Assembly (NCBI GenBank): GCA_963833705.1
Contig: CAWHYQ010000001.1
Span: forward strand, 499,583 to 563,582
Direction of reading: 5' to 3'
Length of the DNA stretch: 64,000 nucleotides
From: an uncultured Chloroflexia bacterium
GTDB lineage: Bacteria; Chloroflexota; Limnocylindria; Limnocylindrales; CSP1-4
The notes under the pieces are model-generated. The model saw only the letters and a program-made list of their open reading frames with translations, was not told the origin of the DNA and made no database searches. The position numbers and the translations under genes are program-made. The first letter of the stretch is position 1; each line of letters starts with the position of its first letter. Below are positions 1-64,000 of the stretch, piece by piece.

Positions 1-350
1 CTCGAACGGCAGCGCCTGGTCGGCGAGCTCCTGGCGCTCCTTGCTCCGGCCGTTCATCGCCGTGCCGAACTGGTCCGCGATGGCCACCGACAGGAACGAC
101 GACGCGACGTACGGCCGGTCGTTGACGTACGGCTCGAGCGACGGCCCGGGCCGACGCCCGCGGACGAGTCCGACCGGATCGATGTCGAGCAGGAGCGCCG
201 CGGTGCAGCGCTCTGCCGATCGCCTCGGGATAGAAGACGTGCGACGGGCCCGAACGCCAGCGAGCGCGTGTGGACGCGACCCGGGCTCTTGTGCAGCAGG
301 TAGCCGAGGTCGGTGGCGGGCGGCTGGGTCAGCGTGATCGTCAGGAGCAT
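1..350 (-). pseudogene. hen1: 3' terminal RNA ribose 2'-O-methyltransferase Hen1, N-terminal part; two frame changes; runs off the window edge
   Basis: The ORF from 350 starts MLLTITLTQPPATDLGYLLHKSPGRV. The conserved Hen1 N-terminal sequence continues in the two other minus-strand frames: HVFYPEA from about 241, then ERCTAALLLDIDPVGLVRGRRPGPSLEPYVNDRPYVASSFLSVAIADQFGTAMNGRSKERQELADQALPFE from 213. The family assignment comes from remembered Hen1 consensus (ATDLGFLLHKHP..AHVFYPEA..RCTAALLLEVDP..YVNDRPY). Confidence 0.6.
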
Positions 351-417
351 GGGCCGGCGGATTGTCGCACGCGCCCACTAGGAGTGGCCGTTTGCGGCAA
401 TTTCGGGACGTTGGGCG

Positions 418-1023
418 TCAAACGACCCGCGCCGCGTCGCCCTCGGCGATCAGGTCGGCAAGCTGGCGGGAGGCAAGATCGGTGCGGGCAGCATCTTTGT
501 ACGACACGGAACCCACGTCGTACCACATGAACGGCGTGTGGTGGACTAATCCAAGGTCGTCGAGGGCGGCGCAGATCCCGTAGTAGTCGACCGTGGCGGG
601 GTCCCATCCGAGATCCGCGACAACGTCTCGTGCATCGATGTCGACGACGGACGCGTAGTCGCTGTGCTGGGTCTCTGACCGCCGGAGGGCGGCTTCGAGG
701 AAAGCCGCTTGCTCGGCGTCCAGGTATGGCGCGATCAGGTCTGGATAGATCGTGGAGATGGGGGCGCCGTCTCGGATCTGGCGGGTCGCGGAGGTGAAAC
801 GCACGTCATGGCGATCACGATGATCGAGCAGCCCGATTGCATCGAGGTCCTCGACGGCATGCCAGGTTGAGTCCCATCGCCCGCCAATTCCTCCTTCGTC
901 GTCAGCGTCAGGGTCGAAGTCGAGGGCATTGGCGATGTCGTCCACGCCGAGGATCGTCGAGCTGTTCGGGTTCAACCTCGCGAACGTGGTAACGACCTTC
1001 TCGACCCATTCCACGTAGTCCAC
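418..1023 (-). CDS. hypothetical acidic protein (201 aa), directly upstream of hen1
   Basis: Clean ORF with a GTG start at 1023 and GC-rich third codon positions. I recognise no family. Confidence 0.55.
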   Translation of the reverse strand: MDYVEWVEKVVTTFARLNPNSSTILGVDDIANALDFDPDADDEGGIGGRWDSTWHAVEDLDAIGLLDHRDRHDVRFTSATRQIRDGAPISTIYPDLIAPYLDAEQAAFLEAALRRSETQHSDYASVVDIDARDVVADLGWDPATVDYYGICAALDDLGLVHHTPFMWYDVGSVSYKDAARTDLASRQLADLIAEGDAARVV

Positions 1024-1029
1024 TGGCAG

Positions 1030-1035
1030 AGACTA
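1030..1035 (-). promoter_or_regulatory. -10-like hexamer TAGTCT, 6 nt upstream of the GTG start at 1023 (leaderless-type)
   Basis: The minus strand reads gcgcTAGTCTctgccaGTGgac. There is no SD sequence in between. Confidence 0.4.
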
Positions 1036-1127
1036 GCGCGACGAGGTCGTGCCCCGAGCGGCCCGGAGACGCCGGAGGGTCGGCCACTCGAATCGCGAAC
1101 TCCCGACCAAACTCCCGACCAAACGAA

Positions 1128-1151
1128 GACCCGCTGGTCACCCAGCGGGTC
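1128..1151 (-). terminator. perfect 10-bp GC-rich hairpin downstream of tRNA-Cys
   Basis: GACCCGCTGG-tcac-CCAGCGGGTC. On the minus strand it is followed by TTCGTTTGG. Confidence 0.45.
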
Positions 1152-1168
1152 GTTTCGTGCTCAGATTG

Positions 1169-1245
1169 TGGAGGCGACGACCGGATTCGAACCGGTGAAT
1201 AGAGGTTTTGCAGACCTCCGTGTTGAGCCACTTCACCACGTCGCC
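1169..1245 (-). tRNA. tRNA-Cys (GCA), CCA encoded
   Basis: Cloverleaf folded by hand: anticodon stem GAGGT/ACCTC, loop CTGCAAA, T-loop GGTTCGAATCC, 3' CCA. Confidence 0.9.
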
Positions 1246-1385
1246 AGCACGATGGAGAGTACCCGAGGCGGTCGGGCTCCGCCAGGCACGCCCAGGTTTC
1301 CAACCTCTTGACGACGCCATCGGGGACGCCTATCGTCCCGCGAGTCCTCGGAGTCACCGACCAGGCCGGTTGTGGAGGAGAGGGC

Positions 1386-2297
1386 ATGACCTGCTCGCCT
1401 CGCGACGTCGTCGACCACCGGGCGTCTTGGCTCGAAACCGACACCCCCTTCCAGCGGTTCCGCGTCGTCGCGTTGATCGTGGCGGTCGTGATCCTCGGCG
1501 GATGCAGCGCGGCGGCGTCGTCCGCTCCGGCACCGTCGGCTGTGCCGTCCTCGTCCGCCATCGAGGGGACCGTATCGTCGGCGACGGTGCCGACATCGGC
1601 GCCGCGCTCCATCAGCCCCGCGTCCGCCCCGCCACCGTCCGGCCCGACCGTGACACCCAGGCCTGCCTGCCCGAACCCCGAGGGTCAGGCCTGTCTTGGC
1701 CTGCTGAAGGCCGGGACATACCAGACGCTGTATTTCGAGCCGTCGATCAGCTACACCGTGCCGGACGGATGGCAGAACTTCGAGGACGAGACGGGCAACT
1801 TCCTGCTCGTCGCGCCCGGCTTTGATCTGGCGGGCGTGAACGCCGGCGGCAGCGACTTCATCGGGGTGTATTCCGGTGTCCGTGCGGAGAACCGGAAATG
1901 TGCCACCGACGCTGAGGCCGTCTCAGACCAGCCAGGCGTGGACAGCACGGTGACGGCGCTCGCCAAGGAATTCGCGAGCCGGCCCGGCCTCGTAACCACG
2001 AAGCCTGCCAAGGCGTCCGTCGGCGGCCTGAACGGCGTGGTCATGGACATCCATCTCGACCCGCATTGGACCGGGACCTGCTTCTATGCGCCGACCGAGG
2101 GCGCGCCGATCGTCCAACTCCTTGGCGGGACGGGGACATCGAGCCTCGACCACCCGCTGGTCAAGGACCTGTACATGCGGCTGTACCTGCTCGAGTACAA
2201 GGGAGGGGCGCTGGGCATCGAGGTCGACGACTTCGCGAAGGGCGCCCATCTCGACACCTACTCGGCGATCATCGACCAGTTCAACTTCCGATCCTGA
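1386..2297 (+). CDS. putative lipoprotein of unknown function
   Basis: The internal ATG at 1386 is preceded by GGAGGAGAGGGC. The N-terminus has a hydrophobic segment and an ILGGC lipobox. The longer track ORF starts at 1308. Confidence 0.6.
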   Translation: MTCSPRDVVDHRASWLETDTPFQRFRVVALIVAVVILGGCSAAASSAPAPSAVPSSSAIEGTVSSATVPTSAPRSISPASAPPPSGPTVTPRPACPNPEGQACLGLLKAGTYQTLYFEPSISYTVPDGWQNFEDETGNFLLVAPGFDLAGVNAGGSDFIGVYSGVRAENRKCATDAEAVSDQPGVDSTVTALAKEFASRPGLVTTKPAKASVGGLNGVVMDIHLDPHWTGTCFYAPTEGAPIVQLLGGTGTSSLDHPLVKDLYMRLYLLEYKGGALGIEVDDFAKGAHLDTYSAIIDQFNFRS

Positions 2298-2318
2298 CCC
2301 GCCGGCCCCGTGATTTCT

Positions 2319-2394
2319 TGGCTGCCCCTCGAGGGTTCGAACCTCGGTTCACGGATTCAAAGTCCGCTGTCCTACCACTAGACGAAGGGGCAGC
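2319..2394 (-). tRNA. tRNA-Gln (TTG), CCA encoded
   Basis: Anticodon loop CTTTGAA, T-loop GGTTCGAACC, 3' CCA. Confidence 0.9.
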
Positions 2395-2407
2395 GGTCCG
2401 AGAGGAA

Positions 2408-2483
2408 TGGAGCGGAAGACGGGACTCGAACCCGCGACCCTCACCTTGGCAAGGTGATGCTCTACCAACTGAGCCACTTCCGC
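2408..2483 (-). tRNA. tRNA-Gly (GCC), CCA encoded
   Basis: Anticodon stem TCACC/GGTGA, loop TTGCCAA, T-loop GGTTCGAGTCC. Confidence 0.9.
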
Positions 2484-2505
2484 TTGAGATCCGCCCACCC
2501 GTAGG

Positions 2506-2581
2506 TGGTGCCGAGAGCCAGGATCGAACTGGCGACACCGCGATTTTCAGTCGCGTGCTCTACCAACTGAGCTATCTCGGC
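2506..2581 (-). tRNA. tRNA-Phe (GAA), CCA encoded
   Basis: Anticodon stem CGCGA/TCGCG, loop CTGAAAA, T-loop AGTTCGATCCT. Confidence 0.9.
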
Positions 2582-2690
2582 CCGATGGCCAACCAGCCGT
2601 CGGCTGCCCGTCGGCGGGTGGAACGATACCACGGGCCTCGCGAGGCCAGCAACGCCGGGCACCGCCTTGCGCGTGCTCAGGCGCGCGTGC

Positions 2691-4193
2691 TCAGGCGACG
2701 CCGACCGCGAGTTCGGACGACTCCTCCTGCCGCCCGGCGGGGAGCAGGAACGCCGCGACGAGTCCGATGACGGCGAACGCCCCGAGGACCACGATCGCGA
2801 GACCGTAACCAGCGTTGCCCGTCACGAGCGGCGACAGGATCACGGTCCCGGCGATCGCGACACCCAGCGACGATCCGAGGTTCGAAACACTCCGTGACAG
2901 GCCCGAGATCTCACCCTGGTCCGCTTCGCCGAAACTGGACTGGACGACGTTGACCGACGATGTCAGCATCACGCCGACCCCGAGTCCGACGACGAGCAAC
3001 CCGGGGGCGAGCGCCAGGACGCCGGCGCTTCCCCCGCCCAGCCAGAGCAGGAGAGCCAGGCCCGCGATCGTCGCGATGAACCCGCCCCGGATGAGGATCG
3101 GTTGCGAATATCGCTGGGCGAGCCTGCCCGCTGACATCGACGACACGAGGATGCCGATGGTCGCCGGCGTCAGGATCAGTCCGGTCTCGATCGCGTTGTA
3201 GCCGCGCACGGTTTGCAGGAAGACGGACACGACGAACGAGAGGCCGAGGAGCACGAGCCACTGGATGCTCTGGGTGACGAGGCCGAGGTTGGAGGTGCGG
3301 TTCCGGAACATCCGGATCGGCAGCAGCGGCTCCTTTCCACCCCGCTCCATCGACCGGATATGCCAGAAGAACCAGGCCAGGAGCAGGGCGCCGATGAGCA
3401 CGAACAGCCAGACCGGCGAGATGCCGCCTTCGGGGATGACGACGATCCCGCCGATGGTGAAGGCCTGGGCGGCGGTGAACCAGCCATACGTGCCAGCCTG
3501 CAGGATGCCAACGACGATGAAGAACAATCCGGCCGCAGACAGGATCGCCCCGACGAGGTCGAAGGTGGGCGTCTCACCCTGCCGCTTCGGCTCCACGATC
3601 CGCCGGCCGAGGATGACGATCCCCGCCACGACCAGTGCCTGGACGACGAACGACACGCGCCAGCTGGTCGTGGTCGTGATCAGACCTCCGATCAACGGGC
3701 CCGCCGCTGCGCCGATGCCGCCCGCCGCGCTGATGGAACCGAACGCCCGCGCCCGCGACGTGACATCGGCGAAGAACAGCGTCGCCAGGATGTAGACCGG
3801 CGGAATCAGCAGGGCCGTGCCGATCCCCTGCAGCAGCGAGTAGCCGACGATCAGCAAGCCGATACCCGGCGCCGCCGCTGCGATCAACGCTCCGGTGCCG
3901 TACACGATCAGGCCGACCGTGAAGCACGCCTTCCGACCGAAGATGTCCGACAACCGGCTGGCGGGGATCATCAAGGCGGCCATGGTCAGTGTGAACACGG
4001 TGATGGCCACCTGGACGCCGCCCACCGTGGTGCCGAGATCCGTGGCGACCTGGCTGATCGCGACGTTCATGCTTGACGCCGCGTAACTGCAGATGAACTG
4101 CGCCAGAACCAGCGGCAGCAGCATCGCCTGCGCACTGACGGTCGGGCTCGACGCCGTGGCGTCGACTCGGCTGTCCACCGATCTACTTTCCAC
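2691..4193 (-). CDS. MFS transporter, DHA2 (EmrB/QacA-like, 14-TMS) family
   Basis: 500 aa and highly hydrophobic. It has an N-terminal MFS signature region (SRLSDIFGRK) and a 14-helix pattern. Its start overlaps the end of htpX. Confidence 0.8.
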   Translation of the reverse strand: MESRSVDSRVDATASSPTVSAQAMLLPLVLAQFICSYAASSMNVAISQVATDLGTTVGGVQVAITVFTLTMAALMIPASRLSDIFGRKACFTVGLIVYGTGALIAAAAPGIGLLIVGYSLLQGIGTALLIPPVYILATLFFADVTSRARAFGSISAAGGIGAAAGPLIGGLITTTTSWRVSFVVQALVVAGIVILGRRIVEPKRQGETPTFDLVGAILSAAGLFFIVVGILQAGTYGWFTAAQAFTIGGIVVIPEGGISPVWLFVLIGALLLAWFFWHIRSMERGGKEPLLPIRMFRNRTSNLGLVTQSIQWLVLLGLSFVVSVFLQTVRGYNAIETGLILTPATIGILVSSMSAGRLAQRYSQPILIRGGFIATIAGLALLLWLGGGSAGVLALAPGLLVVGLGVGVMLTSSVNVVQSSFGEADQGEISGLSRSVSNLGSSLGVAIAGTVILSPLVTGNAGYGLAIVVLGAFAVIGLVAAFLLPAGRQEESSELAVGVA

Positions 4194-5154
4194 CTGCGCT
4201 TGCCGCCCCTTCGACCGACCCGAGCGGTGCCTCGCCGGTCAATGCGCGCAGCCGGTTGATCCGATCGAGGATCGGCGGATGCGTGTCCATCAGGCCCGAC
4301 GACCGAGCCTCGAACTTCTTGATCGGGTTGGTGAAATACATGTGTTGGGTCCCGCGATTGGCGACCTCGAGGACCTCCTGATCCGACGAGATCTTGGCCA
4401 ATGCGCGTTCCAGCCCATACGGGTTGCGAGTCAGCTCGACCGCCGAGGCGTCGGCCAGGTACTCGCGCTGCCGGCTGACGGCGAGTTGGATGAACCGGCT
4501 GATGAGCGGCGCGAGGATGGCCAGGATGATGGCGATGATCGTGACCACGACCTGGGCCCCGTTGCCGCCGCTCTCGCGGTTCGAGCGCCGCCCGACACCG
4601 CTCCAGAACGTGAAGCGGAGGAAGAAGTCGGCCAGGATCGCGATGGCGCCGACCATCACGCCGACGATCAGGGAGAAGCGGATGTCGAGGTTGCGCACGT
4701 GCGACAGCTCGTGGGCGAGGACACCCTGGAGTTCCTCGCGGTCGAGCTTCTCGAGCAGCCCGGTCGTGATCGCGACAGACGCGTGGGCCGGATCTCGACC
4801 CGTGGCGAAGGCGTTTGGCGCGGTGTCGTCGATCGTGTAGACGGTGGGCATCGGCACGTTCGCGGCCACCGCGATCTCGCGCACGACGTTCATCAGCTGC
4901 GGGCTCGCGGACTCATCGACCCGTCTCGCGCCACTGACCGCGAGGACGAGCTTGTCGCCCGCGTAGTAGCTCCCGAGCCCCGAGATCCCGCCGATGCCGA
5001 GCGCGAGGGCCATCGCCCCGACGCCGCCCGCCGGCGACCCGACGATGGCGTAGCCCACCGTGAACCCGAGCAGCCCGAACAGGATGACGATGAACCCCGC
5101 CAGCAGGAATGAGTTGCGGCGGTTCTCCGAGACCTGGTCGTAGAAGGTGGCCAC
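4183..5154 (-). CDS. htpX: zinc metalloprotease HtpX homolog (peptidase M48)
   Basis: HELSHVRNLD (HEXXH) motif, N-terminal TM helices, typical HtpX length. Confidence 0.9.
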   Translation of the reverse strand: MATFYDQVSENRRNSFLLAGFIVILFGLLGFTVGYAIVGSPAGGVGAMALALGIGGISGLGSYYAGDKLVLAVSGARRVDESASPQLMNVVREIAVAANVPMPTVYTIDDTAPNAFATGRDPAHASVAITTGLLEKLDREELQGVLAHELSHVRNLDIRFSLIVGVMVGAIAILADFFLRFTFWSGVGRRSNRESGGNGAQVVVTIIAIILAILAPLISRFIQLAVSRQREYLADASAVELTRNPYGLERALAKISSDQEVLEVANRGTQHMYFTNPIKKFEARSSGLMDTHPPILDRINRLRALTGEAPLGSVEGAASAGGK

Positions 5155-5176
5155 GGTCAGTTCCCGCGGCGCGTGG

Positions 5177-5746
5177 TCAGCTCAGGCTGAGGTCGACGGT
5201 CGGAGTGACCTCCGCCTCGGGCTCGGCGTCGAAGAATTCGCGCTTGGTGAAGCCAAGCATCCCCGCGACCAGAACGGCCGGGAACGTCGCGATCCCGGTG
5301 TTGTAGTCGAGCACGGTGGCGTTGTAGTGCTGGCGCGAGAAGGAGATCTGGTTCTCCGTGGTGGTCAGCTGCTCCTGGAGGGCCAGCACGTTCTCGTTGG
5401 CCTTCAGTTCCGGATAGTTCTCGACGACCGCGAAGAGCGACCGCAGCGTGCCGGTGAGGGCGTTCTCCGCGGCGGCCTGCTGGGCCGGACCCTGGGCGCC
5501 GGCGCTGACCGCGGCCGCTCGGGCGTTCGTGACGTCGGTCAGGACCTTCTGCTCGAACCCCATGTAGCCCTTGACGGCGTTCACGAGGTTCGGGATCAGG
5601 TCGTGGCGGCGCTTCAGTTGGACTTCGATCTGGGCGAACGCCTCGTCGACGCGCAGTCGCCGCTGGACCAGGCCGTTGTAGAGGAGGATGAGGAAGACGA
5701 CCAGGAGGACGACGATCACGAGGCCGATGATCAATGCTGGATTCAT
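5177..5746 (-). CDS. lemA: LemA family protein
   Basis: The N-terminal TM helix followed by LYNGLVQRRLRVDEAFAQIEVQLKRRHDLIPNLV is characteristic of LemA. SD GGAGGAG lies upstream. Confidence 0.9.
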   Translation of the reverse strand: MNPALIIGLVIVVLLVVFLILLYNGLVQRRLRVDEAFAQIEVQLKRRHDLIPNLVNAVKGYMGFEQKVLTDVTNARAAAVSAGAQGPAQQAAAENALTGTLRSLFAVVENYPELKANENVLALQEQLTTTENQISFSRQHYNATVLDYNTGIATFPAVLVAGMLGFTKREFFDAEPEAEVTPTVDLSLS

Positions 5747-5791
5747 GCAACTCCTCCGGACGGATCAACGCTGGTCGAGCGCGTTCCCCTG

Positions 5792-5797
5792 AGTCTA
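5792..5797 (-). promoter_or_regulatory. -10-like TGCTAGACT upstream of lemA (leadered; SD present)
   Basis: The minus strand reads gcTGCTAGACTcagg about 45 nt upstream of the lemA ATG. The same 9-mer occurs upstream of uvrB and the ECF sigma gene. Confidence 0.4.
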
Positions 5798-5841
5798 GCA
5801 GCGTCGTGCCCGCCCCCGGAATGCCCCGTTCAGGAACGTCG

Positions 5842-6282
5842 TCACAGCGGCAGGAGGACGGCGGCGATCGCCACGACGATCCCGATGCCGAGGCTCGCGA
5901 ACCCGATGCGGCTGGCCCGGGCGCGATCGCGCGACCGCGCGTTGGCGTCGGCCACCTGCTCGGTCTCGCCCACGGGCCCGAAGTTGAAGACGCCCCGAGA
6001 GCCAAAGCCGGCACAGAACTTGAACCACGCCTGGAGATAGCCCGACGCTGCGCCGGCGGCGGGGATCCCGACGAGCAGCCGGGTGATCGGCGGTGCGCCG
6101 ATGACGACGAGACCGACCAGGAGCGCGACGGTCGCGATGAGTCCGGCGTGTCCGGCTCGACGCCGCCGACGGATCTCCTCCGGACCGATGTTGCAGACGC
6201 CCGGCTGGTACTCGGTCCCTGTGATCGGCGTGCCTGTGGCGCCGGCCCCCGGTGCACTTGCGCCGAATGCGGCGAACGTCAT
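5842..6282 (-). CDS. hypothetical membrane protein
   Basis: The internal ATG at 6282 is preceded by AGGAGCACGCC. The protein has two or three hydrophobic segments. The track ORF extends to 6342. Confidence 0.5.
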   Translation of the reverse strand: MTFAAFGASAPGAGATGTPITGTEYQPGVCNIGPEEIRRRRRAGHAGLIATVALLVGLVVIGAPPITRLLVGIPAAGAASGYLQAWFKFCAGFGSRGVFNFGPVGETEQVADANARSRDRARASRIGFASLGIGIVVAIAAVLLPL

Positions 6283-6368
6283 GGCGTGCTCCTGGTTGCG
6301 TGTGCAACGAGGATATCCCTGGACCGCCGAATGGGCGGTCACCGACCCCCGCGGCGATCGGAGGGTCG

Positions 6369-6442
6369 TGGGCGGTACTGGGTTCGAACCAGTGACTTCC
6401 TCGGTGTAAGCGAGGCGCTCTGACCAGCTGAGCTAACCGCCC
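6369..6442 (-). tRNA. tRNA-Val (TAC), no encoded CCA
   Basis: Acceptor GGGCGGT/ACCGCCC, anticodon stem CCTCG/CGAGG, loop CTTACAC. The 3' end continues A-CGA rather than CCA. Confidence 0.85.
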
Positions 6443-6492
6443 GCGGACAGCATAACGACGCCGCGCCGGCGACGGTCGTGGAGTCAGCGAGG

Positions 6493-6577
6493 TGGTGCCC
6501 AGGCCGGGACTTGAACCCGGATGAGTTGCCTCATACGCCCCTCAAACGTACGCGTATACCAATTCCGCCACCTGGGC
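6493..6577 (-). tRNA. tRNA-Leu (GAG), long variable arm, CCA encoded
   Basis: Anticodon loop TTGAGGG, variable arm, T-loop GGTTCAAGTCC. Confidence 0.85.
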
Positions 6578-6617
6578 TAGAGGTGTCGCCGCGATCCATG
6601 GTCCACGTTCGAGGGCT

Positions 6618-6704
6618 TGGTACCGAGGAAGGGATTTGAACCCATACGCCCTTGCGGACACTAGCTCCTGAAGCTAGCGCGTCTACCAGTTCCGCCACCT
6701 CGGC
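6618..6704 (-). tRNA. tRNA-Leu (CAG), long variable arm, CCA encoded
   Basis: Anticodon stem CTAGC/GCTAG, loop TTCAGGA, T-loop GGTTCAAATCC. Confidence 0.85.
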
Positions 6705-6723
6705 GTGGACCGTGCGCGACCGC

Positions 6724-8460
6724 TTACCGGCCCGCAGCGAGGCGCCATGTTAGCACATCCCAAAATCGATCAGCCGGGTCGGAGACTTGGCGGACGACCG
6801 GTCCCTGGACACTGTCGCGGACGGCGATCGACTCGTCGGCGAAGACCAGCGGGAGCACGTAGCGACCCTTGGCGAGCTGCTTCTGCAGGGCCGAGTAGGC
6901 GGCCACGCGGGTCTCCATCGCCCCGGGTCCGCGAGCCGACACGAGCAGCTTGTCCAATGCCGGGTCCTGGAGCCCGATGATGTTGGAACCACCGGTCCGG
7001 GTCTGGCTGGAGGCCATCAGTGGGTAGAGGTCGGGGTCCATCCCGATGTTGACGTCCGCGACGGCGGCGTCGAATTCACCCGTCGCCAGGCGACCGGCCG
7101 CGAACTCTCCTGGCGCGAGCGCCCGATGCGTCACGGTCAACCCGATGCGCTTCCAGTCGCCCGCGACGGCGTCGGCGGCGGCGAAGGCGCCCGGGTTCGA
7201 CGCCTCGTCGGGACTCAGGAGCTCGATCTTGACCGGCGTCTTGCCCTTGGGCAGCCGCCAGCCATCGTCGGCCAGGGTCCAACCGGCCTTCTTGAGAGCG
7301 GCGCGTGCCGCCGTCCGGTCGTATCTGACCGGCGGATCCGCCGACGGATCGTAGAGCGCCGATGCCGGCGGGATCGGGCCCGTCGCCGCGCCGGCGCTCA
7401 TCGCGAACGCGTCGTCGATGAGCGTCGTCCGATCGATCGCGGAGAGGAGCGCCGTGCGCACGGCGGGGTCGGCGAACTCGGGATGATCGGGGCGCAGGTT
7501 GAGCAGGACCGCGGTCAGGGTCGACCCCGGGTAGCGAAGGATCCGGCTCCCGGTCAGGGATCCGAGGTTCCGGGTGAGCGCCGGCGACAACCCGGACGCG
7601 GCGTCCAGGTCGCCATGCTCGTAGGCCGCGCCGAGTGCCTCCGGATCGTCGAAGAACCGGAATTCGATGCCGGACAGGTACGGGACGGGCCGATCGGGTC
7701 GGATGGTCGGCCCGGCCGTCGCGAGCGAATCGGTCTCGAGCGGGGACGGCCCTGCCGACGGTCCGGCGTCCCCGACGAGCGTGACCGCCGGGACGAGCAC
7801 GGCCTCGGCCGCATCGAGTCGGACCAGGGCGAACGGCCCGGTGCCGACCGGTTGCTGGCCGAACGGGTCGGTTGCGAGTTGTGCCACGGGCACGTTGCCG
7901 AGCAGATGGACGGGCGCGATCGGCTGGGTCGCCGCCTGGAGGAACCCGCCCAACGGCGTGGCCAGCGTGAAGATGACGGTCCCGGTCCCCTCGGTCCGCA
8001 CGTTGACCTCGTTCCACGATCCCGCGGCCGGCCCCGAGTAGCCTGGATCCTGGAGCGTCTGGATGGTGAACGCGACGTCGTCCGCAGTGACGGGTTCGCC
8101 GTCCTGCCAGCGGGCGTCGGGGCGCAACTCGAAGGTCCAGACCGATCCCGAATCGTCGACCGACCAGCGTTCCGCCAGGTCGGGCACGATCGTCCCGGAT
8201 GGGCCGTTGCGGACGAGGCCCGAGAAGAGGAGCGACACGAGGTCGCGGTCCGCCTGCGTGCGGGCCGTCAGTGGGCTCACCGAATCCGGATGCCCGAGGA
8301 CGCCTTCACGGTACGGGCGGGCCTCGATGGGAGGGAGACCCTGGCTCGGCGTGGCGGACGGCGACGGGGTCGGCAGCAGCGCGGGGACACCGACGAGGCC
8401 CGCGATGAACGCGAACATCACGACGAGGGTCCCGACGACGAGCGTGTCGGTACGGGTCAT
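6724..8460 (-). CDS. ABC transporter substrate-binding protein, family 5 (peptide/nickel type), orphan
   Basis: N-terminal anchor and a Pro/Ser linker, followed by the typical SBP_bac_5 region ERWSVDDSGSVWTFELRPDARWQDGEPVTADDVAFT. There are no adjacent permease or ATPase genes. Confidence 0.8.
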   Translation of the reverse strand: MTRTDTLVVGTLVVMFAFIAGLVGVPALLPTPSPSATPSQGLPPIEARPYREGVLGHPDSVSPLTARTQADRDLVSLLFSGLVRNGPSGTIVPDLAERWSVDDSGSVWTFELRPDARWQDGEPVTADDVAFTIQTLQDPGYSGPAAGSWNEVNVRTEGTGTVIFTLATPLGGFLQAATQPIAPVHLLGNVPVAQLATDPFGQQPVGTGPFALVRLDAAEAVLVPAVTLVGDAGPSAGPSPLETDSLATAGPTIRPDRPVPYLSGIEFRFFDDPEALGAAYEHGDLDAASGLSPALTRNLGSLTGSRILRYPGSTLTAVLLNLRPDHPEFADPAVRTALLSAIDRTTLIDDAFAMSAGAATGPIPPASALYDPSADPPVRYDRTAARAALKKAGWTLADDGWRLPKGKTPVKIELLSPDEASNPGAFAAADAVAGDWKRIGLTVTHRALAPGEFAAGRLATGEFDAAVADVNIGMDPDLYPLMASSQTRTGGSNIIGLQDPALDKLLVSARGPGAMETRVAAYSALQKQLAKGRYVLPLVFADESIAVRDSVQGPVVRQVSDPADRFWDVLTWRLAAGR

Positions 8461-8508
8461 CGAGCTCCGAACGTTGAGTTCGTCGCGGTGGGCCGCCGCG
8501 ACACCCCG

Positions 8509-8739
8509 TCAGGCGGCTGCGGGGGCCAGTGCGAACGAAGCGAGGGAGAAGAGCACGAACAGCACGAGCAGGACGATCGTGAACTGCCACAGGCGGCGCT
8601 CGACGCCCCGGCGGCTTCGGTACACGGCGGAATCGCCACCGAATGTCCCGGACAGGCCGGTCCCCCGTGCCTGCAACAGGATCGCCACGATGAGCGCGAT
8701 GCTCACGATGATCTGGCCGATCGCCAGAAGGGGATTCAT
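8509..8739 (-). CDS. secG: preprotein translocase subunit SecG
   Basis: 76 aa with two TM segments. LLQARGTGLSGTFGG is the SecG signature region. Confidence 0.85.
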   Translation of the reverse strand: MNPLLAIGQIIVSIALIVAILLQARGTGLSGTFGGDSAVYRSRRGVERRLWQFTIVLLVLFVLFSLASFALAPAAA

Positions 8740-8777
8740 GGATCAAGCTCCTCGGAACGCTTCGGCGTCGGATGCTA

Positions 8778-10385
8778 TCACAGGAGGCGCGAACGCCCGC
8801 TCATCCCGGCCCAGGTCGGGAGCCCGGCGAGCTCGAGGAGGGTGGGCGCGACGTCGGCCAGGACGCCGTCGGCGAGGCGGCGACCGACGACGGCGCGCCC
8901 GATCATGACGAGCGGGACCGGGTTGAGTGAGTGTGCCGTGACGGCGTCCCCCTCGGCGTCGCGCAGCTGATCGGCATTGCCGTGGTCGGCGGTGATCGCC
9001 AGCACGGCGCCCGGGCCGTCGGTATCCGCGGCCTCGACCGCCTCGATCGCGGCGACGACGCGGGCGAGGCAGGTGTCGATGACCGCGAGGGCCGCCACGG
9101 TGGCATCCCACACGCCCGTGTGGCCCACCATGTCCGGGTTGGCGTAGTTCGCGACGATGAAGTCGTAGGTCCTGGAGCCGATCGCCTCGACGAGGGCGTC
9201 GGTCACGCTGACGGCGCTCATCGCCGGTTCGAGGTCGTAGGTCGCCACCCGCCGGCTCGGAACGAGCCTGCGATCCTCACCCGGATACGGTGGCTCGACG
9301 CCGCCGTTGAAGAAATACGTGACGTGGGCGTACTTCTCGGTCTCGGCGACGTGGAACTGGCGCCAGCCCGCCTCGGAGAACGCCTGGGCGAGCGAGCGCG
9401 CCTCCTCGGGCGGGAAGGCGACCTCGACCGGCAGACCCGCCTCGTAGTCGGTCATGGTCATCACGGCGACGCGGTCGGGGGCGGGTCGACCATCGGGCCC
9501 GGCGCGATCGAACGCGTCGAACTGGCCATCGGCCAGGGCATGCGTCAGCTGGCGCGCGCGGTCGGCCCGGAAATTGCCGTGGACGACGACATCGCCCGGT
9601 CGGACGATACCGTCGGCGCCATCGATGACCGTGGGGGCGACGAATTCGTCGGTCTCACCACGGGCGTATGCGGCCTCGATCGCGGCGGTCGCTGATGACG
9701 CGTGCTCGCCGACACCGTGCACGATGGCGTCGTACCCGCGCTCGACCCGATCCCACCGCCCGTCGCGATCCATCGCGAAGTAGCGGCCACCGACGGACGC
9801 GATGCGCACGTCGGGGTGGGCTCCGGTGAGCCGTCGCTCGAGATCGGTGACGAAGCCGAGACCGGACGATGGCGGCGTGTCACGGCCGTCGAGCAGGGCG
9901 TGGATCCGGACGGATGGGACGCCGGTCCGGGCCGCGAGCTCGACCAGGGCCACCAGGTGCCGGTCGTTGGCATGGACCCCGCCGGGTCCGATGAGGCTGA
10001 CGATATGCAAGCGGCCATCGGGACGGGCGACACGCCGGCACGCATCGAGCAGCGCGGGACGGGTCGCGAAACTCCCATCGGCGATGGCCGCATCGATGCG
10101 CGGCAGGTCCTGGAGGACCGGCCGGCCGGCGCCCAGGTTGAGGTGTCCCACCTCGGAGTTGCCCATCTGGCCGGGTGGCAGGCCAACCGCATCCTCCGAC
10201 GCGCGCAGGGTCGCGTGCGGCCAGTCGTGGAGCAGTCCGCGCCAGGTCGGCATGGGTGCGGCGGCGATCGCGTCGGCGGCCGGGTCGGTACCGATCCCGA
10301 AGCCGTCGAGCACGACCAGGACGATCGGTCGTGGCCGGTCGCGTCGTGGTCCCGGGGATCCGGGCTCCGTTCGCGTCTCCGTCAC
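8778..10385 (-). CDS. gpmI: 2,3-bisphosphoglycerate-independent phosphoglycerate mutase
   Basis: IVLVVLDGFGIG...GQMGNSEVGHLNLGAGR and ITADHGNAD motifs. The GTG start at 10385 overlaps the tpiA stop (GTGA). The longer track ORF to 10796 overlaps tpiA in another frame. Confidence 0.85.
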   Translation of the reverse strand: MTETRTEPGSPGPRRDRPRPIVLVVLDGFGIGTDPAADAIAAAPMPTWRGLLHDWPHATLRASEDAVGLPPGQMGNSEVGHLNLGAGRPVLQDLPRIDAAIADGSFATRPALLDACRRVARPDGRLHIVSLIGPGGVHANDRHLVALVELAARTGVPSVRIHALLDGRDTPPSSGLGFVTDLERRLTGAHPDVRIASVGGRYFAMDRDGRWDRVERGYDAIVHGVGEHASSATAAIEAAYARGETDEFVAPTVIDGADGIVRPGDVVVHGNFRADRARQLTHALADGQFDAFDRAGPDGRPAPDRVAVMTMTDYEAGLPVEVAFPPEEARSLAQAFSEAGWRQFHVAETEKYAHVTYFFNGGVEPPYPGEDRRLVPSRRVATYDLEPAMSAVSVTDALVEAIGSRTYDFIVANYANPDMVGHTGVWDATVAALAVIDTCLARVVAAIEAVEAADTDGPGAVLAITADHGNADQLRDAEGDAVTAHSLNPVPLVMIGRAVVGRRLADGVLADVAPTLLELAGLPTWAGMSGRSRLL

Positions 10386-11182
10386 GCGGCGCCGCGGGCC
10401 GCGGCGGTCAATCCGGCCCGCGCGACGATGCCGGCCATCTCGTCCGGCTTGAGCGAAGCGCCGCCGACGAGGGCCCCGTCGATCGTCGGCTCCGCCAGGA
10501 ACTCGGCGATGTTGGCCGACGTGACGCTGCCGCCGTACAGGACCGGGACGTCGGCCGATGCGTCGCCCCAGCCGAGCCCGTCGAGGACGGTCCGGATCGT
10601 GGCTGCCATCGCGGCGGCGTCGCGGCCGCTGGCGTTGCGCCCGGTCCCGATCGCCCAGACCGGTTCGTATGCGATGACCAGTCCGGCCGAACGCAGGCGT
10701 TCGGGGTCGTGGTCGGCGAGGGCTCCCTCCAGCTGGCGGTGGACGACCGCCTCCTGGGCGCCGGCCTCGCGCTCGGCAAGTTGCTCGCCGACACACAGGA
10801 TGGGCCGCAGGCCGGCATCGACGGCTCGCCCGAGCTTCCGTCCGATGAGCTCGTCGGTCTCGGCCGCGTCACGCCGGCGCTCCGAGTGGCCGACGATGAC
10901 CCAGGTGGCGAGCCCGACCAGCATCGGCGCGGCGACCTCGCCGGTGAAGGCACCCTGCAGCTCGTGGTGGACGTTCTGGGCACCCACGGCGACGCCAGGG
11001 TCGTCCTCGGCGAGCGCGTCGCGGACCGCGGCGAGGCACACGAACGGCGGGCAGATGACCCGCACGACCCCGGCCACACGGGTCCGGCCCGCGATCGTGC
11101 GCGCCAGGTCGCCGGCATCGGCTGGGATCGTGTGCATCTTCCAATTGGCGGCCACGATGACGTCGCGCATCGCTCGAATCAT
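10382..11182 (-). CDS. tpiA: triosephosphate isomerase
   Basis: AANWKMH, VIVGHSERR, AYEPVWAIGTG and YGGSV motifs. The ATG at 11182 overlaps the whiA stop (ATGA). Confidence 0.9.
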   Translation of the reverse strand: MIRAMRDVIVAANWKMHTIPADAGDLARTIAGRTRVAGVVRVICPPFVCLAAVRDALAEDDPGVAVGAQNVHHELQGAFTGEVAAPMLVGLATWVIVGHSERRRDAAETDELIGRKLGRAVDAGLRPILCVGEQLAEREAGAQEAVVHRQLEGALADHDPERLRSAGLVIAYEPVWAIGTGRNASGRDAAAMAATIRTVLDGLGWGDASADVPVLYGGSVTSANIAEFLAEPTIDGALVGGASLKPDEMAGIVARAGLTAAARGAA

Positions 11183-12022
11183 GCCAGAGCCGGGTGCCTC
11201 CGACGGTGGCGTCCGCCCAGGCCCTGCCGCGCCCTCGGGTCGGCCCACCGCGCCGAGTCCGATTCGTCCCCCTCGGCCAGCCGCTCGAGCCGTTCGAGCG
11301 CTCGCTGGACGGCCGAGCGGTGGATCTCGAGCCGCTCGGCGAGATCGGCCAGGCTGGCCTCCGGTGTCTCGCGGCGGGCATCGGCGACGAGGCGGACGAC
11401 GTAGGGCTGGGTCGCCAGCCGCCCGTCGGAATCGAGCGTCGCGATGGCATCGAGCTGACGGCCAGCGGCACTCACCGCCCGCTGGAGGTTGGCCGATTCG
11501 GCATTGAGCACCCGGTTGAGCTCGCCGCGGAGCGCACGCGAGACCTGGCGTGCCTCGACTTCGAGCAGGGTCCCGCTCGCGCCGATGCGGCGCAGGAACG
11601 TGCCGACCGCCTCGCCGCTCTTCGAGGTCACGACGCCACGGCCGCGCCGGAGCCGCCACGACGCGGGCAGGCCGATGTCGGCGAGGCGTCGGGTCAGGTC
11701 GGGTGCGTCGTCCGGACTCGACCACGAACTCGAGATGCGTCCGACCGCCGGCCAGGCTCAGGGACCCGCGGGCGAGGAACCGGCCGCGCAGCCACGCCGC
11801 GCGACAGTGTTCGGCGGCGGTCGACCACTCGAACGGGAGGCCCCCACTCCCCTCCCCGAGCCGTCGCAGGCGGATGGTCAGCCGTGCGACGGAGGCTTCC
11901 CGGCCGGTGGGCTCGGGCCCGAGTCCGGCGACCTCGGCGGCTCGATCGCACGCCCTCGATGGGTCGATGGCGGCGAGTTCGTCGCGCAGGGCCGTGACGA
12001 GGTCCCGCTCTGAGCGCGTCAT
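11179..12022 (-). CDS. whiA: sporulation/cell-division regulator WhiA, interrupted by one apparent 1-nt frame change near 11711-11716
   Basis: The N-terminal half ends ..RGRFLARGSLSLAGGRTHLEFVVES. The sequence continues in the adjacent frame as DDAPDLTRRLADIGLPASWRLRRGRGVVTSKSGEAVGTFLRRIGASGTLLEVEARQVSRALRGELNRVLNAESANLQRAV. Confidence 0.8.
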
Positions 12023-13359
12023 CTCAGGCGGTCCGCCCCGTGGCCCTGGCCGTGATCCGGCGACGTGAGCCGGATCTCCTGCTCGAGCGCGCGGATCAGC
12101 GAGGCGGCCAGGCGGCCAGGATCGTGATGGTGCGGATCCGTCGGGTCGACGACATCGTCGAGGATGAGCCGGGGCGCCGGGATCGAGGTGGGCGGCCAGC
12201 GAAGCTTGACCGCCCGGGCGGATCGGTCCGCGGACGCGGCCACGGTGAATTGATTGTTGGCCAGCACGATGTCGACGAGCGCCGGGCTGGTGTGGGCGAC
12301 GAGGGCATCGAGATGCGCCGCCAGGTCGTAGCCCGCGGTCTCGCCCTCCTGGGTCGCCACGTTGCAGACGAAGACGCGCGGGGCCGACGTTGCGAGGACC
12401 GCCTCGCGGATGGCCGGGATGAGCAGGCTCGGGAGCAGGCTGGTGTACAGGCTCCCCGGGCCAAGGACGATCAGTTCGGCCTCGGCGATCGCCGCGAGCG
12501 CATCGTCCGACGCGTGCACGTCATCTGGCGTGAGCCAGACACGCTCGATGCCGGAGGTGCGCATGATCCGCGATTGCCCGTCGACGACACCACCGTCCGT
12601 CAGCCGGGCATGGAGCGTCAGTGGGATCGGCGAGACCGGCACCACCTGGCCGCGGACCGCGAGGATCCGGTTCATCAGCCGGACGCCATCCTCGAAATCG
12701 CCGCCCTCGACCGCCGTCATCGCCGCGATGAGGAGGTTGCCGACGGCGTGACCGGCCAGGCCCGTCGTGTCGCCGGCGACCGGATCGGGGAAGCGGTACT
12801 GGAGGACGTCGCTCATGAGCGGCTCGGCATCGGCGAGGGCCGCGATGCAGTTCCGGATGTCGCCGACCGGCGGGATGCCGAGCTCCGCTCGAAGCACGCC
12901 CGACGAACCACCGTCGTCGGCGACCGTGACGATCGCGGTCAGATTGCTGGTGTACTCCTTCATCCCGCGCAACAGGGTGGACAGGCCGGTCCCACCGCCG
13001 ATCGCCACGATCCGCGGGCCGCGGGCGAGGAATCGCTTCTGGTAGATCAGCTCGACGAGCGGCTGATCGGGATCGGTCGTCCGAAGCGGGTCGGTCAGGA
13101 CGCGGACGAGGCGATAGGCGCCGAACGCCACCAGGGCGACCCCGACGGAACCGGCGATGAGCCCACGAAGCTCATACGGCAGGAACTGCAGCGTGATCAC
13201 GTCGATGATCGCCTCGGCCGGCCCGGTCGGATCGAGGTCGCGCGTGATCTGGCGCAGGAAATGGGCGAACGCGACGGCGAGCAGGAGCAGGCCCGCGAAG
13301 ACGACCAGGAGCCAGCGCTTGATCCCGATCCCCGGGGTCAGCCAGCGCCGCAGGTTCAT
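12019..13359 (-). CDS. yvcK: YvcK/CofD-like gluconeogenesis factor family protein with an N-terminal membrane extension
   Basis: IVAIGGGTGLSTLLRGMK...TVADDGGSSG...GDIRNC motifs. ATGA overlaps at both ends, with rapZ and whiA. Confidence 0.85.
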   Translation of the reverse strand: MNLRRWLTPGIGIKRWLLVVFAGLLLLAVAFAHFLRQITRDLDPTGPAEAIIDVITLQFLPYELRGLIAGSVGVALVAFGAYRLVRVLTDPLRTTDPDQPLVELIYQKRFLARGPRIVAIGGGTGLSTLLRGMKEYTSNLTAIVTVADDGGSSGVLRAELGIPPVGDIRNCIAALADAEPLMSDVLQYRFPDPVAGDTTGLAGHAVGNLLIAAMTAVEGGDFEDGVRLMNRILAVRGQVVPVSPIPLTLHARLTDGGVVDGQSRIMRTSGIERVWLTPDDVHASDDALAAIAEAELIVLGPGSLYTSLLPSLLIPAIREAVLATSAPRVFVCNVATQEGETAGYDLAAHLDALVAHTSPALVDIVLANNQFTVAASADRSARAVKLRWPPTSIPAPRLILDDVVDPTDPHHHDPGRLAASLIRALEQEIRLTSPDHGQGHGADRLR

Positions 13360-14264
13360 GTGCGATCCAGTTCGCGATGGAACACGGAGACTGGCCCCTG
13401 ATCACGCTCGCGGAGCCAGGCGGCGACCTCCTCGGCGATCACGATCGACCGGTGGTACCCGCCGGTGCAGCCGATCCCGATCGTCAGGCGGGTCTTGCCC
13501 TCGGCGATGTAGGCCGGCACGGTGAAGTCGAGGAACTCCTGGAGGAACGCCAGGAACCGGCCGGCGACCGGCTGACCGAGGACGAACGTCCGGACCTCGT
13601 CCGTGAGGCCGGACAGCGGGCGCAGCGCCGCGACGTAGTACGGGTTCTGCATGAACCGGACATCGAACACGAGGTCCGCCTCGAGCGGCACGCCGTACTT
13701 GTAGCCGAAGCTGATCAACTGGAACGCCAGCTGGTCCGGGCGGACGTCCGTGGCCAGTTGCGCGAACAGGCGCTCGCGGAGCTGCCGGAGCGACAGGTCG
13801 GAGGTGTCCACGACCACGTCCGAGTCCGAGCGCACCGGGTCCAGGATGCGCCGCTCCTCCGCGATCGAGCTGGCGAGGCCGTGCCGGTCGCCCAGCGGGT
13901 GGCGGTGGCGGGTCTCGCTGAACCGGCGGATCAGGACGTCGTCGTCGGCTTCGAGGAAGACCACCCGAGGCCGGATCCCGCGACCCTCGAGGGCACCGCG
14001 CATGGCCGCGAGCGCGAGCGTGGCATCGCCGGCGCGGACGTCGAGGACGATCGCCACGCGCGCGAACCGTTCACGGTCGGCCGAGACGAGTTCCGCCAGG
14101 TCCGGCAGTAATTCGCCCGGCAGGTTGTCGACGACCGTGTAGCCGAGGTCTTCGAAGAGCTTGGCGGCGGCGGTCTTGCCGCCGCCCGACAGGCCGCTGA
14201 GGATGACGACCGCCGGGTCGGTCACTGCGTCGGACGAGGGTCGGACCTCGGCCTCGTCGGTCAC
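13356..14264 (-). CDS. rapZ: RNase adapter protein RapZ (YvcJ)
   Basis: Walker A region VVILSGLSGGGKTAAAKLFEDLGYTVVDNLP and C-terminal GCTGGYHRSI. The GTG at 14264 overlaps the tatC stop (GTGA). An alternative GTG lies at 14225. Confidence 0.85.
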   Translation of the reverse strand: MTDEAEVRPSSDAVTDPAVVILSGLSGGGKTAAAKLFEDLGYTVVDNLPGELLPDLAELVSADRERFARVAIVLDVRAGDATLALAAMRGALEGRGIRPRVVFLEADDDVLIRRFSETRHRHPLGDRHGLASSIAEERRILDPVRSDSDVVVDTSDLSLRQLRERLFAQLATDVRPDQLAFQLISFGYKYGVPLEADLVFDVRFMQNPYYVAALRPLSGLTDEVRTFVLGQPVAGRFLAFLQEFLDFTVPAYIAEGKTRLTIGIGCTGGYHRSIVIAEEVAAWLRERDQGPVSVFHRELDRT

Positions 14265-15053
14265 CGCCCGCTGCGCCTGATGAACAGGACCGTCAGCTCG
14301 AACAGGATGTACATCGTGCCGCCGAGGACGATCGGGCTGATGAGGTCGCCGCCGGGCGTCGCGACCGCGGCGAAGACGGAGATGCCGAGGATGATCATCC
14401 GTCGCGAGGAGCGTCAGCCGTTGCGAGGTCACGATGCCGACCCTCGACAGGCCCACCAGGAGGATCGGGAACTCCATGATCAGTCCGAAGACGAGGAACA
14501 GCGTCGTCACGAAGTCGAAGTACGGGCCGGCCGCCGGCTGCGCGACCAGCACGTCGTCCGTGAAGCTGAACAGGAAGCCGATCGCGTACGGCAGGATGGC
14601 ATAGGCGATGACCACGCCGATCGTGAAGAAGACCAGCGCGAGCGGGATCCACGGCCGGACCGTCCGCCGCTCCGTGGGTGTCAGCCCCGGGGCCACGAAC
14701 GCCCACAACTGGTACAGCAGGACCGGCATCGCCAGGATGATCCCGATGACGATCGAGATCTTCATCTGGATGACGAAGGCGTCGCCGATGCCGAGGACCT
14801 GCACCTTGTCGCCGGGCAGCGGCTCGATCAGGAAATTGCGGATCGGCACCGCGAAGTAGAAGCCGACGACCGAGCCGATCGCGACCGCCAGGATGCACTT
14901 GAAGATCCGGTCCCGCAGCTCGCCGAGATGATCGACGAGCGACATGACCGACTCGTCGCCGGGCGCCGCGGCGGGCGGCGGGAGCGGTTCGGGATCGGGT
15001 GTCGAGGGAACCCCGGTGACGCCCGGCTCGAGCAGGGCGTCAGCGTCGGCCAT
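14261..15053 (-). CDS. tatC: Sec-independent translocase TatC, interrupted by one apparent frame change near 14398-14405
   Basis: MSLVDHLGELRDRIFK... runs to ..VTSQRLTLLAT. The C-terminus RMIILGISVFAAVATPGGDLISPIVLGGTMYILFELTVLFIRRSGR* is in the adjacent frame. An alternative start lies at 14945. Confidence 0.8.
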
Positions 15054-15074
15054 GATCGCTGAGCGGCCGACCGG

Positions 15075-15463
15075 TCAGCTTGCGACGGTGGTCGAATCGG
15101 AGGTGGGCGCCGGCGCGACCGGTGCCGCGGGGGCGGGCTCGACCGCGGGAGCCGATCGACCGGGGGCGCGACGGGAGCCGCATCGACCGGCGGCGCGACA
15201 GCCACAGCAGGTGCGGCGGGCGCGGCTGCGACCGGCGCGGCGACGGCGGCTGCGACCGGCGCGGCGGCGGGAGCCGCGGCCGGGAGCGGCGACGTATCGA
15301 CGTCCACCTTGACCGCGTCCTGGACGTCCGTCGATGCCTTGCGGAACTCGCGGATGCTCTTGCCGAGCGACGCTCCGACCTCTGGCAGCTTGCCCGGCCC
15401 GAGGATCAGCAAGGCGATCACGAGGATGATGATGAGCTCTGGGGCTCCGATGTTCGGCAGCAT
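15075..15463 (-). CDS. tatA: Sec-independent translocase TatA/E with an Ala/Pro-rich tail; apparent frame change at a G5/C5 run (15162-15166)
   Basis: MLPNIGAPELIIILVIALLILGPGKLPEVGASLGKSIREFRKA is a canonical TatA N-terminus, with SD AGGAG upstream. The plausible tail ..GRSAPAVEPAPAAPVAPAPTSDSTTVAS* is in another frame and stops at 15075. Confidence 0.75.
15224..15266 (-). repeat. 24-nt-period tandem duplication inside the tatA Ala/Pro tail
   Basis: GGCTGCGACCGGCGCGGCG occurs at 15224-15242 and again at 15248-15266. Confidence 0.7.
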
Positions 15464-15543
15464 CTCGGTGCTCCTGTCGATGGCGAGATCGTGCAGAGTT
15501 CGGTCCTCGGCGAACCGAGGTCGTAGGTCCGTCTTTGCGGCGG

Positions 15544-16422
15544 CTAGGGTAGCACAGGAAGTCGCGCAGCCCATTCACGGGCGGCTGCCGCCAGGCGCTC
15601 TCCGGGGTCCCGGGCCTCGCCCGGTCCCGGTTCGCCGAGCGCCGCCCCGGCGATCCCGCGCGACACATTGACGAGCAGTCCGCGGCCGGGGACATCACCG
15701 GCCGGCGGCGCCGTCGCCGGTCCGTCGGCGAGGACCGCCTCGAGCGCGCCGCCCTGGGCCCCGACGCCCGGAACCAGCACGCCCAGACCCGGCGCCACCA
15801 CGCGGACGGCCCGCAGCTCGGCCGGGGCGGTCGCACCGACGACGAGTCCGACGGTGCCGCCCGGACCCCACATCGCGGCCCGTCGCGCCACCCTGAGGTG
15901 GAGCGCTTCGGCTGGAGCCCCGATGGAGGCGTCGGCCTCCACGACCAGGTTCTGGAGCTCGGCGGCACCCGGATTGGAGGTGCGACAGAGCACGTACGCG
16001 AAGCGGTCCGCGCGCTCGATGAAGGGCGCGATCGCCTCGGCACCGAGGTACGGGTTGACCGTCACGGCATCGGCACCGAGTCGGTCGAAGATCGCCACCG
16101 CCTGACGCGCGACCGTCGTCGAGATATCGCCGCGCTTGCCATCGGCGACGAACGGGAGGTCGGCGGGGAGCCGCGTCCGGATGCGCTCGAGGGCGGCCAT
16201 CCCGTCCGCCCCGAACGCCTCGAAGAACGCGAGGTTCGGCTTGATCGCGGCCGCGAAGGGCGCGCAGGTATCCGCGATCAGCGCCGCGAACCGCTCACAG
16301 CCGTCAAGGTCCGGGGAGTAGCCCTCGGGAAGGGCCGCCGGATCCGGGTCGAGACCGAGGCACAGGACGCTCCCGACCGCGGCCGATCGCGCGGCCAGCC
16401 GATCGAGGTAGGCGGCCGTCAC
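15544..16422 (-). CDS. pyrF: orotidine 5'-phosphate decarboxylase (type 2)
   Basis: LCLGLDPD..., KPNLAFFE and DGKRGDI motifs. The GTG at 16422 overlaps the stop of the upstream gene (GTGA). The track ORF extends falsely to 17124. Confidence 0.8.
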   Translation of the reverse strand: MTAAYLDRLAARSAAVGSVLCLGLDPDPAALPEGYSPDLDGCERFAALIADTCAPFAAAIKPNLAFFEAFGADGMAALERIRTRLPADLPFVADGKRGDISTTVARQAVAIFDRLGADAVTVNPYLGAEAIAPFIERADRFAYVLCRTSNPGAAELQNLVVEADASIGAPAEALHLRVARRAAMWGPGGTVGLVVGATAPAELRAVRVVAPGLGVLVPGVGAQGGALEAVLADGPATAPPAGDVPGRGLLVNVSRGIAGAALGEPGPGEARDPGERLAAAAREWAARLPVLP

Positions 16423-17708
16423 GGTGCGGTCGAGCCGCTCGAGCCCGGTGATGCGGTCGCGGAAGGGGTCGGCGTCGGAGGCGGTGCCGGCAGTTCCGAG
16501 GCCGGGACGTACCAGTCGGGTCGCGACGCACTGTCGAGGCCGGCGTTCTCGGTCAGGTCGATCGGGTCGGCGATCGTCCAGTTCGGGGCCGCCCCGCCGA
16601 GCTTGACCAGCTTGAGGTCGACGACCTGGCCGTCGATGTGGAGGTACGCGATCGAGTCGCCGGTGGGCGACCACGTCGGTGCCCACGACGCGCCGTCGTT
16701 GGTGATGCGCGCCAGTTCGCGGCCGCCCGACGCATCGAGGATCACGACGTCGTTGCCGAAGGCGCTGGTCTTGGTCGCGGCGATGTACCTCGCATCGGGC
16801 GACCACGATGGCTCGAGATAGCCGGGGCCGGTGAGCGTCGTGGCCCGATGCAGGCGCATGTCCCACCGGAAGATGGCGGGCGCGCCCCGCGCGCCGGAGC
16901 GCCCGTTGCGGACGTACAGGAGCGCCAGCCCATCGGGGCGCCAGGCGGGATCCTGATGCCCGAGGGGGGCGATCTCGCTGACGTCGGGCACGCTCGACTT
17001 CTTGCTGTTGATGTCGTAGAGCTGCAGGACGACGTCGCTCTTGGTCGGGTCGGGTCGGTCCGACACCATCGCCAGCGTCCTGCCGTCCGGGGAGAGGACC
17101 GGCTGTCGGATCCAGGAGAACCACTGATCGCCGTTCTTCCTGACCGCGCCGCTCAGCACGAGTTCGGCGGGAGCGCTGCCGTCGGCCTTGATCCGGGCGA
17201 TCACGGGGACGGTCATCGCGTAGCGACGGTCGCTGCCCTGCGACGGCCAGATCCCGATGTCGCCCGTCGTCCGGACGAAGTAGACGTACGTCCCGTCAGG
17301 CGACCACGACGGCATGGAATCACACGTCTCGGTCGCGGCGTCGGCGCTGCAGGGGACGTTCGTCAGCTGGTGGGCCTCCTTGCCCGTCTGGACCCAGATG
17401 TTGCCGTCCTTCGCGTAGACGATCGATCCGGCGAAGGTGATGACCTCGGGCACGATCACCACGTTGGACGGTGTCGCCGTCTTGACGGGTCCGCCCGGCG
17501 TGGTGCCGTTGCCGTTGCCATTCGCGGTGCCGTTGCCGTTGCCGGACGAGCCGCCGACGAACGGGATGTTGTTGTTGAGCAGGCTGAGCGTGAGGAACGC
17601 GACGATCAGCAGGCCGACGATCGACAGGACGGGCGGCAGCCACGACCCCACGGGACCGATGCCGTACGGGTCGCGGGTGGTCGGCCGGGGCGCCGTGGCA
17701 CGACTCAT
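16419..17708 (-). CDS. membrane-anchored TolB-like beta-propeller (PD40/WD40-like repeat) protein
   Basis: N-terminal TM helix and an NG-rich linker, followed by repeated PSWSPDG / LSPDGRTLA / WRPDG / WSPDARYIA / WSPTGDSIA motifs. Confidence 0.75.
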   Translation of the reverse strand: MSRATAPRPTTRDPYGIGPVGSWLPPVLSIVGLLIVAFLTLSLLNNNIPFVGGSSGNGNGTANGNGNGTTPGGPVKTATPSNVVIVPEVITFAGSIVYAKDGNIWVQTGKEAHQLTNVPCSADAATETCDSMPSWSPDGTYVYFVRTTGDIGIWPSQGSDRRYAMTVPVIARIKADGSAPAELVLSGAVRKNGDQWFSWIRQPVLSPDGRTLAMVSDRPDPTKSDVVLQLYDINSKKSSVPDVSEIAPLGHQDPAWRPDGLALLYVRNGRSGARGAPAIFRWDMRLHRATTLTGPGYLEPSWSPDARYIAATKTSAFGNDVVILDASGGRELARITNDGASWAPTWSPTGDSIAYLHIDGQVVDLKLVKLGGAAPNWTIADPIDLTENAGLDSASRPDWYVPASELPAPPPTPTPSATASPGSSGSTAP

Positions 17709-19511
17709 GCGAGGCTCCCGGCGAGGACGGGCTCGCGACCCGCAGCCGCCAGGATCGCGGCGGCCTCGGGATGGCTGCCCGAACTGGCGACGTCGCGGAT
17801 GTCGAGCTGGAGCGATTCGAAGCCACCGAACGTCCGACTCGTCAGGCGCGCGACCACGTCGAGCCGGTCGCCCTCATGCACGGCATCGGCGATGTCCGAG
17901 CGCCCGAAGGCGATCCCGTCGAGCACGTCACGCTCGCGTCGCAGGGTGAGCTGCGTGTGGCCACCGGTCGCGGCCCGGACGCGGGTCACGGTCAGCCCGA
18001 GGACGGCGACGAGCGGATCGGGATTGCCGGGACCGCACGGTGCGAGACCGGCCAGCTCGCGATACAGGTCGTAGTCGACGCGCTCGCGCCGGCAGGGCGA
18101 GGTCGATGGCCACGACGACCCGCGGATCCGCCGGGGCGGTCGTCGCGGCGATGGCGAGGAAGCGCCCGCGGAACGCGTCCCACTGCTCCGCCGGCAACTC
18201 GAAGCCCGCCGCTCCGGCATGACCGCCATGGCGGATGAAGAGGTCGGCGCAGCCCTCGAGCGCGGCGGCGAGGTCCATCGACCCATCGCTCCGGCACGAC
18301 GCCCTGACGACGTCGCCGACGTCGGCTCCCACGACGGCGGGCACGCCCCGCTCCTCGGCCAGGCGTGCGGCGACCAATCCGACGATGCCAACGCCCCACG
18401 GGCCGCGGATCACGACGGCACCATCGGCGGGGGCCTCGCCGACCGCGACCCGGGCCTCGGTCAAGGCGGTCTTCAACAGGTCGCGGCGCGCCAGGTTGGC
18501 CGCCTCGAGCGCATCGGCATGGACGGCCGCCTCGCCCGGATCGTCGGCCAGCAGGAGCCGGGCCGCCTCGATGGCCTCCCCCACCCGGCCCGCGGCGTTG
18601 AGCCGCGGCGCGAGTGCGAAGGACACGGTCTCGAGGTCAACGGCGTCGGGCGCGATCCTCGAACGTTCGAGCAGCGCGGCGATACCGGCGCGCGGCGCCC
18701 GGCGCAGGCGGTCCAGACCCAGGCGCACGATCGCCCGGTTCTCGCCGACGACCGGGGCCACATCGGCGACCGTGCCGATCGTCGCGAGGTCGGTCAGGTC
18801 GAGGGCGGCGGCCGGGCCACCGGGTTCGTCCGCCAGGAGCAATTGGGCCACCTTGAACGCGACGCCGCTGCCGGCGAGACGGCGGTCCGGGTACGTCGCC
18901 TCGGGCCGGTGCGGATTGACCAGCGCGAGCGCGGCGGGCCGGGTGGTCGGGACGCGATGGTGGTCCGTCACGATGACGTCGAGACCGCGCTCGTTGGCCG
19001 CGGCGACCTCCGCGACGCTCGTCGAACCGCAATCGACCGTGACGATGACGCTCGCGCCGCACCCGACCGCGGCGTCGATCGCCGCGAGGGACAGCCCGTG
19101 GCCCTCCTCGAGCCGGCTCGGGACATACGGTTCGACGGCGAGGCCGAAGCGGCGCAGGGCGAGCGTCAGGATCGCGAGTCCGGTCAGGCCGTCCGCATCG
19201 AAGTCGCCGAACACGAGGATCCGCTCGTGCCGGTCGCGCGCCCGGCGCATCCGCTCCAGGAGGAGACCCGCGTCGGGCAGTCGGGCCGGATCGTGCAGCC
19301 CATCGAGTGGGTCCCCGAACCAGGCGGTCAGGTCATCCCCGGTGCCCGCGCCGCGGGCCGCCAGGATGGCCGCCAGACGCGTCGAGGTGCCGTGCTCGGC
19401 CGCCAGCGTCGCGGCCGAGGCGGTTGGGGTGAAGGCGTTCGGGAAGGCCCAGCGGTAGCGCGGTTCGACCACGTCGTCAGGATGCCACGAGACGCTGCAC
19501 CACGGATCCAT
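17705..19511 (-). CDS. recJ: single-stranded-DNA-specific exonuclease RecJ, interrupted by one apparent frame change near 18085-18092
   Basis: DHH motifs (ILVFGDFDADGLTG, IVTVDCG, VTDHH, GGHAGAAG). ..VVVAIDLALPA continues in the adjacent frame as ERVDYDLYRELAGLAPCGPGNPDPLVAVLGLTV.... Confidence 0.85.
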
Positions 19512-19532
19512 CGCCCGGGTGCGCCATGCGGT

Positions 19533-20747
19533 TCAGGACGCGGTACGCCGGACGCGCGGGCTTCGGGTCGATGCCACCCGACCGTGGCGGCGGTCGTCCC
19601 AGAGATGCCAATCGACCAGCAGCGGCGATGCGACGAAGATCGACGAATACGTCCCGGAGATGATCCCGATGAGCAGCGCCAGGATGAAGTCGCTGATGGC
19701 GGATCCACCGAACAGCAGCAGGGCCAGCAGCGTCAGCACCACGGTCAGGCTGGTCATGATCGACCGCCCGAAGGTCTGCAGGATCGAATGATTGACGATG
19801 TCGGCGAAGGGCTCACCGATATGCCGGGCCTTGTTCTCGCGGATTCGGTCGAACACGACGATGGTGTCGTGCACGCTGAAGCCGATGATGGTCAACATCG
19901 CGGTCACGAACAGCGCGTCGATCTGAACGTGGAAGAACGTGCCGAGGATGGCGAAGAAACCGACGACGACGATGACGTCGTGGAGCAGCGCGATCAACGC
20001 GGTGACCCCGAACTTGACATCGCGGAACCGGTAGGTGATCCAGAGCAGGATCCCGATCGAGCCCACGATGATGAGGATGATGGCCTGGCTGATGAGGTCG
20101 GAGCTGACGACGGCGCCGACCGTGGTCAGGCTCGCCTGTTCCGCGATCGGGCCCAGGTCGTTCTGGAGCGCCACGACGACCTCGCCCAGCTTGCCCTCTG
20201 TCGGGAGCTTCGTGTTGCCACCGGTCCCGGCCCCGGGCGCGCCCGATACGCTCGGCGAGGCACCCGGTGATCCCGACGGCGCCGGCGAGCCGGAGGCCGT
20301 GGGTGAACCGGACGGCGTCGGTGACGGGCTCGGGTTGGACGAGGCCGCGGGGCTGGACGAGGCCGCGGGGCTCGCGCTCGGGTCCGTGCTCGCGCTGGTT
20401 CCTGCCGACGGTGACCCGCTCGGTGGCGGCAGCGTGACGACCGGGGTCGCCGACGGAGCCGCGTCGCGCAGATCGATCAGGGCGACCGTCTTGACATCGA
20501 TGAAGCCATTGCTCGTCTTGACCGCGGTCGCCTCGAGACCCTGCTTGGCGAAGACCGCCTCGACCTGGTCAGGCGTGACGTTCGGATCCTGGAACCGGAT
20601 CGACCAGGTGGTCCCACCCGTGTAGTCGATGGTGAACTGCAGCCCGGCGTCAGAGATCGGCGTCAGGAGGATGAAGAACAGGCCCGGGATGGTGAGGACG
20701 AGGGAGAGGAGGTAGAACCAGCGCCGTTTCCCGATGACATCAAACAC
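19533..20747 (-). CDS. secF: protein translocase subunit SecF, with a Ser/Pro/Ala-rich insertion
   Basis: FTIDYTGGT and the C-terminal SecF TM core (ITYRFRDVKFGVTALIALLHDV..., FSVHDTIVVFDRIREN). Confidence 0.9.
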   Translation of the reverse strand: MFDVIGKRRWFYLLSLVLTIPGLFFILLTPISDAGLQFTIDYTGGTTWSIRFQDPNVTPDQVEAVFAKQGLEATAVKTSNGFIDVKTVALIDLRDAAPSATPVVTLPPPSGSPSAGTSASTDPSASPAASSSPAASSNPSPSPTPSGSPTASGSPAPSGSPGASPSVSGAPGAGTGGNTKLPTEGKLGEVVVALQNDLGPIAEQASLTTVGAVVSSDLISQAIILIIVGSIGILLWITYRFRDVKFGVTALIALLHDVIVVVGFFAILGTFFHVQIDALFVTAMLTIIGFSVHDTIVVFDRIRENKARHIGEPFADIVNHSILQTFGRSIMTSLTVVLTLLALLLFGGSAISDFILALLIGIISGTYSSIFVASPLLVDWHLWDDRRHGRVASTRSPRVRRTAS

Positions 20748-22095
20748 GCGCGCGCGCCTCGCCTCTGGCCGACGGGCGAACGGCGCCCAGGGCGACGAAC
20801 TCGTCGCTCCGCAGCCCGTACAGCCCGGGCTTGCGCGCCCACGACTGGCGGACCACCCAGCGCAGGATGGTGCGCGTCACGACGATCGCACTGAACATCG
20901 AGACGAGGACGCCGATGATCAGGACGAGGGCGAACCCGCGGATGACCGACGAACCGAAGGCGTACAGGATCGTGGCGGTGATGAGGCTTGACACGTTCGA
21001 GTCGAGGATCGAGTTCCAGGCCCGGTTGAACCCGGCCTCGACCGCCGACGGCAGGGCCTTGCCCAGTCGGAGCTCCTCCTTCATCCGTTCGAAGATGAGG
21101 ATGTTGGCGTCGACCGCCATGCCCACCGAGAGCACGAAGCCCGCCACGCCGGCCAGGGTGAGCGTCACCGGCACCAATCGGAAGATCGCGTACATGATGA
21201 GGGTGTAGACGATGAGCGCAAAGCTCGCGACGAGCCCGGTCAACCGGTAGTAGATGATCATGAACGTGATGACCAGGGCGATCCCGATGAAGCCGGCGAG
21301 CAGGCTCTGGTCGAGGAACTGGCTGCCGAGGGTGGCGCTGATCGACTCGCTCGAGAGCTCCTTGATCGGGAACGGCAGCGAACCGAACTTCAGGACGGTG
21401 ACCAGGTTCGCGGCCTCCTTCGGGGGGAAGCCGGCCGTGCCACCGGTGATCTGGCCCGAGCCGTTGGGGATCGAGCCCTGGATCGTGGGCGAGGAGATGA
21501 CCGTCCCATCGAGGGTGATCGCGAAGAACTGTCCGATGTGGGATGCGGTGTACTCCGCGAACGCCTTGGCTCCATCGCCCTTGAGCACGAAATCGACCGC
21601 CGGGCGCCCGGTCTGATCCTGGCCGACGCTCGCCGACTGGACCTGGTCGCCACTGAACAGCGGCGGGTGCAGCGTGAGGTCGAGGACCTGCCCCTGCTGC
21701 GCGCCGGTCGTGCCGAGCGGCACGAAGTCGAGTCGTCCGGTCTGACCGACGAGGCGCCGGACCGACTCGGGGTCGGTCACGCCCGGCAACTCCACGACGA
21801 TCCGGTCGGAGCCCTGGGTCACCACGACGGCCTCCGACACGCCCGTCTGGTTGACCCGTCGCTCGACGATGTCCTTGATGACCGACATGTCGCCGGCGCC
21901 CGGTGAGACGCCGTTGACCGGCTGCGCCTGGTACTCGACGCGCAGACCGCCACGCAGGTCGAGGCCGAGTTTCGTCTCGATCAGGCGCGTCCCGTCGGTG
22001 CTCGTATTGTCCGGCAGGTGCAGCCCCGGGAAGAAATCGATCGTCAGGGCGAGGATGCCGATGAGGAGGATGAGGATCGGACCGGCTTTACGCAT
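20740..22095 (-). CDS. secD: protein translocase subunit SecD
   Basis: LGLDLRGG, GRLDFVP, and TM core ..LTLAGVAGFVLSVGMAVDANILIFERMKEE. Confidence 0.9.
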   Translation of the reverse strand: MRKAGPILILLIGILALTIDFFPGLHLPDNTSTDGTRLIETKLGLDLRGGLRVEYQAQPVNGVSPGAGDMSVIKDIVERRVNQTGVSEAVVVTQGSDRIVVELPGVTDPESVRRLVGQTGRLDFVPLGTTGAQQGQVLDLTLHPPLFSGDQVQSASVGQDQTGRPAVDFVLKGDGAKAFAEYTASHIGQFFAITLDGTVISSPTIQGSIPNGSGQITGGTAGFPPKEAANLVTVLKFGSLPFPIKELSSESISATLGSQFLDQSLLAGFIGIALVITFMIIYYRLTGLVASFALIVYTLIMYAIFRLVPVTLTLAGVAGFVLSVGMAVDANILIFERMKEELRLGKALPSAVEAGFNRAWNSILDSNVSSLITATILYAFGSSVIRGFALVLIIGVLVSMFSAIVVTRTILRWVVRQSWARKPGLYGLRSDEFVALGAVRPSARGEARARV

Positions 22096-22104
22096 CGAGG
22101 CGGG

Positions 22105-22110
22105 ATGTTA
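22105..22110 (-). promoter_or_regulatory. -10-like TAACAT, 9 nt upstream of the secD ATG (leaderless-type)
   Basis: The minus strand reads cgtgTAACATcccgcctcgATGcgt. There is no SD sequence. Confidence 0.35.
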
Positions 22111-22343
22111 CACGGAACGTCGGGCCACCGCCCCGAAAGGGGATGGGCGCGACGAGCGTGGGGCGGACGTCTGGAACCGAAGCGGACCGGTCACGGTTCG
22201 GCGACCGTCGGTGGCGTCTGGGTGCATCGGGCGGGCGTTCCTTTGGGCGGCGCGACCCACATCGGGGCGATCGGTTCGACCATACGGGGCGCCGGTAGCG
22301 ATGCGGTGCGCCGAACGATGAAGAAGTCGCTACCGAGCGCCGA

Positions 22344-24194
22344 TCACGCCTCCAGGGTCGCCTTGATCCGGGCGGCCAGCGCGGCGCCGATCCCCGGCAC
22401 GGCGGCGATCTGCTCGACCGGCGCATCGCGGACTCGCTTGATCGAGCCGAACACCTTGAGCAACTCGCGCTTGCGCTTCGGTCCGACGCCCGGCAGTTCA
22501 TCGAACGCCGACCGGACATTGCGGCGGGCGCGCAGATCGCGGTGATAGGTGATCGCGAACCGATGCGCCTCGTCGCGGAGCCGCTGGACGAGGTACAACG
22601 CGGGTGACGTGACCGGCAGGACGATCGGATCGACCCGGTCGGGCAGGAACAGCTCCTCGCGCTCCTTGGCCAGCCCGGCGAGCGGCAGGTCGTGCAGGCC
22701 GAGCTCATCGAGGACGGCCTTGGCGGCACTGACCTGCCCCTTGCCGCCGTCGACGATGACGAGGTCGGGCATCGCCCAACGGCGAGCCTCCTCCACGCCC
22801 TCCTCGCCCGTCCGCACGGAACGGAAGCGACGGCGCAGCACCTCCTGGTGGCTGGCGAAGTCGTTCGGACCGGTGACCGTCTTGATCCGGAAGCGGCGGT
22901 ACTCGCCGGAGCGCGGCTTGCCGTCCTCGAACACGACCATGCTGCCGACCAATTCGCTGCCCTGGAAGTTGCTGATGTCGTAGCACTCGATGCGGAGCGG
23001 CGGGCCGGGCAGGCCGAGCGCCTCCGCCAACTCCTCGAGGGCGGCCAGGGTCTTGCCCTGGTCGGCCAGCCAGCGAGCCTGCTCGCGAGCTAGCGTCTCG
23101 GCGGCGTTGCGGGTCGCGAGGGCCATCAGTTCACGCTTCTCCCCGCGTTGGGGCACGCGCAGGTGGACCGGACCCCCCCGTCGGTCGGCCAGGAACGCCT
23201 CGAGGTCGGCGCCGTCGACGATGGCGGCCGGGACGTAGACCTCGCGCGGGATCGACCCTGCCCGAGCGTAGTACTGCTCAAGGAAGCTGGCGAGGACCTC
23301 GTCGTCGGTCGCCTCGCGGACGGCATCGAGCAGGAACACATCGCGGCCGATCAACTTGCCGTCGCGGATGACGAACAGCTGGATGGCCGCCTGGTTGTCC
23401 TGGCGGGCGACGCCCACCAGGTCGAGCTCGGTCTTGGCGAAGGCCGCCATCTTCTGGCTCTCCATCGTCCGCTCGATGGCCCGGATCTTGTCCCGCAGCG
23501 TCGCCGCCCGCTCGTACTCGGTCCGCTCGGCGGCAGCGGTCATGTCCTTCTCGAGCGCCTTGACCAGGGTCTCCTGACGGCCCTCGAGGAAGAGCTCCAC
23601 CTGTTCGATGTCGGCTCGGTAATCGGCCTTGGAGATGGCCGTGATGCACGGCCCCTGGCAGCGCTTGATGTGATAGAGCAGGCACGGTCGCTGGAGCGCG
23701 CGGACGCCGTCCTTGATGTCGATGGTGCAGGTCCGGAACGGGAACAGCCGGCGCACGAGGTTCATCGATTCGTCGACGCTCGACGCGGACGCGTATGGGC
23801 CGAAGTACCGGCTGCCGTCGTTGACCAGCTTGCGCGTCCGCTCGACGCGGGGGAACTCGTCGCCGAGGGTGACCTTGATGTATGGGTAACTCTTGTCGTC
23901 CTTGAGCCGGACGTTGAACCGGGGACGGAAGCGCTTGATCAGGTTGGCTTCGAGCAGGAGGGCCTCGGAGACGGAGTCCGTCTGGGTCACCTCGACGTCG
24001 ACGACTCGGTCGATGACACTCCGGATCCGGTGGATCTCGCCACCCGGAGCCTGTTTCTGCCAATAGGAACGGACCCGGTTGCGCAGGCTCTGCGCCTTGC
24101 CGACGTAGACGACGTCCCCGCGGGCGTCCTTCATCAGGTACACGCCGGGCTTGTCGGGCAGCTTGGCCAGGGCGGATTCGAGTTCGGGGGTCAC
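22344..24194 (-). CDS. uvrC: excinuclease ABC subunit UvrC
   Basis: GIY-YIG N-terminus (PGVYLMKDARGDVVYVGKAQSLRNRVRSY), UVR domain and C-terminal HhH region. The start is GTG. Confidence 0.95.
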   Translation of the reverse strand: MTPELESALAKLPDKPGVYLMKDARGDVVYVGKAQSLRNRVRSYWQKQAPGGEIHRIRSVIDRVVDVEVTQTDSVSEALLLEANLIKRFRPRFNVRLKDDKSYPYIKVTLGDEFPRVERTRKLVNDGSRYFGPYASASSVDESMNLVRRLFPFRTCTIDIKDGVRALQRPCLLYHIKRCQGPCITAISKADYRADIEQVELFLEGRQETLVKALEKDMTAAAERTEYERAATLRDKIRAIERTMESQKMAAFAKTELDLVGVARQDNQAAIQLFVIRDGKLIGRDVFLLDAVREATDDEVLASFLEQYYARAGSIPREVYVPAAIVDGADLEAFLADRRGGPVHLRVPQRGEKRELMALATRNAAETLAREQARWLADQGKTLAALEELAEALGLPGPPLRIECYDISNFQGSELVGSMVVFEDGKPRSGEYRRFRIKTVTGPNDFASHQEVLRRRFRSVRTGEEGVEEARRWAMPDLVIVDGGKGQVSAAKAVLDELGLHDLPLAGLAKEREELFLPDRVDPIVLPVTSPALYLVQRLRDEAHRFAITYHRDLRARRNVRSAFDELPGVGPKRKRELLKVFGSIKRVRDAPVEQIAAVPGIGAALAARIKATLEA

Positions 24195-24200
24195 CCCTCG

Positions 24201-24206
24201 ATGCTA
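24201..24206 (-). promoter_or_regulatory. -10-like TAGCAT, 6 nt upstream of the uvrC GTG (leaderless-type)
   Basis: The minus strand reads gcgcTAGCATcgagggGTGacc. Confidence 0.4.
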
Positions 24207-24310
24207 GCGCGCGGCGCCGACGAACGCCCGGAAGCCCTCCACCGCGGAGGGGCTTCCATGATCGGCGCTTCGGAGGCCCGTCGGTGCGACGGGCCTCGAT
24301 GACGGTCGGG

Positions 24311-26200
24311 CTAGTGGACGCCCCTCGGCTTCTTGGCGTCGAACACCGTCGACAGGTCGTTGACGGCCGCATCGCGCGTGCCGAGCGGCCCGAGGTCGAA
24401 GCGGTGCTCGATGGTGGCCAGGATCGAGGTCGTGTCGTGCTCGACGCTGTCGACCACGAACCGGCCCTTTAGGTGCGGTGCGACGATGAGCGTCGGGATG
24501 CGCGTGCCGGGCCCCCACACGTCGTGCGGCCCGTCCGAGCCCTGCCGGGCGGCGACACGTGATCCCACTGACCACCGAACTCGTCGTAGGTGACGATGAC
24601 CATGGTGTCGCGGGCGCACTTGCTGTTCTCGATGGACTTGAGCAGGTCCACGAGATGGTCGCTGCCGTCGGGCTCGCTGGCGTAGCCCGGGATGTTCGTT
24701 CTCGGTCCCGAACGGCTTGATGAAGCTGACCGGCTTGAGGTTGGCAGACGTTGGCCGAGGCGTTCGCGAGCTGCGCGAACTCGACCTCGTCCTTCAGATG
24801 GGCGGCGCGGTTCGCCTGCCCCTGTGGCGTCGCCGTCGAGAATGCCGCGAAGTAGTTGAATGGCTGATGGTGGTACTGGAAGAGGTTGTCCGGGCAGCGC
24901 GGCCACTGGGCCGCCGGTACGCCGGCACGACTGTTCGGGTCGACGTACGGATCCGAGCACCCGGTCGGCGTTGCCGACGGAGCGCTGCCGTTCGTCCAGC
25001 CGGGCGCGCCGACGTCGCCGTCCGCGTTCGACCAGCCGCCTGCGTACCAGGCCCAGTCGACCCCTGCGCCGGTCAGCCGGTCGCCGATGGTCGGGGCCGT
25101 CTGTGCCGGGAGGAGCGCTCCGAACGTCCCCGACGGGATAGAAGGTGGGCTGCATCGTGTTTACGCCGTAGTTGCCGCAGGCGCAGCTCGTTGAGTGGCG
25201 CGCGTCAGCGTCGCCACCTGCGCGCAGGTCGCGGTCAGCTCGCGATCCGGCGGGATCGGCGTTGGTGTGATCGTCGACGTGTAGAGCGGCTCGTTCGACG
25301 GCATCCCGTTCGCGTCGAGGACCGGATGACGCGTCTCGTTCGCGCCGCCCGGGGCTCCGCCCGGATCGACCGGCGATGCCGCCGCGATCAGCCACTGGTG
25401 GTTGAGGAATGACCCACCGAAGGCGGCCTGGAAGAAGTTGTCGTCGATCGCGTAGTCCGGATGGCCTGGCTCGTGCAGGTACTGGTAGATCGGCAGGGCC
25501 TTGGTGTCGTAGACACCCATGGCGAGGCCCATCGCGTCGCTGCCGGTCACGTAGCGGTCCTGCTTGCCGCCGTCGAGCTGGTACTGCTCGTGGTAGAAGC
25601 GGTGGACGATGTCACGGGTGCAGCCGCCCAGGGGCCCCGGTGCCGTTGAGCCAGCCGTTGCCGCCCGGGCTGGCGAAGCCGAGCAGCGGGTTCGGCGGAC
25701 ATGTCGTGTCGGTCGCCGCGATGTAGTGATCGATCGTGAACGGCGTATTCGTGAAGTGGCTCGACGAACGCGCCGCCTGGTGTCCCGGGCGTCGAATCGG
25801 TGCATGTGGCGTGAGCGGGCTGGCGCCGGAGGTTCGACGTCGTTCTGCTTCAGGCAGGCGTAGGGGTTGCCTGCCTGGTTGACCTGCGGTCGTGTGCGCG
25901 GCGTCGGCGTTCGCCAGGCCGTTCACGCCCTCCCAGCCGCCGTACAGGTTGTCGAAGCTGTGGTTCTCCTCGTAGATGACGACGATGTGGTTGATCTTGT
26001 CGAGGTCCTTCGGATTCGCCGGAGACGAGACGAAGAATTCGGCCAGCGCCCCGGTCCTGTCGAGCAGGTCGTTCGCCTGCTTGATCCAACTCTTGGCCTG
26101 CTTCTCGTCGATGGCCTTGTTGCGGAACTCGGCGTCCCACAAGGCAGCCCGGATCTGTGCCGCGAGCGCGTCCCGTTGCGCTCCCAGGCTCGCCAGGATC
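24311..26200 (-). pseudogene. AcpA / phospholipase C-type phosphoesterase domain, broken by at least ten frame changes and one in-frame stop
   Basis: Family-typical peptides appear consecutively but in alternating frames. In order they are:
- DKINHIVVIYEENHSFDNLYGGW
- VNQAGNPYACLKQNDV
- HFTNTPFTIDHYI..NGWLNGTGAPG
- GCTRDIVHRFYHEQYQLDGGKQDRYV..FGGSFLNHQWLIAA
- CGNYGVNTMQPTFYP
- TIGDRLTGAGVDWAWYAGGW..FQYHHQPFNYF
- ANLKPVSFIKPFGTENEHPG
- YASEPDGSDHLVDLLKSIENSKCARDTMVIVTYDEFGGQWDHVSPPG
- GPHDVWGPGTRIPTLIVAP..DTTSILATIEHRFDLGPLGTRDAAVNDL. Confidence 0.8.
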
Positions 26201-28591
26201 CGTCTCGGTGTCGGTGTACGTGGTGTCGCCCGCGGTGGCGCTCGCCAGCGCGCCTGTCGAGGCCGTCAGGGTGTCCATCGAGAACTGACCGAATGACGCC
26301 ATGATCTGCTTGTACGCGGCACCGAGGTCCTCCAGCGTCGACTGGTGTGTCCGGAGCGACTTCGGCAGGACGCCATCTTTGAGGATCTCGGTCAGGACCC
26401 GGCCATCGGACACATACGAGTCCTTCAGGCCGACCAGTTCGAGCATCGTCGGGCGGATGTCGGTGTGGTCCGACCAGAGCCGGGTCCCCGGCTGCATCCG
26501 CTGGACCCCGGGTCCGACGATCCCCACCCAGGTGGTCGCCACCTCGGGCTGGACGCCGCCGTGGTTCCACGCGAACGTCTGGTTCGGTGGCGTCGTATTG
26601 GGCAGGAACACGCAGTTGGACAGGTCGTTGTTCGTGCATGGTGTCGTCGATGACGCGTTGAGGAAGTAGTCGCCCTGCGCGAACGGCGTGAACGTCGGCG
26701 TCCGCGCCGGGTCGGCGGTGACCATGTGGAGGAGCTTCTCCTCCACGGGATCGGCCATGGCGATGAAGAGCTTCTGCTGTTGCCCCGAGAGCGGGTTGGT
26801 CACCCGCATGTCCGACATCGCTTTCTCGAGGTCGCGTGCAGTCGCTGAATCCCTGGCCGGGTTTCCGGTGATGTACACGTTCGGTGCCATATCCGAGTGG
26901 ACGCTGAAGTTGGTCGTAGCGGAGGTCCCGTGGCTCGCGTTGTAGGTCGCGACGAGCCGCTTGAGGTCGCCGTTGACTTCGGTCACATGGCCGTTGGCAT
27001 AGGTGCACGGTGTCGTGACCCCGTCGCAGGGCGCGTCGGGGGCGGTCCCGGCGAAGTGGTCACCCTCCTCGACGGTGAACAAGAACAAGGTGTTGTCCTT
27101 GGTGATGCCGTCGTGCTTGAGCCGGGTGAAGAAGTCGCCGAACGCCTTGTCATAGTCACGGAGCTGCTGGACGTAACCTGCTTCGCCCGGCCCGAAGGCG
27201 ACATGCGTATTGCCGGAGACGCCGTGGAAGTCGTGCGCGTCGGAGATGTAGGCGAACGTCACGGGGACACCGTGCTCCTGCATCTGCGCGACCTCGCCGA
27301 GGGTGTTCTTGGCGAGCATGCCGTCAAAGCCAGGGAAGCCCGGCTGGCCGAACGGATCGGTGATCGGCGAGCCATTCGTGTCGTTGACGGACGGGGAGCC
27401 GCCGTTGATCGCGGGGTTGACGTACTTCGCCCCGAAGAGGCCCTGGAAGCCCGAGTACCCGCCCGCCTCGTCCGGCAGATGATCGGCCCTGGCATTCGGA
27501 TCCCCTGTGCAGACGCCGTCGGCCTTGGTGGGAGCCGCGCAATGGATGGCGATCCCCACGAAGTCCGTCTGGGCGAGCGCACGCGCTGCCGTGCCGGACG
27601 GGGCGATCTGCGAGGCGCGACCCTCGTTCCACTCGGCTGAGCCCTCGCCGAAGACCTTCGTCATGTCGCCGGTCGGATCGGTCGCTGCGACCGCGAACCC
27701 GGCGCCGCTGGCGTGCGCGACGGCGAGGGGTGTGTTGAGGTCGACGCCGGTCCCGCCGGGGCCGGCCGTGCCGACGGTCGCGATCACGGCCAGCTCGGCA
27801 TTGACGGTCCCGGTCTCGATGACGACCGACTGGCCCGGTGCGAGACCCGCGACGCTCGTGACCTTGACATTGGTCGCCGTGGCCGCCGCGGCGGTCGCAA
27901 GCGTGGTCGCGGGCGAGCGCAGCACGATCGCGGTGTTGTTCTCGAGGACGGTGTTGGCCACGCCGACGTTGCCGACGTCGCAGCCCGCGCGCGTGAACGG
28001 GACCCACGGCGCGGGCGCATTGCGGACAGCACCGGTCCCTCCGAGCGCGACCGGATCGGCATTGACCATGTTGAAGTTCGAGTCAGCCGAGGTGGTCGGC
28101 GGGTTGTTCGCCGGGTTGCCGCCGTCCGTGTTGTCCGTCCAGTACTTGAACGACGACGAGAAGCCCGTGCTCCCATCCGGCCTGAAGTACCCGTACGAGT
28201 TGGAAACGGCCTGGCCGTGCCGGTCGGGATACAGACCGGTCAGCGTGCTCAGGATGCCGCCGCCCGTATGCGAGATGAGGATCGTGTGATCGTTGGTCAG
28301 GAGGGTGCCGTTGTGCTTGATGAAGTCGAGCAGGTTCGGCATCTGCTCAAGGTCCGACGGGACGTTGGGGTTGTCCCGAAGGAAGTGCGTGTTGTCGAAC
28401 TGGACATAGATGACGTGCCGGATGTTGCCGTCCTCAGATCGAAGCTGGCAGCCATTCGAATGGTGTTCTGAGTTGCCACTGACGACGAGCGGGGTCGCCA
28501 CCATCGAGGCGCCGGCGACGACCAAGGACACAAGGGCGACGAGGCCCCTGCGAAACAAGTGGATGGGTGGAACGGAGCTGTGCGAGAGCAT
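26195..28591 (-). CDS. secreted alkaline-phosphatase-superfamily (nucleotide pyrophosphatase/phosphodiesterase-like) protein; intact N-terminal part of the same reading unit as the AcpA-like remnant
   Basis: The ATG at 28591 follows SD GGAGAAGGAGGGGGA, and a signal-like segment (LVALVSLVVAGASMVA) is present. Motifs HVIYVQFDNTH, LISHTGGGILSTLTGLYPDRHG and FAYISDAHDFHG resemble the AlkP-core metal and nucleophile sites. In the sequence as given the frame runs on as Arg-rich out-of-frame text to a stop at 25850. Confidence 0.6.
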
Positions 28592-28810
28592 TCCCCCTCC
28601 TTCTCCTTCGGCGCAACGATTTCGGCGCGCGCGGACCGCGAGGGTCGCGACAGGTCGTCGAAGAACGGACGTGGCCCTCCAGCCACGTACCAGCACCTTG
28701 GACCATCGACGATAACACTTCGTCATCGGTTCGTGAGCGATTTCGGACAAGAGTGGGCCGCGCAGCGACAGGTGAGTCCCCGTCGACCGACCCGCGTCAT
28801 CGTGCCCCTG

Positions 28811-30445
28811 ATGAAGCTCCCCCCTTTGGTCGTCGAACGCCTGGCCCGGCTGGCGCCCGACCAGCGGGCCGCCGCGACGGCACCCTCGGGACCATCCCTC
28901 TGCATCGCCCCGGCCGGGTCGGGCAAGACGACGACACTGGTCGCCCGCGCCGTCTGGCTCATCGCGACTGGGACGCCGCCCGAGGCCATCCGGGCCATCA
29001 CCTTCAACAAGCGGGCCGCGGTGGAGATGGGTGCGCGACTCGACGCGGCTGTGGCACCGCTCGGGGTCGCCGCCGAGGCCGTCCGGGTCAGGACCTTCCA
29101 CGCCCTCGGGCGGGAGATCCTGCGCGATGCGGGCCACGCGGTGGAGCCGCTGGTCGACCGTCAGACCGTCCTCCGGGAGGTGGCACCGTGGGCCGGCGAG
29201 GCGGACCTCCTCCGGCTCGATACCGTCGTGTCGCGGCTGAAGGTCGAGCTCGGGGTCTCGGCCGATGACGTGGCCGCCGATCCGTCTGCAGGACGGATGG
29301 CCCTGGCGTACGTCGCCTACGAGGCGGCGGTCCGGGGGGCCGGCGGACTTGATTTCGACGACCTGATCCTGCGGGCGATCAACGCCCTCGAGACGGATGC
29401 GGCGCTGCTGGAGCGGTGGCGTGGCCGCTGCCGCGAGTTGCTCGTGGACGAGGTCCAGGACGTCGATCGTGCCCAACTCCGCCTGGCACTGCTCCTGGCC
29501 GCACCGGCCGACCGGATCTTCCTTGTCGGCGACGACGACCAGTCGATCTACGGCTGGCGGCTGGCCGACGTGCGACGCATCCTTGGCGTGCACGAGCTCC
29601 TGCCCGGGCTGCGACGCGTCGACCTCGAGGTGAACTACCGCTGTCCGCGCCCCGTCGTGGAGCGGGCAGTCCGGCTCGTCGAGCACAACGGCGAGCGGTT
29701 CGCCAAGGCGATCCGGGCCGGGCCGACGGCGGCCGGCAGGCTGATCCTCGCGCCAGACGACTCGGATGAGACCGTCCGGCTCGAGCGCGCCGTCCGGAGC
29801 TGGCCCGACGACGACTCGAGCCGAGCCGTGCTCGCACGGACCAACCGCGAACTCCTGCCGGCGATCGTCGTGGCCCTCCGGCTCGGCCTGCCGTTCCGCG
29901 CACCGCGCATCGAGCTGCTGCTCGACTCACCCGTCGTGGACACGCTGTTGGCGCGGGCGGCGGACGACGTCGCCGGCCGGGGGACGTGCGAACCGCTGCT
30001 CATGACCCTCGGCCGGGTTCGCGCGGCGACGACCGATGATCTCGCCGCGGCCGGGATCGCGACGGCGCTCCTGGGCTGGGCCGTCGGGTTCGCCGATCTC
30101 GACGCGCTGGTCGCGGCCATCGGGCGCACGCGCGCGCGACTGGCCGAGCTGCGCCGTGACGATGCCGCGTTGACCCTGGCGACCGCGCACGCGACGAAGG
30201 GCCTCGAGTTCGATCACGTGATCGTGGTCGGCATGGAGGTCGGGCGGTTCCCGAGCGCGCGGTCGGTTAGCCAGTCCGAGGATCCGGCGCGTGGCCTCGA
30301 GGAGGAACGCCGGCTCGCCTACGTCGCGTGGACCCGCGCCCGCCGGTCACTGACGCTGCTGTACGACCCGACGGTCCCCTCCCCGTTCCTGTTGGAGGCA
30401 TTCAGCCGGACCGAATTGGGGCTGGACCGTACGCTGTCGCAATGA
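28811..30445 (+). CDS. UvrD/REP-family ATP-dependent DNA helicase (short form)
   Basis: Motifs APAGSGKTTT, DEVQD, GDDDQSIYGWR, VNYRC, TAHATKGLEFD and AYVAWTRAR. The ATG at 28811 is taken as the start. The track ORF upstream of it is antisense overlap. Confidence 0.85.
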   Translation: MKLPPLVVERLARLAPDQRAAATAPSGPSLCIAPAGSGKTTTLVARAVWLIATGTPPEAIRAITFNKRAAVEMGARLDAAVAPLGVAAEAVRVRTFHALGREILRDAGHAVEPLVDRQTVLREVAPWAGEADLLRLDTVVSRLKVELGVSADDVAADPSAGRMALAYVAYEAAVRGAGGLDFDDLILRAINALETDAALLERWRGRCRELLVDEVQDVDRAQLRLALLLAAPADRIFLVGDDDQSIYGWRLADVRRILGVHELLPGLRRVDLEVNYRCPRPVVERAVRLVEHNGERFAKAIRAGPTAAGRLILAPDDSDETVRLERAVRSWPDDDSSRAVLARTNRELLPAIVVALRLGLPFRAPRIELLLDSPVVDTLLARAADDVAGRGTCEPLLMTLGRVRAATTDDLAAAGIATALLGWAVGFADLDALVAAIGRTRARLAELRRDDAALTLATAHATKGLEFDHVIVVGMEVGRFPSARSVSQSEDPARGLEEERRLAYVAWTRARRSLTLLYDPTVPSPFLLEAFSRTELGLDRTLSQ

Positions 30446-30918
30446 AGCACCTGCCATCGCTCGGCCCACATGGGGAAGGATGGGTCGCGATCCAGGTCGT
30501 GCTCCTCGTCGCGATCGCCGGCTCCGGCCTGCTTGGACCCGCCTGGTCCGGCCCCGTGCGGTTCGCCACGTCGATCGTCGGTGTCGGGTCGGTCATCGGC
30601 GGGTTGACCCTCGCCGGCCGAGGCGTGCGCGACCTTCGCGACGCGCTCACGCCGCTCCCCTATCCGCGGCCGGACGCCGATCTCGTCGTCGACGGCGTCT
30701 ACCGACTCGTCCGCCATCCGATCTACGGCGGACTCGTGGTCGCCGGGATGGGTTGGGGCCTGCTGACCGCGTCGCCCTTGGCCCTCGTCCTGGATGGGGT
30801 CTTGCTCGGCTTCTTCGAACTCAAGTCGCGCCGCGAGGAGCTCTGGCTGGTGCAGCGGTTCCCTGGCTATGTCGACTACCGCGCCCGGACCCGCCGACTC
30901 ATCCCCTGGATCGGTTGA
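30442..30918 (+). CDS. isoprenylcysteine carboxyl methyltransferase (ICMT/PEMT-like) family membrane protein
   Basis: The C-terminal motif LVVDGVYRLVRHPIYGG...ELKSRREELWLVQRFPGYVDYRARTRRLIPW is typical of ICMT/PEMT. The ATG overlaps the helicase stop (ATGA). Confidence 0.75.
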   Translation: MKHLPSLGPHGEGWVAIQVVLLVAIAGSGLLGPAWSGPVRFATSIVGVGSVIGGLTLAGRGVRDLRDALTPLPYPRPDADLVVDGVYRLVRHPIYGGLVVAGMGWGLLTASPLALVLDGVLLGFFELKSRREELWLVQRFPGYVDYRARTRRLIPWIG

Positions 30919-31234
30919 GTTCGCGGATGAGCCGGTCGATCGATTCGAGGAACGGTTCGGTCAGGTCGGCCGAGACGACGTCGCGGATGGAATCCTTCAC
31001 GCCGTACGCCGCGCGACAGCGCTGGGCCGTCGACCGGAGCGCTGTGGGTTCGTCGTCGCGGAGCCGGTCCGGCAGCGGTTCGAAGTACGTCACCCAGCGG
31101 GTCGCCCCGAGGTCGCGCACGGCGGCCAGGATCCGGTCCGCGTGACGTGCCGCCGCCAGTCCCGCCTCGTCGATGACGGGCCGCTCGTGGCGGGCAGGTC
31201 GCCGGGTCGATCGCTCGGCCCGGGCGTCAGTCAT
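30899..31234 (-). CDS. hypothetical protein (111 aa)
   Basis: ORF with coding-like GC3. It overlaps the upstream ORF by 8 nt. I recognise no family. Confidence 0.45.
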   Translation of the reverse strand: MTDARAERSTRRPARHERPVIDEAGLAAARHADRILAAVRDLGATRWVTYFEPLPDRLRDDEPTALRSTAQRCRAAYGVKDSIRDVVSADLTEPFLESIDRLIRELNRSRG

Positions 31235-31673
31235 CCGCGGGTTTGGTGCCCATCCCGTCCGCCGCGCCGTTCGCGGAGGGTGCCAGCAACATCAGCGGCA
31301 ACCGCTTTCGCTCCGAGCCGTTGACGAGGATCCGGAACGAATAGTCGCCGGGCGCTGGGAAGGTCAGGTTCCAGAGGTCGATCGAGAACGTCAGCACCGC
31401 GTCGCGTCCATCGCGCTGGCTGCGGGCCACGAGACTGCCGGTCGCGCCGGCCACCTCTCCGCCGTCGGGGTCGAGCAGGACGAACCGGATCTCGTGCTCA
31501 TGATCGGTCTCGGGGGCCGTGACCTGCAGCCCGATGACGAGCGCCAGGTGCGGATGGCGGAGGGGGAACCGACGGCCACCGATCCTCGCCACGCCACCGC
31601 CGAGGACGTGGAACTTCTGACCGGGGATCGTTTCGGCAGCGTCGGCCAGGAAGGCGAAGTCGATGTCCGGCAT
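31227..31673 (-). CDS. hypothetical protein (148 aa)
   Basis: The ATG at 31673 begins MPDIDFAFLADAAETIPGQKFHVLGGG.... The longer track ORF to 31943 overlaps uvrA. Confidence 0.55.
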   Translation of the reverse strand: MPDIDFAFLADAAETIPGQKFHVLGGGVARIGGRRFPLRHPHLALVIGLQVTAPETDHEHEIRFVLLDPDGGEVAGATGSLVARSQRDGRDAVLTFSIDLWNLTFPAPGDYSFRILVNGSERKRLPLMLLAPSANGAADGMGTKPADD

Positions 31674-31701
31674 GGCGCGATGGTACCCGCGGTCCCCCCG
31701 G

Positions 31702-34765
<3,064 letters not shown>

Positions 34766-34771
34766 GAACCT

Positions 34772-34777
34772 AGTCTA
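34772..34777 (-). promoter_or_regulatory. -10-like TAGACT, 6 nt upstream of the uvrA GTG (leaderless-type)
   Basis: The minus strand reads gccgTAGACTaggttcGTGccc. Confidence 0.45.
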
Positions 34778-34795
34778 CGGCATCGCGGGCGAATA

Positions 34796-34807
34796 GAACA
34801 CCCGTTC
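34796..34807. promoter_or_regulatory. LexA (Cheo-type) box GAACACCCGTTC upstream of uvrA
   Basis: Perfect GAAC-N4-GTTC palindrome, 19 nt upstream of the -10-like hexamer and about 31 nt from the uvrA start. Confidence 0.55.
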
Positions 34808-34840
34808 AGTCAAGCCGGTCTGGCGGGGGCGGCAGATGGC

Positions 34841-35242
34841 CTAGCTCAGGAAGGCGGCCGCGTTGGTGATGCCACCGATGATCCCCGCCGTGATGGCGAG
34901 GGCGAGGGGCAGTCCACCGATCATCGACCAGACGCCGCGGCGTTCGCGTTCGGCGGCCGCCACCGACAGGGCACCGACCAGCACGACGAGCGCGACCTTG
35001 ACGATCACGACCGCCGGCATCCCATACGAATGGAACAGGTCGCTGACGATCGGGTTGGCCTCGGCGGTGGGCCCATGCCTGGCGACCATGACGCTGAAGG
35101 TCGCCAGGTCGACGGCCTGCGCGAGGAAGAGCGTCGCGAGGCGAAGGAACCCGACCGACGCCGCCCGGTCGAACGCCATCGCGACGATCGACATGAGATC
35201 CAGCGACCCGGCGACGACGAGGGATGCCAGTCCACCGAACAT
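34841..35242 (-). CDS. small integral membrane protein (four hydrophobic segments), unknown function
   Basis: 133 aa and hydrophobic throughout, with an EANP motif in a loop. No family could be confirmed. Confidence 0.55.
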   Translation of the reverse strand: MFGGLASLVVAGSLDLMSIVAMAFDRAASVGFLRLATLFLAQAVDLATFSVMVARHGPTAEANPIVSDLFHSYGMPAVVIVKVALVVLVGALSVAAAERERRGVWSMIGGLPLALAITAGIIGGITNAAAFLS

Positions 35243-35363
35243 GGGTTGACTCTAAACCGAACCGGGCGATTCCGGTCAGGTCCGCATCGCACCGCACAGG
35301 ACTTTTGGCGCCTTCGCGCACCACTTCGTACTATCCAGGGCCAGTACCCAGGGCGAAACGACG

Positions 35364-37715
35364 CTAGCGGCGGCGTCCCGGTCGCTGGCCGGTCCGCTTG
35401 CGGATGTTGGGCGTCACGGACCGGTCCCAGGTCGGGCGGTCCAGCCAGCGAGCCTGCCAACCGGCCTCGTCCTCGTGCTCGTCGCGGATGCCCGGCAGCC
35501 AGGCGGCGATCGTCCCCTCGTCGATGCCGGACTCGCCGTCGAGGCCGTCGCCGGGTTCCTCGTCTGCGGGCAGGACGGTGACGCTGGTGACCTCCATCGC
35601 CTGCCCGGCCGCGGCCGCCGCCTCGCCACGGCGACCCCGGGCACGGTCCGCGGCGCCCGTCAGGCCACGCCCACCCGAGTCGCGTGCCGCGCGTTCGGCA
35701 GCGCGTCCGACCGTGATGGATGCGTCCTCCTGGAGGACGCGCAGCCGGATCTGTTGGATCTCGTCGCGCAGCGCCGCGGCGCGCTCGAACTCGAGCTGCT
35801 TGGCCGCGGACTTCATCTCCGCCTCCATCCGAGCGACCAGCGCCTCGATCTTCTTGCGATCAGCGTCGTTGAACTCGCCGCCGCGTTCCGAGGCATACAC
35901 GACGGTCGACTCGGCGACGGCGCGCAGGCGCTCGTTGATGTCGCGGATGCCCTTCACGATCGTCGTCGGCTCGATGCCGCGCTCGAGGTTGTACGCCTCC
36001 TGCGCTGTCCGCCGTCGATCGGTCTCGTCCATCGCCACGCGCATCGACTCGGTCACCCGGTCGGCGTACATGACCACCTCACCGCCGGTGTTCCGGGCCG
36101 CTCGCCCGATCATCTGGATGAGGGACCAGGCCGACCGCAGGAATCCCTCCTTGTCGGCGTCGAGGATGGCCACGAGCGTGACCTCCGGCAGGTCGATCCC
36201 CTCGCGCAGCAGGTTGATCCCGACGAGCACGTCGAAGACGCCGAGCCGCAGGTCCCGCAGGATCGCCACCCGCTCGAGCGTGTCGACCTCGCTGTGGAGG
36301 TACTGGACCTTGACCCCGAGCTCGCGCAGGTAGTCCGTCAGGTCCTCGGCCATCTTCTTGGTCAGGGTGGTGACGAGGGCTCGCTCGCCGCGCTCGACGC
36401 GACCGCGGATCTCCTCGAGCAGGTCGTCGATCTGGTTCTCGGTCGGGCGGACGGTGATCGGCGGGTCCACGATGCCCGTCGGGCGGATGAGTTGCTGGAC
36501 GACCTTCTGGCTGCGCTCCAGCTCGTACGGACCGGGTGTCGCGCTCATGTAGATGGCCTGGTGGACGGTCGCCTCGAACTCCTCGAACGTCAGCGGCCGG
36601 TTGTCCAGCGCCGACGGGAGCCGGAACCCGAAGTCGACGAGGATCTCCTTGCGGGTGCGGTCGTTCTTGTACATCCCGACGACCTGCGGGATGGTCATGT
36701 GCGATTCGTCGACGACGAGGAGCCAGTCCGGCGGAAAGTAGTCGAGCAGTGTCCACGGACGCGACCCCGCCTCGCGTCGCGACAGGTGACGCGAATAGTT
36801 CTCGATGCCCGTGCAGTACCCGAGTTCGCGCATCATCTCGAGGTCGAAGGTCGTCCGCTGCCGCAGCCGCGCGCCTTCGAGTGCGCGACCCTCCGCCTCG
36901 AGTTCGCCGACTCGGACCTCCATCTCCGCGTCGATGTCGACGATGGCCTCCTTGAGCTTGTCCTGCGGCGTGACATAGTGGGTCGCCGGGTAGACGTTGA
37001 CCTCCTTGCGCTCGGCGAGCAGCTCGCCGGTCAGCGGATCGAGCTCCGTGATGCGCTCGACCTCGTCGCCGAAGAACTCGACGCGGACGAGTGTCTCCTC
37101 CGAGGCGGGCTGGAGTTCGAGGGTGTCGCCGCGGACGCGGAACCGGGCACGGCTCAGGGCGGCGTCGTTCCGCTGGTACTGGAGGTCGACGAGGTGGCGC
37201 AGGACGGCGTCGCGTCGGTACTGGCCACCGATGCGCAGCTTGAGCACGGTCGCGCCGTAGTCGACCGGGGCGCCGAGGCCGTAGATGCAGCTGACGCTGG
37301 CCACGATGATGACGTCGCGGCGCTCGAACAGGGCGTGGGTCGCGGCGTGCCGCAGACGGTCGATCTCGTCGTTGCGGCTCGAGTCCTTCTCGATGTACGT
37401 GTCGCTCCGGGGCAGGTAGGCCTCGGGCTGGTAGTAGTCGAAGTAGCTGACGAAGTACTCGACCTTGTTCTCCGGGAAGAACTCGCGGAACTCGGCGTAG
37501 AGCTGGGCGGCCAGTGTCTTGTTGTGGGCCAGCACGAGCGTGGGCTTGTTGTGGCTGGCGATGACCTGCGAGAGGGTGTAGGTCTTGCCACTGCCGGTCA
37601 CGCCGAGCAGGACCTGGTGGTTCAGGCCTTTGGCCAGGCCTTCGCTCAGCGACGCGATCGCGGTCGGTTGGTCGCCCGTCGGCTCGAATGGCGCGACGAG
37701 CTTGAAGTCCGGCAT
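35364..37715 (-). CDS. uvrB: excinuclease ABC subunit UvrB with a roughly 110-aa C-terminal extension
   Basis: VTGSGKTYT, helicase motifs, and UVR domain [17 protein letters not shown], followed by an extra tail ending in [12 protein letters not shown]. Confidence 0.95.
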
Positions 37716-37722
37716 GCCCCTA

Positions 37723-37728
37723 AGTCTA
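37723..37728 (-). promoter_or_regulatory. -10-like TGCTAGACT, 7 nt upstream of the uvrB ATG (leaderless-type)
   Basis: The minus strand reads gacTGCTAGACTtaggggcATGccg. Confidence 0.45.
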
Positions 37729-37746
37729 GCAGTCGCCGCACGAACC

Positions 37747-37758
37747 GAACAGGTGTTC
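37747..37758. promoter_or_regulatory. LexA (Cheo-type) box GAACAGGTGTTC upstream of uvrB
   Basis: Perfect GAAC-N4-GTTC palindrome, 19 nt upstream of the -10-like hexamer, with flanks cgaaccGAACAGGTGTTCtg. Confidence 0.6.
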
Positions 37759-37856
37759 TGTCACTCCTGACCCGACGATGAACTGCGCATGTCGACTGGG
37801 AGGCGACAAGACGTGCTTCAGCCAGCTGTCTGTGACTCCGACAGTTCTCCGACGCG

Positions 37857-37955
37857 GATTTCGTCGACTCCGACGCGACAGATCACGCTTCGGGGGGGCC
37901 GAGCGCGGGGCGGACGGTCTTGGGGCGCAGGTTTCGTCGACTCGGAAGCGACAGA
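37857..37955. repeat. two 26-nt imperfect direct repeats (23/26 identical) in the coaE-uvrB intergenic region
   Basis: GATTTCGTCGACTCCGACGCGACAGA at 37857-37882 and GGTTTCGTCGACTCGGAAGCGACAGA at 37930-37955. A related ACTCCGACAG core lies at 37829-37843. Confidence 0.7.
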
Positions 37956-37976
37956 CCCTGGCTCGGGCGGCCGGCC

Positions 37977-38606
37977 TCAACGACCTCGAAGCGATTCGGT
38001 GAGCGACGCCTCGACGAGCTTGCGGGCCTCCGTTGCGGCCCCTGAGGCATCGATGACTCGCGAGACCGACCGTGACATCGCGTCGAAGCCGGTCTGCGCG
38101 GCGATCCGCTGTGCTGCGTCGATCGGTGACGAGCCGCGCCCGACGAGCCGTTCCCGTTGCACGGCCGGGTCGCACGTGACGAGCCAGACCTCGTCGCACG
38201 CCTCGGCCAGGCCGCCCTCGACGAGCTTGATCGCCTCGATCACGACGGCCCGAGCGCCGTCCCGGTCGGCCGCCGCGATGGCTGCGAGGATCCGTGGTCG
38301 GACGGCGGGGTGCACGATGGCCTCCAGATCGCGCAAGGCGGCGGGATCGGCGAACACGATCCGCCCGAGCGCCGCCCGGTCCAACGACCCGTCCGGACGC
38401 AGCAAGTCGCGACCGAACCGCGCGACGACGGCATCGAGCGCCGGCTCGCCGGGATCGAGGACGTCGCGCGCCACTAGGTCGGCGTCGATGACGATCACGC
38501 CCTCTCCTTCGCCGAGCCACCTGGCGATCGTCGACTTGCCGCAGCCGATCGGCCCGGTCAACCCGATCCGTACGGCACGACGCGGCGGAGCCCCAGCCTC
38601 GCTCAC
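37977..38606 (-). CDS. coaE: dephospho-CoA kinase
   Basis: IGLTGPIGCGKST P-loop, VIDADLVARDV, and typical length. The GTG at 38606 overlaps the ABC-F stop (GTGA). The track start is 38633. Confidence 0.85.
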   Translation of the reverse strand: MSEAGAPPRRAVRIGLTGPIGCGKSTIARWLGEGEGVIVIDADLVARDVLDPGEPALDAVVARFGRDLLRPDGSLDRAALGRIVFADPAALRDLEAIVHPAVRPRILAAIAAADRDGARAVVIEAIKLVEGGLAEACDEVWLVTCDPAVQRERLVGRGSSPIDAAQRIAAQTGFDAMSRSVSRVIDASGAATEARKLVEASLTESLRGR

Positions 38607-40660
38607 GGCGCCCGATCCTCGACATCCAGCCACGCGTCCTCGGCAGCGACCAGCGCGACCTCGATGTCGGCGAGCTCACTGGTCACGCGCCGCAACTCCA
38701 CGAAGTTCGCCTGCACGCCCGGATCGCCCATCGCCAGTTCCAGGTGATTCTTCCGCAACCCCAACCGCGTCAGCTCCCCCTCGACCGCCGCCTTCTGCCG
38801 CCGATACGCCTCCTTCGACAGCTTCTCCCTCCTCTTGCTCTTCAGGCTCGGTGATGGTTGAGGTACGCGACCCGACGAGCCGCCGGGCGCACGCGGACCG
38901 CGACCGTTAGGCGCAGCGCCGGGTGTCGCGGGGAGCGTGCGCCCGGCGGATCGGCGAGTACCGCCACGCAACCTTGCCGCCTCCACCTCCAGTGCACCCT
39001 CGACCGTCCAGCCACCCGCGACCGCCGTGCGCCACGCTCGATATCCCCCATCGAACGGCACGGCGGCCCCGTGATCGACCACCCACAGCTTCTCGCATAC
39101 CGTTTCGAGCAGCCGTCGATCGTGCGAGACCACCAGCAACGTCGCTGGCGACTCCGCCATGAACGCCTCGATCGCCTCGCGAGCCGGGATGTCGAGGTGG
39201 TTCGTGGGTTCGTCGAGCAGCAACAGGTTCGACGGCTGGATCCCCAAGAGGGCGAGTTCGAGCCGAGACCGCTCGCCACCCGATAGCAGGCGGACCTCCT
39301 TGAACGCGTCGTCGCCGCGGAACAGGAAGCGTGCAAGATAGCCGCGGGCCTCACCGGCGGTGACCGGATACGTGTCGGTCAGGGCATCGAGGACCGTCGT
39401 CCCGGCGATCGCCGCGCCGCGCAACTGGGCCAGGTACCCGATCTGGACAGCGTTCCCGAACGTCGTCGTCCCGTCGAGCGGCGGCAGATCACCGGCGATC
39501 GTGCGGAGCAGGGTCGTCTTGCCGGCACCGTTCGGGCCGACGATGCCGATCCGCTCGCCGCGCTGGGCAGCCAGGAACGGGACCCGGGCGACCACCCTAG
39601 GCTCCGACGCGGGCGATCCGTCCGGCGCGACAGCGCCCCGTCCCGGGACGTAGCCGACGGCAAGGTCCTCGAGGCGGACCGCGATCTCGCCCGATCGCGA
39701 CGGTCCGGTGCCGGCCAACGCCGCGGCCGGGATCGCCAGCTTGCGTCCCGCCTTCGGGGCCTCCCGCCGCTCCGCCTCGAGGCGTTCCAGACGCGCCTCG
39801 TGTTCGTGCATCTTGCTGAACTTGCGGTGGCTCCGATAGCGCTGGACGAGCTCGCGTTCGCGCGCGATCGACTCCGCCTGGGTCTCGACGTCCTTGACCG
39901 CCCGGGCGTCACGCTCCACGCGTTGGCGGTGATAGGCGGAATAGTCGCCACGGAACGCGGTCAGGCGTCGGTCGCGCAGCTCCCAGACCCGGGTCACCGT
40001 CGCGTCGAGGAAGGCGCGGTCGTGCGACGCCACCAGGAGCGATCCAGCCCGCCGCCGCAGGTGCTCCTCCAGCCACTCGAGCGCGTCGAGGTCGAGGTGG
40101 TTGGTCGGTTCGTCGAGGAGCAGCAGGTCGGGGTCGGCGATCACGAGTCGAGCCAGCGAGGCCCGGGTCTGCTCGCCACCGGACAGCGCTGACGGTGGCT
40201 TGGCCCACTCGTCGCGCGCGAACCCGAGCCCGGTCAACGCCGTGTCGACCCGCTGGTCCAGCGTGTACCCGCCGAGGACCTCGTACTCGTGCAGCAGTTG
40301 CGCATAGGCGGGCTCGGCCACCCGGCCGTCGCGCTCGAGGGTCGCCAGCGACTCTGCCATCCGGTCCAGGTGCGCGGCACCGGTCCGCACCGCGGCACGC
40401 AGGTCAGGCGAAGCCATGAACGCCTCGTCGAAATGGGCCTCCTGGGCGAGCAGCCCGAGGGTCAGACCGCGCTTCCGGTGCACCTCCCCGCGGTCCGGTT
40501 CGTCACGGCCGGCGGCGAGCCGCAGCAGGGTCGTCTTGCCCGCCCCGTTCGGCCCGACCAGGCCGATCCGGTCGCCCAGCGCGATCGAGGCATCGACCGC
40601 ATCGAGGATGACGAACGTGCCGACCTCGCGCGTCACCCCGGACAGCCGCAGGATGCTCAC
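38603..40660 (-). CDS. ABC-F family ATPase (two ABC domains, no TM domain; Uup/YheS-like)
   Basis: Two sets of Walker A (GPNGAGKTT) and LSGGE signatures, an inter-domain linker and a C-terminal coiled-coil-like tail. The GTG overlaps the mutM stop. Confidence 0.9.
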   Translation of the reverse strand: MSILRLSGVTREVGTFVILDAVDASIALGDRIGLVGPNGAGKTTLLRLAAGRDEPDRGEVHRKRGLTLGLLAQEAHFDEAFMASPDLRAAVRTGAAHLDRMAESLATLERDGRVAEPAYAQLLHEYEVLGGYTLDQRVDTALTGLGFARDEWAKPPSALSGGEQTRASLARLVIADPDLLLLDEPTNHLDLDALEWLEEHLRRRAGSLLVASHDRAFLDATVTRVWELRDRRLTAFRGDYSAYHRQRVERDARAVKDVETQAESIARERELVQRYRSHRKFSKMHEHEARLERLEAERREAPKAGRKLAIPAAALAGTGPSRSGEIAVRLEDLAVGYVPGRGAVAPDGSPASEPRVVARVPFLAAQRGERIGIVGPNGAGKTTLLRTIAGDLPPLDGTTTFGNAVQIGYLAQLRGAAIAGTTVLDALTDTYPVTAGEARGYLARFLFRGDDAFKEVRLLSGGERSRLELALLGIQPSNLLLLDEPTNHLDIPAREAIEAFMAESPATLLVVSHDRRLLETVCEKLWVVDHGAAVPFDGGYRAWRTAVAGGWTVEGALEVEAARLRGGTRRSAGRTLPATPGAAPNGRGPRAPGGSSGRVPQPSPSLKSKRREKLSKEAYRRQKAAVEGELTRLGLRKNHLELAMGDPGVQANFVELRRVTSELADIEVALVAAEDAWLDVEDRAP

Positions 40661-41775
40661 CGCCCCGAACCCGCCGGCCTCGCCGACCCGGCCGACCCGG
40701 CCGACCCGGCCGACCCGGCCGATGCGGACGCCCGCGCATCGGCTCGGCGGGTCGCCGCGGCACGCTTCGTTCGTTCGGTCCTGGCCCGTGACGCGGCGGC
40801 ATCGGCCTCCGCCGGGGTCAGTCCCAGCGTCCCCTCCCCTGCCAGCTCGGTCCAGCGCCCGCCGGCCCGTCGTGGGCCCCCGGTCATCGTCCGCAGGATG
40901 GCCGCGGCGCCCTTACGGTCGCTCGCCGGGAGCCGCTGGCACCACGAGCAGAAGTGGGTCGAGCGAGCGCCGATGACGATCCGCTTGACCGGTCGGCCGC
41001 AGCGTGGACACGGCTCACCGGTGCGCTGGTAGACCTGTAGATGCTCCTGCATCGACCCGTCGCCGTCGGGCGCCGTGTAGTCGTCGATGGAGCTGCCGCG
41101 GCGCTCGACAGCCTCCGCGAGGATGGTCCGGATGGCGTCGTAGAGGTGGCGCTCGTCGGGCGGGTGCAGCGTCGGGGCCGACCGCAGTGGGTGAAGCCGC
41201 GAGGTCCACAGGGCCTCGTCGGCGTAGATGTTGCCGACCCCGGCCAGGAACGATTGATCGAGCAGGAGCGGCTTGAGCCTCCCCTTGCGCCGCCGGAGTC
41301 CACGGCGGAAGTCACGGACCGTGAACGCGGGGTCGAGTGGCTCCGGTCCGATCGAGGCGAAGACGGCGGCCCCATCGACCTCGGAGACGAGCTCGCCGGT
41401 CACCGGATCGCGGCCGTAGAGGCCGATCTTGCCGAACTTGCGGATATCCCGGAAACGCACTTCCCGGCCGTCGGCCAGCTCGAGCACAAGCCGCACGTAT
41501 GGATCCTCGGGCGCGTCGCCGTGGACCACGAACAGCTGGCCGGTCATCTTGAGATGGATCGTCAGGGCGGCGCCATCGGAGAGCTCGATCACGAGCTGCT
41601 TGCCGCGCCGGCCGACCGCCTCGATACGCCGACCGGCCACCGCGGCACTGAACGCCTCCGGTGTGTGCGTCCGCAGCGTCCTGGCCCACGAGCAGCGAGC
41701 GCCGACGATGGTCGCGCCGAGGATGCGCGGCCGGAGGTCGCGCGCGACCGTCTCGACCTCGGGAAGTTCGGGCAT
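40657..41775 (-). CDS. mutM: formamidopyrimidine-DNA glycosylase (Fpg/MutM) with a roughly 90-aa C-terminal extension
   Basis: MPELPEVETV N-terminus, H2TH region and zinc finger CPRCGRPVKRIVIGARSTHFCSWCQ, followed by an extra basic Ala-rich tail. Confidence 0.9.
   Translation of the reverse strand: MPELPEVETVARDLRPRILGATIVGARCSWARTLRTHTPEAFSAAVAGRRIEAVGRRGKQLVIELSDGAALTIHLKMTGQLFVVHGDAPEDPYVRLVLELADGREVRFRDIRKFGKIGLYGRDPVTGELVSEVDGAAVFASIGPEPLDPAFTVRDFRRGLRRRKGRLKPLLLDQSFLAGVGNIYADEALWTSRLHPLRSAPTLHPPDERHLYDAIRTILAEAVERRGSSIDDYTAPDGDGSMQEHLQVYQRTGEPCPRCGRPVKRIVIGARSTHFCSWCQRLPASDRKGAAAILRTMTGGPRRAGGRWTELAGEGTLGLTPAEADAAASRARTERTKRAAATRRADARASASAGSAGSAGSAGSARPAGSGR
40682..40717 (-). repeat. 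9-bp tandem repeat (GCCGACCCG x4, plus degenerate flanking copies) encoding (GSA)n in the MutM tail
   Basis: Read directly: cgccgacccg gccgacccgg ccgacccggc cgacccggcc gatg. Confidence 0.85.
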
Positions 41776-41784
41776 CCGACGACT

Positions 41785-44754
41785 TCAGCCGAGCGAGGAC
41801 GCGAGCGGCGTCTCGAACTCGGGTGCCTCGTCCGCCTCGATGGCGATCGCGTCGGCCCGCGTCAACGGCGTCATCGACTCCCAGTCATCGCCGACCTTGA
41901 CGTCGACGGTCAGCGGCACGTCCAGCGGCAGCGCCGATTCCATGGTCTCGCGCAGGACCGGGACGAGCGGCTCGACCTCGTCGCGCGGCACTTCCAGGAG
42001 CAGCTCGTCGTGGACCTGGAGCAGCGGTCGCGCCCGGAACCCGCCGGTCCGTAGGCGCTCGTCCAGCCGGATCATCGCGATCTTGACGATGTCGGCGGCG
42101 GTCCCCTGGATGGGCATGTTGATGGCCATCCGCTCGCCCGCGGCGCGGAGGGTCGGATTGCGGGCGGCCAGCTCGGGGATCGAGCGCTTCCGTCCGAGGA
42201 GGGTCGTGACGTATCCCTGCGATCGTGCCTGCTCCTTGATCGCGAGCATGTAGTAGCTGATCCCCGAATACGTGGCGAAGTAGGTGTTGATGAACTGCTG
42301 GGCCTCGGCGCGCGGGATGTTGGCACGCTCCGAGAGTCCGAAATCGCTGAGGCCGTAGGCGATGCCGAAGTTGACCATCTTCGCCATCGACCGCTCGCCG
42401 AGGGTCACGTCCGCCGGGTCCTTGTGGAGGACACGGGCCGCGGTCTCGCGATGGAGGTCGGCGCCTCGCGCGAACGCGTCTCGGAGGTGCTCGTCACCCG
42501 ACACGTGCGCGAGGATGCGCAGCTCGATCTGGCTGTAGTCGGCGGCGACCAGGGTCAGGCCAGGGTCGCCGGCCACGAAGGCGCGCCGGATCCGCCGGCC
42601 GAGGGGCGTCCTGATCGGGATGTTCTGGAGGTTCGGATCCGACGATGACAGGCGCCCGGTCGCGGCCACGGCCTGGTGGAACGTCGTGTGGAGGCGGCCG
42701 TCGTCGGCGAGCAGCGTCGGCAGGGCGTCGACGTAGGTCGAGCGGAGCTTCGTGTAGATCCGCCATTCGAGCAGCTTGTCGATCATCGGGTGGGCCGGCC
42801 GAAGGTCCTCGAGCACCGACGCGTCGGTCGAGTAGCCGGTCTTCGTCCGCTTGCCCTTGGGCAGGTTGAGCTCGAAGAACAGGATCTGCTCGAGTTGCTT
42901 CGGGCTGCCGAGGTTGAACTCGTGACCGACATCGACGTAGATCTCGGCCTCGAGCCGGGAGACCTCCGCCCCGAACTCCGTCGCGAGGACGCCGAGGGCT
43001 TGGCGGTCGAGCGCGACCCCGGTCGCCTCCATCCGCGCGAGGACGGAGATGAGCGGCAACTCGATCTCGGCGTACAGGCGGTCGAGACCGTCCTCACCGA
43101 GACGGCGCTCCAGCGGTTCGCGGACGGAGAGCGCGGACAGCGCCTCCAGACCGGCGCGCGCGGCGTTGTCGAGCTCGGCGACCGGCGGCAGGATGAGGTC
43201 GAGCTGTTCGGCCACGACATCGGCGATCGTCTGGCTGCGAAGCGACGCGTTGAGGACGTATGCCGCGATCTGTGTGTCGAACGCGACGCGCGTCGGCGAC
43301 GCGTCGGGATCGTCCGCGATGCGGGCGACCAGTAGCGGCTTGACCTCATGACCGACGACCGGGACATCGAGCCGATCCAGCAGGCGACGGAGCGCGGCGG
43401 AATCGTCCGGTCCCTCCACCGCGACCGTTCGCCCGTCCGAACCGGCGAGAGCGAGCGCGAGCGGCGCCCCGCGACGTGGGCGCGGGTCGTCGAGCAGCAA
43501 CCCGACACCGACGGCCGGTTGCGCCGCGAGCCACGGTTCGAGCCCGGCGATCCGTTCGCCGGAGTGGACTTCGATCCGCGACGGGTCGGCGATCGCTGCG
43601 GCCAGGGCCGCCGGCAGGTCCTCCGGCTCGGGAGGCACCGCCCGTTCCGCCGCGCCGACGTCGCGTTCGATATCTAGCCCATCGAGGCCGCCGGGTGACG
43701 CCGGTCGGGTGACAGCATCGAAGTCGAGTGACAGCTGGAGTCCGCCGCCCTCCGTCGGCGGTCGGTTCGGGCGGGGCGCGCCCCAGCCGGACGGTCGGCC
43801 GGCGCCGGCGACCCGTGCCGCCGGGACCGAGCCATCGGTCGCCACACCGCGCAGGGTCTCGGCCGCGTCGCCGGCCGTCTCACCGGTCATCGCCGGCAGG
43901 CGTTCGATGAGCGAGCGGAACTCGTATTCGCGGAAGAGGCGGATCACGGTCTCGCGGTCGTAGTCGCCCAGCCGTGCCGCGTCAAGGTCGAGCTCGACCG
44001 GAAGGTCGCGCACGATCGTCGAGAGGTCCTTGCCCATGAACACCTGCTCGCGGTGCTCCACGAGCTTGTCGCGCAGCTTGTCCGGCTTCACCTCGTCGAT
44101 CCGCTCGTACAACGCATCGAGCGTCCCGTACTCGCGGATCAGCTTGGCGGCGGTCTTCTCGCCGACCCCGGGCACGCCCGGGATGTTGTCGGTCGGGTCG
44201 CCCTTGAGCGCCTTGTAGTCGATCATCTGGCCGGCGACCAGGCCGAACCGCTCATCGATCCTGGCGGGGTCGTAGAGGATGGTGTTCTCGACGCCCGATC
44301 GCGTCGTCATGAGCCGTGTCCGGTCGGTCACCAGCTGGAGCATGTCGAGGTCCCCGGTCACGATCGTGGTGTCGAGGTCGCGCCGCTCGGCCTCGACGGT
44401 CAGCGTCCCGATGACGTCGTCGGCCTCATAGCCGGCCAGTTCGTAGACGGGGATGCGCAGGGCTTTGACGACCTCGCGGACCTTCGGGAACTGATCCCGC
44501 AGGTCGTCCGGCATGCGCTGCCGCGTGGCCTTGTACTCCGCGTACTGCTCGTGCCGGAAGGTCGGCCCCTGCAGGTCGAACGCGACCGCCACGTAGTCCG
44601 GGTGAAGGTCCTGGATCCCGCGAAGGACGATGCTGCAGAACCCGAAGACCGCGTTGACGAGCTCGCCCTTCGACGTCGTGAGGGGCGGGAGCGCGAAATA
44701 TCCGCGGTAGATGAGCCCGTTGCCGTCGAGCAGCATCAGGCGTTCGCTGGGCAC
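41785..44754 (-). CDS. polA: DNA polymerase I
   Basis: 5' nuclease domain (LLDGNGLIYRGYFA), 3'-5' exo-like region, and polymerase motifs (DYSQIELR, RRxAKxxNFGxxYG equivalent SMAKMVNFGIAYG, QVHDELL). The start is GTG. Confidence 0.95.
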   Translation of the reverse strand: MPSERLMLLDGNGLIYRGYFALPPLTTSKGELVNAVFGFCSIVLRGIQDLHPDYVAVAFDLQGPTFRHEQYAEYKATRQRMPDDLRDQFPKVREVVKALRIPVYELAGYEADDVIGTLTVEAERRDLDTTIVTGDLDMLQLVTDRTRLMTTRSGVENTILYDPARIDERFGLVAGQMIDYKALKGDPTDNIPGVPGVGEKTAAKLIREYGTLDALYERIDEVKPDKLRDKLVEHREQVFMGKDLSTIVRDLPVELDLDAARLGDYDRETVIRLFREYEFRSLIERLPAMTGETAGDAAETLRGVATDGSVPAARVAGAGRPSGWGAPRPNRPPTEGGGLQLSLDFDAVTRPASPGGLDGLDIERDVGAAERAVPPEPEDLPAALAAAIADPSRIEVHSGERIAGLEPWLAAQPAVGVGLLLDDPRPRRGAPLALALAGSDGRTVAVEGPDDSAALRRLLDRLDVPVVGHEVKPLLVARIADDPDASPTRVAFDTQIAAYVLNASLRSQTIADVVAEQLDLILPPVAELDNAARAGLEALSALSVREPLERRLGEDGLDRLYAEIELPLISVLARMEATGVALDRQALGVLATEFGAEVSRLEAEIYVDVGHEFNLGSPKQLEQILFFELNLPKGKRTKTGYSTDASVLEDLRPAHPMIDKLLEWRIYTKLRSTYVDALPTLLADDGRLHTTFHQAVAATGRLSSSDPNLQNIPIRTPLGRRIRRAFVAGDPGLTLVAADYSQIELRILAHVSGDEHLRDAFARGADLHRETAARVLHKDPADVTLGERSMAKMVNFGIAYGLSDFGLSERANIPRAEAQQFINTYFATYSGISYYMLAIKEQARSQGYVTTLLGRKRSIPELAARNPTLRAAGERMAINMPIQGTAADIVKIAMIRLDERLRTGGFRARPLLQVHDELLLEVPRDEVEPLVPVLRETMESALPLDVPLTVDVKVGDDWESMTPLTRADAIAIEADEAPEFETPLASSLG

Positions 44755-44760
44755 GGATCA

Positions 44761-44766
44761 AGTGTA
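44761..44766 (-). promoter_or_regulatory. -10-like TACACT, 6 nt upstream of the polA GTG (leaderless-type)
   Basis: The minus strand reads ggcTACACTtgatccGTGccc. Confidence 0.4.
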
Positions 44767-44848
44767 GCCGCCGACCTCCGTGTCGCGGCCCGGGCCGACC
44801 CGGCCCGTCCGTGCCGGGATCGCCGGCGTGTCCGTCGGCTCGTGACGC

Positions 44849-46009
44849 CTACCCGATCCCTCGACGGTCACCGAAACGCCGAGCCGCCCAGCGGACGGCT
44901 CCCAACCCGAGCCCGAGCAGGAGCAGGAAGCCGGAGAGGAGCGCGAGTGGCGAGGGACGTCCAGCATCCTGCCCGGTCTTGGCCGACGACGACTCGAGAC
45001 CCGTCAGCCCGTCGTTGACCTGACTGCCGGTGTTCCCGGTCGCGCGCTCGGCGGGATTGTCGTTCTCGCCGCTGCCCGAATAGACGTCCTCGGGGCTCGG
45101 TCGCGCTGCGACGCCATAGCCGCCACCCGAGTCGACCGCCGGTTGCTTCACGGGGGTCGGCGCGGATGCGAGGGGTACCAACGGACCGGCGGCGTCGACG
45201 GAACCGCGGTCTGGCAGGGCCACCGGCGACGCGGCCGGCGCTGCCGCGGCGACCGCGGCGGACGATGCGGCGCTTGGCCCGGGCACGACGCCCTGTCCAC
45301 CGGCCGGCGGGGCACCGATGGCATTGCCGGTCGTCGAGAGGACCGTCGTCGGACTCCCGACCATGCTCGGCAGTGTCGCGAGGAGCAGGCCCGCGAGACC
45401 AAGCGTCGTGAGTCCCGCGGCAAGCGGTCTGCTGAGCGTGTCCCGAGACGTCCCGAACGCGGCGATGAACCGGCGCCACGGATTCGGTCGGAGGCGCGCC
45501 GCGTCCGCGGGCGTCAGCGCGTACTCGCGCGGCCGGACCGGGGTCGGCAGGTCGCGGGTGGCCGCGCTGATCGCCACGAGGTCGGCGTGGAGTCGCGCGC
45601 ACAGACTGCACGTGTCGATGAGACGCTCGGCGGCGACGCGGTCCGGACCCGCCAGCGCGCGGTCAGCGAGTGCCGCGACGAGCAGCGTGTCATGGGTGGC
45701 GTGCTCCTGAGTCCCGTTCATCACCCCCGTCAGACGAGCCCCGCTCGCACCCGGTTCCCCGGCGGCCTCCGCCGTCAACCTCGTGGCATCGGCCACCGTG
45801 ATGCGGAAGTCGCGCGGTCGGGCCGGTGTCGGCATGGCGCGGGTCGCGCTCGACAGGGCGACGAGATCGGCATGGAGGTCGGCACAGGTGGTGCAATCGG
45901 CCACCTGGGCCTCGGCTGCGATGCGGTCGGGTGGGGCCAGATCGCCGTCGAGCAGCGCGGCCACCAGCAGCGGATCGTGGTCGTCGTGGGGATCGCGCCG
46001 ATCAGCCAC
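44849..46009 (-). CDS. membrane anti-sigma factor with two tandem zf-HC2-like N-terminal modules
   Basis: It overlaps the ECF sigma gene by 8 nt. It has two HD.LLVAAL...C..C..LHADLVA.S.ATR..PTP.RPR modules, then a TM segment (LTTLGLAGLLLATL) and a Pro/Ala/Gly-rich extracytoplasmic part. Confidence 0.7.
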   Translation of the reverse strand: MADRRDPHDDHDPLLVAALLDGDLAPPDRIAAEAQVADCTTCADLHADLVALSSATRAMPTPARPRDFRITVADATRLTAEAAGEPGASGARLTGVMNGTQEHATHDTLLVAALADRALAGPDRVAAERLIDTCSLCARLHADLVAISAATRDLPTPVRPREYALTPADAARLRPNPWRRFIAAFGTSRDTLSRPLAAGLTTLGLAGLLLATLPSMVGSPTTVLSTTGNAIGAPPAGGQGVVPGPSAASSAAVAAAAPAASPVALPDRGSVDAAGPLVPLASAPTPVKQPAVDSGGGYGVAARPSPEDVYSGSGENDNPAERATGNTGSQVNDGLTGLESSSAKTGQDAGRPSPLALLSGFLLLLGLGLGAVRWAARRFGDRRGIG

Positions 46010-46610
46010 GGAACAACTCCATCCGGTCCTCGAGCAGGGCGCGGAGCGCCAGGCGCCCTCGGTGGATCCGCGACTTGACGGTCCCCAGGGACACGCCGGT
46101 CATGTCCGCGATCTCCGCGTAGTCGTAGCCCTCGATGTCGTAGAGGACGATGGCCGAGCGCTGGTCGTCGGTGATGAGGGCCAGGGCGTTGGCAAGGGCC
46201 CGCGAGCGCTCCGCGTGGACGGCCGTGCGCTCCGGGTCGGCGTCGGCGCCCGCGGGCGGCTGCCAGCTCTCGTCGTCGAGCTCGGGGTACGGCTGGACCG
46301 GGCGCCGCCGACGCGCGCGCTGGGTGTCCATCGCGGCGTTGACGCAGATCCGGTTCAGCCACGACTTGACGCTGCCGCCACGGAACGAGGTCAGGTTGCG
46401 GAACGCCGAGAAGAACGCCTCCTGGACGCAATCGGACGCCTGGTCGCGATCGGGGACCATGCGCACGACGAGCGCGAACAACTGGTCCTGGTACAGCGTG
46501 ACGAGGTCGTTGAATGCATCGAGGTCGCCGTCCCGGGCTCGCTCGAGCAGGATGAGGTCGCGGCGCTGGACGGGGTCGTCGGGGACCGTCGTCGAGCGAA
46601 GGTCCTCCAC
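46002..46610 (-). CDS. ECF-type RNA polymerase sigma-70 factor
   Basis: Region 2 (DLDAFNDLVTLYQDQLFALVVRMV) and region 4 (YDYAEIADMTGVSLGTVKSRIHRGRLAL). I prefer the GTG at 46610, which lies 10 nt downstream of SD GGAGGGA. The track ATG at 46661 lies inside a TGCTAGACT promoter-like element. Confidence 0.8.
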   Translation of the reverse strand: MEDLRSTTVPDDPVQRRDLILLERARDGDLDAFNDLVTLYQDQLFALVVRMVPDRDQASDCVQEAFFSAFRNLTSFRGGSVKSWLNRICVNAAMDTQRARRRRPVQPYPELDDESWQPPAGADADPERTAVHAERSRALANALALITDDQRSAIVLYDIEGYDYAEIADMTGVSLGTVKSRIHRGRLALRALLEDRMELFRG

Positions 46611-46651
46611 GGTCGGGGGATCCCTCCGGACGGCGATTTTGAGGCTGGGCG

Positions 46652-46657
46652 AGTCTA
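46652..46657 (-). promoter_or_regulatory. -10-like TGCTAGACT upstream of the ECF sigma gene
   Basis: The minus strand reads cgaTGCTAGACTcgcc, about 40 nt upstream of the preferred GTG start. Confidence 0.4.
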
Positions 46658-46742
46658 GCATCGGTTCCGGCCGAAGACGCCGCTGGCGTCGACCCGGTTC
46701 CGATGCCGGTTCGTGCCCGTCAGGTCGACGGGCGACGATGCC

Positions 46743-47195
46743 TCACCCCGGTGGCGGTGGCATGACCCCCATCTGGACCAGCAGACCGACCATGTCGAGG
46801 TTGAGCCAGCCCTCGGTAATCCTCCCGTCCCGGACGCGGAACATGCGGGTGGCCGTCCAGTGCATGGCCCGACCGGTCGGCGGGATCCCCATGAACGGCC
46901 CGGAGTTGGTGCCGTCGATCACCCCACGAGCGACGACGAGGTCGTCCTCGGCTACGGCGTCCTCGAGGGTGAACTTGATATCCGGGAACGTGGCCGCCCA
47001 GACCTGATACGACATCGCGAGTCCAGCAGCGCCCGGTGGCTGCCCGGGGATGGGATCGTGCTCGACGTAGTCGGGGGCGACCAGGCCCTCGAAGGCGCCG
47101 TAGTCCCCGGCATTCGCGACATCGATGAAGCGCCGAATGACGGCGTGATTGGCCTGGAGTCGTTCCGCGTCAGATACGGTCGTGGATCCTGTCAT
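46743..47195 (-). CDS. SnoaL-like / predicted ester cyclase family protein
   Basis: 150 aa. N..VIRRFIDVANAGDY.....V.PDYVEH...PG and ...GVIDGTNSGPFMGIPPTGRAMHWTATRMFRVRDGRITEGW are typical of the ester cyclase (NTF2-like) family. SD GAGGA lies upstream. Confidence 0.7.
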   Translation of the reverse strand: MTGSTTVSDAERLQANHAVIRRFIDVANAGDYGAFEGLVAPDYVEHDPIPGQPPGAAGLAMSYQVWAATFPDIKFTLEDAVAEDDLVVARGVIDGTNSGPFMGIPPTGRAMHWTATRMFRVRDGRITEGWLNLDMVGLLVQMGVMPPPPG

Positions 47196-47241
47196 CGTCG
47201 TGTCCTCGGTGGTCTGCGGTTGGGAGCGGGTCGACCGGGCG

Positions 47242-47700
47242 TCAGCGCGGGGGTCCACCGAACGGTGGGACGACACCCATCTGCTGGAGCATCCCGAACG
47301 CATCGAAGTCCTGCCACCGCTCGATGACCATCCCGTCATCGTCGAGCCGATAGATGATGATCCCGCTCCACGACACTTTCCTGCCGGTCGGCGGGATGCC
47401 CATGAACGATCCCGAGTGGGTCCCCGTGATCGTGCCGCGCGATGCGACGCGGTCGCCCTCGGCGACGACGAAGTCCTCGCTGACATGCCAGTCGGGCATC
47501 GCCGCATAGAACGGGTCGAGCGAGTCGACGAGGGCCTTCGGTCCGACGATGTCGCCAGATGCACCCCCGTGGTTGACGAATCCCGGATGGACGATCTCGT
47601 AGAACTCGTCGCGCTGCTTCGCGTTCACCGCCCGGTAGAAGCGGTGGATGACCTCGCGGTTGCGCTGGACGCGATCGACCGACGCCTGATCGGTGGCCAT
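47242..47700 (-). CDS. SnoaL-like / predicted ester cyclase family protein (paralog of 46743-47195)
   Basis: 152 aa. NREVIHRFYRAVN...GTITGTHSGSFMGIPPTGRKVSWSGIIIYRLDDDGMVIERW. SD GAGGGGG lies upstream. Confidence 0.7.
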   Translation of the reverse strand: MATDQASVDRVQRNREVIHRFYRAVNAKQRDEFYEIVHPGFVNHGGASGDIVGPKALVDSLDPFYAAMPDWHVSEDFVVAEGDRVASRGTITGTHSGSFMGIPPTGRKVSWSGIIIYRLDDDGMVIERWQDFDAFGMLQQMGVVPPFGGPPR

Positions 47701-47912
47701 GGCAGCCCCCTCGCTGGTCGGGGGTCGCCAGATCGGTCGACGTTCACCCCCGTTCGGGCCGATTGTGTCGCATCGAGGGGGTGGTCGCACAGACGGCCTG
47801 TAACGATACGGCGTCGCGAACGTGATACCCGACGCGTAGAGTGAGGCGCGCTCATACGCCGCCGACGGCATGGTCGTCGCCCGCGGACCCGACGCCTGTT
47901 CGAGGTGGAGCG

Positions 47913-48938
47913 ATGACCAGCACCGACGGCCAGCGGCGGACCGCCATCGCCGGACTCGCGTATGCGACGCCAGCCTGTCGGGTCACCACCGACGAGGTCG
48001 AGGATCGGATCCGCTCGGCGTCCGGTCGACTGCCGGTCCCGCGCGGGACTCTCAAGCTCGTCAGCGGCATCGACCACCGGTACATGGTCGGGCCGACCGA
48101 GTTCTCGAGCACGCTCGCGATCCGCGCCGGCTGCCGTGCGCTCGAGGACGCCCGACTCTCTCCGTCCGAGATCGACCTGCTGATCTTCGCCTCGGCAAGC
48201 CAGGATCAGATCGAACCCGCGACGGCGCACATCGTGGCGGACGCGATGGGCGTCCACGCGCCGGCATTCGACGTGAAGAACGCCTGCAACAGCTTCGTCG
48301 ACGGCATGCGCATCGCCGAGGCGATGATCGCGGCCGGCGGGGTGCGCAACGCGCTCGTCGTCAGCGGGGAGACGCCCACCCTCGCGACTCGATGGAACGT
48401 CGGATCGCTTCGCGAGCTTCGTCGGTCGTTCATCGGCTACACGATGGGCGACCTCGGCAGCGCCATGGTCCTGGCACCGACCGACGACGGACGTGGCATC
48501 TTCTACCGTCGGTTCTGGTCCGGCTCGCAGCATTGGGAGATCGTCCAACTCCCCGGCGGCGGCTCACGGCACCCGCGCGGCGAGGAGTACGCCTACGCGC
48601 AGGGCGACGGCAACCGCCTGCGGGACGCGTTCATGGGACTCGATGCCGACATCGTCCTGAGCGTCTTCCGCGAGACCGGCACGACCTGGGCCGATTTCGC
48701 CCTCGTGTGCGCCCACCAGGTCACGATGCCGTTCGTCGACGACCTTGTGCGCAAACTCGGGATCCCGCGCGACCTGCTGGAATTGACGGTCGGCGAGTTC
48801 GGGAACGTCAGTTCCGGGAGCATCCCGCTCACGCTCGCGAGGGCCCGCGAGGCGGGTCGGGTCCGTCGCGGCGACCGCGTGCTGTGCATCGGGCTGGGCG
48901 CCGGGATCAGCGTCGCGACGATGGCCCTGGTGCTGTGA
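47913..48938 (+). CDS. KAS III-like thiolase (FabH/OleA-like condensing enzyme)
   Basis: SD GAGGTGGAG, then an ATG at 47913. Cys site FDVKNACNSF, His CAHQV, Asn FGNVSSGSIP. The upstream segment SQDQIEPATAHIV carries a Glu-Pro as in OleA-type enzymes. Confidence 0.8.
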   Translation: MTSTDGQRRTAIAGLAYATPACRVTTDEVEDRIRSASGRLPVPRGTLKLVSGIDHRYMVGPTEFSSTLAIRAGCRALEDARLSPSEIDLLIFASASQDQIEPATAHIVADAMGVHAPAFDVKNACNSFVDGMRIAEAMIAAGGVRNALVVSGETPTLATRWNVGSLRELRRSFIGYTMGDLGSAMVLAPTDDGRGIFYRRFWSGSQHWEIVQLPGGGSRHPRGEEYAYAQGDGNRLRDAFMGLDADIVLSVFRETGTTWADFALVCAHQVTMPFVDDLVRKLGIPRDLLELTVGEFGNVSSGSIPLTLARAREAGRVRRGDRVLCIGLGAGISVATMALVL

Positions 48939-49843
48939 CCGCGGACGGACGGTCTGGGTCCGGGGCCCGGCCGGCTGCGCGAACACCGTCGCGGTCGCCC
49001 GCCCGGTTCGACCCGGTCGACGGGACGGCCCTCGTGGCGATGCCGCCGTTCGACCTCGGCGAGCGTCCGGTCGAGATCCTGGCACCGGGAACGTCCGAGC
49101 TGTGGATCGTGGTGGCGGCCTACAACGAGGTCGAGCGGGTCGCCGAGACGCTCGACGCGCTCGCGCGCCAGGTCCGGTCGGCGGTCGTGTGTCTGGTCGA
49201 CAACGCGAGCACCGACGCGACCGTTGGTACCGTTCGCGCCTGGTCGGCGGCGCATCCCGAGGTCCCGTTGCGGCTCGTCCACGAACCGGAGAAAGGGACC
49301 GGCGCGGCCGCGGACACCGGGTTTCGCGTCGCGGCCGCGGCCGGCGCGCGACTCGTGCTGCGGACCGACGCCGACTGCCTCCCCGCGCCCGACTGGTCGG
49401 CGCACCTGGCCGACGCCCTCGATTCCGGGCTCGACCTCGCCATCGGGCGGACGGTCCCGAGGACCGATCTCGAGCCGCTCCACTGGTGGGAGCCGGCGGT
49501 CATCGAGGCGCTGATGGCCATCTCCGATCTCGTCGGGCGGCTCCGGCCGAGCAACCGTGGCCACGGGTACCAGACGCGCTTCCGCCTGTGCATCGGGAAC
49601 AACCTTGGGACTCGCGCGGACATGTACACCGCTTCCGGCGGCTTCCCACGAAGTCGGATCGAGGAGGTCCACGAGGACCGGGCGCTGATGAACCGGATGC
49701 GCCGGATCACGCCCCGCATCGGGACCGATCGGGAAGCGCTCGTCGCCACGAGCATCCGCCGCCTGCGCGCCTACGGCCTGGTCGGGATCCTGCGCTGGTA
49801 TCTCGACCATGGCGGCGGCAATGGGACGGTCGATGTCCGCTGA
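48935..49843 (+). CDS. glycosyltransferase family 2
   Basis: WIVVAAYNE...LVDNASTDAT and RTDADC (DxD-like) motifs. The GTG overlaps the upstream stop (GTGA). An alternative internal start lies near 49040. Confidence 0.75.
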   Translation: MTADGRSGSGARPAARTPSRSPARFDPVDGTALVAMPPFDLGERPVEILAPGTSELWIVVAAYNEVERVAETLDALARQVRSAVVCLVDNASTDATVGTVRAWSAAHPEVPLRLVHEPEKGTGAAADTGFRVAAAAGARLVLRTDADCLPAPDWSAHLADALDSGLDLAIGRTVPRTDLEPLHWWEPAVIEALMAISDLVGRLRPSNRGHGYQTRFRLCIGNNLGTRADMYTASGGFPRSRIEEVHEDRALMNRMRRITPRIGTDREALVATSIRRLRAYGLVGILRWYLDHGGGNGTVDVR

Positions 49844-51126
49844 CCGGCCGACGAGCCCTGTGGCGCCGCTGGCCGGCCGCGGACGACGCCACGCCGCATC
49901 CCGAGGGCGGTTCGGTCGACCGCTGGCTGCCGCCCGGTCGGTGGCGAGCCGCATGGTGGGAGTCGCGGGTCTGGCTGGCCTCGAACGCGCCACTGTTCGT
50001 CGGCCTGCGCACCACCGGGAGACTCCCGATCGTGCGTCTCGGAGGGTTCGGCACGCTCGTCAACGACGCCCGGGTCGGGCGTGACATCCTGGTCGACACG
50101 GCACGGTTCCGGACGGTCGGGCGGGGCACGCACGGCGAGCTGCTCGACCAGGTGGTCGGGCCGCGCGCGTTGCTGAACATGGACGGGCCCGAGCATGAGG
50201 CCCTGCGCCGATCGCTCCACGACCTGTTCGGAGGTCCCGCGAGCCGTACGCTCGTGGACGCCACGGTCACCGCGCCGCTGGCCGAGATGGATCGCCGGCT
50301 GCGCGCCGGTGAGCGGGTCGACCTCGTCCGGGCCCTTCGGGTGATCACGGGGCGAACCACGTTCGGCCTGCTCGGCGCCCCCGACCCCGTCGATGGCGAC
50401 GCCGGATACCTCGCCGCCTACCGCGATGGCGAAGAGCTGCTCGCGATGACGGTGCACGCCGTTCGGCGCGGTATCCGTCCGACGGAACTGGAACGCGGGC
50501 GGCGGCTCGTCGAAGCGCTCGGCGCCGGGAGTCGCTCGGGCTGGGCATCGACGGGCGACGGCACGATGCCACGACTCCGAGAGATGGGGATGAGCTTCGA
50601 GGAGGCCCGATCGCTCGTCGTGGTCATCATCCTGGCCGGCACCGAGACCGTCAGTTCCGGCGCGCCCCGCGCGATCGCGACCCTGATGGATCACGGCGCG
50701 TGGGATGGGATCGATCCCGGTGACGACGCCGCCCTCGACGCGGCGATCGAGGCGGGCCTGCGCCTCGTCACGCCGAGCCAGTTCATCATCCGCAGCTGCA
50801 TCGAGGACGCGACCGTCCGCGGTCGGCGGTTCCGCCCCGGCGAGCGCGTCTTCCTGTCGCTCTACAACATGGCCCGCACGCCCGCTCTCTACGCGGGTCT
50901 CGACCCCGAGGCACTCCATCTCGGTGACCCCGTGCCCCGCGAGCTCCGCCACATCTGGTTCGGGGCTGGTCCCCATTTCTGCATCGGCAGCTCCATCGCC
51001 CGGGAGCAGCTTCGAGCCCTGCTGCGGACATTGCGCGGGGCGGGCGACCTGCGGATCGTCCACCGCCGGCCGGCAAGGGGCGTGCTCTTCCCGGCCTACG
51101 CCGAATGCTGGATCCAGCGCCGATGA
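49833..51126 (+). CDS. cytochrome P450; 5' end unresolved
   Basis: I-helix AGTETVSS and heme loop FGAGPHFCIGSSIA. The P450 frame has no ATG or GTG between 49840 and about 50030. The only nearby ATG (49833, overlapping the GT2 end) is in another frame. Either there is a frame change in the first ~20 codons or the start is unusual (CTG at 49840). Confidence 0.75.
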
Positions 51127-52679
51127 CGGACATCGACGGGCACATCGAGGACCTGGTGACGTCGGGCGCCGGTGGCGACCGACCGGCCTTCGTCGATCCG
51201 ACCGGTCGGGTCACGCTCACCCGGTCGGGCCTGGCCGTTCGCATCCGGCGTGCTGCCGGAAGCTTCGCCGGTGCGGGGCTCGGTCCCGGTGATGCAGTCG
51301 CCTTCGGCATCCGCCAGGACGCCGAGGGTGTCGCGTGGCTGCTCGGCGCCATCCGCGCCGGGGTCACCGTGGTCGTCCTCGACCCTGGACTGGCGCCCTC
51401 GACCACGATCGATCGATGCCGCGCCGCCGGGGTCCGCGCGGTCGTGTTGGACCCCGGGGTCGCCCTCGCGGCCGGTTCGCGGCTGGGGCGCCGCGTCGCC
51501 GCGGCGGCTGGGTTGCGGATCCCCGATCCGCGAGCGCTCGGCGGCGACGTGTGGGTCACGGGCGCGACACCACTCCGAGGCGTCCGCCGCCTCGATCGGG
51601 TCGGCCGTGCGGACGCGCGCCGGCCACGCAGCGCGGACGAGCCCGCGCTCGTCGTCTTCACCTCGGGGACCACGGGTGCGCCGAGAGGCATCGTCCACTC
51701 CTCGCGCAGCCTGGCCGCGACGCTGGACGCCGTGGTCGGCCTGTCCGGCATGCGACCTGACGACCGGGTCCTCGGGACGGGGCTGCACCTGACCGTGCCG
51801 GCGCTGCTGGCCGGGGCGACGGTCGTGATCCCGCCACGAGGCGGCGCGACCCGGCTCGCGTCGGTCACGCGCCGGCTGGGCGTCACGCAGATGTCCCTCC
51901 CGCCGCACGTGGCGGTCGACTGGGCTGCCGCCGGCGGCGCCGGCACGGGCCTGCGTCGCCTCTTCCTCGGGTCGGCCCCGACGCGCAACGTCGCGCTGCG
52001 CTCGATCATCGCGAGCGTCCCGGCCGGTGCCGAGATCTGGTCGCTGTACGGGATGACCGAGCAGCTGCTGGTCGCCGCCGTGGCGGCCGCGGAGCGGGTC
52101 CGGCACGACGAGGCCACGGGCGACCTCGTCGGCCGGCGGCTGCCCGGTGTCACGACGCGGTTCTCGGCGGACGGCGAGTTGTGGGTCGGCGGTCCGGGCC
52201 TCGCTCGGGGGATCCTGGGCGATCCCGAGCCGGCGTCGGAGATGCCGACCGGGGATCTCGGCTTCATGGCCGGGGACGGCCGGATCGTGCTGACGGGGCG
52301 GCGCAAGGAGATGATCATCCGCCGTGGCGCGAACATCTATCCGGCCCTGTACGAATCGCGCGTGGCCGAGGCGGCCGGTCTGGCTGCCGCGATCATGGTC
52401 GGCCTTCCGGCACCTGATGGTGACGAGAGCGTAGTCCTCTGGGTGGAGCCGCGAACCGGTGAGCGAGCCGAACGCGCACGCCGGCGAACGCTGGCGATCC
52501 TGGCCGGAGGCACCTCGCCGGTGGACGCGCACGCCCGGCCGGACGCGGTGTTCACCATCGACCGGATCCCACGTTCCGGTCGGTCGGGCAAACCGGACCG
52601 TCGGGCACTCGTCATGCTTGCCGGCGCTCGCCTGGGGCGGACCGTCATGGCGGATCCGATCGTGGCGGAGCCCGTCTGA
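51123..52679 (+). CDS. AMP-dependent synthetase/ligase (ANL superfamily; OleC / fatty-acyl-AMP-ligase-like)
   Basis: FTSGTTGAPRG, YGMTE, and TGDLG...GRRKEMIIRRGANIYP motifs. The ATG overlaps the P450 stop (ATGA). Confidence 0.8.
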   Translation: MTDIDGHIEDLVTSGAGGDRPAFVDPTGRVTLTRSGLAVRIRRAAGSFAGAGLGPGDAVAFGIRQDAEGVAWLLGAIRAGVTVVVLDPGLAPSTTIDRCRAAGVRAVVLDPGVALAAGSRLGRRVAAAAGLRIPDPRALGGDVWVTGATPLRGVRRLDRVGRADARRPRSADEPALVVFTSGTTGAPRGIVHSSRSLAATLDAVVGLSGMRPDDRVLGTGLHLTVPALLAGATVVIPPRGGATRLASVTRRLGVTQMSLPPHVAVDWAAAGGAGTGLRRLFLGSAPTRNVALRSIIASVPAGAEIWSLYGMTEQLLVAAVAAAERVRHDEATGDLVGRRLPGVTTRFSADGELWVGGPGLARGILGDPEPASEMPTGDLGFMAGDGRIVLTGRRKEMIIRRGANIYPALYESRVAEAAGLAAAIMVGLPAPDGDESVVLWVEPRTGERAERARRRTLAILAGGTSPVDAHARPDAVFTIDRIPRSGRSGKPDRRALVMLAGARLGRTVMADPIVAEPV

Positions 52680-53659
52680 TGCGGGTCGCGGTGACCGGTG
52701 CGACCGGGTTCGTCGGCGGGCACCTCGTCCGCCGGCTGGAGGCCGGCGGGCACGAGGTCCTCGCGCTCGGGCGTCGGCCGCACGCTCCCGACGGTCTCAT
52801 CGCCTCGGCCTACGAGGTCTGGGACCTTGGCGACGGCCGACAGGCGCCACGGTCCATCGCCGCCTGCGACGCGGTCGTGCACGTCGCGGCCCATGTGTCC
52901 GACTGGGGGCCGCGGGACACGTTCCAGGCGGTCACGGTCGGCGGCACGGCTCGACTGCTCGACGCCACCGCCCCGGGTGCGCGCGTCATCGTCATCGGGA
53001 GTGCGTCCGTGTACGACCCCCGGCGGCCTCACCTGCGTGCCGCCGAGGGCGAGGCGCCCGTCGAGCGTTACCTGAACGAATACGGCCGCGCCAAGGCGGA
53101 CCAGGAACGGCTGGTGGCACGACGCCGGCCGGATGCCCTGGTACTGCGACCGCACGCCGTCTATGGGCCCGGCGATCGGACGCTCCTGCCGCGCCTGATC
53201 GACGCGCGACGACACGGTCGGCTCGCGCTGCCCGCGGGCGGCCGGCACCCGATGTCGGTCACCCATGTCGACAGCCTGGCGGACGCCGTCCTTGCCGCGT
53301 TGCGGCATCCCGAGGTCCGAGATCCCATGAACGTCGCCGACGCCACACCGATCGTCCCGGCCGAGATGCTCCTGGCGGCGTTCGAGGCGCTCGGCCTGCG
53401 AACGCGGATCCGGTCGGTGCCGGTCCCGATCGCTCGTCTCGTGGCCGACGCCGTCGAGGGCGCCTGGCGCGTGAGCCGCCGACCTGACGCCCCACCGCTG
53501 ACACGCTATGCCGTCAGCCATCTCGCGGGACCGTTCGTGCTCGACCTGACGCGGTTTCACACCGAGCTCGGGATCCGGCCGGATCGGCGGCACCTCGAGA
53601 TGTTGCCCGAGGTCGTCGCGGGGTTCGCCCGCCGGCCGGTCGCCGGGGCAGCCCGGTAG
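52679..53659 (+). CDS. NAD(P)-dependent epimerase/dehydratase-family SDR (3-beta-HSD / OleD-like)
   Basis: VTGATGFVGGHL Rossmann motif and YGRAK (YxxxK). The start overlaps the ligase stop by 1 nt. Confidence 0.8.
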   Translation: MRVAVTGATGFVGGHLVRRLEAGGHEVLALGRRPHAPDGLIASAYEVWDLGDGRQAPRSIAACDAVVHVAAHVSDWGPRDTFQAVTVGGTARLLDATAPGARVIVIGSASVYDPRRPHLRAAEGEAPVERYLNEYGRAKADQERLVARRRPDALVLRPHAVYGPGDRTLLPRLIDARRHGRLALPAGGRHPMSVTHVDSLADAVLAALRHPEVRDPMNVADATPIVPAEMLLAAFEALGLRTRIRSVPVPIARLVADAVEGAWRVSRRPDAPPLTRYAVSHLAGPFVLDLTRFHTELGIRPDRRHLEMLPEVVAGFARRPVAGAAR

Positions 53660-53695
53660 GGTCGGCTACTCGCGGTACGATGCGCGCGGCGCCCG

Positions 53696-53782
53696 GCCGG
53701 AGTGGCGGAACAGGCAGACGCGACGGTCTCAAACACCGTTCCTTGCAAGAGGGTGCGGGTTCGATCCCCGCCTCCGGCACCA
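53696..53782 (+). tRNA. tRNA-Leu (CAA), long variable arm, CCA encoded
   Basis: Acceptor GCCGGAG/CTCCGGC, anticodon stem ACGGT/ACCGT, loop CTCAAAC, T-loop GGTTCGATCCC. Confidence 0.85.
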
Positions 53783-53806
53783 CTGATCGCGAAATGAGGA
53801 TCCAGC

Positions 53807-54259
53807 ATGCCCGCCCCGGCCCACCGGCAGGCCATCGGCTACCCGACGAACCGGTTGCTGGCCGTCTTCGACGACCCCGCCGACGCGGCGGCCGCGCTGG
53901 CCGACCTCGCGGCCGGGGGGATCGCGACGCGTGACCTCGAGATCCTGCGGGGCGAGGAGGGCGCCGACCGGGTCGATGGCACCGGTGGCGTATCGGGCTG
54001 GCTCGGTCGCCTTCGGCGGGCCTTCGATTTCACGATGATGGACCAGCTCGTCGACTTCGCCGCGTACGAACGGGCGCTGCGCGACGGGCGCGCCGTCGTC
54101 ATGGTCCACGTCCACGGCGACGCCCCGAAGGAGTCCGCCCACAGGATCCTGCGGGCGCACCACGGCCATTTCATCAACTATTACGGCCGCTTCGCGACCG
54201 AGGAACTGGACATGTGGCACGGTCCCGAGCCGGACATCCCGGGGTATCTGCGTCGCTGA
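53807..54259 (+). CDS. hypothetical protein (150 aa)
   Basis: SD GAGGA lies 6 nt upstream of the ATG, and the GC3 is coding-like. I recognise no family. Confidence 0.55.
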   Translation: MPAPAHRQAIGYPTNRLLAVFDDPADAAAALADLAAGGIATRDLEILRGEEGADRVDGTGGVSGWLGRLRRAFDFTMMDQLVDFAAYERALRDGRAVVMVHVHGDAPKESAHRILRAHHGHFINYYGRFATEELDMWHGPEPDIPGYLRR

Positions 54260-54353
54260 TCCGCCGGCGATGGCATCATCAGCGCCACAAGCCGCGGCAC
54301 GTTCGTGGCCGTCGGTCCCGACCATTCGCCCCCGAACCATTTGAGGAGCCTCG

Positions 54354-54929
54354 ATGTTCCACCGTTTCTTCGGATCCTCCAAGCCGGCCGACGAGCCCCT
54401 GGCCGAGCGACCGGCCCCGCCGCCAGTGTCCGATGGCGCGGGCGACACCGCCACCGTGCGACGGATCGTCGCGAAACTCGAGGCGATGCCACCCGAGCAG
54501 GCCAGGCTCCTCGCCGCGATCGCGTACACGCTCGCCCGGGCCGCGAACGCCGACCTCGACATCAGCGCCGAGGAGACCGCGGCGATCGAGCACGAGCTGC
54601 AGGAGCACGAGTCCATCGATGAGGCGACCGCCGTCCTGGTGACCGAGATGGCCAAGCTCCAGGCCAAGACGGTCGGCGGCACCGAGGACTTCGTCGTGAC
54701 CCGCGAGCTCAAGGCCATCACCGACGAGAGCCAGCGGATCGTCGTCGTTCGGGCGTGCTTCGCGGTCATGGCGGCGAACGGCACGATCTCGGCCGAAGAG
54801 ACCGCGATCGTCAACGAGATCGCCCAGGAGCTCGACATCGACGCCCCGACCCTCAACGCGATCCGGGCCGACTACCACGAGCAGTTCTCGTCGGTCCAAC
54901 AGATCCGGCGGGTCACCGGGGCGGGCTGA
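54354..54929 (+). CDS. TerB-like (tellurite-resistance TerB / DjlA N-terminal type) domain protein
   Basis: SD GAGGAG. Paired helical repeats with ISAEE motifs (ADLDISAEETAAIEHEL and NGTISAEETAIVNEIAQEL) are typical of the TerB fold. Confidence 0.6.
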   Translation: MFHRFFGSSKPADEPLAERPAPPPVSDGAGDTATVRRIVAKLEAMPPEQARLLAAIAYTLARAANADLDISAEETAAIEHELQEHESIDEATAVLVTEMAKLQAKTVGGTEDFVVTRELKAITDESQRIVVVRACFAVMAANGTISAEETAIVNEIAQELDIDAPTLNAIRADYHEQFSSVQQIRRVTGAG

Positions 54930-54937
54930 AGCGGCGG

Positions 54938-57900
54938 TCAGGCGAGTCGCAGGTCCACCAAACCGTCGCCCAAGCGGCGGCGAACCTCGGCCAGCAGTTC
55001 CGCGTCATAGGCGACGCCCCGACGCAGCTCCATCGGCAGCGGCGGACCCCCGCCCGGCCCCGGGATGTGGATGACGACGCGCGTCGATCCGGGCCGGTCG
55101 CGCAGGACGGCCTTGAAGGTCTCCATCGCCCCGACCAGGCGATCGGGTGGCGCGCTCCCCGCGAAGCGCACATGGAGGATGGTGTCAGGCCCGGCGTCGA
55201 CCGGGGCGTCGGCGGTCGCGTCGGCGACGATCCGCGCGCGGGCCTCGTCTGGGACGGTCGGCTCGTCGTCCTCGTCAGGCCCGACGGCGGCTCCCGGGTT
55301 GGCGACGTAGGCCGACACAGGCTCGGCCGGTGCGATCGATGGCAGGGAGGCCTCGGCAACACCGCCTCGGCGGGGTGAGACGAAGGGCACCGCCACCTGG
55401 GGTCGCCCCGGGCTCGCGGGGCCTCCGACGCCGCCCCCGACACCGACCGGCGCCGGCTGCCCGGGGCCGACGGCGACCATCGGCCGTGGCGGGAACGTGC
55501 CGGGTCGCTCGCCGCCGATCGCGCCATGACCGTTGCCGTTCGCGCCGGGACCCCGCCGACCCGCACCCCGCTCACCGGCGGCCACCTGCCGGGCGAAGGC
55601 CTCGGGTCCGGCCGCGACCGCCCCCTCCCACTCGACGGCGAGATCCGCCAGCAACGAGATGTCTTCGCCCTTGTGGTCGACCCGCCCCGCCACGAGAAGG
55701 ATCTCGCCATCGCGCCAGGTCGAGCCGGTCTGCTCGTACAGCCTTGGGAAGACGACGACCTCCACGGTCCCCTGGAGATCCTCCATGGTCACGATGGCCA
55801 TCGTCGCCCTCGCCTTGGTGACGACCGTGCGGACGCCGGTCACGATCCCGCCGACCACGACCCGCTGGCCGTCGAGCGACTCGTCGCGCAGGTCGCTCGA
55901 GTAGGCGGTCACGAAGGCACTGATCTGCTCGGCGACCTCACCCATCGGATGCTCCGACAGGTACAGGCCGAGGAGCTCCTTCTCCCAGCGCAGCCGCTCG
56001 CGGACCGGAACCTCCGTCGCGTTCGGCAGCGGGCGCTCGAAGGCCGCGGCATCGGCGGCGCCCAGGTCGAACAGCGAGGTCTGGCCGGAGATCCGGTCGC
56101 GCTGCGTCGCCTGTCCTGCCCCGATCGCGTCGTCGAGACCGAGCAGGATCTGCGATGGGTGTCCGAATGCACTCAACGCCCCCACCTTGGCCAGCGTCTC
56201 GAGGACCTTGCGGTTGGCGAGGCGCAGGTCGATCCGCGTGCAGAAGTCGGTCAGCGAACGGAACTCGCCGCCCTCGTCGCGCGCCGCGATGATCGATTCG
56301 ATGGCGCCCTGCCCGACGTTCTTGACGGCCAGCAGGCCGAACCGGATGGCGTCGCCCTCGACCGTGAACTCGAGCTGGCTCCGATGGACGTCCGGCGGCA
56401 GGACCTCGATGCCCATCCGCCGGCACTCGGCGACGGCGGCCGCCACCTTCTCCTCGTTCGACCGGAACGCGGTCAGCACGGCGGTCATGTAGTCGACCGT
56501 ATGGTTCGCCTTCATGTACGCGGTCTGGTAGGCGATCAGTCCGTAGCAGGTGGCGTGCGCCTTGTTGAACCCGTATCGCTCGAACGGCTCGAAGGCGGTG
56601 AACACGGCGTCGATCACGTTCGCGGCCACACCACGTTCCGCGGCCTGGGTGACGAACTTCTCCTTCTGGGCCCGCAGGACCGCCGACTTCTTCTTGCGGA
56701 TCGCGTAACCCAGCGTGTCGGCCTCGGGTCCGGTGAAGCCACCGAGGGCGATGGCCGCGGACATGATGTCCTCCTGGTAGACGAAGATCCCGTAGGTCTT
56801 CGCCAGGTACGGCTCCAGCAGCGGGTGGAGGTAGGTGACGGGCTCCTGGCCGTGCTTGCGCCGGATGTACGCCGGGATGTTGTCCATCGGTCCCGGCCGG
56901 TAAAGCGCGACCATCGCGGCGAGGTCGTAGACCGATGTCGGCTGCAGGTCGCGGACATATCGGCGCATCCCAGCCGACTCGAGCTGGAAGACGCCCGTCG
57001 TCTCGCCCGAGGCGAGCAGTTCGAAGGTCGTCGCGTCGTCCAGTGGGATGTCGTCGAGGTCGATGGCGATGCCGCGGTTGGCCCGCACGAGATCGACCGC
57101 CTGACGCAGGATGGTCAGGTTCGACAGCCCCAGGAAGTCGAACTTCAGCAGTCCGAGCGCCTCGATGGCGTGCATCTCGTACTGGCTCATGAGGCCGTCC
57201 GAGTTCGTCGCCTTCTGGAGCGGCATGAGCTCGGTCAGCGGCTCGCGGCTGATGACGACGCCGGCGGCGTGGGTCGACGCGTTTCGGGCGACCCCCTCGA
57301 GGTGGCGGGCGAAGTCGATGATCCGCTTGACACCCGGGTCGGCATCGACCTGTTCGCGCAGCGCCGGCGCGACCTGGAGCGCCTCGTCGAGCCGGATGCC
57401 GAGCTGGTTCGGGACGGCCTTGGCGATCCGGTCGACCTCGCCATACGAGTGGCCGAGGACGCGCCCGACGTCACGGATCGCGGCCCTTGCGAGCATCGTG
57501 CCGAACGTGATGATCTGGGCGACGTGGTCCTGGCCGTACTTCCGGCCGACGTAGGCGATGACCTCCTCGCGGCGGCCGTCCTCGAAGTCCACGTCGATAT
57601 CGGGCATCGTCACGCGGTCCGGGTTGAGGAAGCGTTCGAACGGCAGCTGGTAGAGGATCGGGTCGACCGGCGTGATCCCGAGCGTGTAGGTCACGATCGA
57701 GCCGGGCGCGCTGCCGCGGCAGGTCGTCTGGATGCCCTGTTCGCGAGCGAACCGGATGAAGTCCGCGACGATGAGGAAGTACCCGGCGTACCCCATCTGG
57801 AGGATGACGCCGAGCTCGTAGTCGAGGCGCTCCTGGAGCTCGGGGGTCACCGTCCCGTAGCGGCGCTCGAGGCCCAGTTGGCACTCGGCGCGAAGCCAGC

Positions 57901-58801
57901 TCTCGACGGTGTGCCCGTCGGGCACCGGAAAGTGTGGGATCCGGAGCTGGCCGAGCGGCAGGGTGATGTCGGTCATCTCGGCGATGCGTCTGGTGTTCCG
58001 GATGGCGTCGAGGTTGTCGGGGAAGAGCGCAGCCATCTGGGCCGCCGACTTCACGTAGAACTCGTGGGTGTCGAAACGCATCCGGTTGGGCGTGTCGAGG
58101 TTGTTGCCGGTGCCGATGCACAGCAGCACGTCGTGCGCCTCGGACTGGTCCTCGCGGACGTAGTGCAGGTCGTTGGTCACGACCAGCGGCAGGCCGGCCT
58201 CCGGCGCCAGGCGGAGCAGCTGTTCGTTGAGCCGGCGCTGGTCGGGCAGGCCGTGGTCCTGGAGTTCGAGGTAGAACCGGTCGGGCCCGAAGATGTCGCC
58301 GTACTCGCCGGCGAGCTTGCGGGCCAACTCCCAGTCGTCGGTCTCGAGCGCGCGCGGGATCTCACCGCTCAGGCAGGAGCTGAGCCCGATCAGCCCCTCG
58401 CTGTGCCGGGCGAGATGCTCGCGGTCGATCCGCGGCTTGTAGTAGTACCCGTCGATGTGGGCGTCGGTGATGAGGCGGCAGAGGTTGCGGTAGCCCACGA
58501 GGTCCTGCGCGAGCAGGATGAGGTGGAACGGCTGGGCGTCGGCTTTGCCCTCCTTGTCGGTCATGGACCGCCGCGCGACGTAGGTCTCCACGCCGATGAT
58601 CGGCTTGATGCCCTTGGTCTTCGCGGCCTGGTAGAACGCGACCGCGCCATACAGGGCGCCGTGGTCCGTGATCGCCAGCGAATCCATGCCCAGCTGGGCC
58701 GCCGTGTCGACCAGCTCCGTGATCCGGCCGAGGCCGTCGAGCAGGCTGAACTCGGAGTGCACGTGGAGGTGCGTGAAGTCGTTCGGGGCGAGGGTCGTCA
58801 C
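54938..58801 (-). CDS. dnaE: DNA polymerase III alpha subunit DnaE, with a roughly 200-aa C-terminal extension
   Basis: PHP domain (FTHLHVHSEFSLLDG), polymerase core and OB-fold region, followed by a Gly/Pro-rich linker and an extra terminal segment. The start is GTG. Confidence 0.95.
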   Translation of the reverse strand: MTTLAPNDFTHLHVHSEFSLLDGLGRITELVDTAAQLGMDSLAITDHGALYGAVAFYQAAKTKGIKPIIGVETYVARRSMTDKEGKADAQPFHLILLAQDLVGYRNLCRLITDAHIDGYYYKPRIDREHLARHSEGLIGLSSCLSGEIPRALETDDWELARKLAGEYGDIFGPDRFYLELQDHGLPDQRRLNEQLLRLAPEAGLPLVVTNDLHYVREDQSEAHDVLLCIGTGNNLDTPNRMRFDTHEFYVKSAAQMAALFPDNLDAIRNTRRIAEMTDITLPLGQLRIPHFPVPDGHTVESWLRAECQLGLERRYGTVTPELQERLDYELGVILQMGYAGYFLIVADFIRFAREQGIQTTCRGSAPGSIVTYTLGITPVDPILYQLPFERFLNPDRVTMPDIDVDFEDGRREEVIAYVGRKYGQDHVAQIITFGTMLARAAIRDVGRVLGHSYGEVDRIAKAVPNQLGIRLDEALQVAPALREQVDADPGVKRIIDFARHLEGVARNASTHAAGVVISREPLTELMPLQKATNSDGLMSQYEMHAIEALGLLKFDFLGLSNLTILRQAVDLVRANRGIAIDLDDIPLDDATTFELLASGETTGVFQLESAGMRRYVRDLQPTSVYDLAAMVALYRPGPMDNIPAYIRRKHGQEPVTYLHPLLEPYLAKTYGIFVYQEDIMSAAIALGGFTGPEADTLGYAIRKKKSAVLRAQKEKFVTQAAERGVAANVIDAVFTAFEPFERYGFNKAHATCYGLIAYQTAYMKANHTVDYMTAVLTAFRSNEEKVAAAVAECRRMGIEVLPPDVHRSQLEFTVEGDAIRFGLLAVKNVGQGAIESIIAARDEGGEFRSLTDFCTRIDLRLANRKVLETLAKVGALSAFGHPSQILLGLDDAIGAGQATQRDRISGQTSLFDLGAADAAAFERPLPNATEVPVRERLRWEKELLGLYLSEHPMGEVAEQISAFVTAYSSDLRDESLDGQRVVVGGIVTGVRTVVTKARATMAIVTMEDLQGTVEVVVFPRLYEQTGSTWRDGEILLVAGRVDHKGEDISLLADLAVEWEGAVAAGPEAFARQVAAGERGAGRRGPGANGNGHGAIGGERPGTFPPRPMVAVGPGQPAPVGVGGGVGGPASPGRPQVAVPFVSPRRGGVAEASLPSIAPAEPVSAYVANPGAAVGPDEDDEPTVPDEARARIVADATADAPVDAGPDTILHVRFAGSAPPDRLVGAMETFKAVLRDRPGSTRVVIHIPGPGGGPPLPMELRRGVAYDAELLAEVRRRLGDGLVDLRLA

Positions 58802-58810
58802 GGGAGGTCA

Positions 58811-58816
58811 ATGGTA
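58811..58816 (-). promoter_or_regulatory. -10-like TACCAT, 9 nt upstream of the dnaE GTG; part of a 17-nt motif repeated at 62509-62525
   Basis: The minus strand reads CTACCATTGACCTCCCGTGacg. Confidence 0.35.
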
Positions 58817-58847
58817 GTCGGACGGCCGCGGCGGGGATTGGGCGGGC

Positions 58848-59636
58848 TCAGCCGGTTTGGTCGGCGCGCTCCCACCAGGTGACGGTGGCGATGAGTCCAA
58901 CGGTGGAAACAAGAACGACCGTGGCGATACCGCCCGGACCTGCGGGCTCGACCGCTGCGCCTCCCGCCCCCGCGAGGATGGCCGGCACCGCCCACGGAAA
59001 CCACGCTCCCCAACCGAGGACCGCGAGGACCTGCGAGGCGGCCACGGTGGCAACGGCCCAGGCCAGGGGCGCGATGTAGCCGTGACCGACCCCAGCGAAG
59101 AACGCGGTCATACCCTGCAGGGCGATCGTCAGAAGCGCGGCGAACGCGATGGTCGCGAGCGCTTGGATCGCCGCCGATCCCGACCAGCCCGGGAGGCCGA
59201 TCAGCCCTCCGATCGCGAGGCCGAGCAGTAGGACCCAGCCGGAGATCGCCACGCCCCAGGCGGCGATGACCAAGGCCTTGGCGATGACGATCGTCCGTCG
59301 CGGTGTCGCGGACGCGAGCAGCCCGCGGACGGTCCGGTCGGCGAACTCGCGACCAAAGATCCACGCGGTCAGGAACGCGAACAAGATGGAGCCGCCTATG
59401 GTCACCGCCTGCCCGAGAAGCGACCAGTAGGTCGGCCAGTCAGCGGTCCCTGCGGTCAGTTGTGCTTTGGCCCCGAGCAGGCCTAGATTCCGGGCCGCCT
59501 CCGGATCCTTGAGGATCACCATGAACAGGCCCATGACCAGGGGTGCGATCGAGAACCCAGTGGCGACTCCCCAGGGCACGCGGGAGCGGCGGCTCTTCAG
59601 GAACTCGGTCGCGATCGCCGCGCGGAGGCCTGTCAC
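58848..59636 (-). CDS. ABC-2 type transporter permease
   Basis: 262 aa with six hydrophobic segments. Overlaps the upstream ATPase gene by 4 nt. Confidence 0.7.
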   Translation of the reverse strand: MTGLRAAIATEFLKSRRSRVPWGVATGFSIAPLVMGLFMVILKDPEAARNLGLLGAKAQLTAGTADWPTYWSLLGQAVTIGGSILFAFLTAWIFGREFADRTVRGLLASATPRRTIVIAKALVIAAWGVAISGWVLLLGLAIGGLIGLPGWSGSAAIQALATIAFAALLTIALQGMTAFFAGVGHGYIAPLAWAVATVAASQVLAVLGWGAWFPWAVPAILAGAGGAAVEPAGPGGIATVVLVSTVGLIATVTWWERADQTG

Positions 59637-60562
59637 GCGACACCCGCTTCGTCGCTGGTGAGTCGCATGAAGTGCTCCTCGAGCGACTCCCGGGCGATCG
59701 CCAGGTGCGTCGGTGGCACGCCTGCCGACACAAGGATCTCGGCGACCCTCTCAGGCGCCTCAAGGGCCAACGGGTCGCGGAGCTCGAGTCGCTCGTCCCC
59801 CCGCCTTTGCGGCGTCAGGCCGGCCGCCAGTAACGCGGTCTCGGCGACCGCGAGATCGCGAGTCGCGACTTCGAGACGCCGGTCTCGCCGCCGCTCGAGG
59901 GCGTCGCTATCGAGTTCCTCGACCAGCCGGCCTCGATGCACGATGCCGATCCGATCTGCCAACAGATCGACCTCGCCGAGGATGTGACTGGACATGAAGA
60001 CGGTCACGCCCTCGTGCTGTGCGAGGTCGCGAAGCAGGTCGCGGATCTCGACGACCCCCGCTGGATCAAGACCATTCGCCGGCTCGTCGAGGATCAGGAG
60101 TTCGGGACCGTGCAGCAGGGCGCGGGCGAGGGCGAGCCGCTGGAGGTTCCCGAGCGACAGAGTGCCGGCTCGCCGGCTCGCATAGGCGTTGAGCGCAAGC
60201 CGGTAGATCATCAGGTCCACCCGCCGACGGTCCTCGACGCCGGCCAGCCGCCGGGCGACGTCGAGGTTCTCGACGACAGTCAGTTCCGGATAGGCGGTGG
60301 CGGTCTCGACCAGGTGCCCGACGCGACGCCACAGGTGGTTCGCCCCCGCCACGACTCGAACCCCGAACAGTTCGGCGTGCCCAGCGGTGGGCTTGATCAT
60401 TCCCAGCAGCATCCGGATCGTCGTCGACTTGCCGGCACCGTTGAGGCCGAGCAGGGCGTAGATCTCGCCACGAGCGACCCGCAGGTTCACCCCGTCGACC
60501 GCGAGCACGTCGCCTCGGTAGCGCTTGGTCAGCGCGTCGGTCGAAATGGCTTGATCGCTCAT
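59633..60562 (-). CDS. ABC transporter ATP-binding protein (ABC-2 / DrrA-like)
   Basis: GLNGAGKSTT Walker A, LSLGNLQRLALARAL signature, LLILDEP Walker B. Confidence 0.9.
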   Translation of the reverse strand: MSDQAISTDALTKRYRGDVLAVDGVNLRVARGEIYALLGLNGAGKSTTIRMLLGMIKPTAGHAELFGVRVVAGANHLWRRVGHLVETATAYPELTVVENLDVARRLAGVEDRRRVDLMIYRLALNAYASRRAGTLSLGNLQRLALARALLHGPELLILDEPANGLDPAGVVEIRDLLRDLAQHEGVTVFMSSHILGEVDLLADRIGIVHRGRLVEELDSDALERRRDRRLEVATRDLAVAETALLAAGLTPQRRGDERLELRDPLALEAPERVAEILVSAGVPPTHLAIARESLEEHFMRLTSDEAGVA

Positions 60563-60647
60563 GCCGCAAGGCTAGACGAGCCGATGACTCGACCGATGTA
60601 CCTCTTCGGTCCGTCCGAAGACGCCGAGATCCGGAACCTTTGAACCG

Positions 60648-61454
60648 TCAGCCGGCCGCGATGTCACGCCTCTCGACGGCTCGGAGACCGAACAACACCA
60701 GCAGGATCGACGGCACGGCCAGCGCGATGAAGCGCCAGAGATCGGCGCCGTGCTCCAGGGGATCGCCGGCCAGAGCCCAGCTCCACGGCGAGAGCTGGCT
60801 CCAGGGCTCGAGGGCGCTGCTGAAGGAGAACAGGGCGACCACCATGTAGCTCAGGACGGCGAGCTCGATGCCGGCGCCGATCACGACGGACGGCCGCGGC
60901 CGGGCGCAGGCGATGGCGAACGCAAGGCTTCCGAAGAACGTCGCGAGAACGACATCCAACAGGATGGTCGAGACCAGATCGCCAAGGTCGATCGGCAGAT
61001 CGACCACGGCGTCCATCGCGACCTGGACGACCGCCATCACGAGCGTGACCACGAGGAGGCCGATGAACGCGGCGACCGCGCGCCCGAGGTAGACCGCCGG
61101 GCGGCGCACCGGCTGCGCGAGATACAGCTCCAAGCGGCCGCCGGCTTCCTCGCTTGCGGTCTGGCCGCCGACCAGCGTGACGGCGACCGCCACCAGCAGG
61201 ATGGGCACCAGGATCTCGTACAGGTTCGCCCGGAGGTACCCGGATGGCGAGCCGAAGTCCTGCAGACCGAACGCCGCCAGCGCGCTGCTCGGAAGGTGGT
61301 TGAGCGCATCGGTGATCCCGGTTGAGCCCTTGAAGATGGGCCAGAACACCACGGTGAGGACAACCAACGCGGCCATGCCCACGGACCACCAGGCGATGGC
61401 CCGGCGCATGGATCGGAGCGGGCCAGCTACCAACTCGAGCTGGAGACTGTTCAC
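60648..61454 (-). CDS. ABC-2 type transporter permease
   Basis: 268 aa and multi-TM. Overlaps the upstream ATPase gene by 4 nt. Confidence 0.7.
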   Translation of the reverse strand: MNSLQLELVAGPLRSMRRAIAWWSVGMAALVVLTVVFWPIFKGSTGITDALNHLPSSALAAFGLQDFGSPSGYLRANLYEILVPILLVAVAVTLVGGQTASEEAGGRLELYLAQPVRRPAVYLGRAVAAFIGLLVVTLVMAVVQVAMDAVVDLPIDLGDLVSTILLDVVLATFFGSLAFAIACARPRPSVVIGAGIELAVLSYMVVALFSFSSALEPWSQLSPWSWALAGDPLEHGADLWRFIALAVPSILLVLFGLRAVERRDIAAG

Positions 61455-62344
61455 GGCTTGCCGCCGCCGTACAGGTCGAGGAAGGCTTCCTCCAGGTCTG
61501 GCTCCTCGACGAGCATGGAGGCGACCCGGTGCTGCGCCAGGAGCGTCAGCAGTGGCCCGATGGCACCCGACAGGGTTGCCGTGAAACGCTGGCCGATGAC
61601 CAGTGGGTTCACGAGGCCTGGCAGGGCCGTCAGCTCGGCGGTGGGCGGCGCATCCTCGAAGAACACCTCCACGTGGGAGCGAGCGCGGCCGACGAAGTCG
61701 GCCATGGTGCCGGAAGCAACGACCGTCCCTTCACGAAGGACGGCGACGCGGTCGGCGACGCGCTGGACCTCGGACAGGACGTGCGATGAGAGGAAGACCG
61801 TGGCGCCGGCGTCGCGTGCCTCGCGTAGCAGGTCGATGCACTCTCGCTGCATGAGCGGATCCAGCCCGCCCGTCGGCTCGTCCAGGACCAGCAGCTCGGC
61901 GTTGGCGAGGAAGGCGAGCACCAGCACCACCTTGCGACGGTTTCCGCTGGAGAGCTCTTTCATCGGCCGGTGCAGGTCCAGCTGGAGCCGTTCCGCGAGT
62001 TGATCGCGCCGCGCGACGTCGAAGCCGCCTCGAAGCCGGCTGATGCTGGAGATGAACTCCGCGGCCGTCAGTCGCTCAGGGAGGCGCAGCTCGCCCGGCG
62101 CGTAGGCGAGGCGCCGGCGGATCGGAACGCCGTCCAGGATGGCATCCAGACCGAAGACGCGAACCGCGCCGGCCGTCGGCCGGAGAAGCCCGAGGAGGCA
62201 GCGAATGGTGGTGCTCTTGCCTGCGCCGTTCGGTCCCAGGAAGCCGAACACCTCGCCCTGCTCGACGGTCAGCTCCAGGTCCACGACGCCGCGCTGGGTG
62301 CCGTAGGACTTGGTCAGCTTCTCGGTTTCGATGATGGCAGTCAT
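61451..62344 (-). CDS. ABC transporter ATP-binding protein (ABC-2 / DrrA-like)
   Basis: The ATG at 62344 begins MTAIIETEKLTKSYG. Motifs GPNGAGKSTT, LSSGNRRKVVL and LLVLDEP. The track ORF extends to 62488 without family support. Confidence 0.9.
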   Translation of the reverse strand: MTAIIETEKLTKSYGTQRGVVDLELTVEQGEVFGFLGPNGAGKSTTIRCLLGLLRPTAGAVRVFGLDAILDGVPIRRRLAYAPGELRLPERLTAAEFISSISRLRGGFDVARRDQLAERLQLDLHRPMKELSSGNRRKVVLVLAFLANAELLVLDEPTGGLDPLMQRECIDLLREARDAGATVFLSSHVLSEVQRVADRVAVLREGTVVASGTMADFVGRARSHVEVFFEDAPPTAELTALPGLVNPLVIGQRFTATLSGAIGPLLTLLAQHRVASMLVEEPDLEEAFLDLYGGGKP

Positions 62345-62639
62345 GCGATCCGGGTCAATGTACTGAACGCGCGGGATCCGGGTTGCGTGGGCGCCCACGT
62401 CAGCGTGCGCGCAAATGGAACGTGTATCCCGGTCCCCAGTTCTTCGACGCCCCGGGCCGTGCTGCTTGACCGGTGGAGCTGCGTGCACTCGTTCCGGGCG
62501 ATGGGCATCGGGAGGTCAATGGTAGCCCGGGGCCTTTGACACGGTGGGCCGGCGTGACCCTCATCGACCAACAGGAGTTCGGGCACGCTGGACCTTCGAC
62601 CTATGGTCGCCCGAGCCAGGTCGCTCCTAGATAGGACGT

Positions 62640-63209
62640 GTGACGCTCTTCGACCTCTATCCTTTTCTGTTCCTCCTTGGCGTGTTCGGGCTGGCCATCC
62701 TGTGGGAGGTCCGGCGCCTCGTGACGGCGAGGGTTGCGGCCCGTCGGGCCGTGACCGGCGCGATGGCGGGCCTCGTCGTCCTGATGGTCATCTCGCTCCC
62801 GGTCCGGCTCCTGGCCCCGGCTCCGTTGATCAACTCGTCACGGCTCCTCAGTTGGCGCATAGCCGGCGGGTCCATCGGCGTCGCGTCCGATCCGGCGACG
62901 ACGCCGACGACGAATGTGCTCACGATCGAGGTCGAGCACCCGGGCTGTGCGCCGATCGAGGCCGGCCCGTGGCTCGCGGACCCGATCGTCTTGTCCACAC
63001 CGTGGTCGGTGACCATCACGATGCACATGAACGACACGCCGGATACCGCCGGCTGCTCGTCCATGGAGGGCCTACACGACGGTTCGCTTCCCCTCGTCGG
63101 CGGCTACCTCACGGGCATCTTCGTGCCAGTCCAACTGAACGAACCGCTCGGGGACCGGATGCTGTTCGACGGCTCGGCGTTCCCCCCGGCGACGCGCCCA
63201 TCTCGCTGA
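62640..63209 (+). CDS. hypothetical membrane-anchored protein
   Basis: GTG start with two N-terminal hydrophobic segments. I recognise no family. Confidence 0.45.
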   Translation: MTLFDLYPFLFLLGVFGLAILWEVRRLVTARVAARRAVTGAMAGLVVLMVISLPVRLLAPAPLINSSRLLSWRIAGGSIGVASDPATTPTTNVLTIEVEHPGCAPIEAGPWLADPIVLSTPWSVTITMHMNDTPDTAGCSSMEGLHDGSLPLVGGYLTGIFVPVQLNEPLGDRMLFDGSAFPPATRPSR

Positions 63210-63218
63210 GGCGACGCC

Positions 63219-63926
63219 GTGCCTTCGGTCCCGCTCATCGACTACGCGCAGCACCTCGGCACCGGCGCCAAGCTCCTGTGCACCCGACCGCCCATCGACG
63301 TTGCGATCGACCAGCCAAGCTGCGGCCGGCCGGCGATCGTCATCGTGTCGATCGGGTCTGCCTACGCGGTCTGTCGGCGCCACCTGCGCGACCTGGCCAC
63401 CACCCGCGTCCTCGCCAAGACCGACACCGGGTCGCTCGCCGCGCTCGGCCCTGATCGGCTGTGGCACCGCGTCAGTCAGACCTGGTACCGCAACGAGCTC
63501 GACAACACCTGGCACCGGTTCCGGAGGCTGAACGGGCACGATGGCGCCGCGACCTACCTGACCCTCATGGACGACCCGACCATCACCCGTCCCTGTGACT
63601 TCGCCGCCGAGGTCGATGCTGCCGGCCGGACCGTGACGCGCAACGAGTGGGTCTGCGAGGGCGACGTACAGCTCTCGAGCGACGCCCCGCGATCGCGTGG
63701 CGTCATCGAGCACCCGCCCTCGTTCTCGGCGTCGATCCCCTGCTCATCGTCAGATGCCGTGGCCCTGCTCGCGCCGACCGTGCGGGACACGAGGGTCGCG
63801 ATCCTGGCCTGCCAGGCGCACACGTCCTGGCTGATCGAGCATGGCTATGTCGACGATGTGTACAGCGGCGTCATGGCGCGGCAAGAGTCCGGACGCTGGG
63901 TGACCGCCCGGACCTCGCGGCCGTAG
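63219..63926 (+). CDS. hypothetical Cys-containing protein
   Basis: GTG start 10 nt after the upstream stop. 235 aa. I recognise no family. Confidence 0.45.
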   Translation: MPSVPLIDYAQHLGTGAKLLCTRPPIDVAIDQPSCGRPAIVIVSIGSAYAVCRRHLRDLATTRVLAKTDTGSLAALGPDRLWHRVSQTWYRNELDNTWHRFRRLNGHDGAATYLTLMDDPTITRPCDFAAEVDAAGRTVTRNEWVCEGDVQLSSDAPRSRGVIEHPPSFSASIPCSSSDAVALLAPTVRDTRVAILACQAHTSWLIEHGYVDDVYSGVMARQESGRWVTARTSRP

Positions 63927-64000
63927 CCCTTCGGCGCCGCGAGTCGACCCGCCCGGCGGATCACGTCGTCGGCCTACACACGTCCGACTGCTCAGTCGAT

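Follow-up and report, generated by a model that had tools for sequence, protein, structure and literature searches.

The window analysed here, a 64-kb stretch of an 828-kb contig, contains five plus-strand genes which encode a KAS III thiolase, a family 2 glycosyltransferase (GT2), a cytochrome P450, an ANL ligase and an extended SDR. They form a real, conserved operon with the same gene order in at least five bacterial phyla, and since dozens of unrelated genomes share this order, the arrangement goes beyond chance. We see about an even chance that the cassette is an Ole-type lipid pathway of five genes that is complete in itself, moves horizontally and is devoid of the decarboxylase OleB. 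Its enzymes probably link two fatty acids head to head, with subsequent hydroxylation and glycosylation of the molecule formed.

Organization and conservation of the operon

The gene of the OleA-like, KAS III-fold thiolase (341 aa; Pfam PF08545/PF08541, ACP_syn_III/ACP_syn_III_C) starts with ATG 47913 and its stop ends at 48938. Direct reading of the plus strand revealed a Shine-Dalgarno-like sequence, gaggtgga, at positions 47902-47909, 4 nt upstream of this ATG. The GT2 gene (48935-49843, about 302 aa; PF00535, Glycos_transf_2, 1.9e-17) begins at GTG 48935, overlaps the thiolase gene by GTGA (48935-48938) and ends with TGA 49841-49843; a GT2 start overlapping the thiolase stop is also found in the related loci L001 and L003. 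The P450 gene (49833-51126; PF00067, p450) shares ATGA (51123-51126) with the gene of a stand-alone ANL-superfamily adenylate-forming enzyme (51123-52679, 518 aa; PF00501, AMP-binding, 2.2e-42), the stop of which (TGA 52677-52679) is part of a TGATG overlap (52677-52681) with the SDR gene. The latter (52679-53659, stop TAG 53659) encodes an OleD-like extended SDR of the 3-beta-HSD/epimerase type (326 aa; PF01370/PF01073, Epimerase/3Beta_HSD) and is followed by tRNA-Leu(CAA) at 53696-53782. All genes are on the plus strand. A first-pass annotation had described this chain of overlapping ORFs behind a single leader and in front of a tRNA, and on rereading all these elements were found at their positions. 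The five product families it had named agree with Pfam, and the motifs it had quoted (KNACNS, IEPATAH, HQ and GN of the thiolase, the heme-Cys motif FGAGPHFCIG of the P450 and FTSGTTGAPRG of the ligase) are all present in the translations.

Only the start of the P450 gene was in part incorrect in that annotation. ATG 49833, which overlaps the GT2 end, was noted there as the only ATG near the P450 start, and indeed the P450 of six relatives begins with MSA(E/D) at the exact counterpart of this codon, in frame with the rest of the protein. In the window, however, ATG 49833 is in frame 0, while the P450 body, which extends to 51126, is in frame 1. Since MSADRPTSPVAPLAG is encoded in frame 0 and SVDRWL...WWESRVWL in frame 1, frame analysis points to a shift by 1 nt at about 49880-49900, and the first canonical start codon after it in the frame of the body is GTG 50032. 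The frameshift is likely an assembly indel, because the P450 and SDR genes are also split in the related long-read MAG contigs L001 and L002. The P450 has the I-helix motif AGTET and no near relative among the P450s of solved structure (52 bits at most). The GT2 has a conserved core beginning near residue 57, with DAD (DxD) and ED motifs, and only weak matches to the named NCBIfam families EpsD, TIGR04283, CruG and HpnB and to GT-A domains in the PDB; its orthologs are 39-76% identical.

The order thiolase-GT2-P450-ANL-SDR (A-G-P-C-D) on one strand was found in 57 of the 89 fetched loci, corresponding to 53 of 83 distinct ones, and this survey bears out the earlier view that the five genes are one unit. 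The carriers of this order belong to Chloroflexota, Actinomycetota (including Arthrobacter and Promicromonospora), Gemmatimonadota, Gammaproteobacteria and Myxococcota (Polyangiales). The flanks are unrelated, and no flanking gene is common across phyla among the related loci. The cassette is also carried by the Micromonosporaceae Catellatospora, Hamadaea and Longispora, and the thiolase signature is matched by about 500 species-level genomes. Thiolase, ANL and SDR genes occur together in nearly all relatives, even in those without GT2 or P450, and therefore this trio is the core, as in oleACD. Partial cassettes are exemplified by L004 (ACD) and by L006 and L022 (AP/DC).

The first-pass annotation had regarded the cassette as lacking OleB, and this still holds on a broader basis: tblastn with two OleB queries detected no OleB in the window or within 10 kb of more than 80 related cassettes, apart from one weak generic hydrolase match in L077. 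In the canonical loci L090 and L091, oleB adjoins oleA. On the other hand, the suggestion that the SnoaL-like pair and the ECF sigma/anti-sigma pair upstream might belong to the operon had to be abandoned. No SnoaL homolog was found in any relative and the sigma/anti-sigma pair is retained only in the closest syntenic one; both pairs are outside the cassette unit.

Family relationships of the thiolase, the SDR and the ANL enzyme

The thiolase contains Cys125 (in KNACNS), His268 followed by Gln, and Asn298, equivalents of the catalytic residues Cys143, His285 and Asn315 of OleA, with the Cys aligned to OleA C143. In alignments of 15 and 58 sequences none of these residues varies, and in a set of 84 their conservation is at least 95%. 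The same degree of conservation among the 84 cassette thiolases was found for Glu101-Pro102, which is aligned with Glu117-Pro of OleA (SRDYLEPSTAS, 3ROW), whereas the Neisseria FabH has Phe-Pro (QFPS) at this place. According to the literature, this Glu-Pro, in which Glu117 is the general base provided by the partner subunit, is a hallmark of OleA and unique in the thiolase superfamily. The published OleA search pattern EPxx[AS]x(14,18)DxxNACL (Surger et al. 2020, PMC7158056) is followed by the window thiolase (EPATA, 14 residues, DVKNACN) up to the last position, where Asn instead of Leu is present. NACNS is conserved in the cassette thiolase family.

The top NCBIfam model for the thiolase is that of OleA (NF006720), matched over the full length with 188.4 bits, which is below the curated cutoff of 285 bits; in control searches a true OleA reached 464 bits and E. 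coli FabH 110 bits. The FabH models scored 170 and 135 bits. The profile comparison which the first-pass annotation had recommended thus favours OleA in this respect, but a profile of the cassette thiolase family scores Neisseria FabH (4RYB, 200) above OleA (194.5). The identity to Xanthomonas OleA is 29% over the full length, and phmmer ranked OleA first (125 vs 122 bits), as the top sequence match in the PDB. With the AF2 model (pLDDT 93.8), the best 16 Foldseek matches were X. campestris OleA (TM 0.86-0.89), FabH reached 0.86, and PqsD and BioZ were near-equal. The central segment aligns continuously with FabH and not with OleA. Several homologs are annotated by JGI as acyl-CoA:acyl-CoA alkyltransferase. 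Judged by sequence and predicted structure, the thiolase appears to be nearest to OleA, narrowly ahead of FabH; by the scores it would lie about midway between the two, with nearly equal TM values. The designation as OleA-like can be kept, considering the Glu-Pro and the Cys/His/Asn residues together with OleA as best curated family and best structural match.

The SDR is closest to OleD, which on the basis of profile scores is clearly its best family. The OleD model NF042422 is its top NCBIfam match (129.5 bits, below the curated OleD cutoff of 580 bits), followed by the Shewanella-type OleD model NF042423 (106.7) and HpnA (65.6), and a true OleD ranks the models identically. In BLASTP the SDR is 27% identical to OleD (99 bits), and no PDB chain exceeds 50 bits.

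The ANL enzyme has the motifs A3 (TSGTTGAPRG), A5 (YGMTE), A7 (TGD), A8 (GRRKEMIIRRGANIYP) and the A10 Lys (SGK), which are conserved across 68 cassette ANLs. Its earlier assignment to OleC could not be upheld. The top NCBIfam match is PRK06187, a long-chain fatty-acid CoA ligase model (119 bits), while the OleC-family models are not the best: NF045786 scored 64 bits (rank 18) and PRK09274 100 bits. A true OleC used as a control scored 1013, 748 and 539 bits with the OleC-family models, which also include NF045785. The identity to the Stenotrophomonas-type OleC is 26%. The ANL is matched by 255 library representatives at E<1e-30, and OleC is reached by BLASTP at only about 1e-22; NRPS A domains are found among the 150 closest representatives, canonical OleC is not. 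An HMM of the cassette ANLs scored OleC with 165 and 157 bits, E. coli FadD with 143 and single NRPS A domains with 80-129, and VRPSPE, DPG and TE-LPVA are short motifs common to the cassette ANL and OleC. Among the listed homologs, two are named olefin beta-lactone synthetase by JGI and most others acyl-CoA synthetase. As far as its sequence tells, the ANL is not specifically OleC-like and not a close relative of OleC.

Proposed pathway and alternative explanations

We suggest that the thiolase forms an acyl-Cys125 intermediate and that Glu101, contributed by the partner subunit, takes a proton from a second acyl-CoA. The non-decarboxylative head-to-head Claisen condensation would then lead to a 2-alkyl-3-oxo acid, which the OleD-like SDR could reduce with NAD(P)H to the 2-alkyl-3-hydroxy acid. 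The ANL may adenylate the carboxylate, and most economically the 3-OH would attack the adenylate and close a beta-lactone, as with OleC, LstC and NltC. Alternatively, the acceptor of the activated acid could be CoA or another nucleophile, because the cassette has no carrier protein or acyltransferase. Finally, the P450 may hydroxylate an alkyl chain and the GT2 may glycosylate this hydroxyl. We predict as product a long-chain 2-alkyl-3-hydroxy acid, or the beta-lactone derived from it, that has been hydroxylated and glycosylated. Points that speak against this scheme are the ANL with its lack of specific OleC affinity, the thiolase with its scores about midway between OleA and FabH, and the P450 frame, interrupted near its start in the window.

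It is tempting to speculate further, although with clearly less confidence, that the cassettes make a widespread, undescribed class of lipids: mycolate-like head-to-head 2-alkyl-3-hydroxy acids or beta-lactones, hydroxylated and glycosylated. The producers would be hundreds of species from at least five phyla and would include common, cultured genera (Arthrobacter, Actinomadura and Streptosporangium, for example). The ANL would then stand for a line of enzymes separate from canonical OleC, either beta-lactone synthetases or enzymes that activate hydroxy acids.

The FabH-like features of the thiolase and the generic character of the ANL permit another reading, in which the two enzymes follow a starter-unit logic similar to that of PqsA and PqsD or of further pairs of an ANL and a KAS III enzyme. 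The ANL would be an acyl- or aryl-CoA ligase priming the KAS III enzyme, which would perform a decarboxylative condensation with a malonyl-thioester; the SDR would reduce the 3-keto group, and P450 and GT2 would tailor a shorter 3-hydroxyacyl product. This is in line with the acyl-CoA ligase models being the best for the ANL, with the JGI name acyl-CoA synthetase of nearly all its listed homologs, and with a thiolase whose family profile gives FabH no lower a score than OleA, whose structural matches to PqsD and BioZ are near-equal and whose central segment is continuous with FabH. Nevertheless, we consider it unlikely, since the invariant Glu-Pro corresponds to the OleA base where FabH has Phe-Pro, and the SDR is specifically OleD-like and not FabG-like. 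Moreover, the loci L085 and L088 harbour thiolase, P450 and SDR genes without a detectable ANL gene nearby, which argues that the ANL is not needed for feeding the thiolase.

Condensation and reduction could also proceed as we propose, but without lactone closure. In this case the ANL would convert the mycolate-like 2-alkyl-3-hydroxy acid to its acyl-AMP or acyl-CoA, and the acyl group would be passed on to a sugar or to an acceptor in the envelope, resulting in an ester- or glycoside-linked structural glycolipid. An ANL without specific affinity to OleC would be suitable for this, and in L006 and L007 an MMPL transporter gene is located directly upstream of the cassette. Further, the conservation in many phyla and the position of the cassette in Arthrobacter sp. 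YN, between adk and map in the ribosomal gene cluster, suggest a housekeeping lipid and not a reactive warhead. However, the cassette contains no gene for an acyltransferase or a carrier protein and shares no flanking gene across phyla, and loci with A, C and D only (L004) mirror the lactone-forming logic of nlt and lst, so we give this explanation a small chance as well. A plain cis-olefin OleABCD pathway with OleB encoded elsewhere in the genome is highly improbable. In its favour, thiolase and SDR resemble Ole enzymes, and the sequence examined covers 64 of the 828 kb of the contig. However, OleB is absent within 10 kb of more than 80 cassettes while oleB lies beside oleA in the canonical L090 and L091, the Actinoplanes atraurantiacus genome was reported to be without oleB (PMC7064751), and the formation of olefins has no use for the P450 and GT2 that are conserved along with the core.

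Comparison with described clusters

The first-pass annotation did not recognise the gene combination as a described pathway. However, the same genes and the same chemistry were already presented by Smith et al. (mBio 2020, PMC7064751) for a region of A. atraurantiacus containing OleA, a glycosyltransferase, OleC, a P450 and OleD in a genome that lacks oleB altogether. Condensation, reduction, hydroxylation, glycosylation and lactone closure were proposed there, and our predicted product agrees with this proposal. The earlier idea of a beta-lactone or hydroxy acid tailored by P450 and GT2 is thus reasonable, but dates from 2020, and the window cassette is a further case of a cluster type already described in Actinoplanes. 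According to the published description, both regions have the same five Pfam-level functions and no oleB, and both thiolases are 29% identical to X. campestris OleA (WP_097326105 in A. atraurantiacus), while the listed gene order is A-G-C-P-D in A. atraurantiacus and A-G-P-C-D in the window. The A. atraurantiacus OleA, the nearest published homolog of the window thiolase, hydrolysed p-nitrophenyl hexanoate in vivo; the purified protein did not condense C10-C16 acyl-CoAs (PMC7064751), which weighs against the proposed condensation. That description concerns one organism only and a product was never assigned. The Actinoplanes sp. locus L098 in our set has the order A-G-C-G2 and a thiolase 48% identical to that of the window.

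With canonical OleABCD (Xanthomonas/Stenotrophomonas; L090, L091) the cassette shares the Cys/His/Asn residues and the Glu-Pro base of the thiolase, and an OleD-like extended SDR and an ANL in one operon. It differs by the absence of OleB, the additional GT2 and P450, identities of only 26-29%, an ANL outside the OleC/PRK09274 family by profile score, and a thiolase with NACN instead of NACL and a FabH-like central segment. Compared by description, the lipstatin (lstABCD) and nocardiolactone (nltABCD) clusters have in common with the cassette a thiolase/reductase/ANL core without decarboxylase, and for nlt retention of the beta-lactone was established in vitro (bioRxiv 10.1101/856955). In contrast to the single thiolase gene in the window, they encode two thiolase subunits (LstA/B, NltA/B), and they contain neither P450 nor GT2. 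KAS III enzymes of the FabH/PqsD type share the fold and the Cys/His/Asn triad, and their profile and TM scores are close to those of OleA, but in place of the invariant Glu-Pro of the cassette family they carry Phe-Pro or a different non-Glu residue, and their operons do not include a partner OleD-like SDR.

If the predicted chemistry is true, a compact and mobile module of five genes would open a way to long-chain beta-lactones with attached sugars or to glycolipids resembling mycolates. As warheads of enzyme inhibitors, beta-lactones are privileged structures, with lipstatin/orlistat as the best-known example. To our knowledge, no product of this OleA/GT/P450/ANL/OleD cluster type has been isolated. 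Our survey adds to the single published mention a gene order strongly conserved in at least five phyla, a thiolase signature matched in about 500 species-level genomes and an ANL that is not closely related to OleC. Since the module is present in easily cultured hosts, gene knockout combined with lipidomics should be straightforward.

Layout, spread and published counterpart of the cassette

Reading of the window sequence together with Pfam confirmed the five plus-strand genes and the overlaps between them listed in the first-pass annotation. The thiolase gene (47913-48938; ACP_syn_III/ACP_syn_III_C) starts with an ATG preceded at a distance of 4 nt by gaggtgga on the same strand, and its stop overlaps in the sequence GTGA with the GTG start of the GT2 gene (48935-49843; Glycos_transf_2). 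The P450 frame (p450), for which an ATG at 49833 is conserved, ends at 51126 in an ATGA overlap with the ATG start of the ANL ligase gene (51123-52679; AMP-binding), the end of which is in turn linked by TGATG to the ATG of the SDR gene (52679-53659; Epimerase/3Beta_HSD). A tRNA-Leu(CAA) gene follows downstream at 53696-53782. Scanning the region 47200-54000 detected neither promoter nor terminator, which is uninformative in a Chloroflexota genome with 70% GC.

The P450 start was only partly assigned correctly. The ATG at 49833 does overlap the GT2 end, but it is in frame 0, while the body of the P450 is in frame 1, and frame analysis showed that between 49588 and 50032 the latter frame has no canonical start codon. 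Six relatives have a P450 that starts with MSA(E/D) at exactly the equivalent ATG and stays in the same frame throughout. Since in the window MSADRPTSPVAPLAG is encoded in frame 0 and SVDRWL...WWESRVWL in frame 1, a shift of 1 nt must be located at approximately 49880-49900, about 50-65 nt downstream of the conserved ATG. The P450 and SDR genes of the closest relatives, the long-read MAGs at loci L001 and L002, are similarly split, pointing to indel errors in data of this origin. The frameshift more likely stems from an indel introduced during assembly than from a real disruption of the gene.

For comparison, thiolase homologs were traced to their contigs, and a scan with one genome per species, in which 506 relatives of the thiolase signature were confirmed, contributed the best 80 of these 506. 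The loci were then searched by tblastn with the five window proteins. The order thiolase-GT2-P450-ANL-SDR on a single strand was found in 57 of the 89 fetched loci, corresponding to 53 of 83 distinct loci, showing that the five genes are conserved together. The hosts are Chloroflexia MAGs, Gemmatimonadaceae, Woeseiaceae and other Gammaproteobacteria, one Polyangiales MAG and many Actinomycetota, among them Actinomadura, Spirillospora, Nonomuraea, Streptosporangium, Catellatospora and Hamadaea as well as Arthrobacter sp. YN and Promicromonospora. With A, G, P, C and D standing for thiolase, GT2, P450, ANL ligase and SDR, the genes are rearranged to A-P-C-G-D in Mycobacterium intermedium, and other variants contain ACD only (L004), AP with divergent DC (L006, L022), APD or AGCD. 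The most constant portion among the fetched loci is the thiolase/ANL/SDR trio.

The combination had been considered undescribed, but Smith, Robinson, Wackett et al. (mBio 2020, PMC7064751) already reported such a region in A. atraurantiacus. It encodes OleA, a glycosyltransferase, OleC, a P450 and OleD in a genome without oleB, and condensation, reduction, hydroxylation, glycosylation and ring closure were proposed for it; thus it shares with the window cassette the five functions, the lack of oleB and the proposed chemistry. The OleA homolog of A. atraurantiacus is 29.1% identical to X. campestris OleA and was active on p-nitrophenyl hexanoate in vivo (hydrolysis), while the purified protein, which was unstable, did not condense C10-C16 acyl-CoAs (PMC7064751). 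Its flanking genes were retrieved by RODEO and then assigned by profile HMMs (PMC7064751). The OleC of this region is therefore probably a domain-level call, and if so, the label is as uncertain as that of the window ANL. Our literature search found no later paper naming a product for this cluster type. In conclusion, the window cassette is a genuine operon that is well conserved, and the cluster type to which it belongs is already recognised but still orphan. New are its spread over phyla with a fixed gene order, its occurrence in readily cultured hosts, the exclusion of the SnoaL and sigma genes from the unit, the frameshift at the P450 start in the window, and an ANL which appears to be no close relative of OleC.

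Family assignment of the encoded enzymes

The best curated family for the thiolase is NF006720, which scoring verified as an OleA model (464 bits for a Stenotrophomonas-type OleA, 110 bits for E. coli FabH). The window protein scores 188 bits on it, below the cutoff of 285 bits, and FabH models reach 170 and 135 bits. The full-length identity to Xanthomonas OleA is 29%. In the PDB sequence search OleA structures were on top with FabH just 3 bits lower, and the profile of the thiolase family scored Neisseria FabH slightly above OleA (200 vs 194.5). For the AlphaFold model (pLDDT 93.8), Foldseek matches 1-16 were all X. campestris OleA (TM 0.86-0.89), with E. coli FabH, PqsD and BioZ at almost equal TM. 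As judged from the alignment, the decisive feature for the probable identity of the thiolase is Glu101-Pro102, which corresponds to Glu117-Pro of OleA, where FabH has Phe-Pro, and which is conserved to at least 95% in 84 cassette thiolases. According to Smith et al. (PMC7064751), Glu117-Pro is found in nearly all OleA proteins, and the mechanism based on it is unique within the thiolase superfamily. The OleA pattern EPxx[AS]x(14,18)DxxNACL (Surger et al. 2020, PMC7158056) fits the thiolase in all but the final residue, the family having NACN.

The SDR was clearly best matched by the OleD models (129.5 and 106.7 bits), followed by HpnA with 66 bits, and a true OleD yields the same ranking. In BLASTP it reached 99 bits with OleD vs at most 50 bits with any PDB chain. 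GT2 and P450 are both remote from any characterised protein: the PDB sequence searches returned generic GT-A N-terminal domains with nothing on the acceptor for the former, and distant P450s with nothing on the substrate for the latter.

The ANL harbours the full set of adenylation motifs including the A10 lysine. However, the ligase proposed to be of the OleC type scored better with the acyl-CoA ligase model PRK06187 (119 bits) than with the OleC model (64 bits); PRK09274 reached 100 bits, and a true OleC gave 1013, 748 and 539 bits on OleC-family models. Canonical OleC was not among its 150 nearest library representatives, which were stand-alone ANLs and NRPS A domains, nor among its PDB sequence matches. 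An HMM of the cassette ANLs placed OleC (165 and 157 bits) only slightly ahead of E. coli FadD (143 bits), and the motifs in common with OleC are few and short (VRPSPE, DPG, TE-LPVA). Two ANL homologs are named olefin beta-lactone synthetase at JGI and most others acyl-CoA synthetase. By these comparisons, the ANL does not seem to be specifically OleC-like.

Candidate pathway and alternatives

As had been noted, the operon lacks OleB: tblastn with queries from two canonical loci revealed no homolog in the 64-kb window or beside any cassette. Of the readings considered, an Ole-type pathway that lacks the decarboxylase has the best support. The thiolase would join two acyl-CoAs by head-to-head Claisen condensation, the SDR would reduce the product, and the ANL would adenylate the resulting 2-alkyl-3-hydroxy acid, with beta-lactone closure as the simplest end; hydroxylation by the P450 and then glycosylation by the GT2 could follow. 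Condensation and reduction are suggested by family-specific sequence features, the lactone step mainly by gene context. Instead of forming a lactone, the same condensed acid could, once activated, be transferred into a structural glycolipid. Another alternative is a decarboxylative KAS III pathway primed by the ANL, to which the weak OleC affinity of the latter and the FabH-like scores of the thiolase would point, but the invariant Glu-Pro of the thiolase, the OleD-like SDR and the existence of loci without ANL argue against it. It is unlikely that the cassette serves ordinary olefin formation with OleB supplied from another site.

Flanking genes

All-against-all clustering of the flanking ORFs of related loci revealed no genes shared across phyla (transporters, ferredoxins, acyltransferases), and synteny only within actinomycete lineages. 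The SnoaL and the ECF sigma/anti-sigma pairs had been considered possible cluster members, but tblastn detected no homolog of the SnoaL genes in the vicinity of any related cassette, and L001, the closest and syntenic relative, is the only one that retains the sigma pair. Since the flanks also vary by lineage, the unit consists of the five genes. The two tandem SnoaL-like genes (46743-47688, minus strand; PF07366, approximately 1e-31 each), which separate the ECF sigma gene from the cassette, are missing from L001 and thus appear to have been inserted locally. No Pfam family matches the putative anti-sigma factor (44849-46009, minus strand), the gene of which lies downstream of that for the ECF sigma factor. 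A stretch of approximately 85 aa is tandemly duplicated within the protein (D..LLVAAL.D..LA.PDR.AAE...C..CA.LHADLVA.S.ATR..PTP.RPR); next come a hydrophobic segment and a tail rich in Pro and Ala.

The cassette is located between polA (DNA polymerase I; 41785-44754) and dnaE (Pol III alpha subunit; 54938-58801), both on the minus strand, and synteny on the side with polA and the sigma factor is shared with L001, a contig of a Chloroflexia MAG. A cluster of seven tRNA genes is present at 1169-6704.

Approximately 25 actinomycete loci in Actinomadura, Spirillospora, Catellatospora and Promicromonospora harbour an extra, divergently transcribed P450 gene directly upstream of the thiolase (e.g. 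L033 8577-9746, L097 2274-3584), with 32-38% identity to the cassette P450. In Arthrobacter sp. YN (CP022436.1; L095 3975-9660) the whole cassette is inserted into the conserved ribosomal gene cluster secY-adk-map-infA-rpmJ, with adk and map as its neighbours, and in Promicromonospora (CP183413.1; L097) it is at another site, flanked by ABC-transporter genes. Actinoplanes sp. NPDC024001 (L096, L098) shows the order thiolase-GT2-ANL-GT2 (A-G-C-G2) with a paralogous pair of GT2 genes; the sequenced part contains no P450. The thiolase-ANL-SDR locus L004 (7287-9488) is adjoined by a divergent ACP-like gene and a 638-aa ANL, and at L006/L007 (thiolase-P450 with divergent SDR-ANL; L006 7813-9954) an MMPL transporter gene is located directly upstream.
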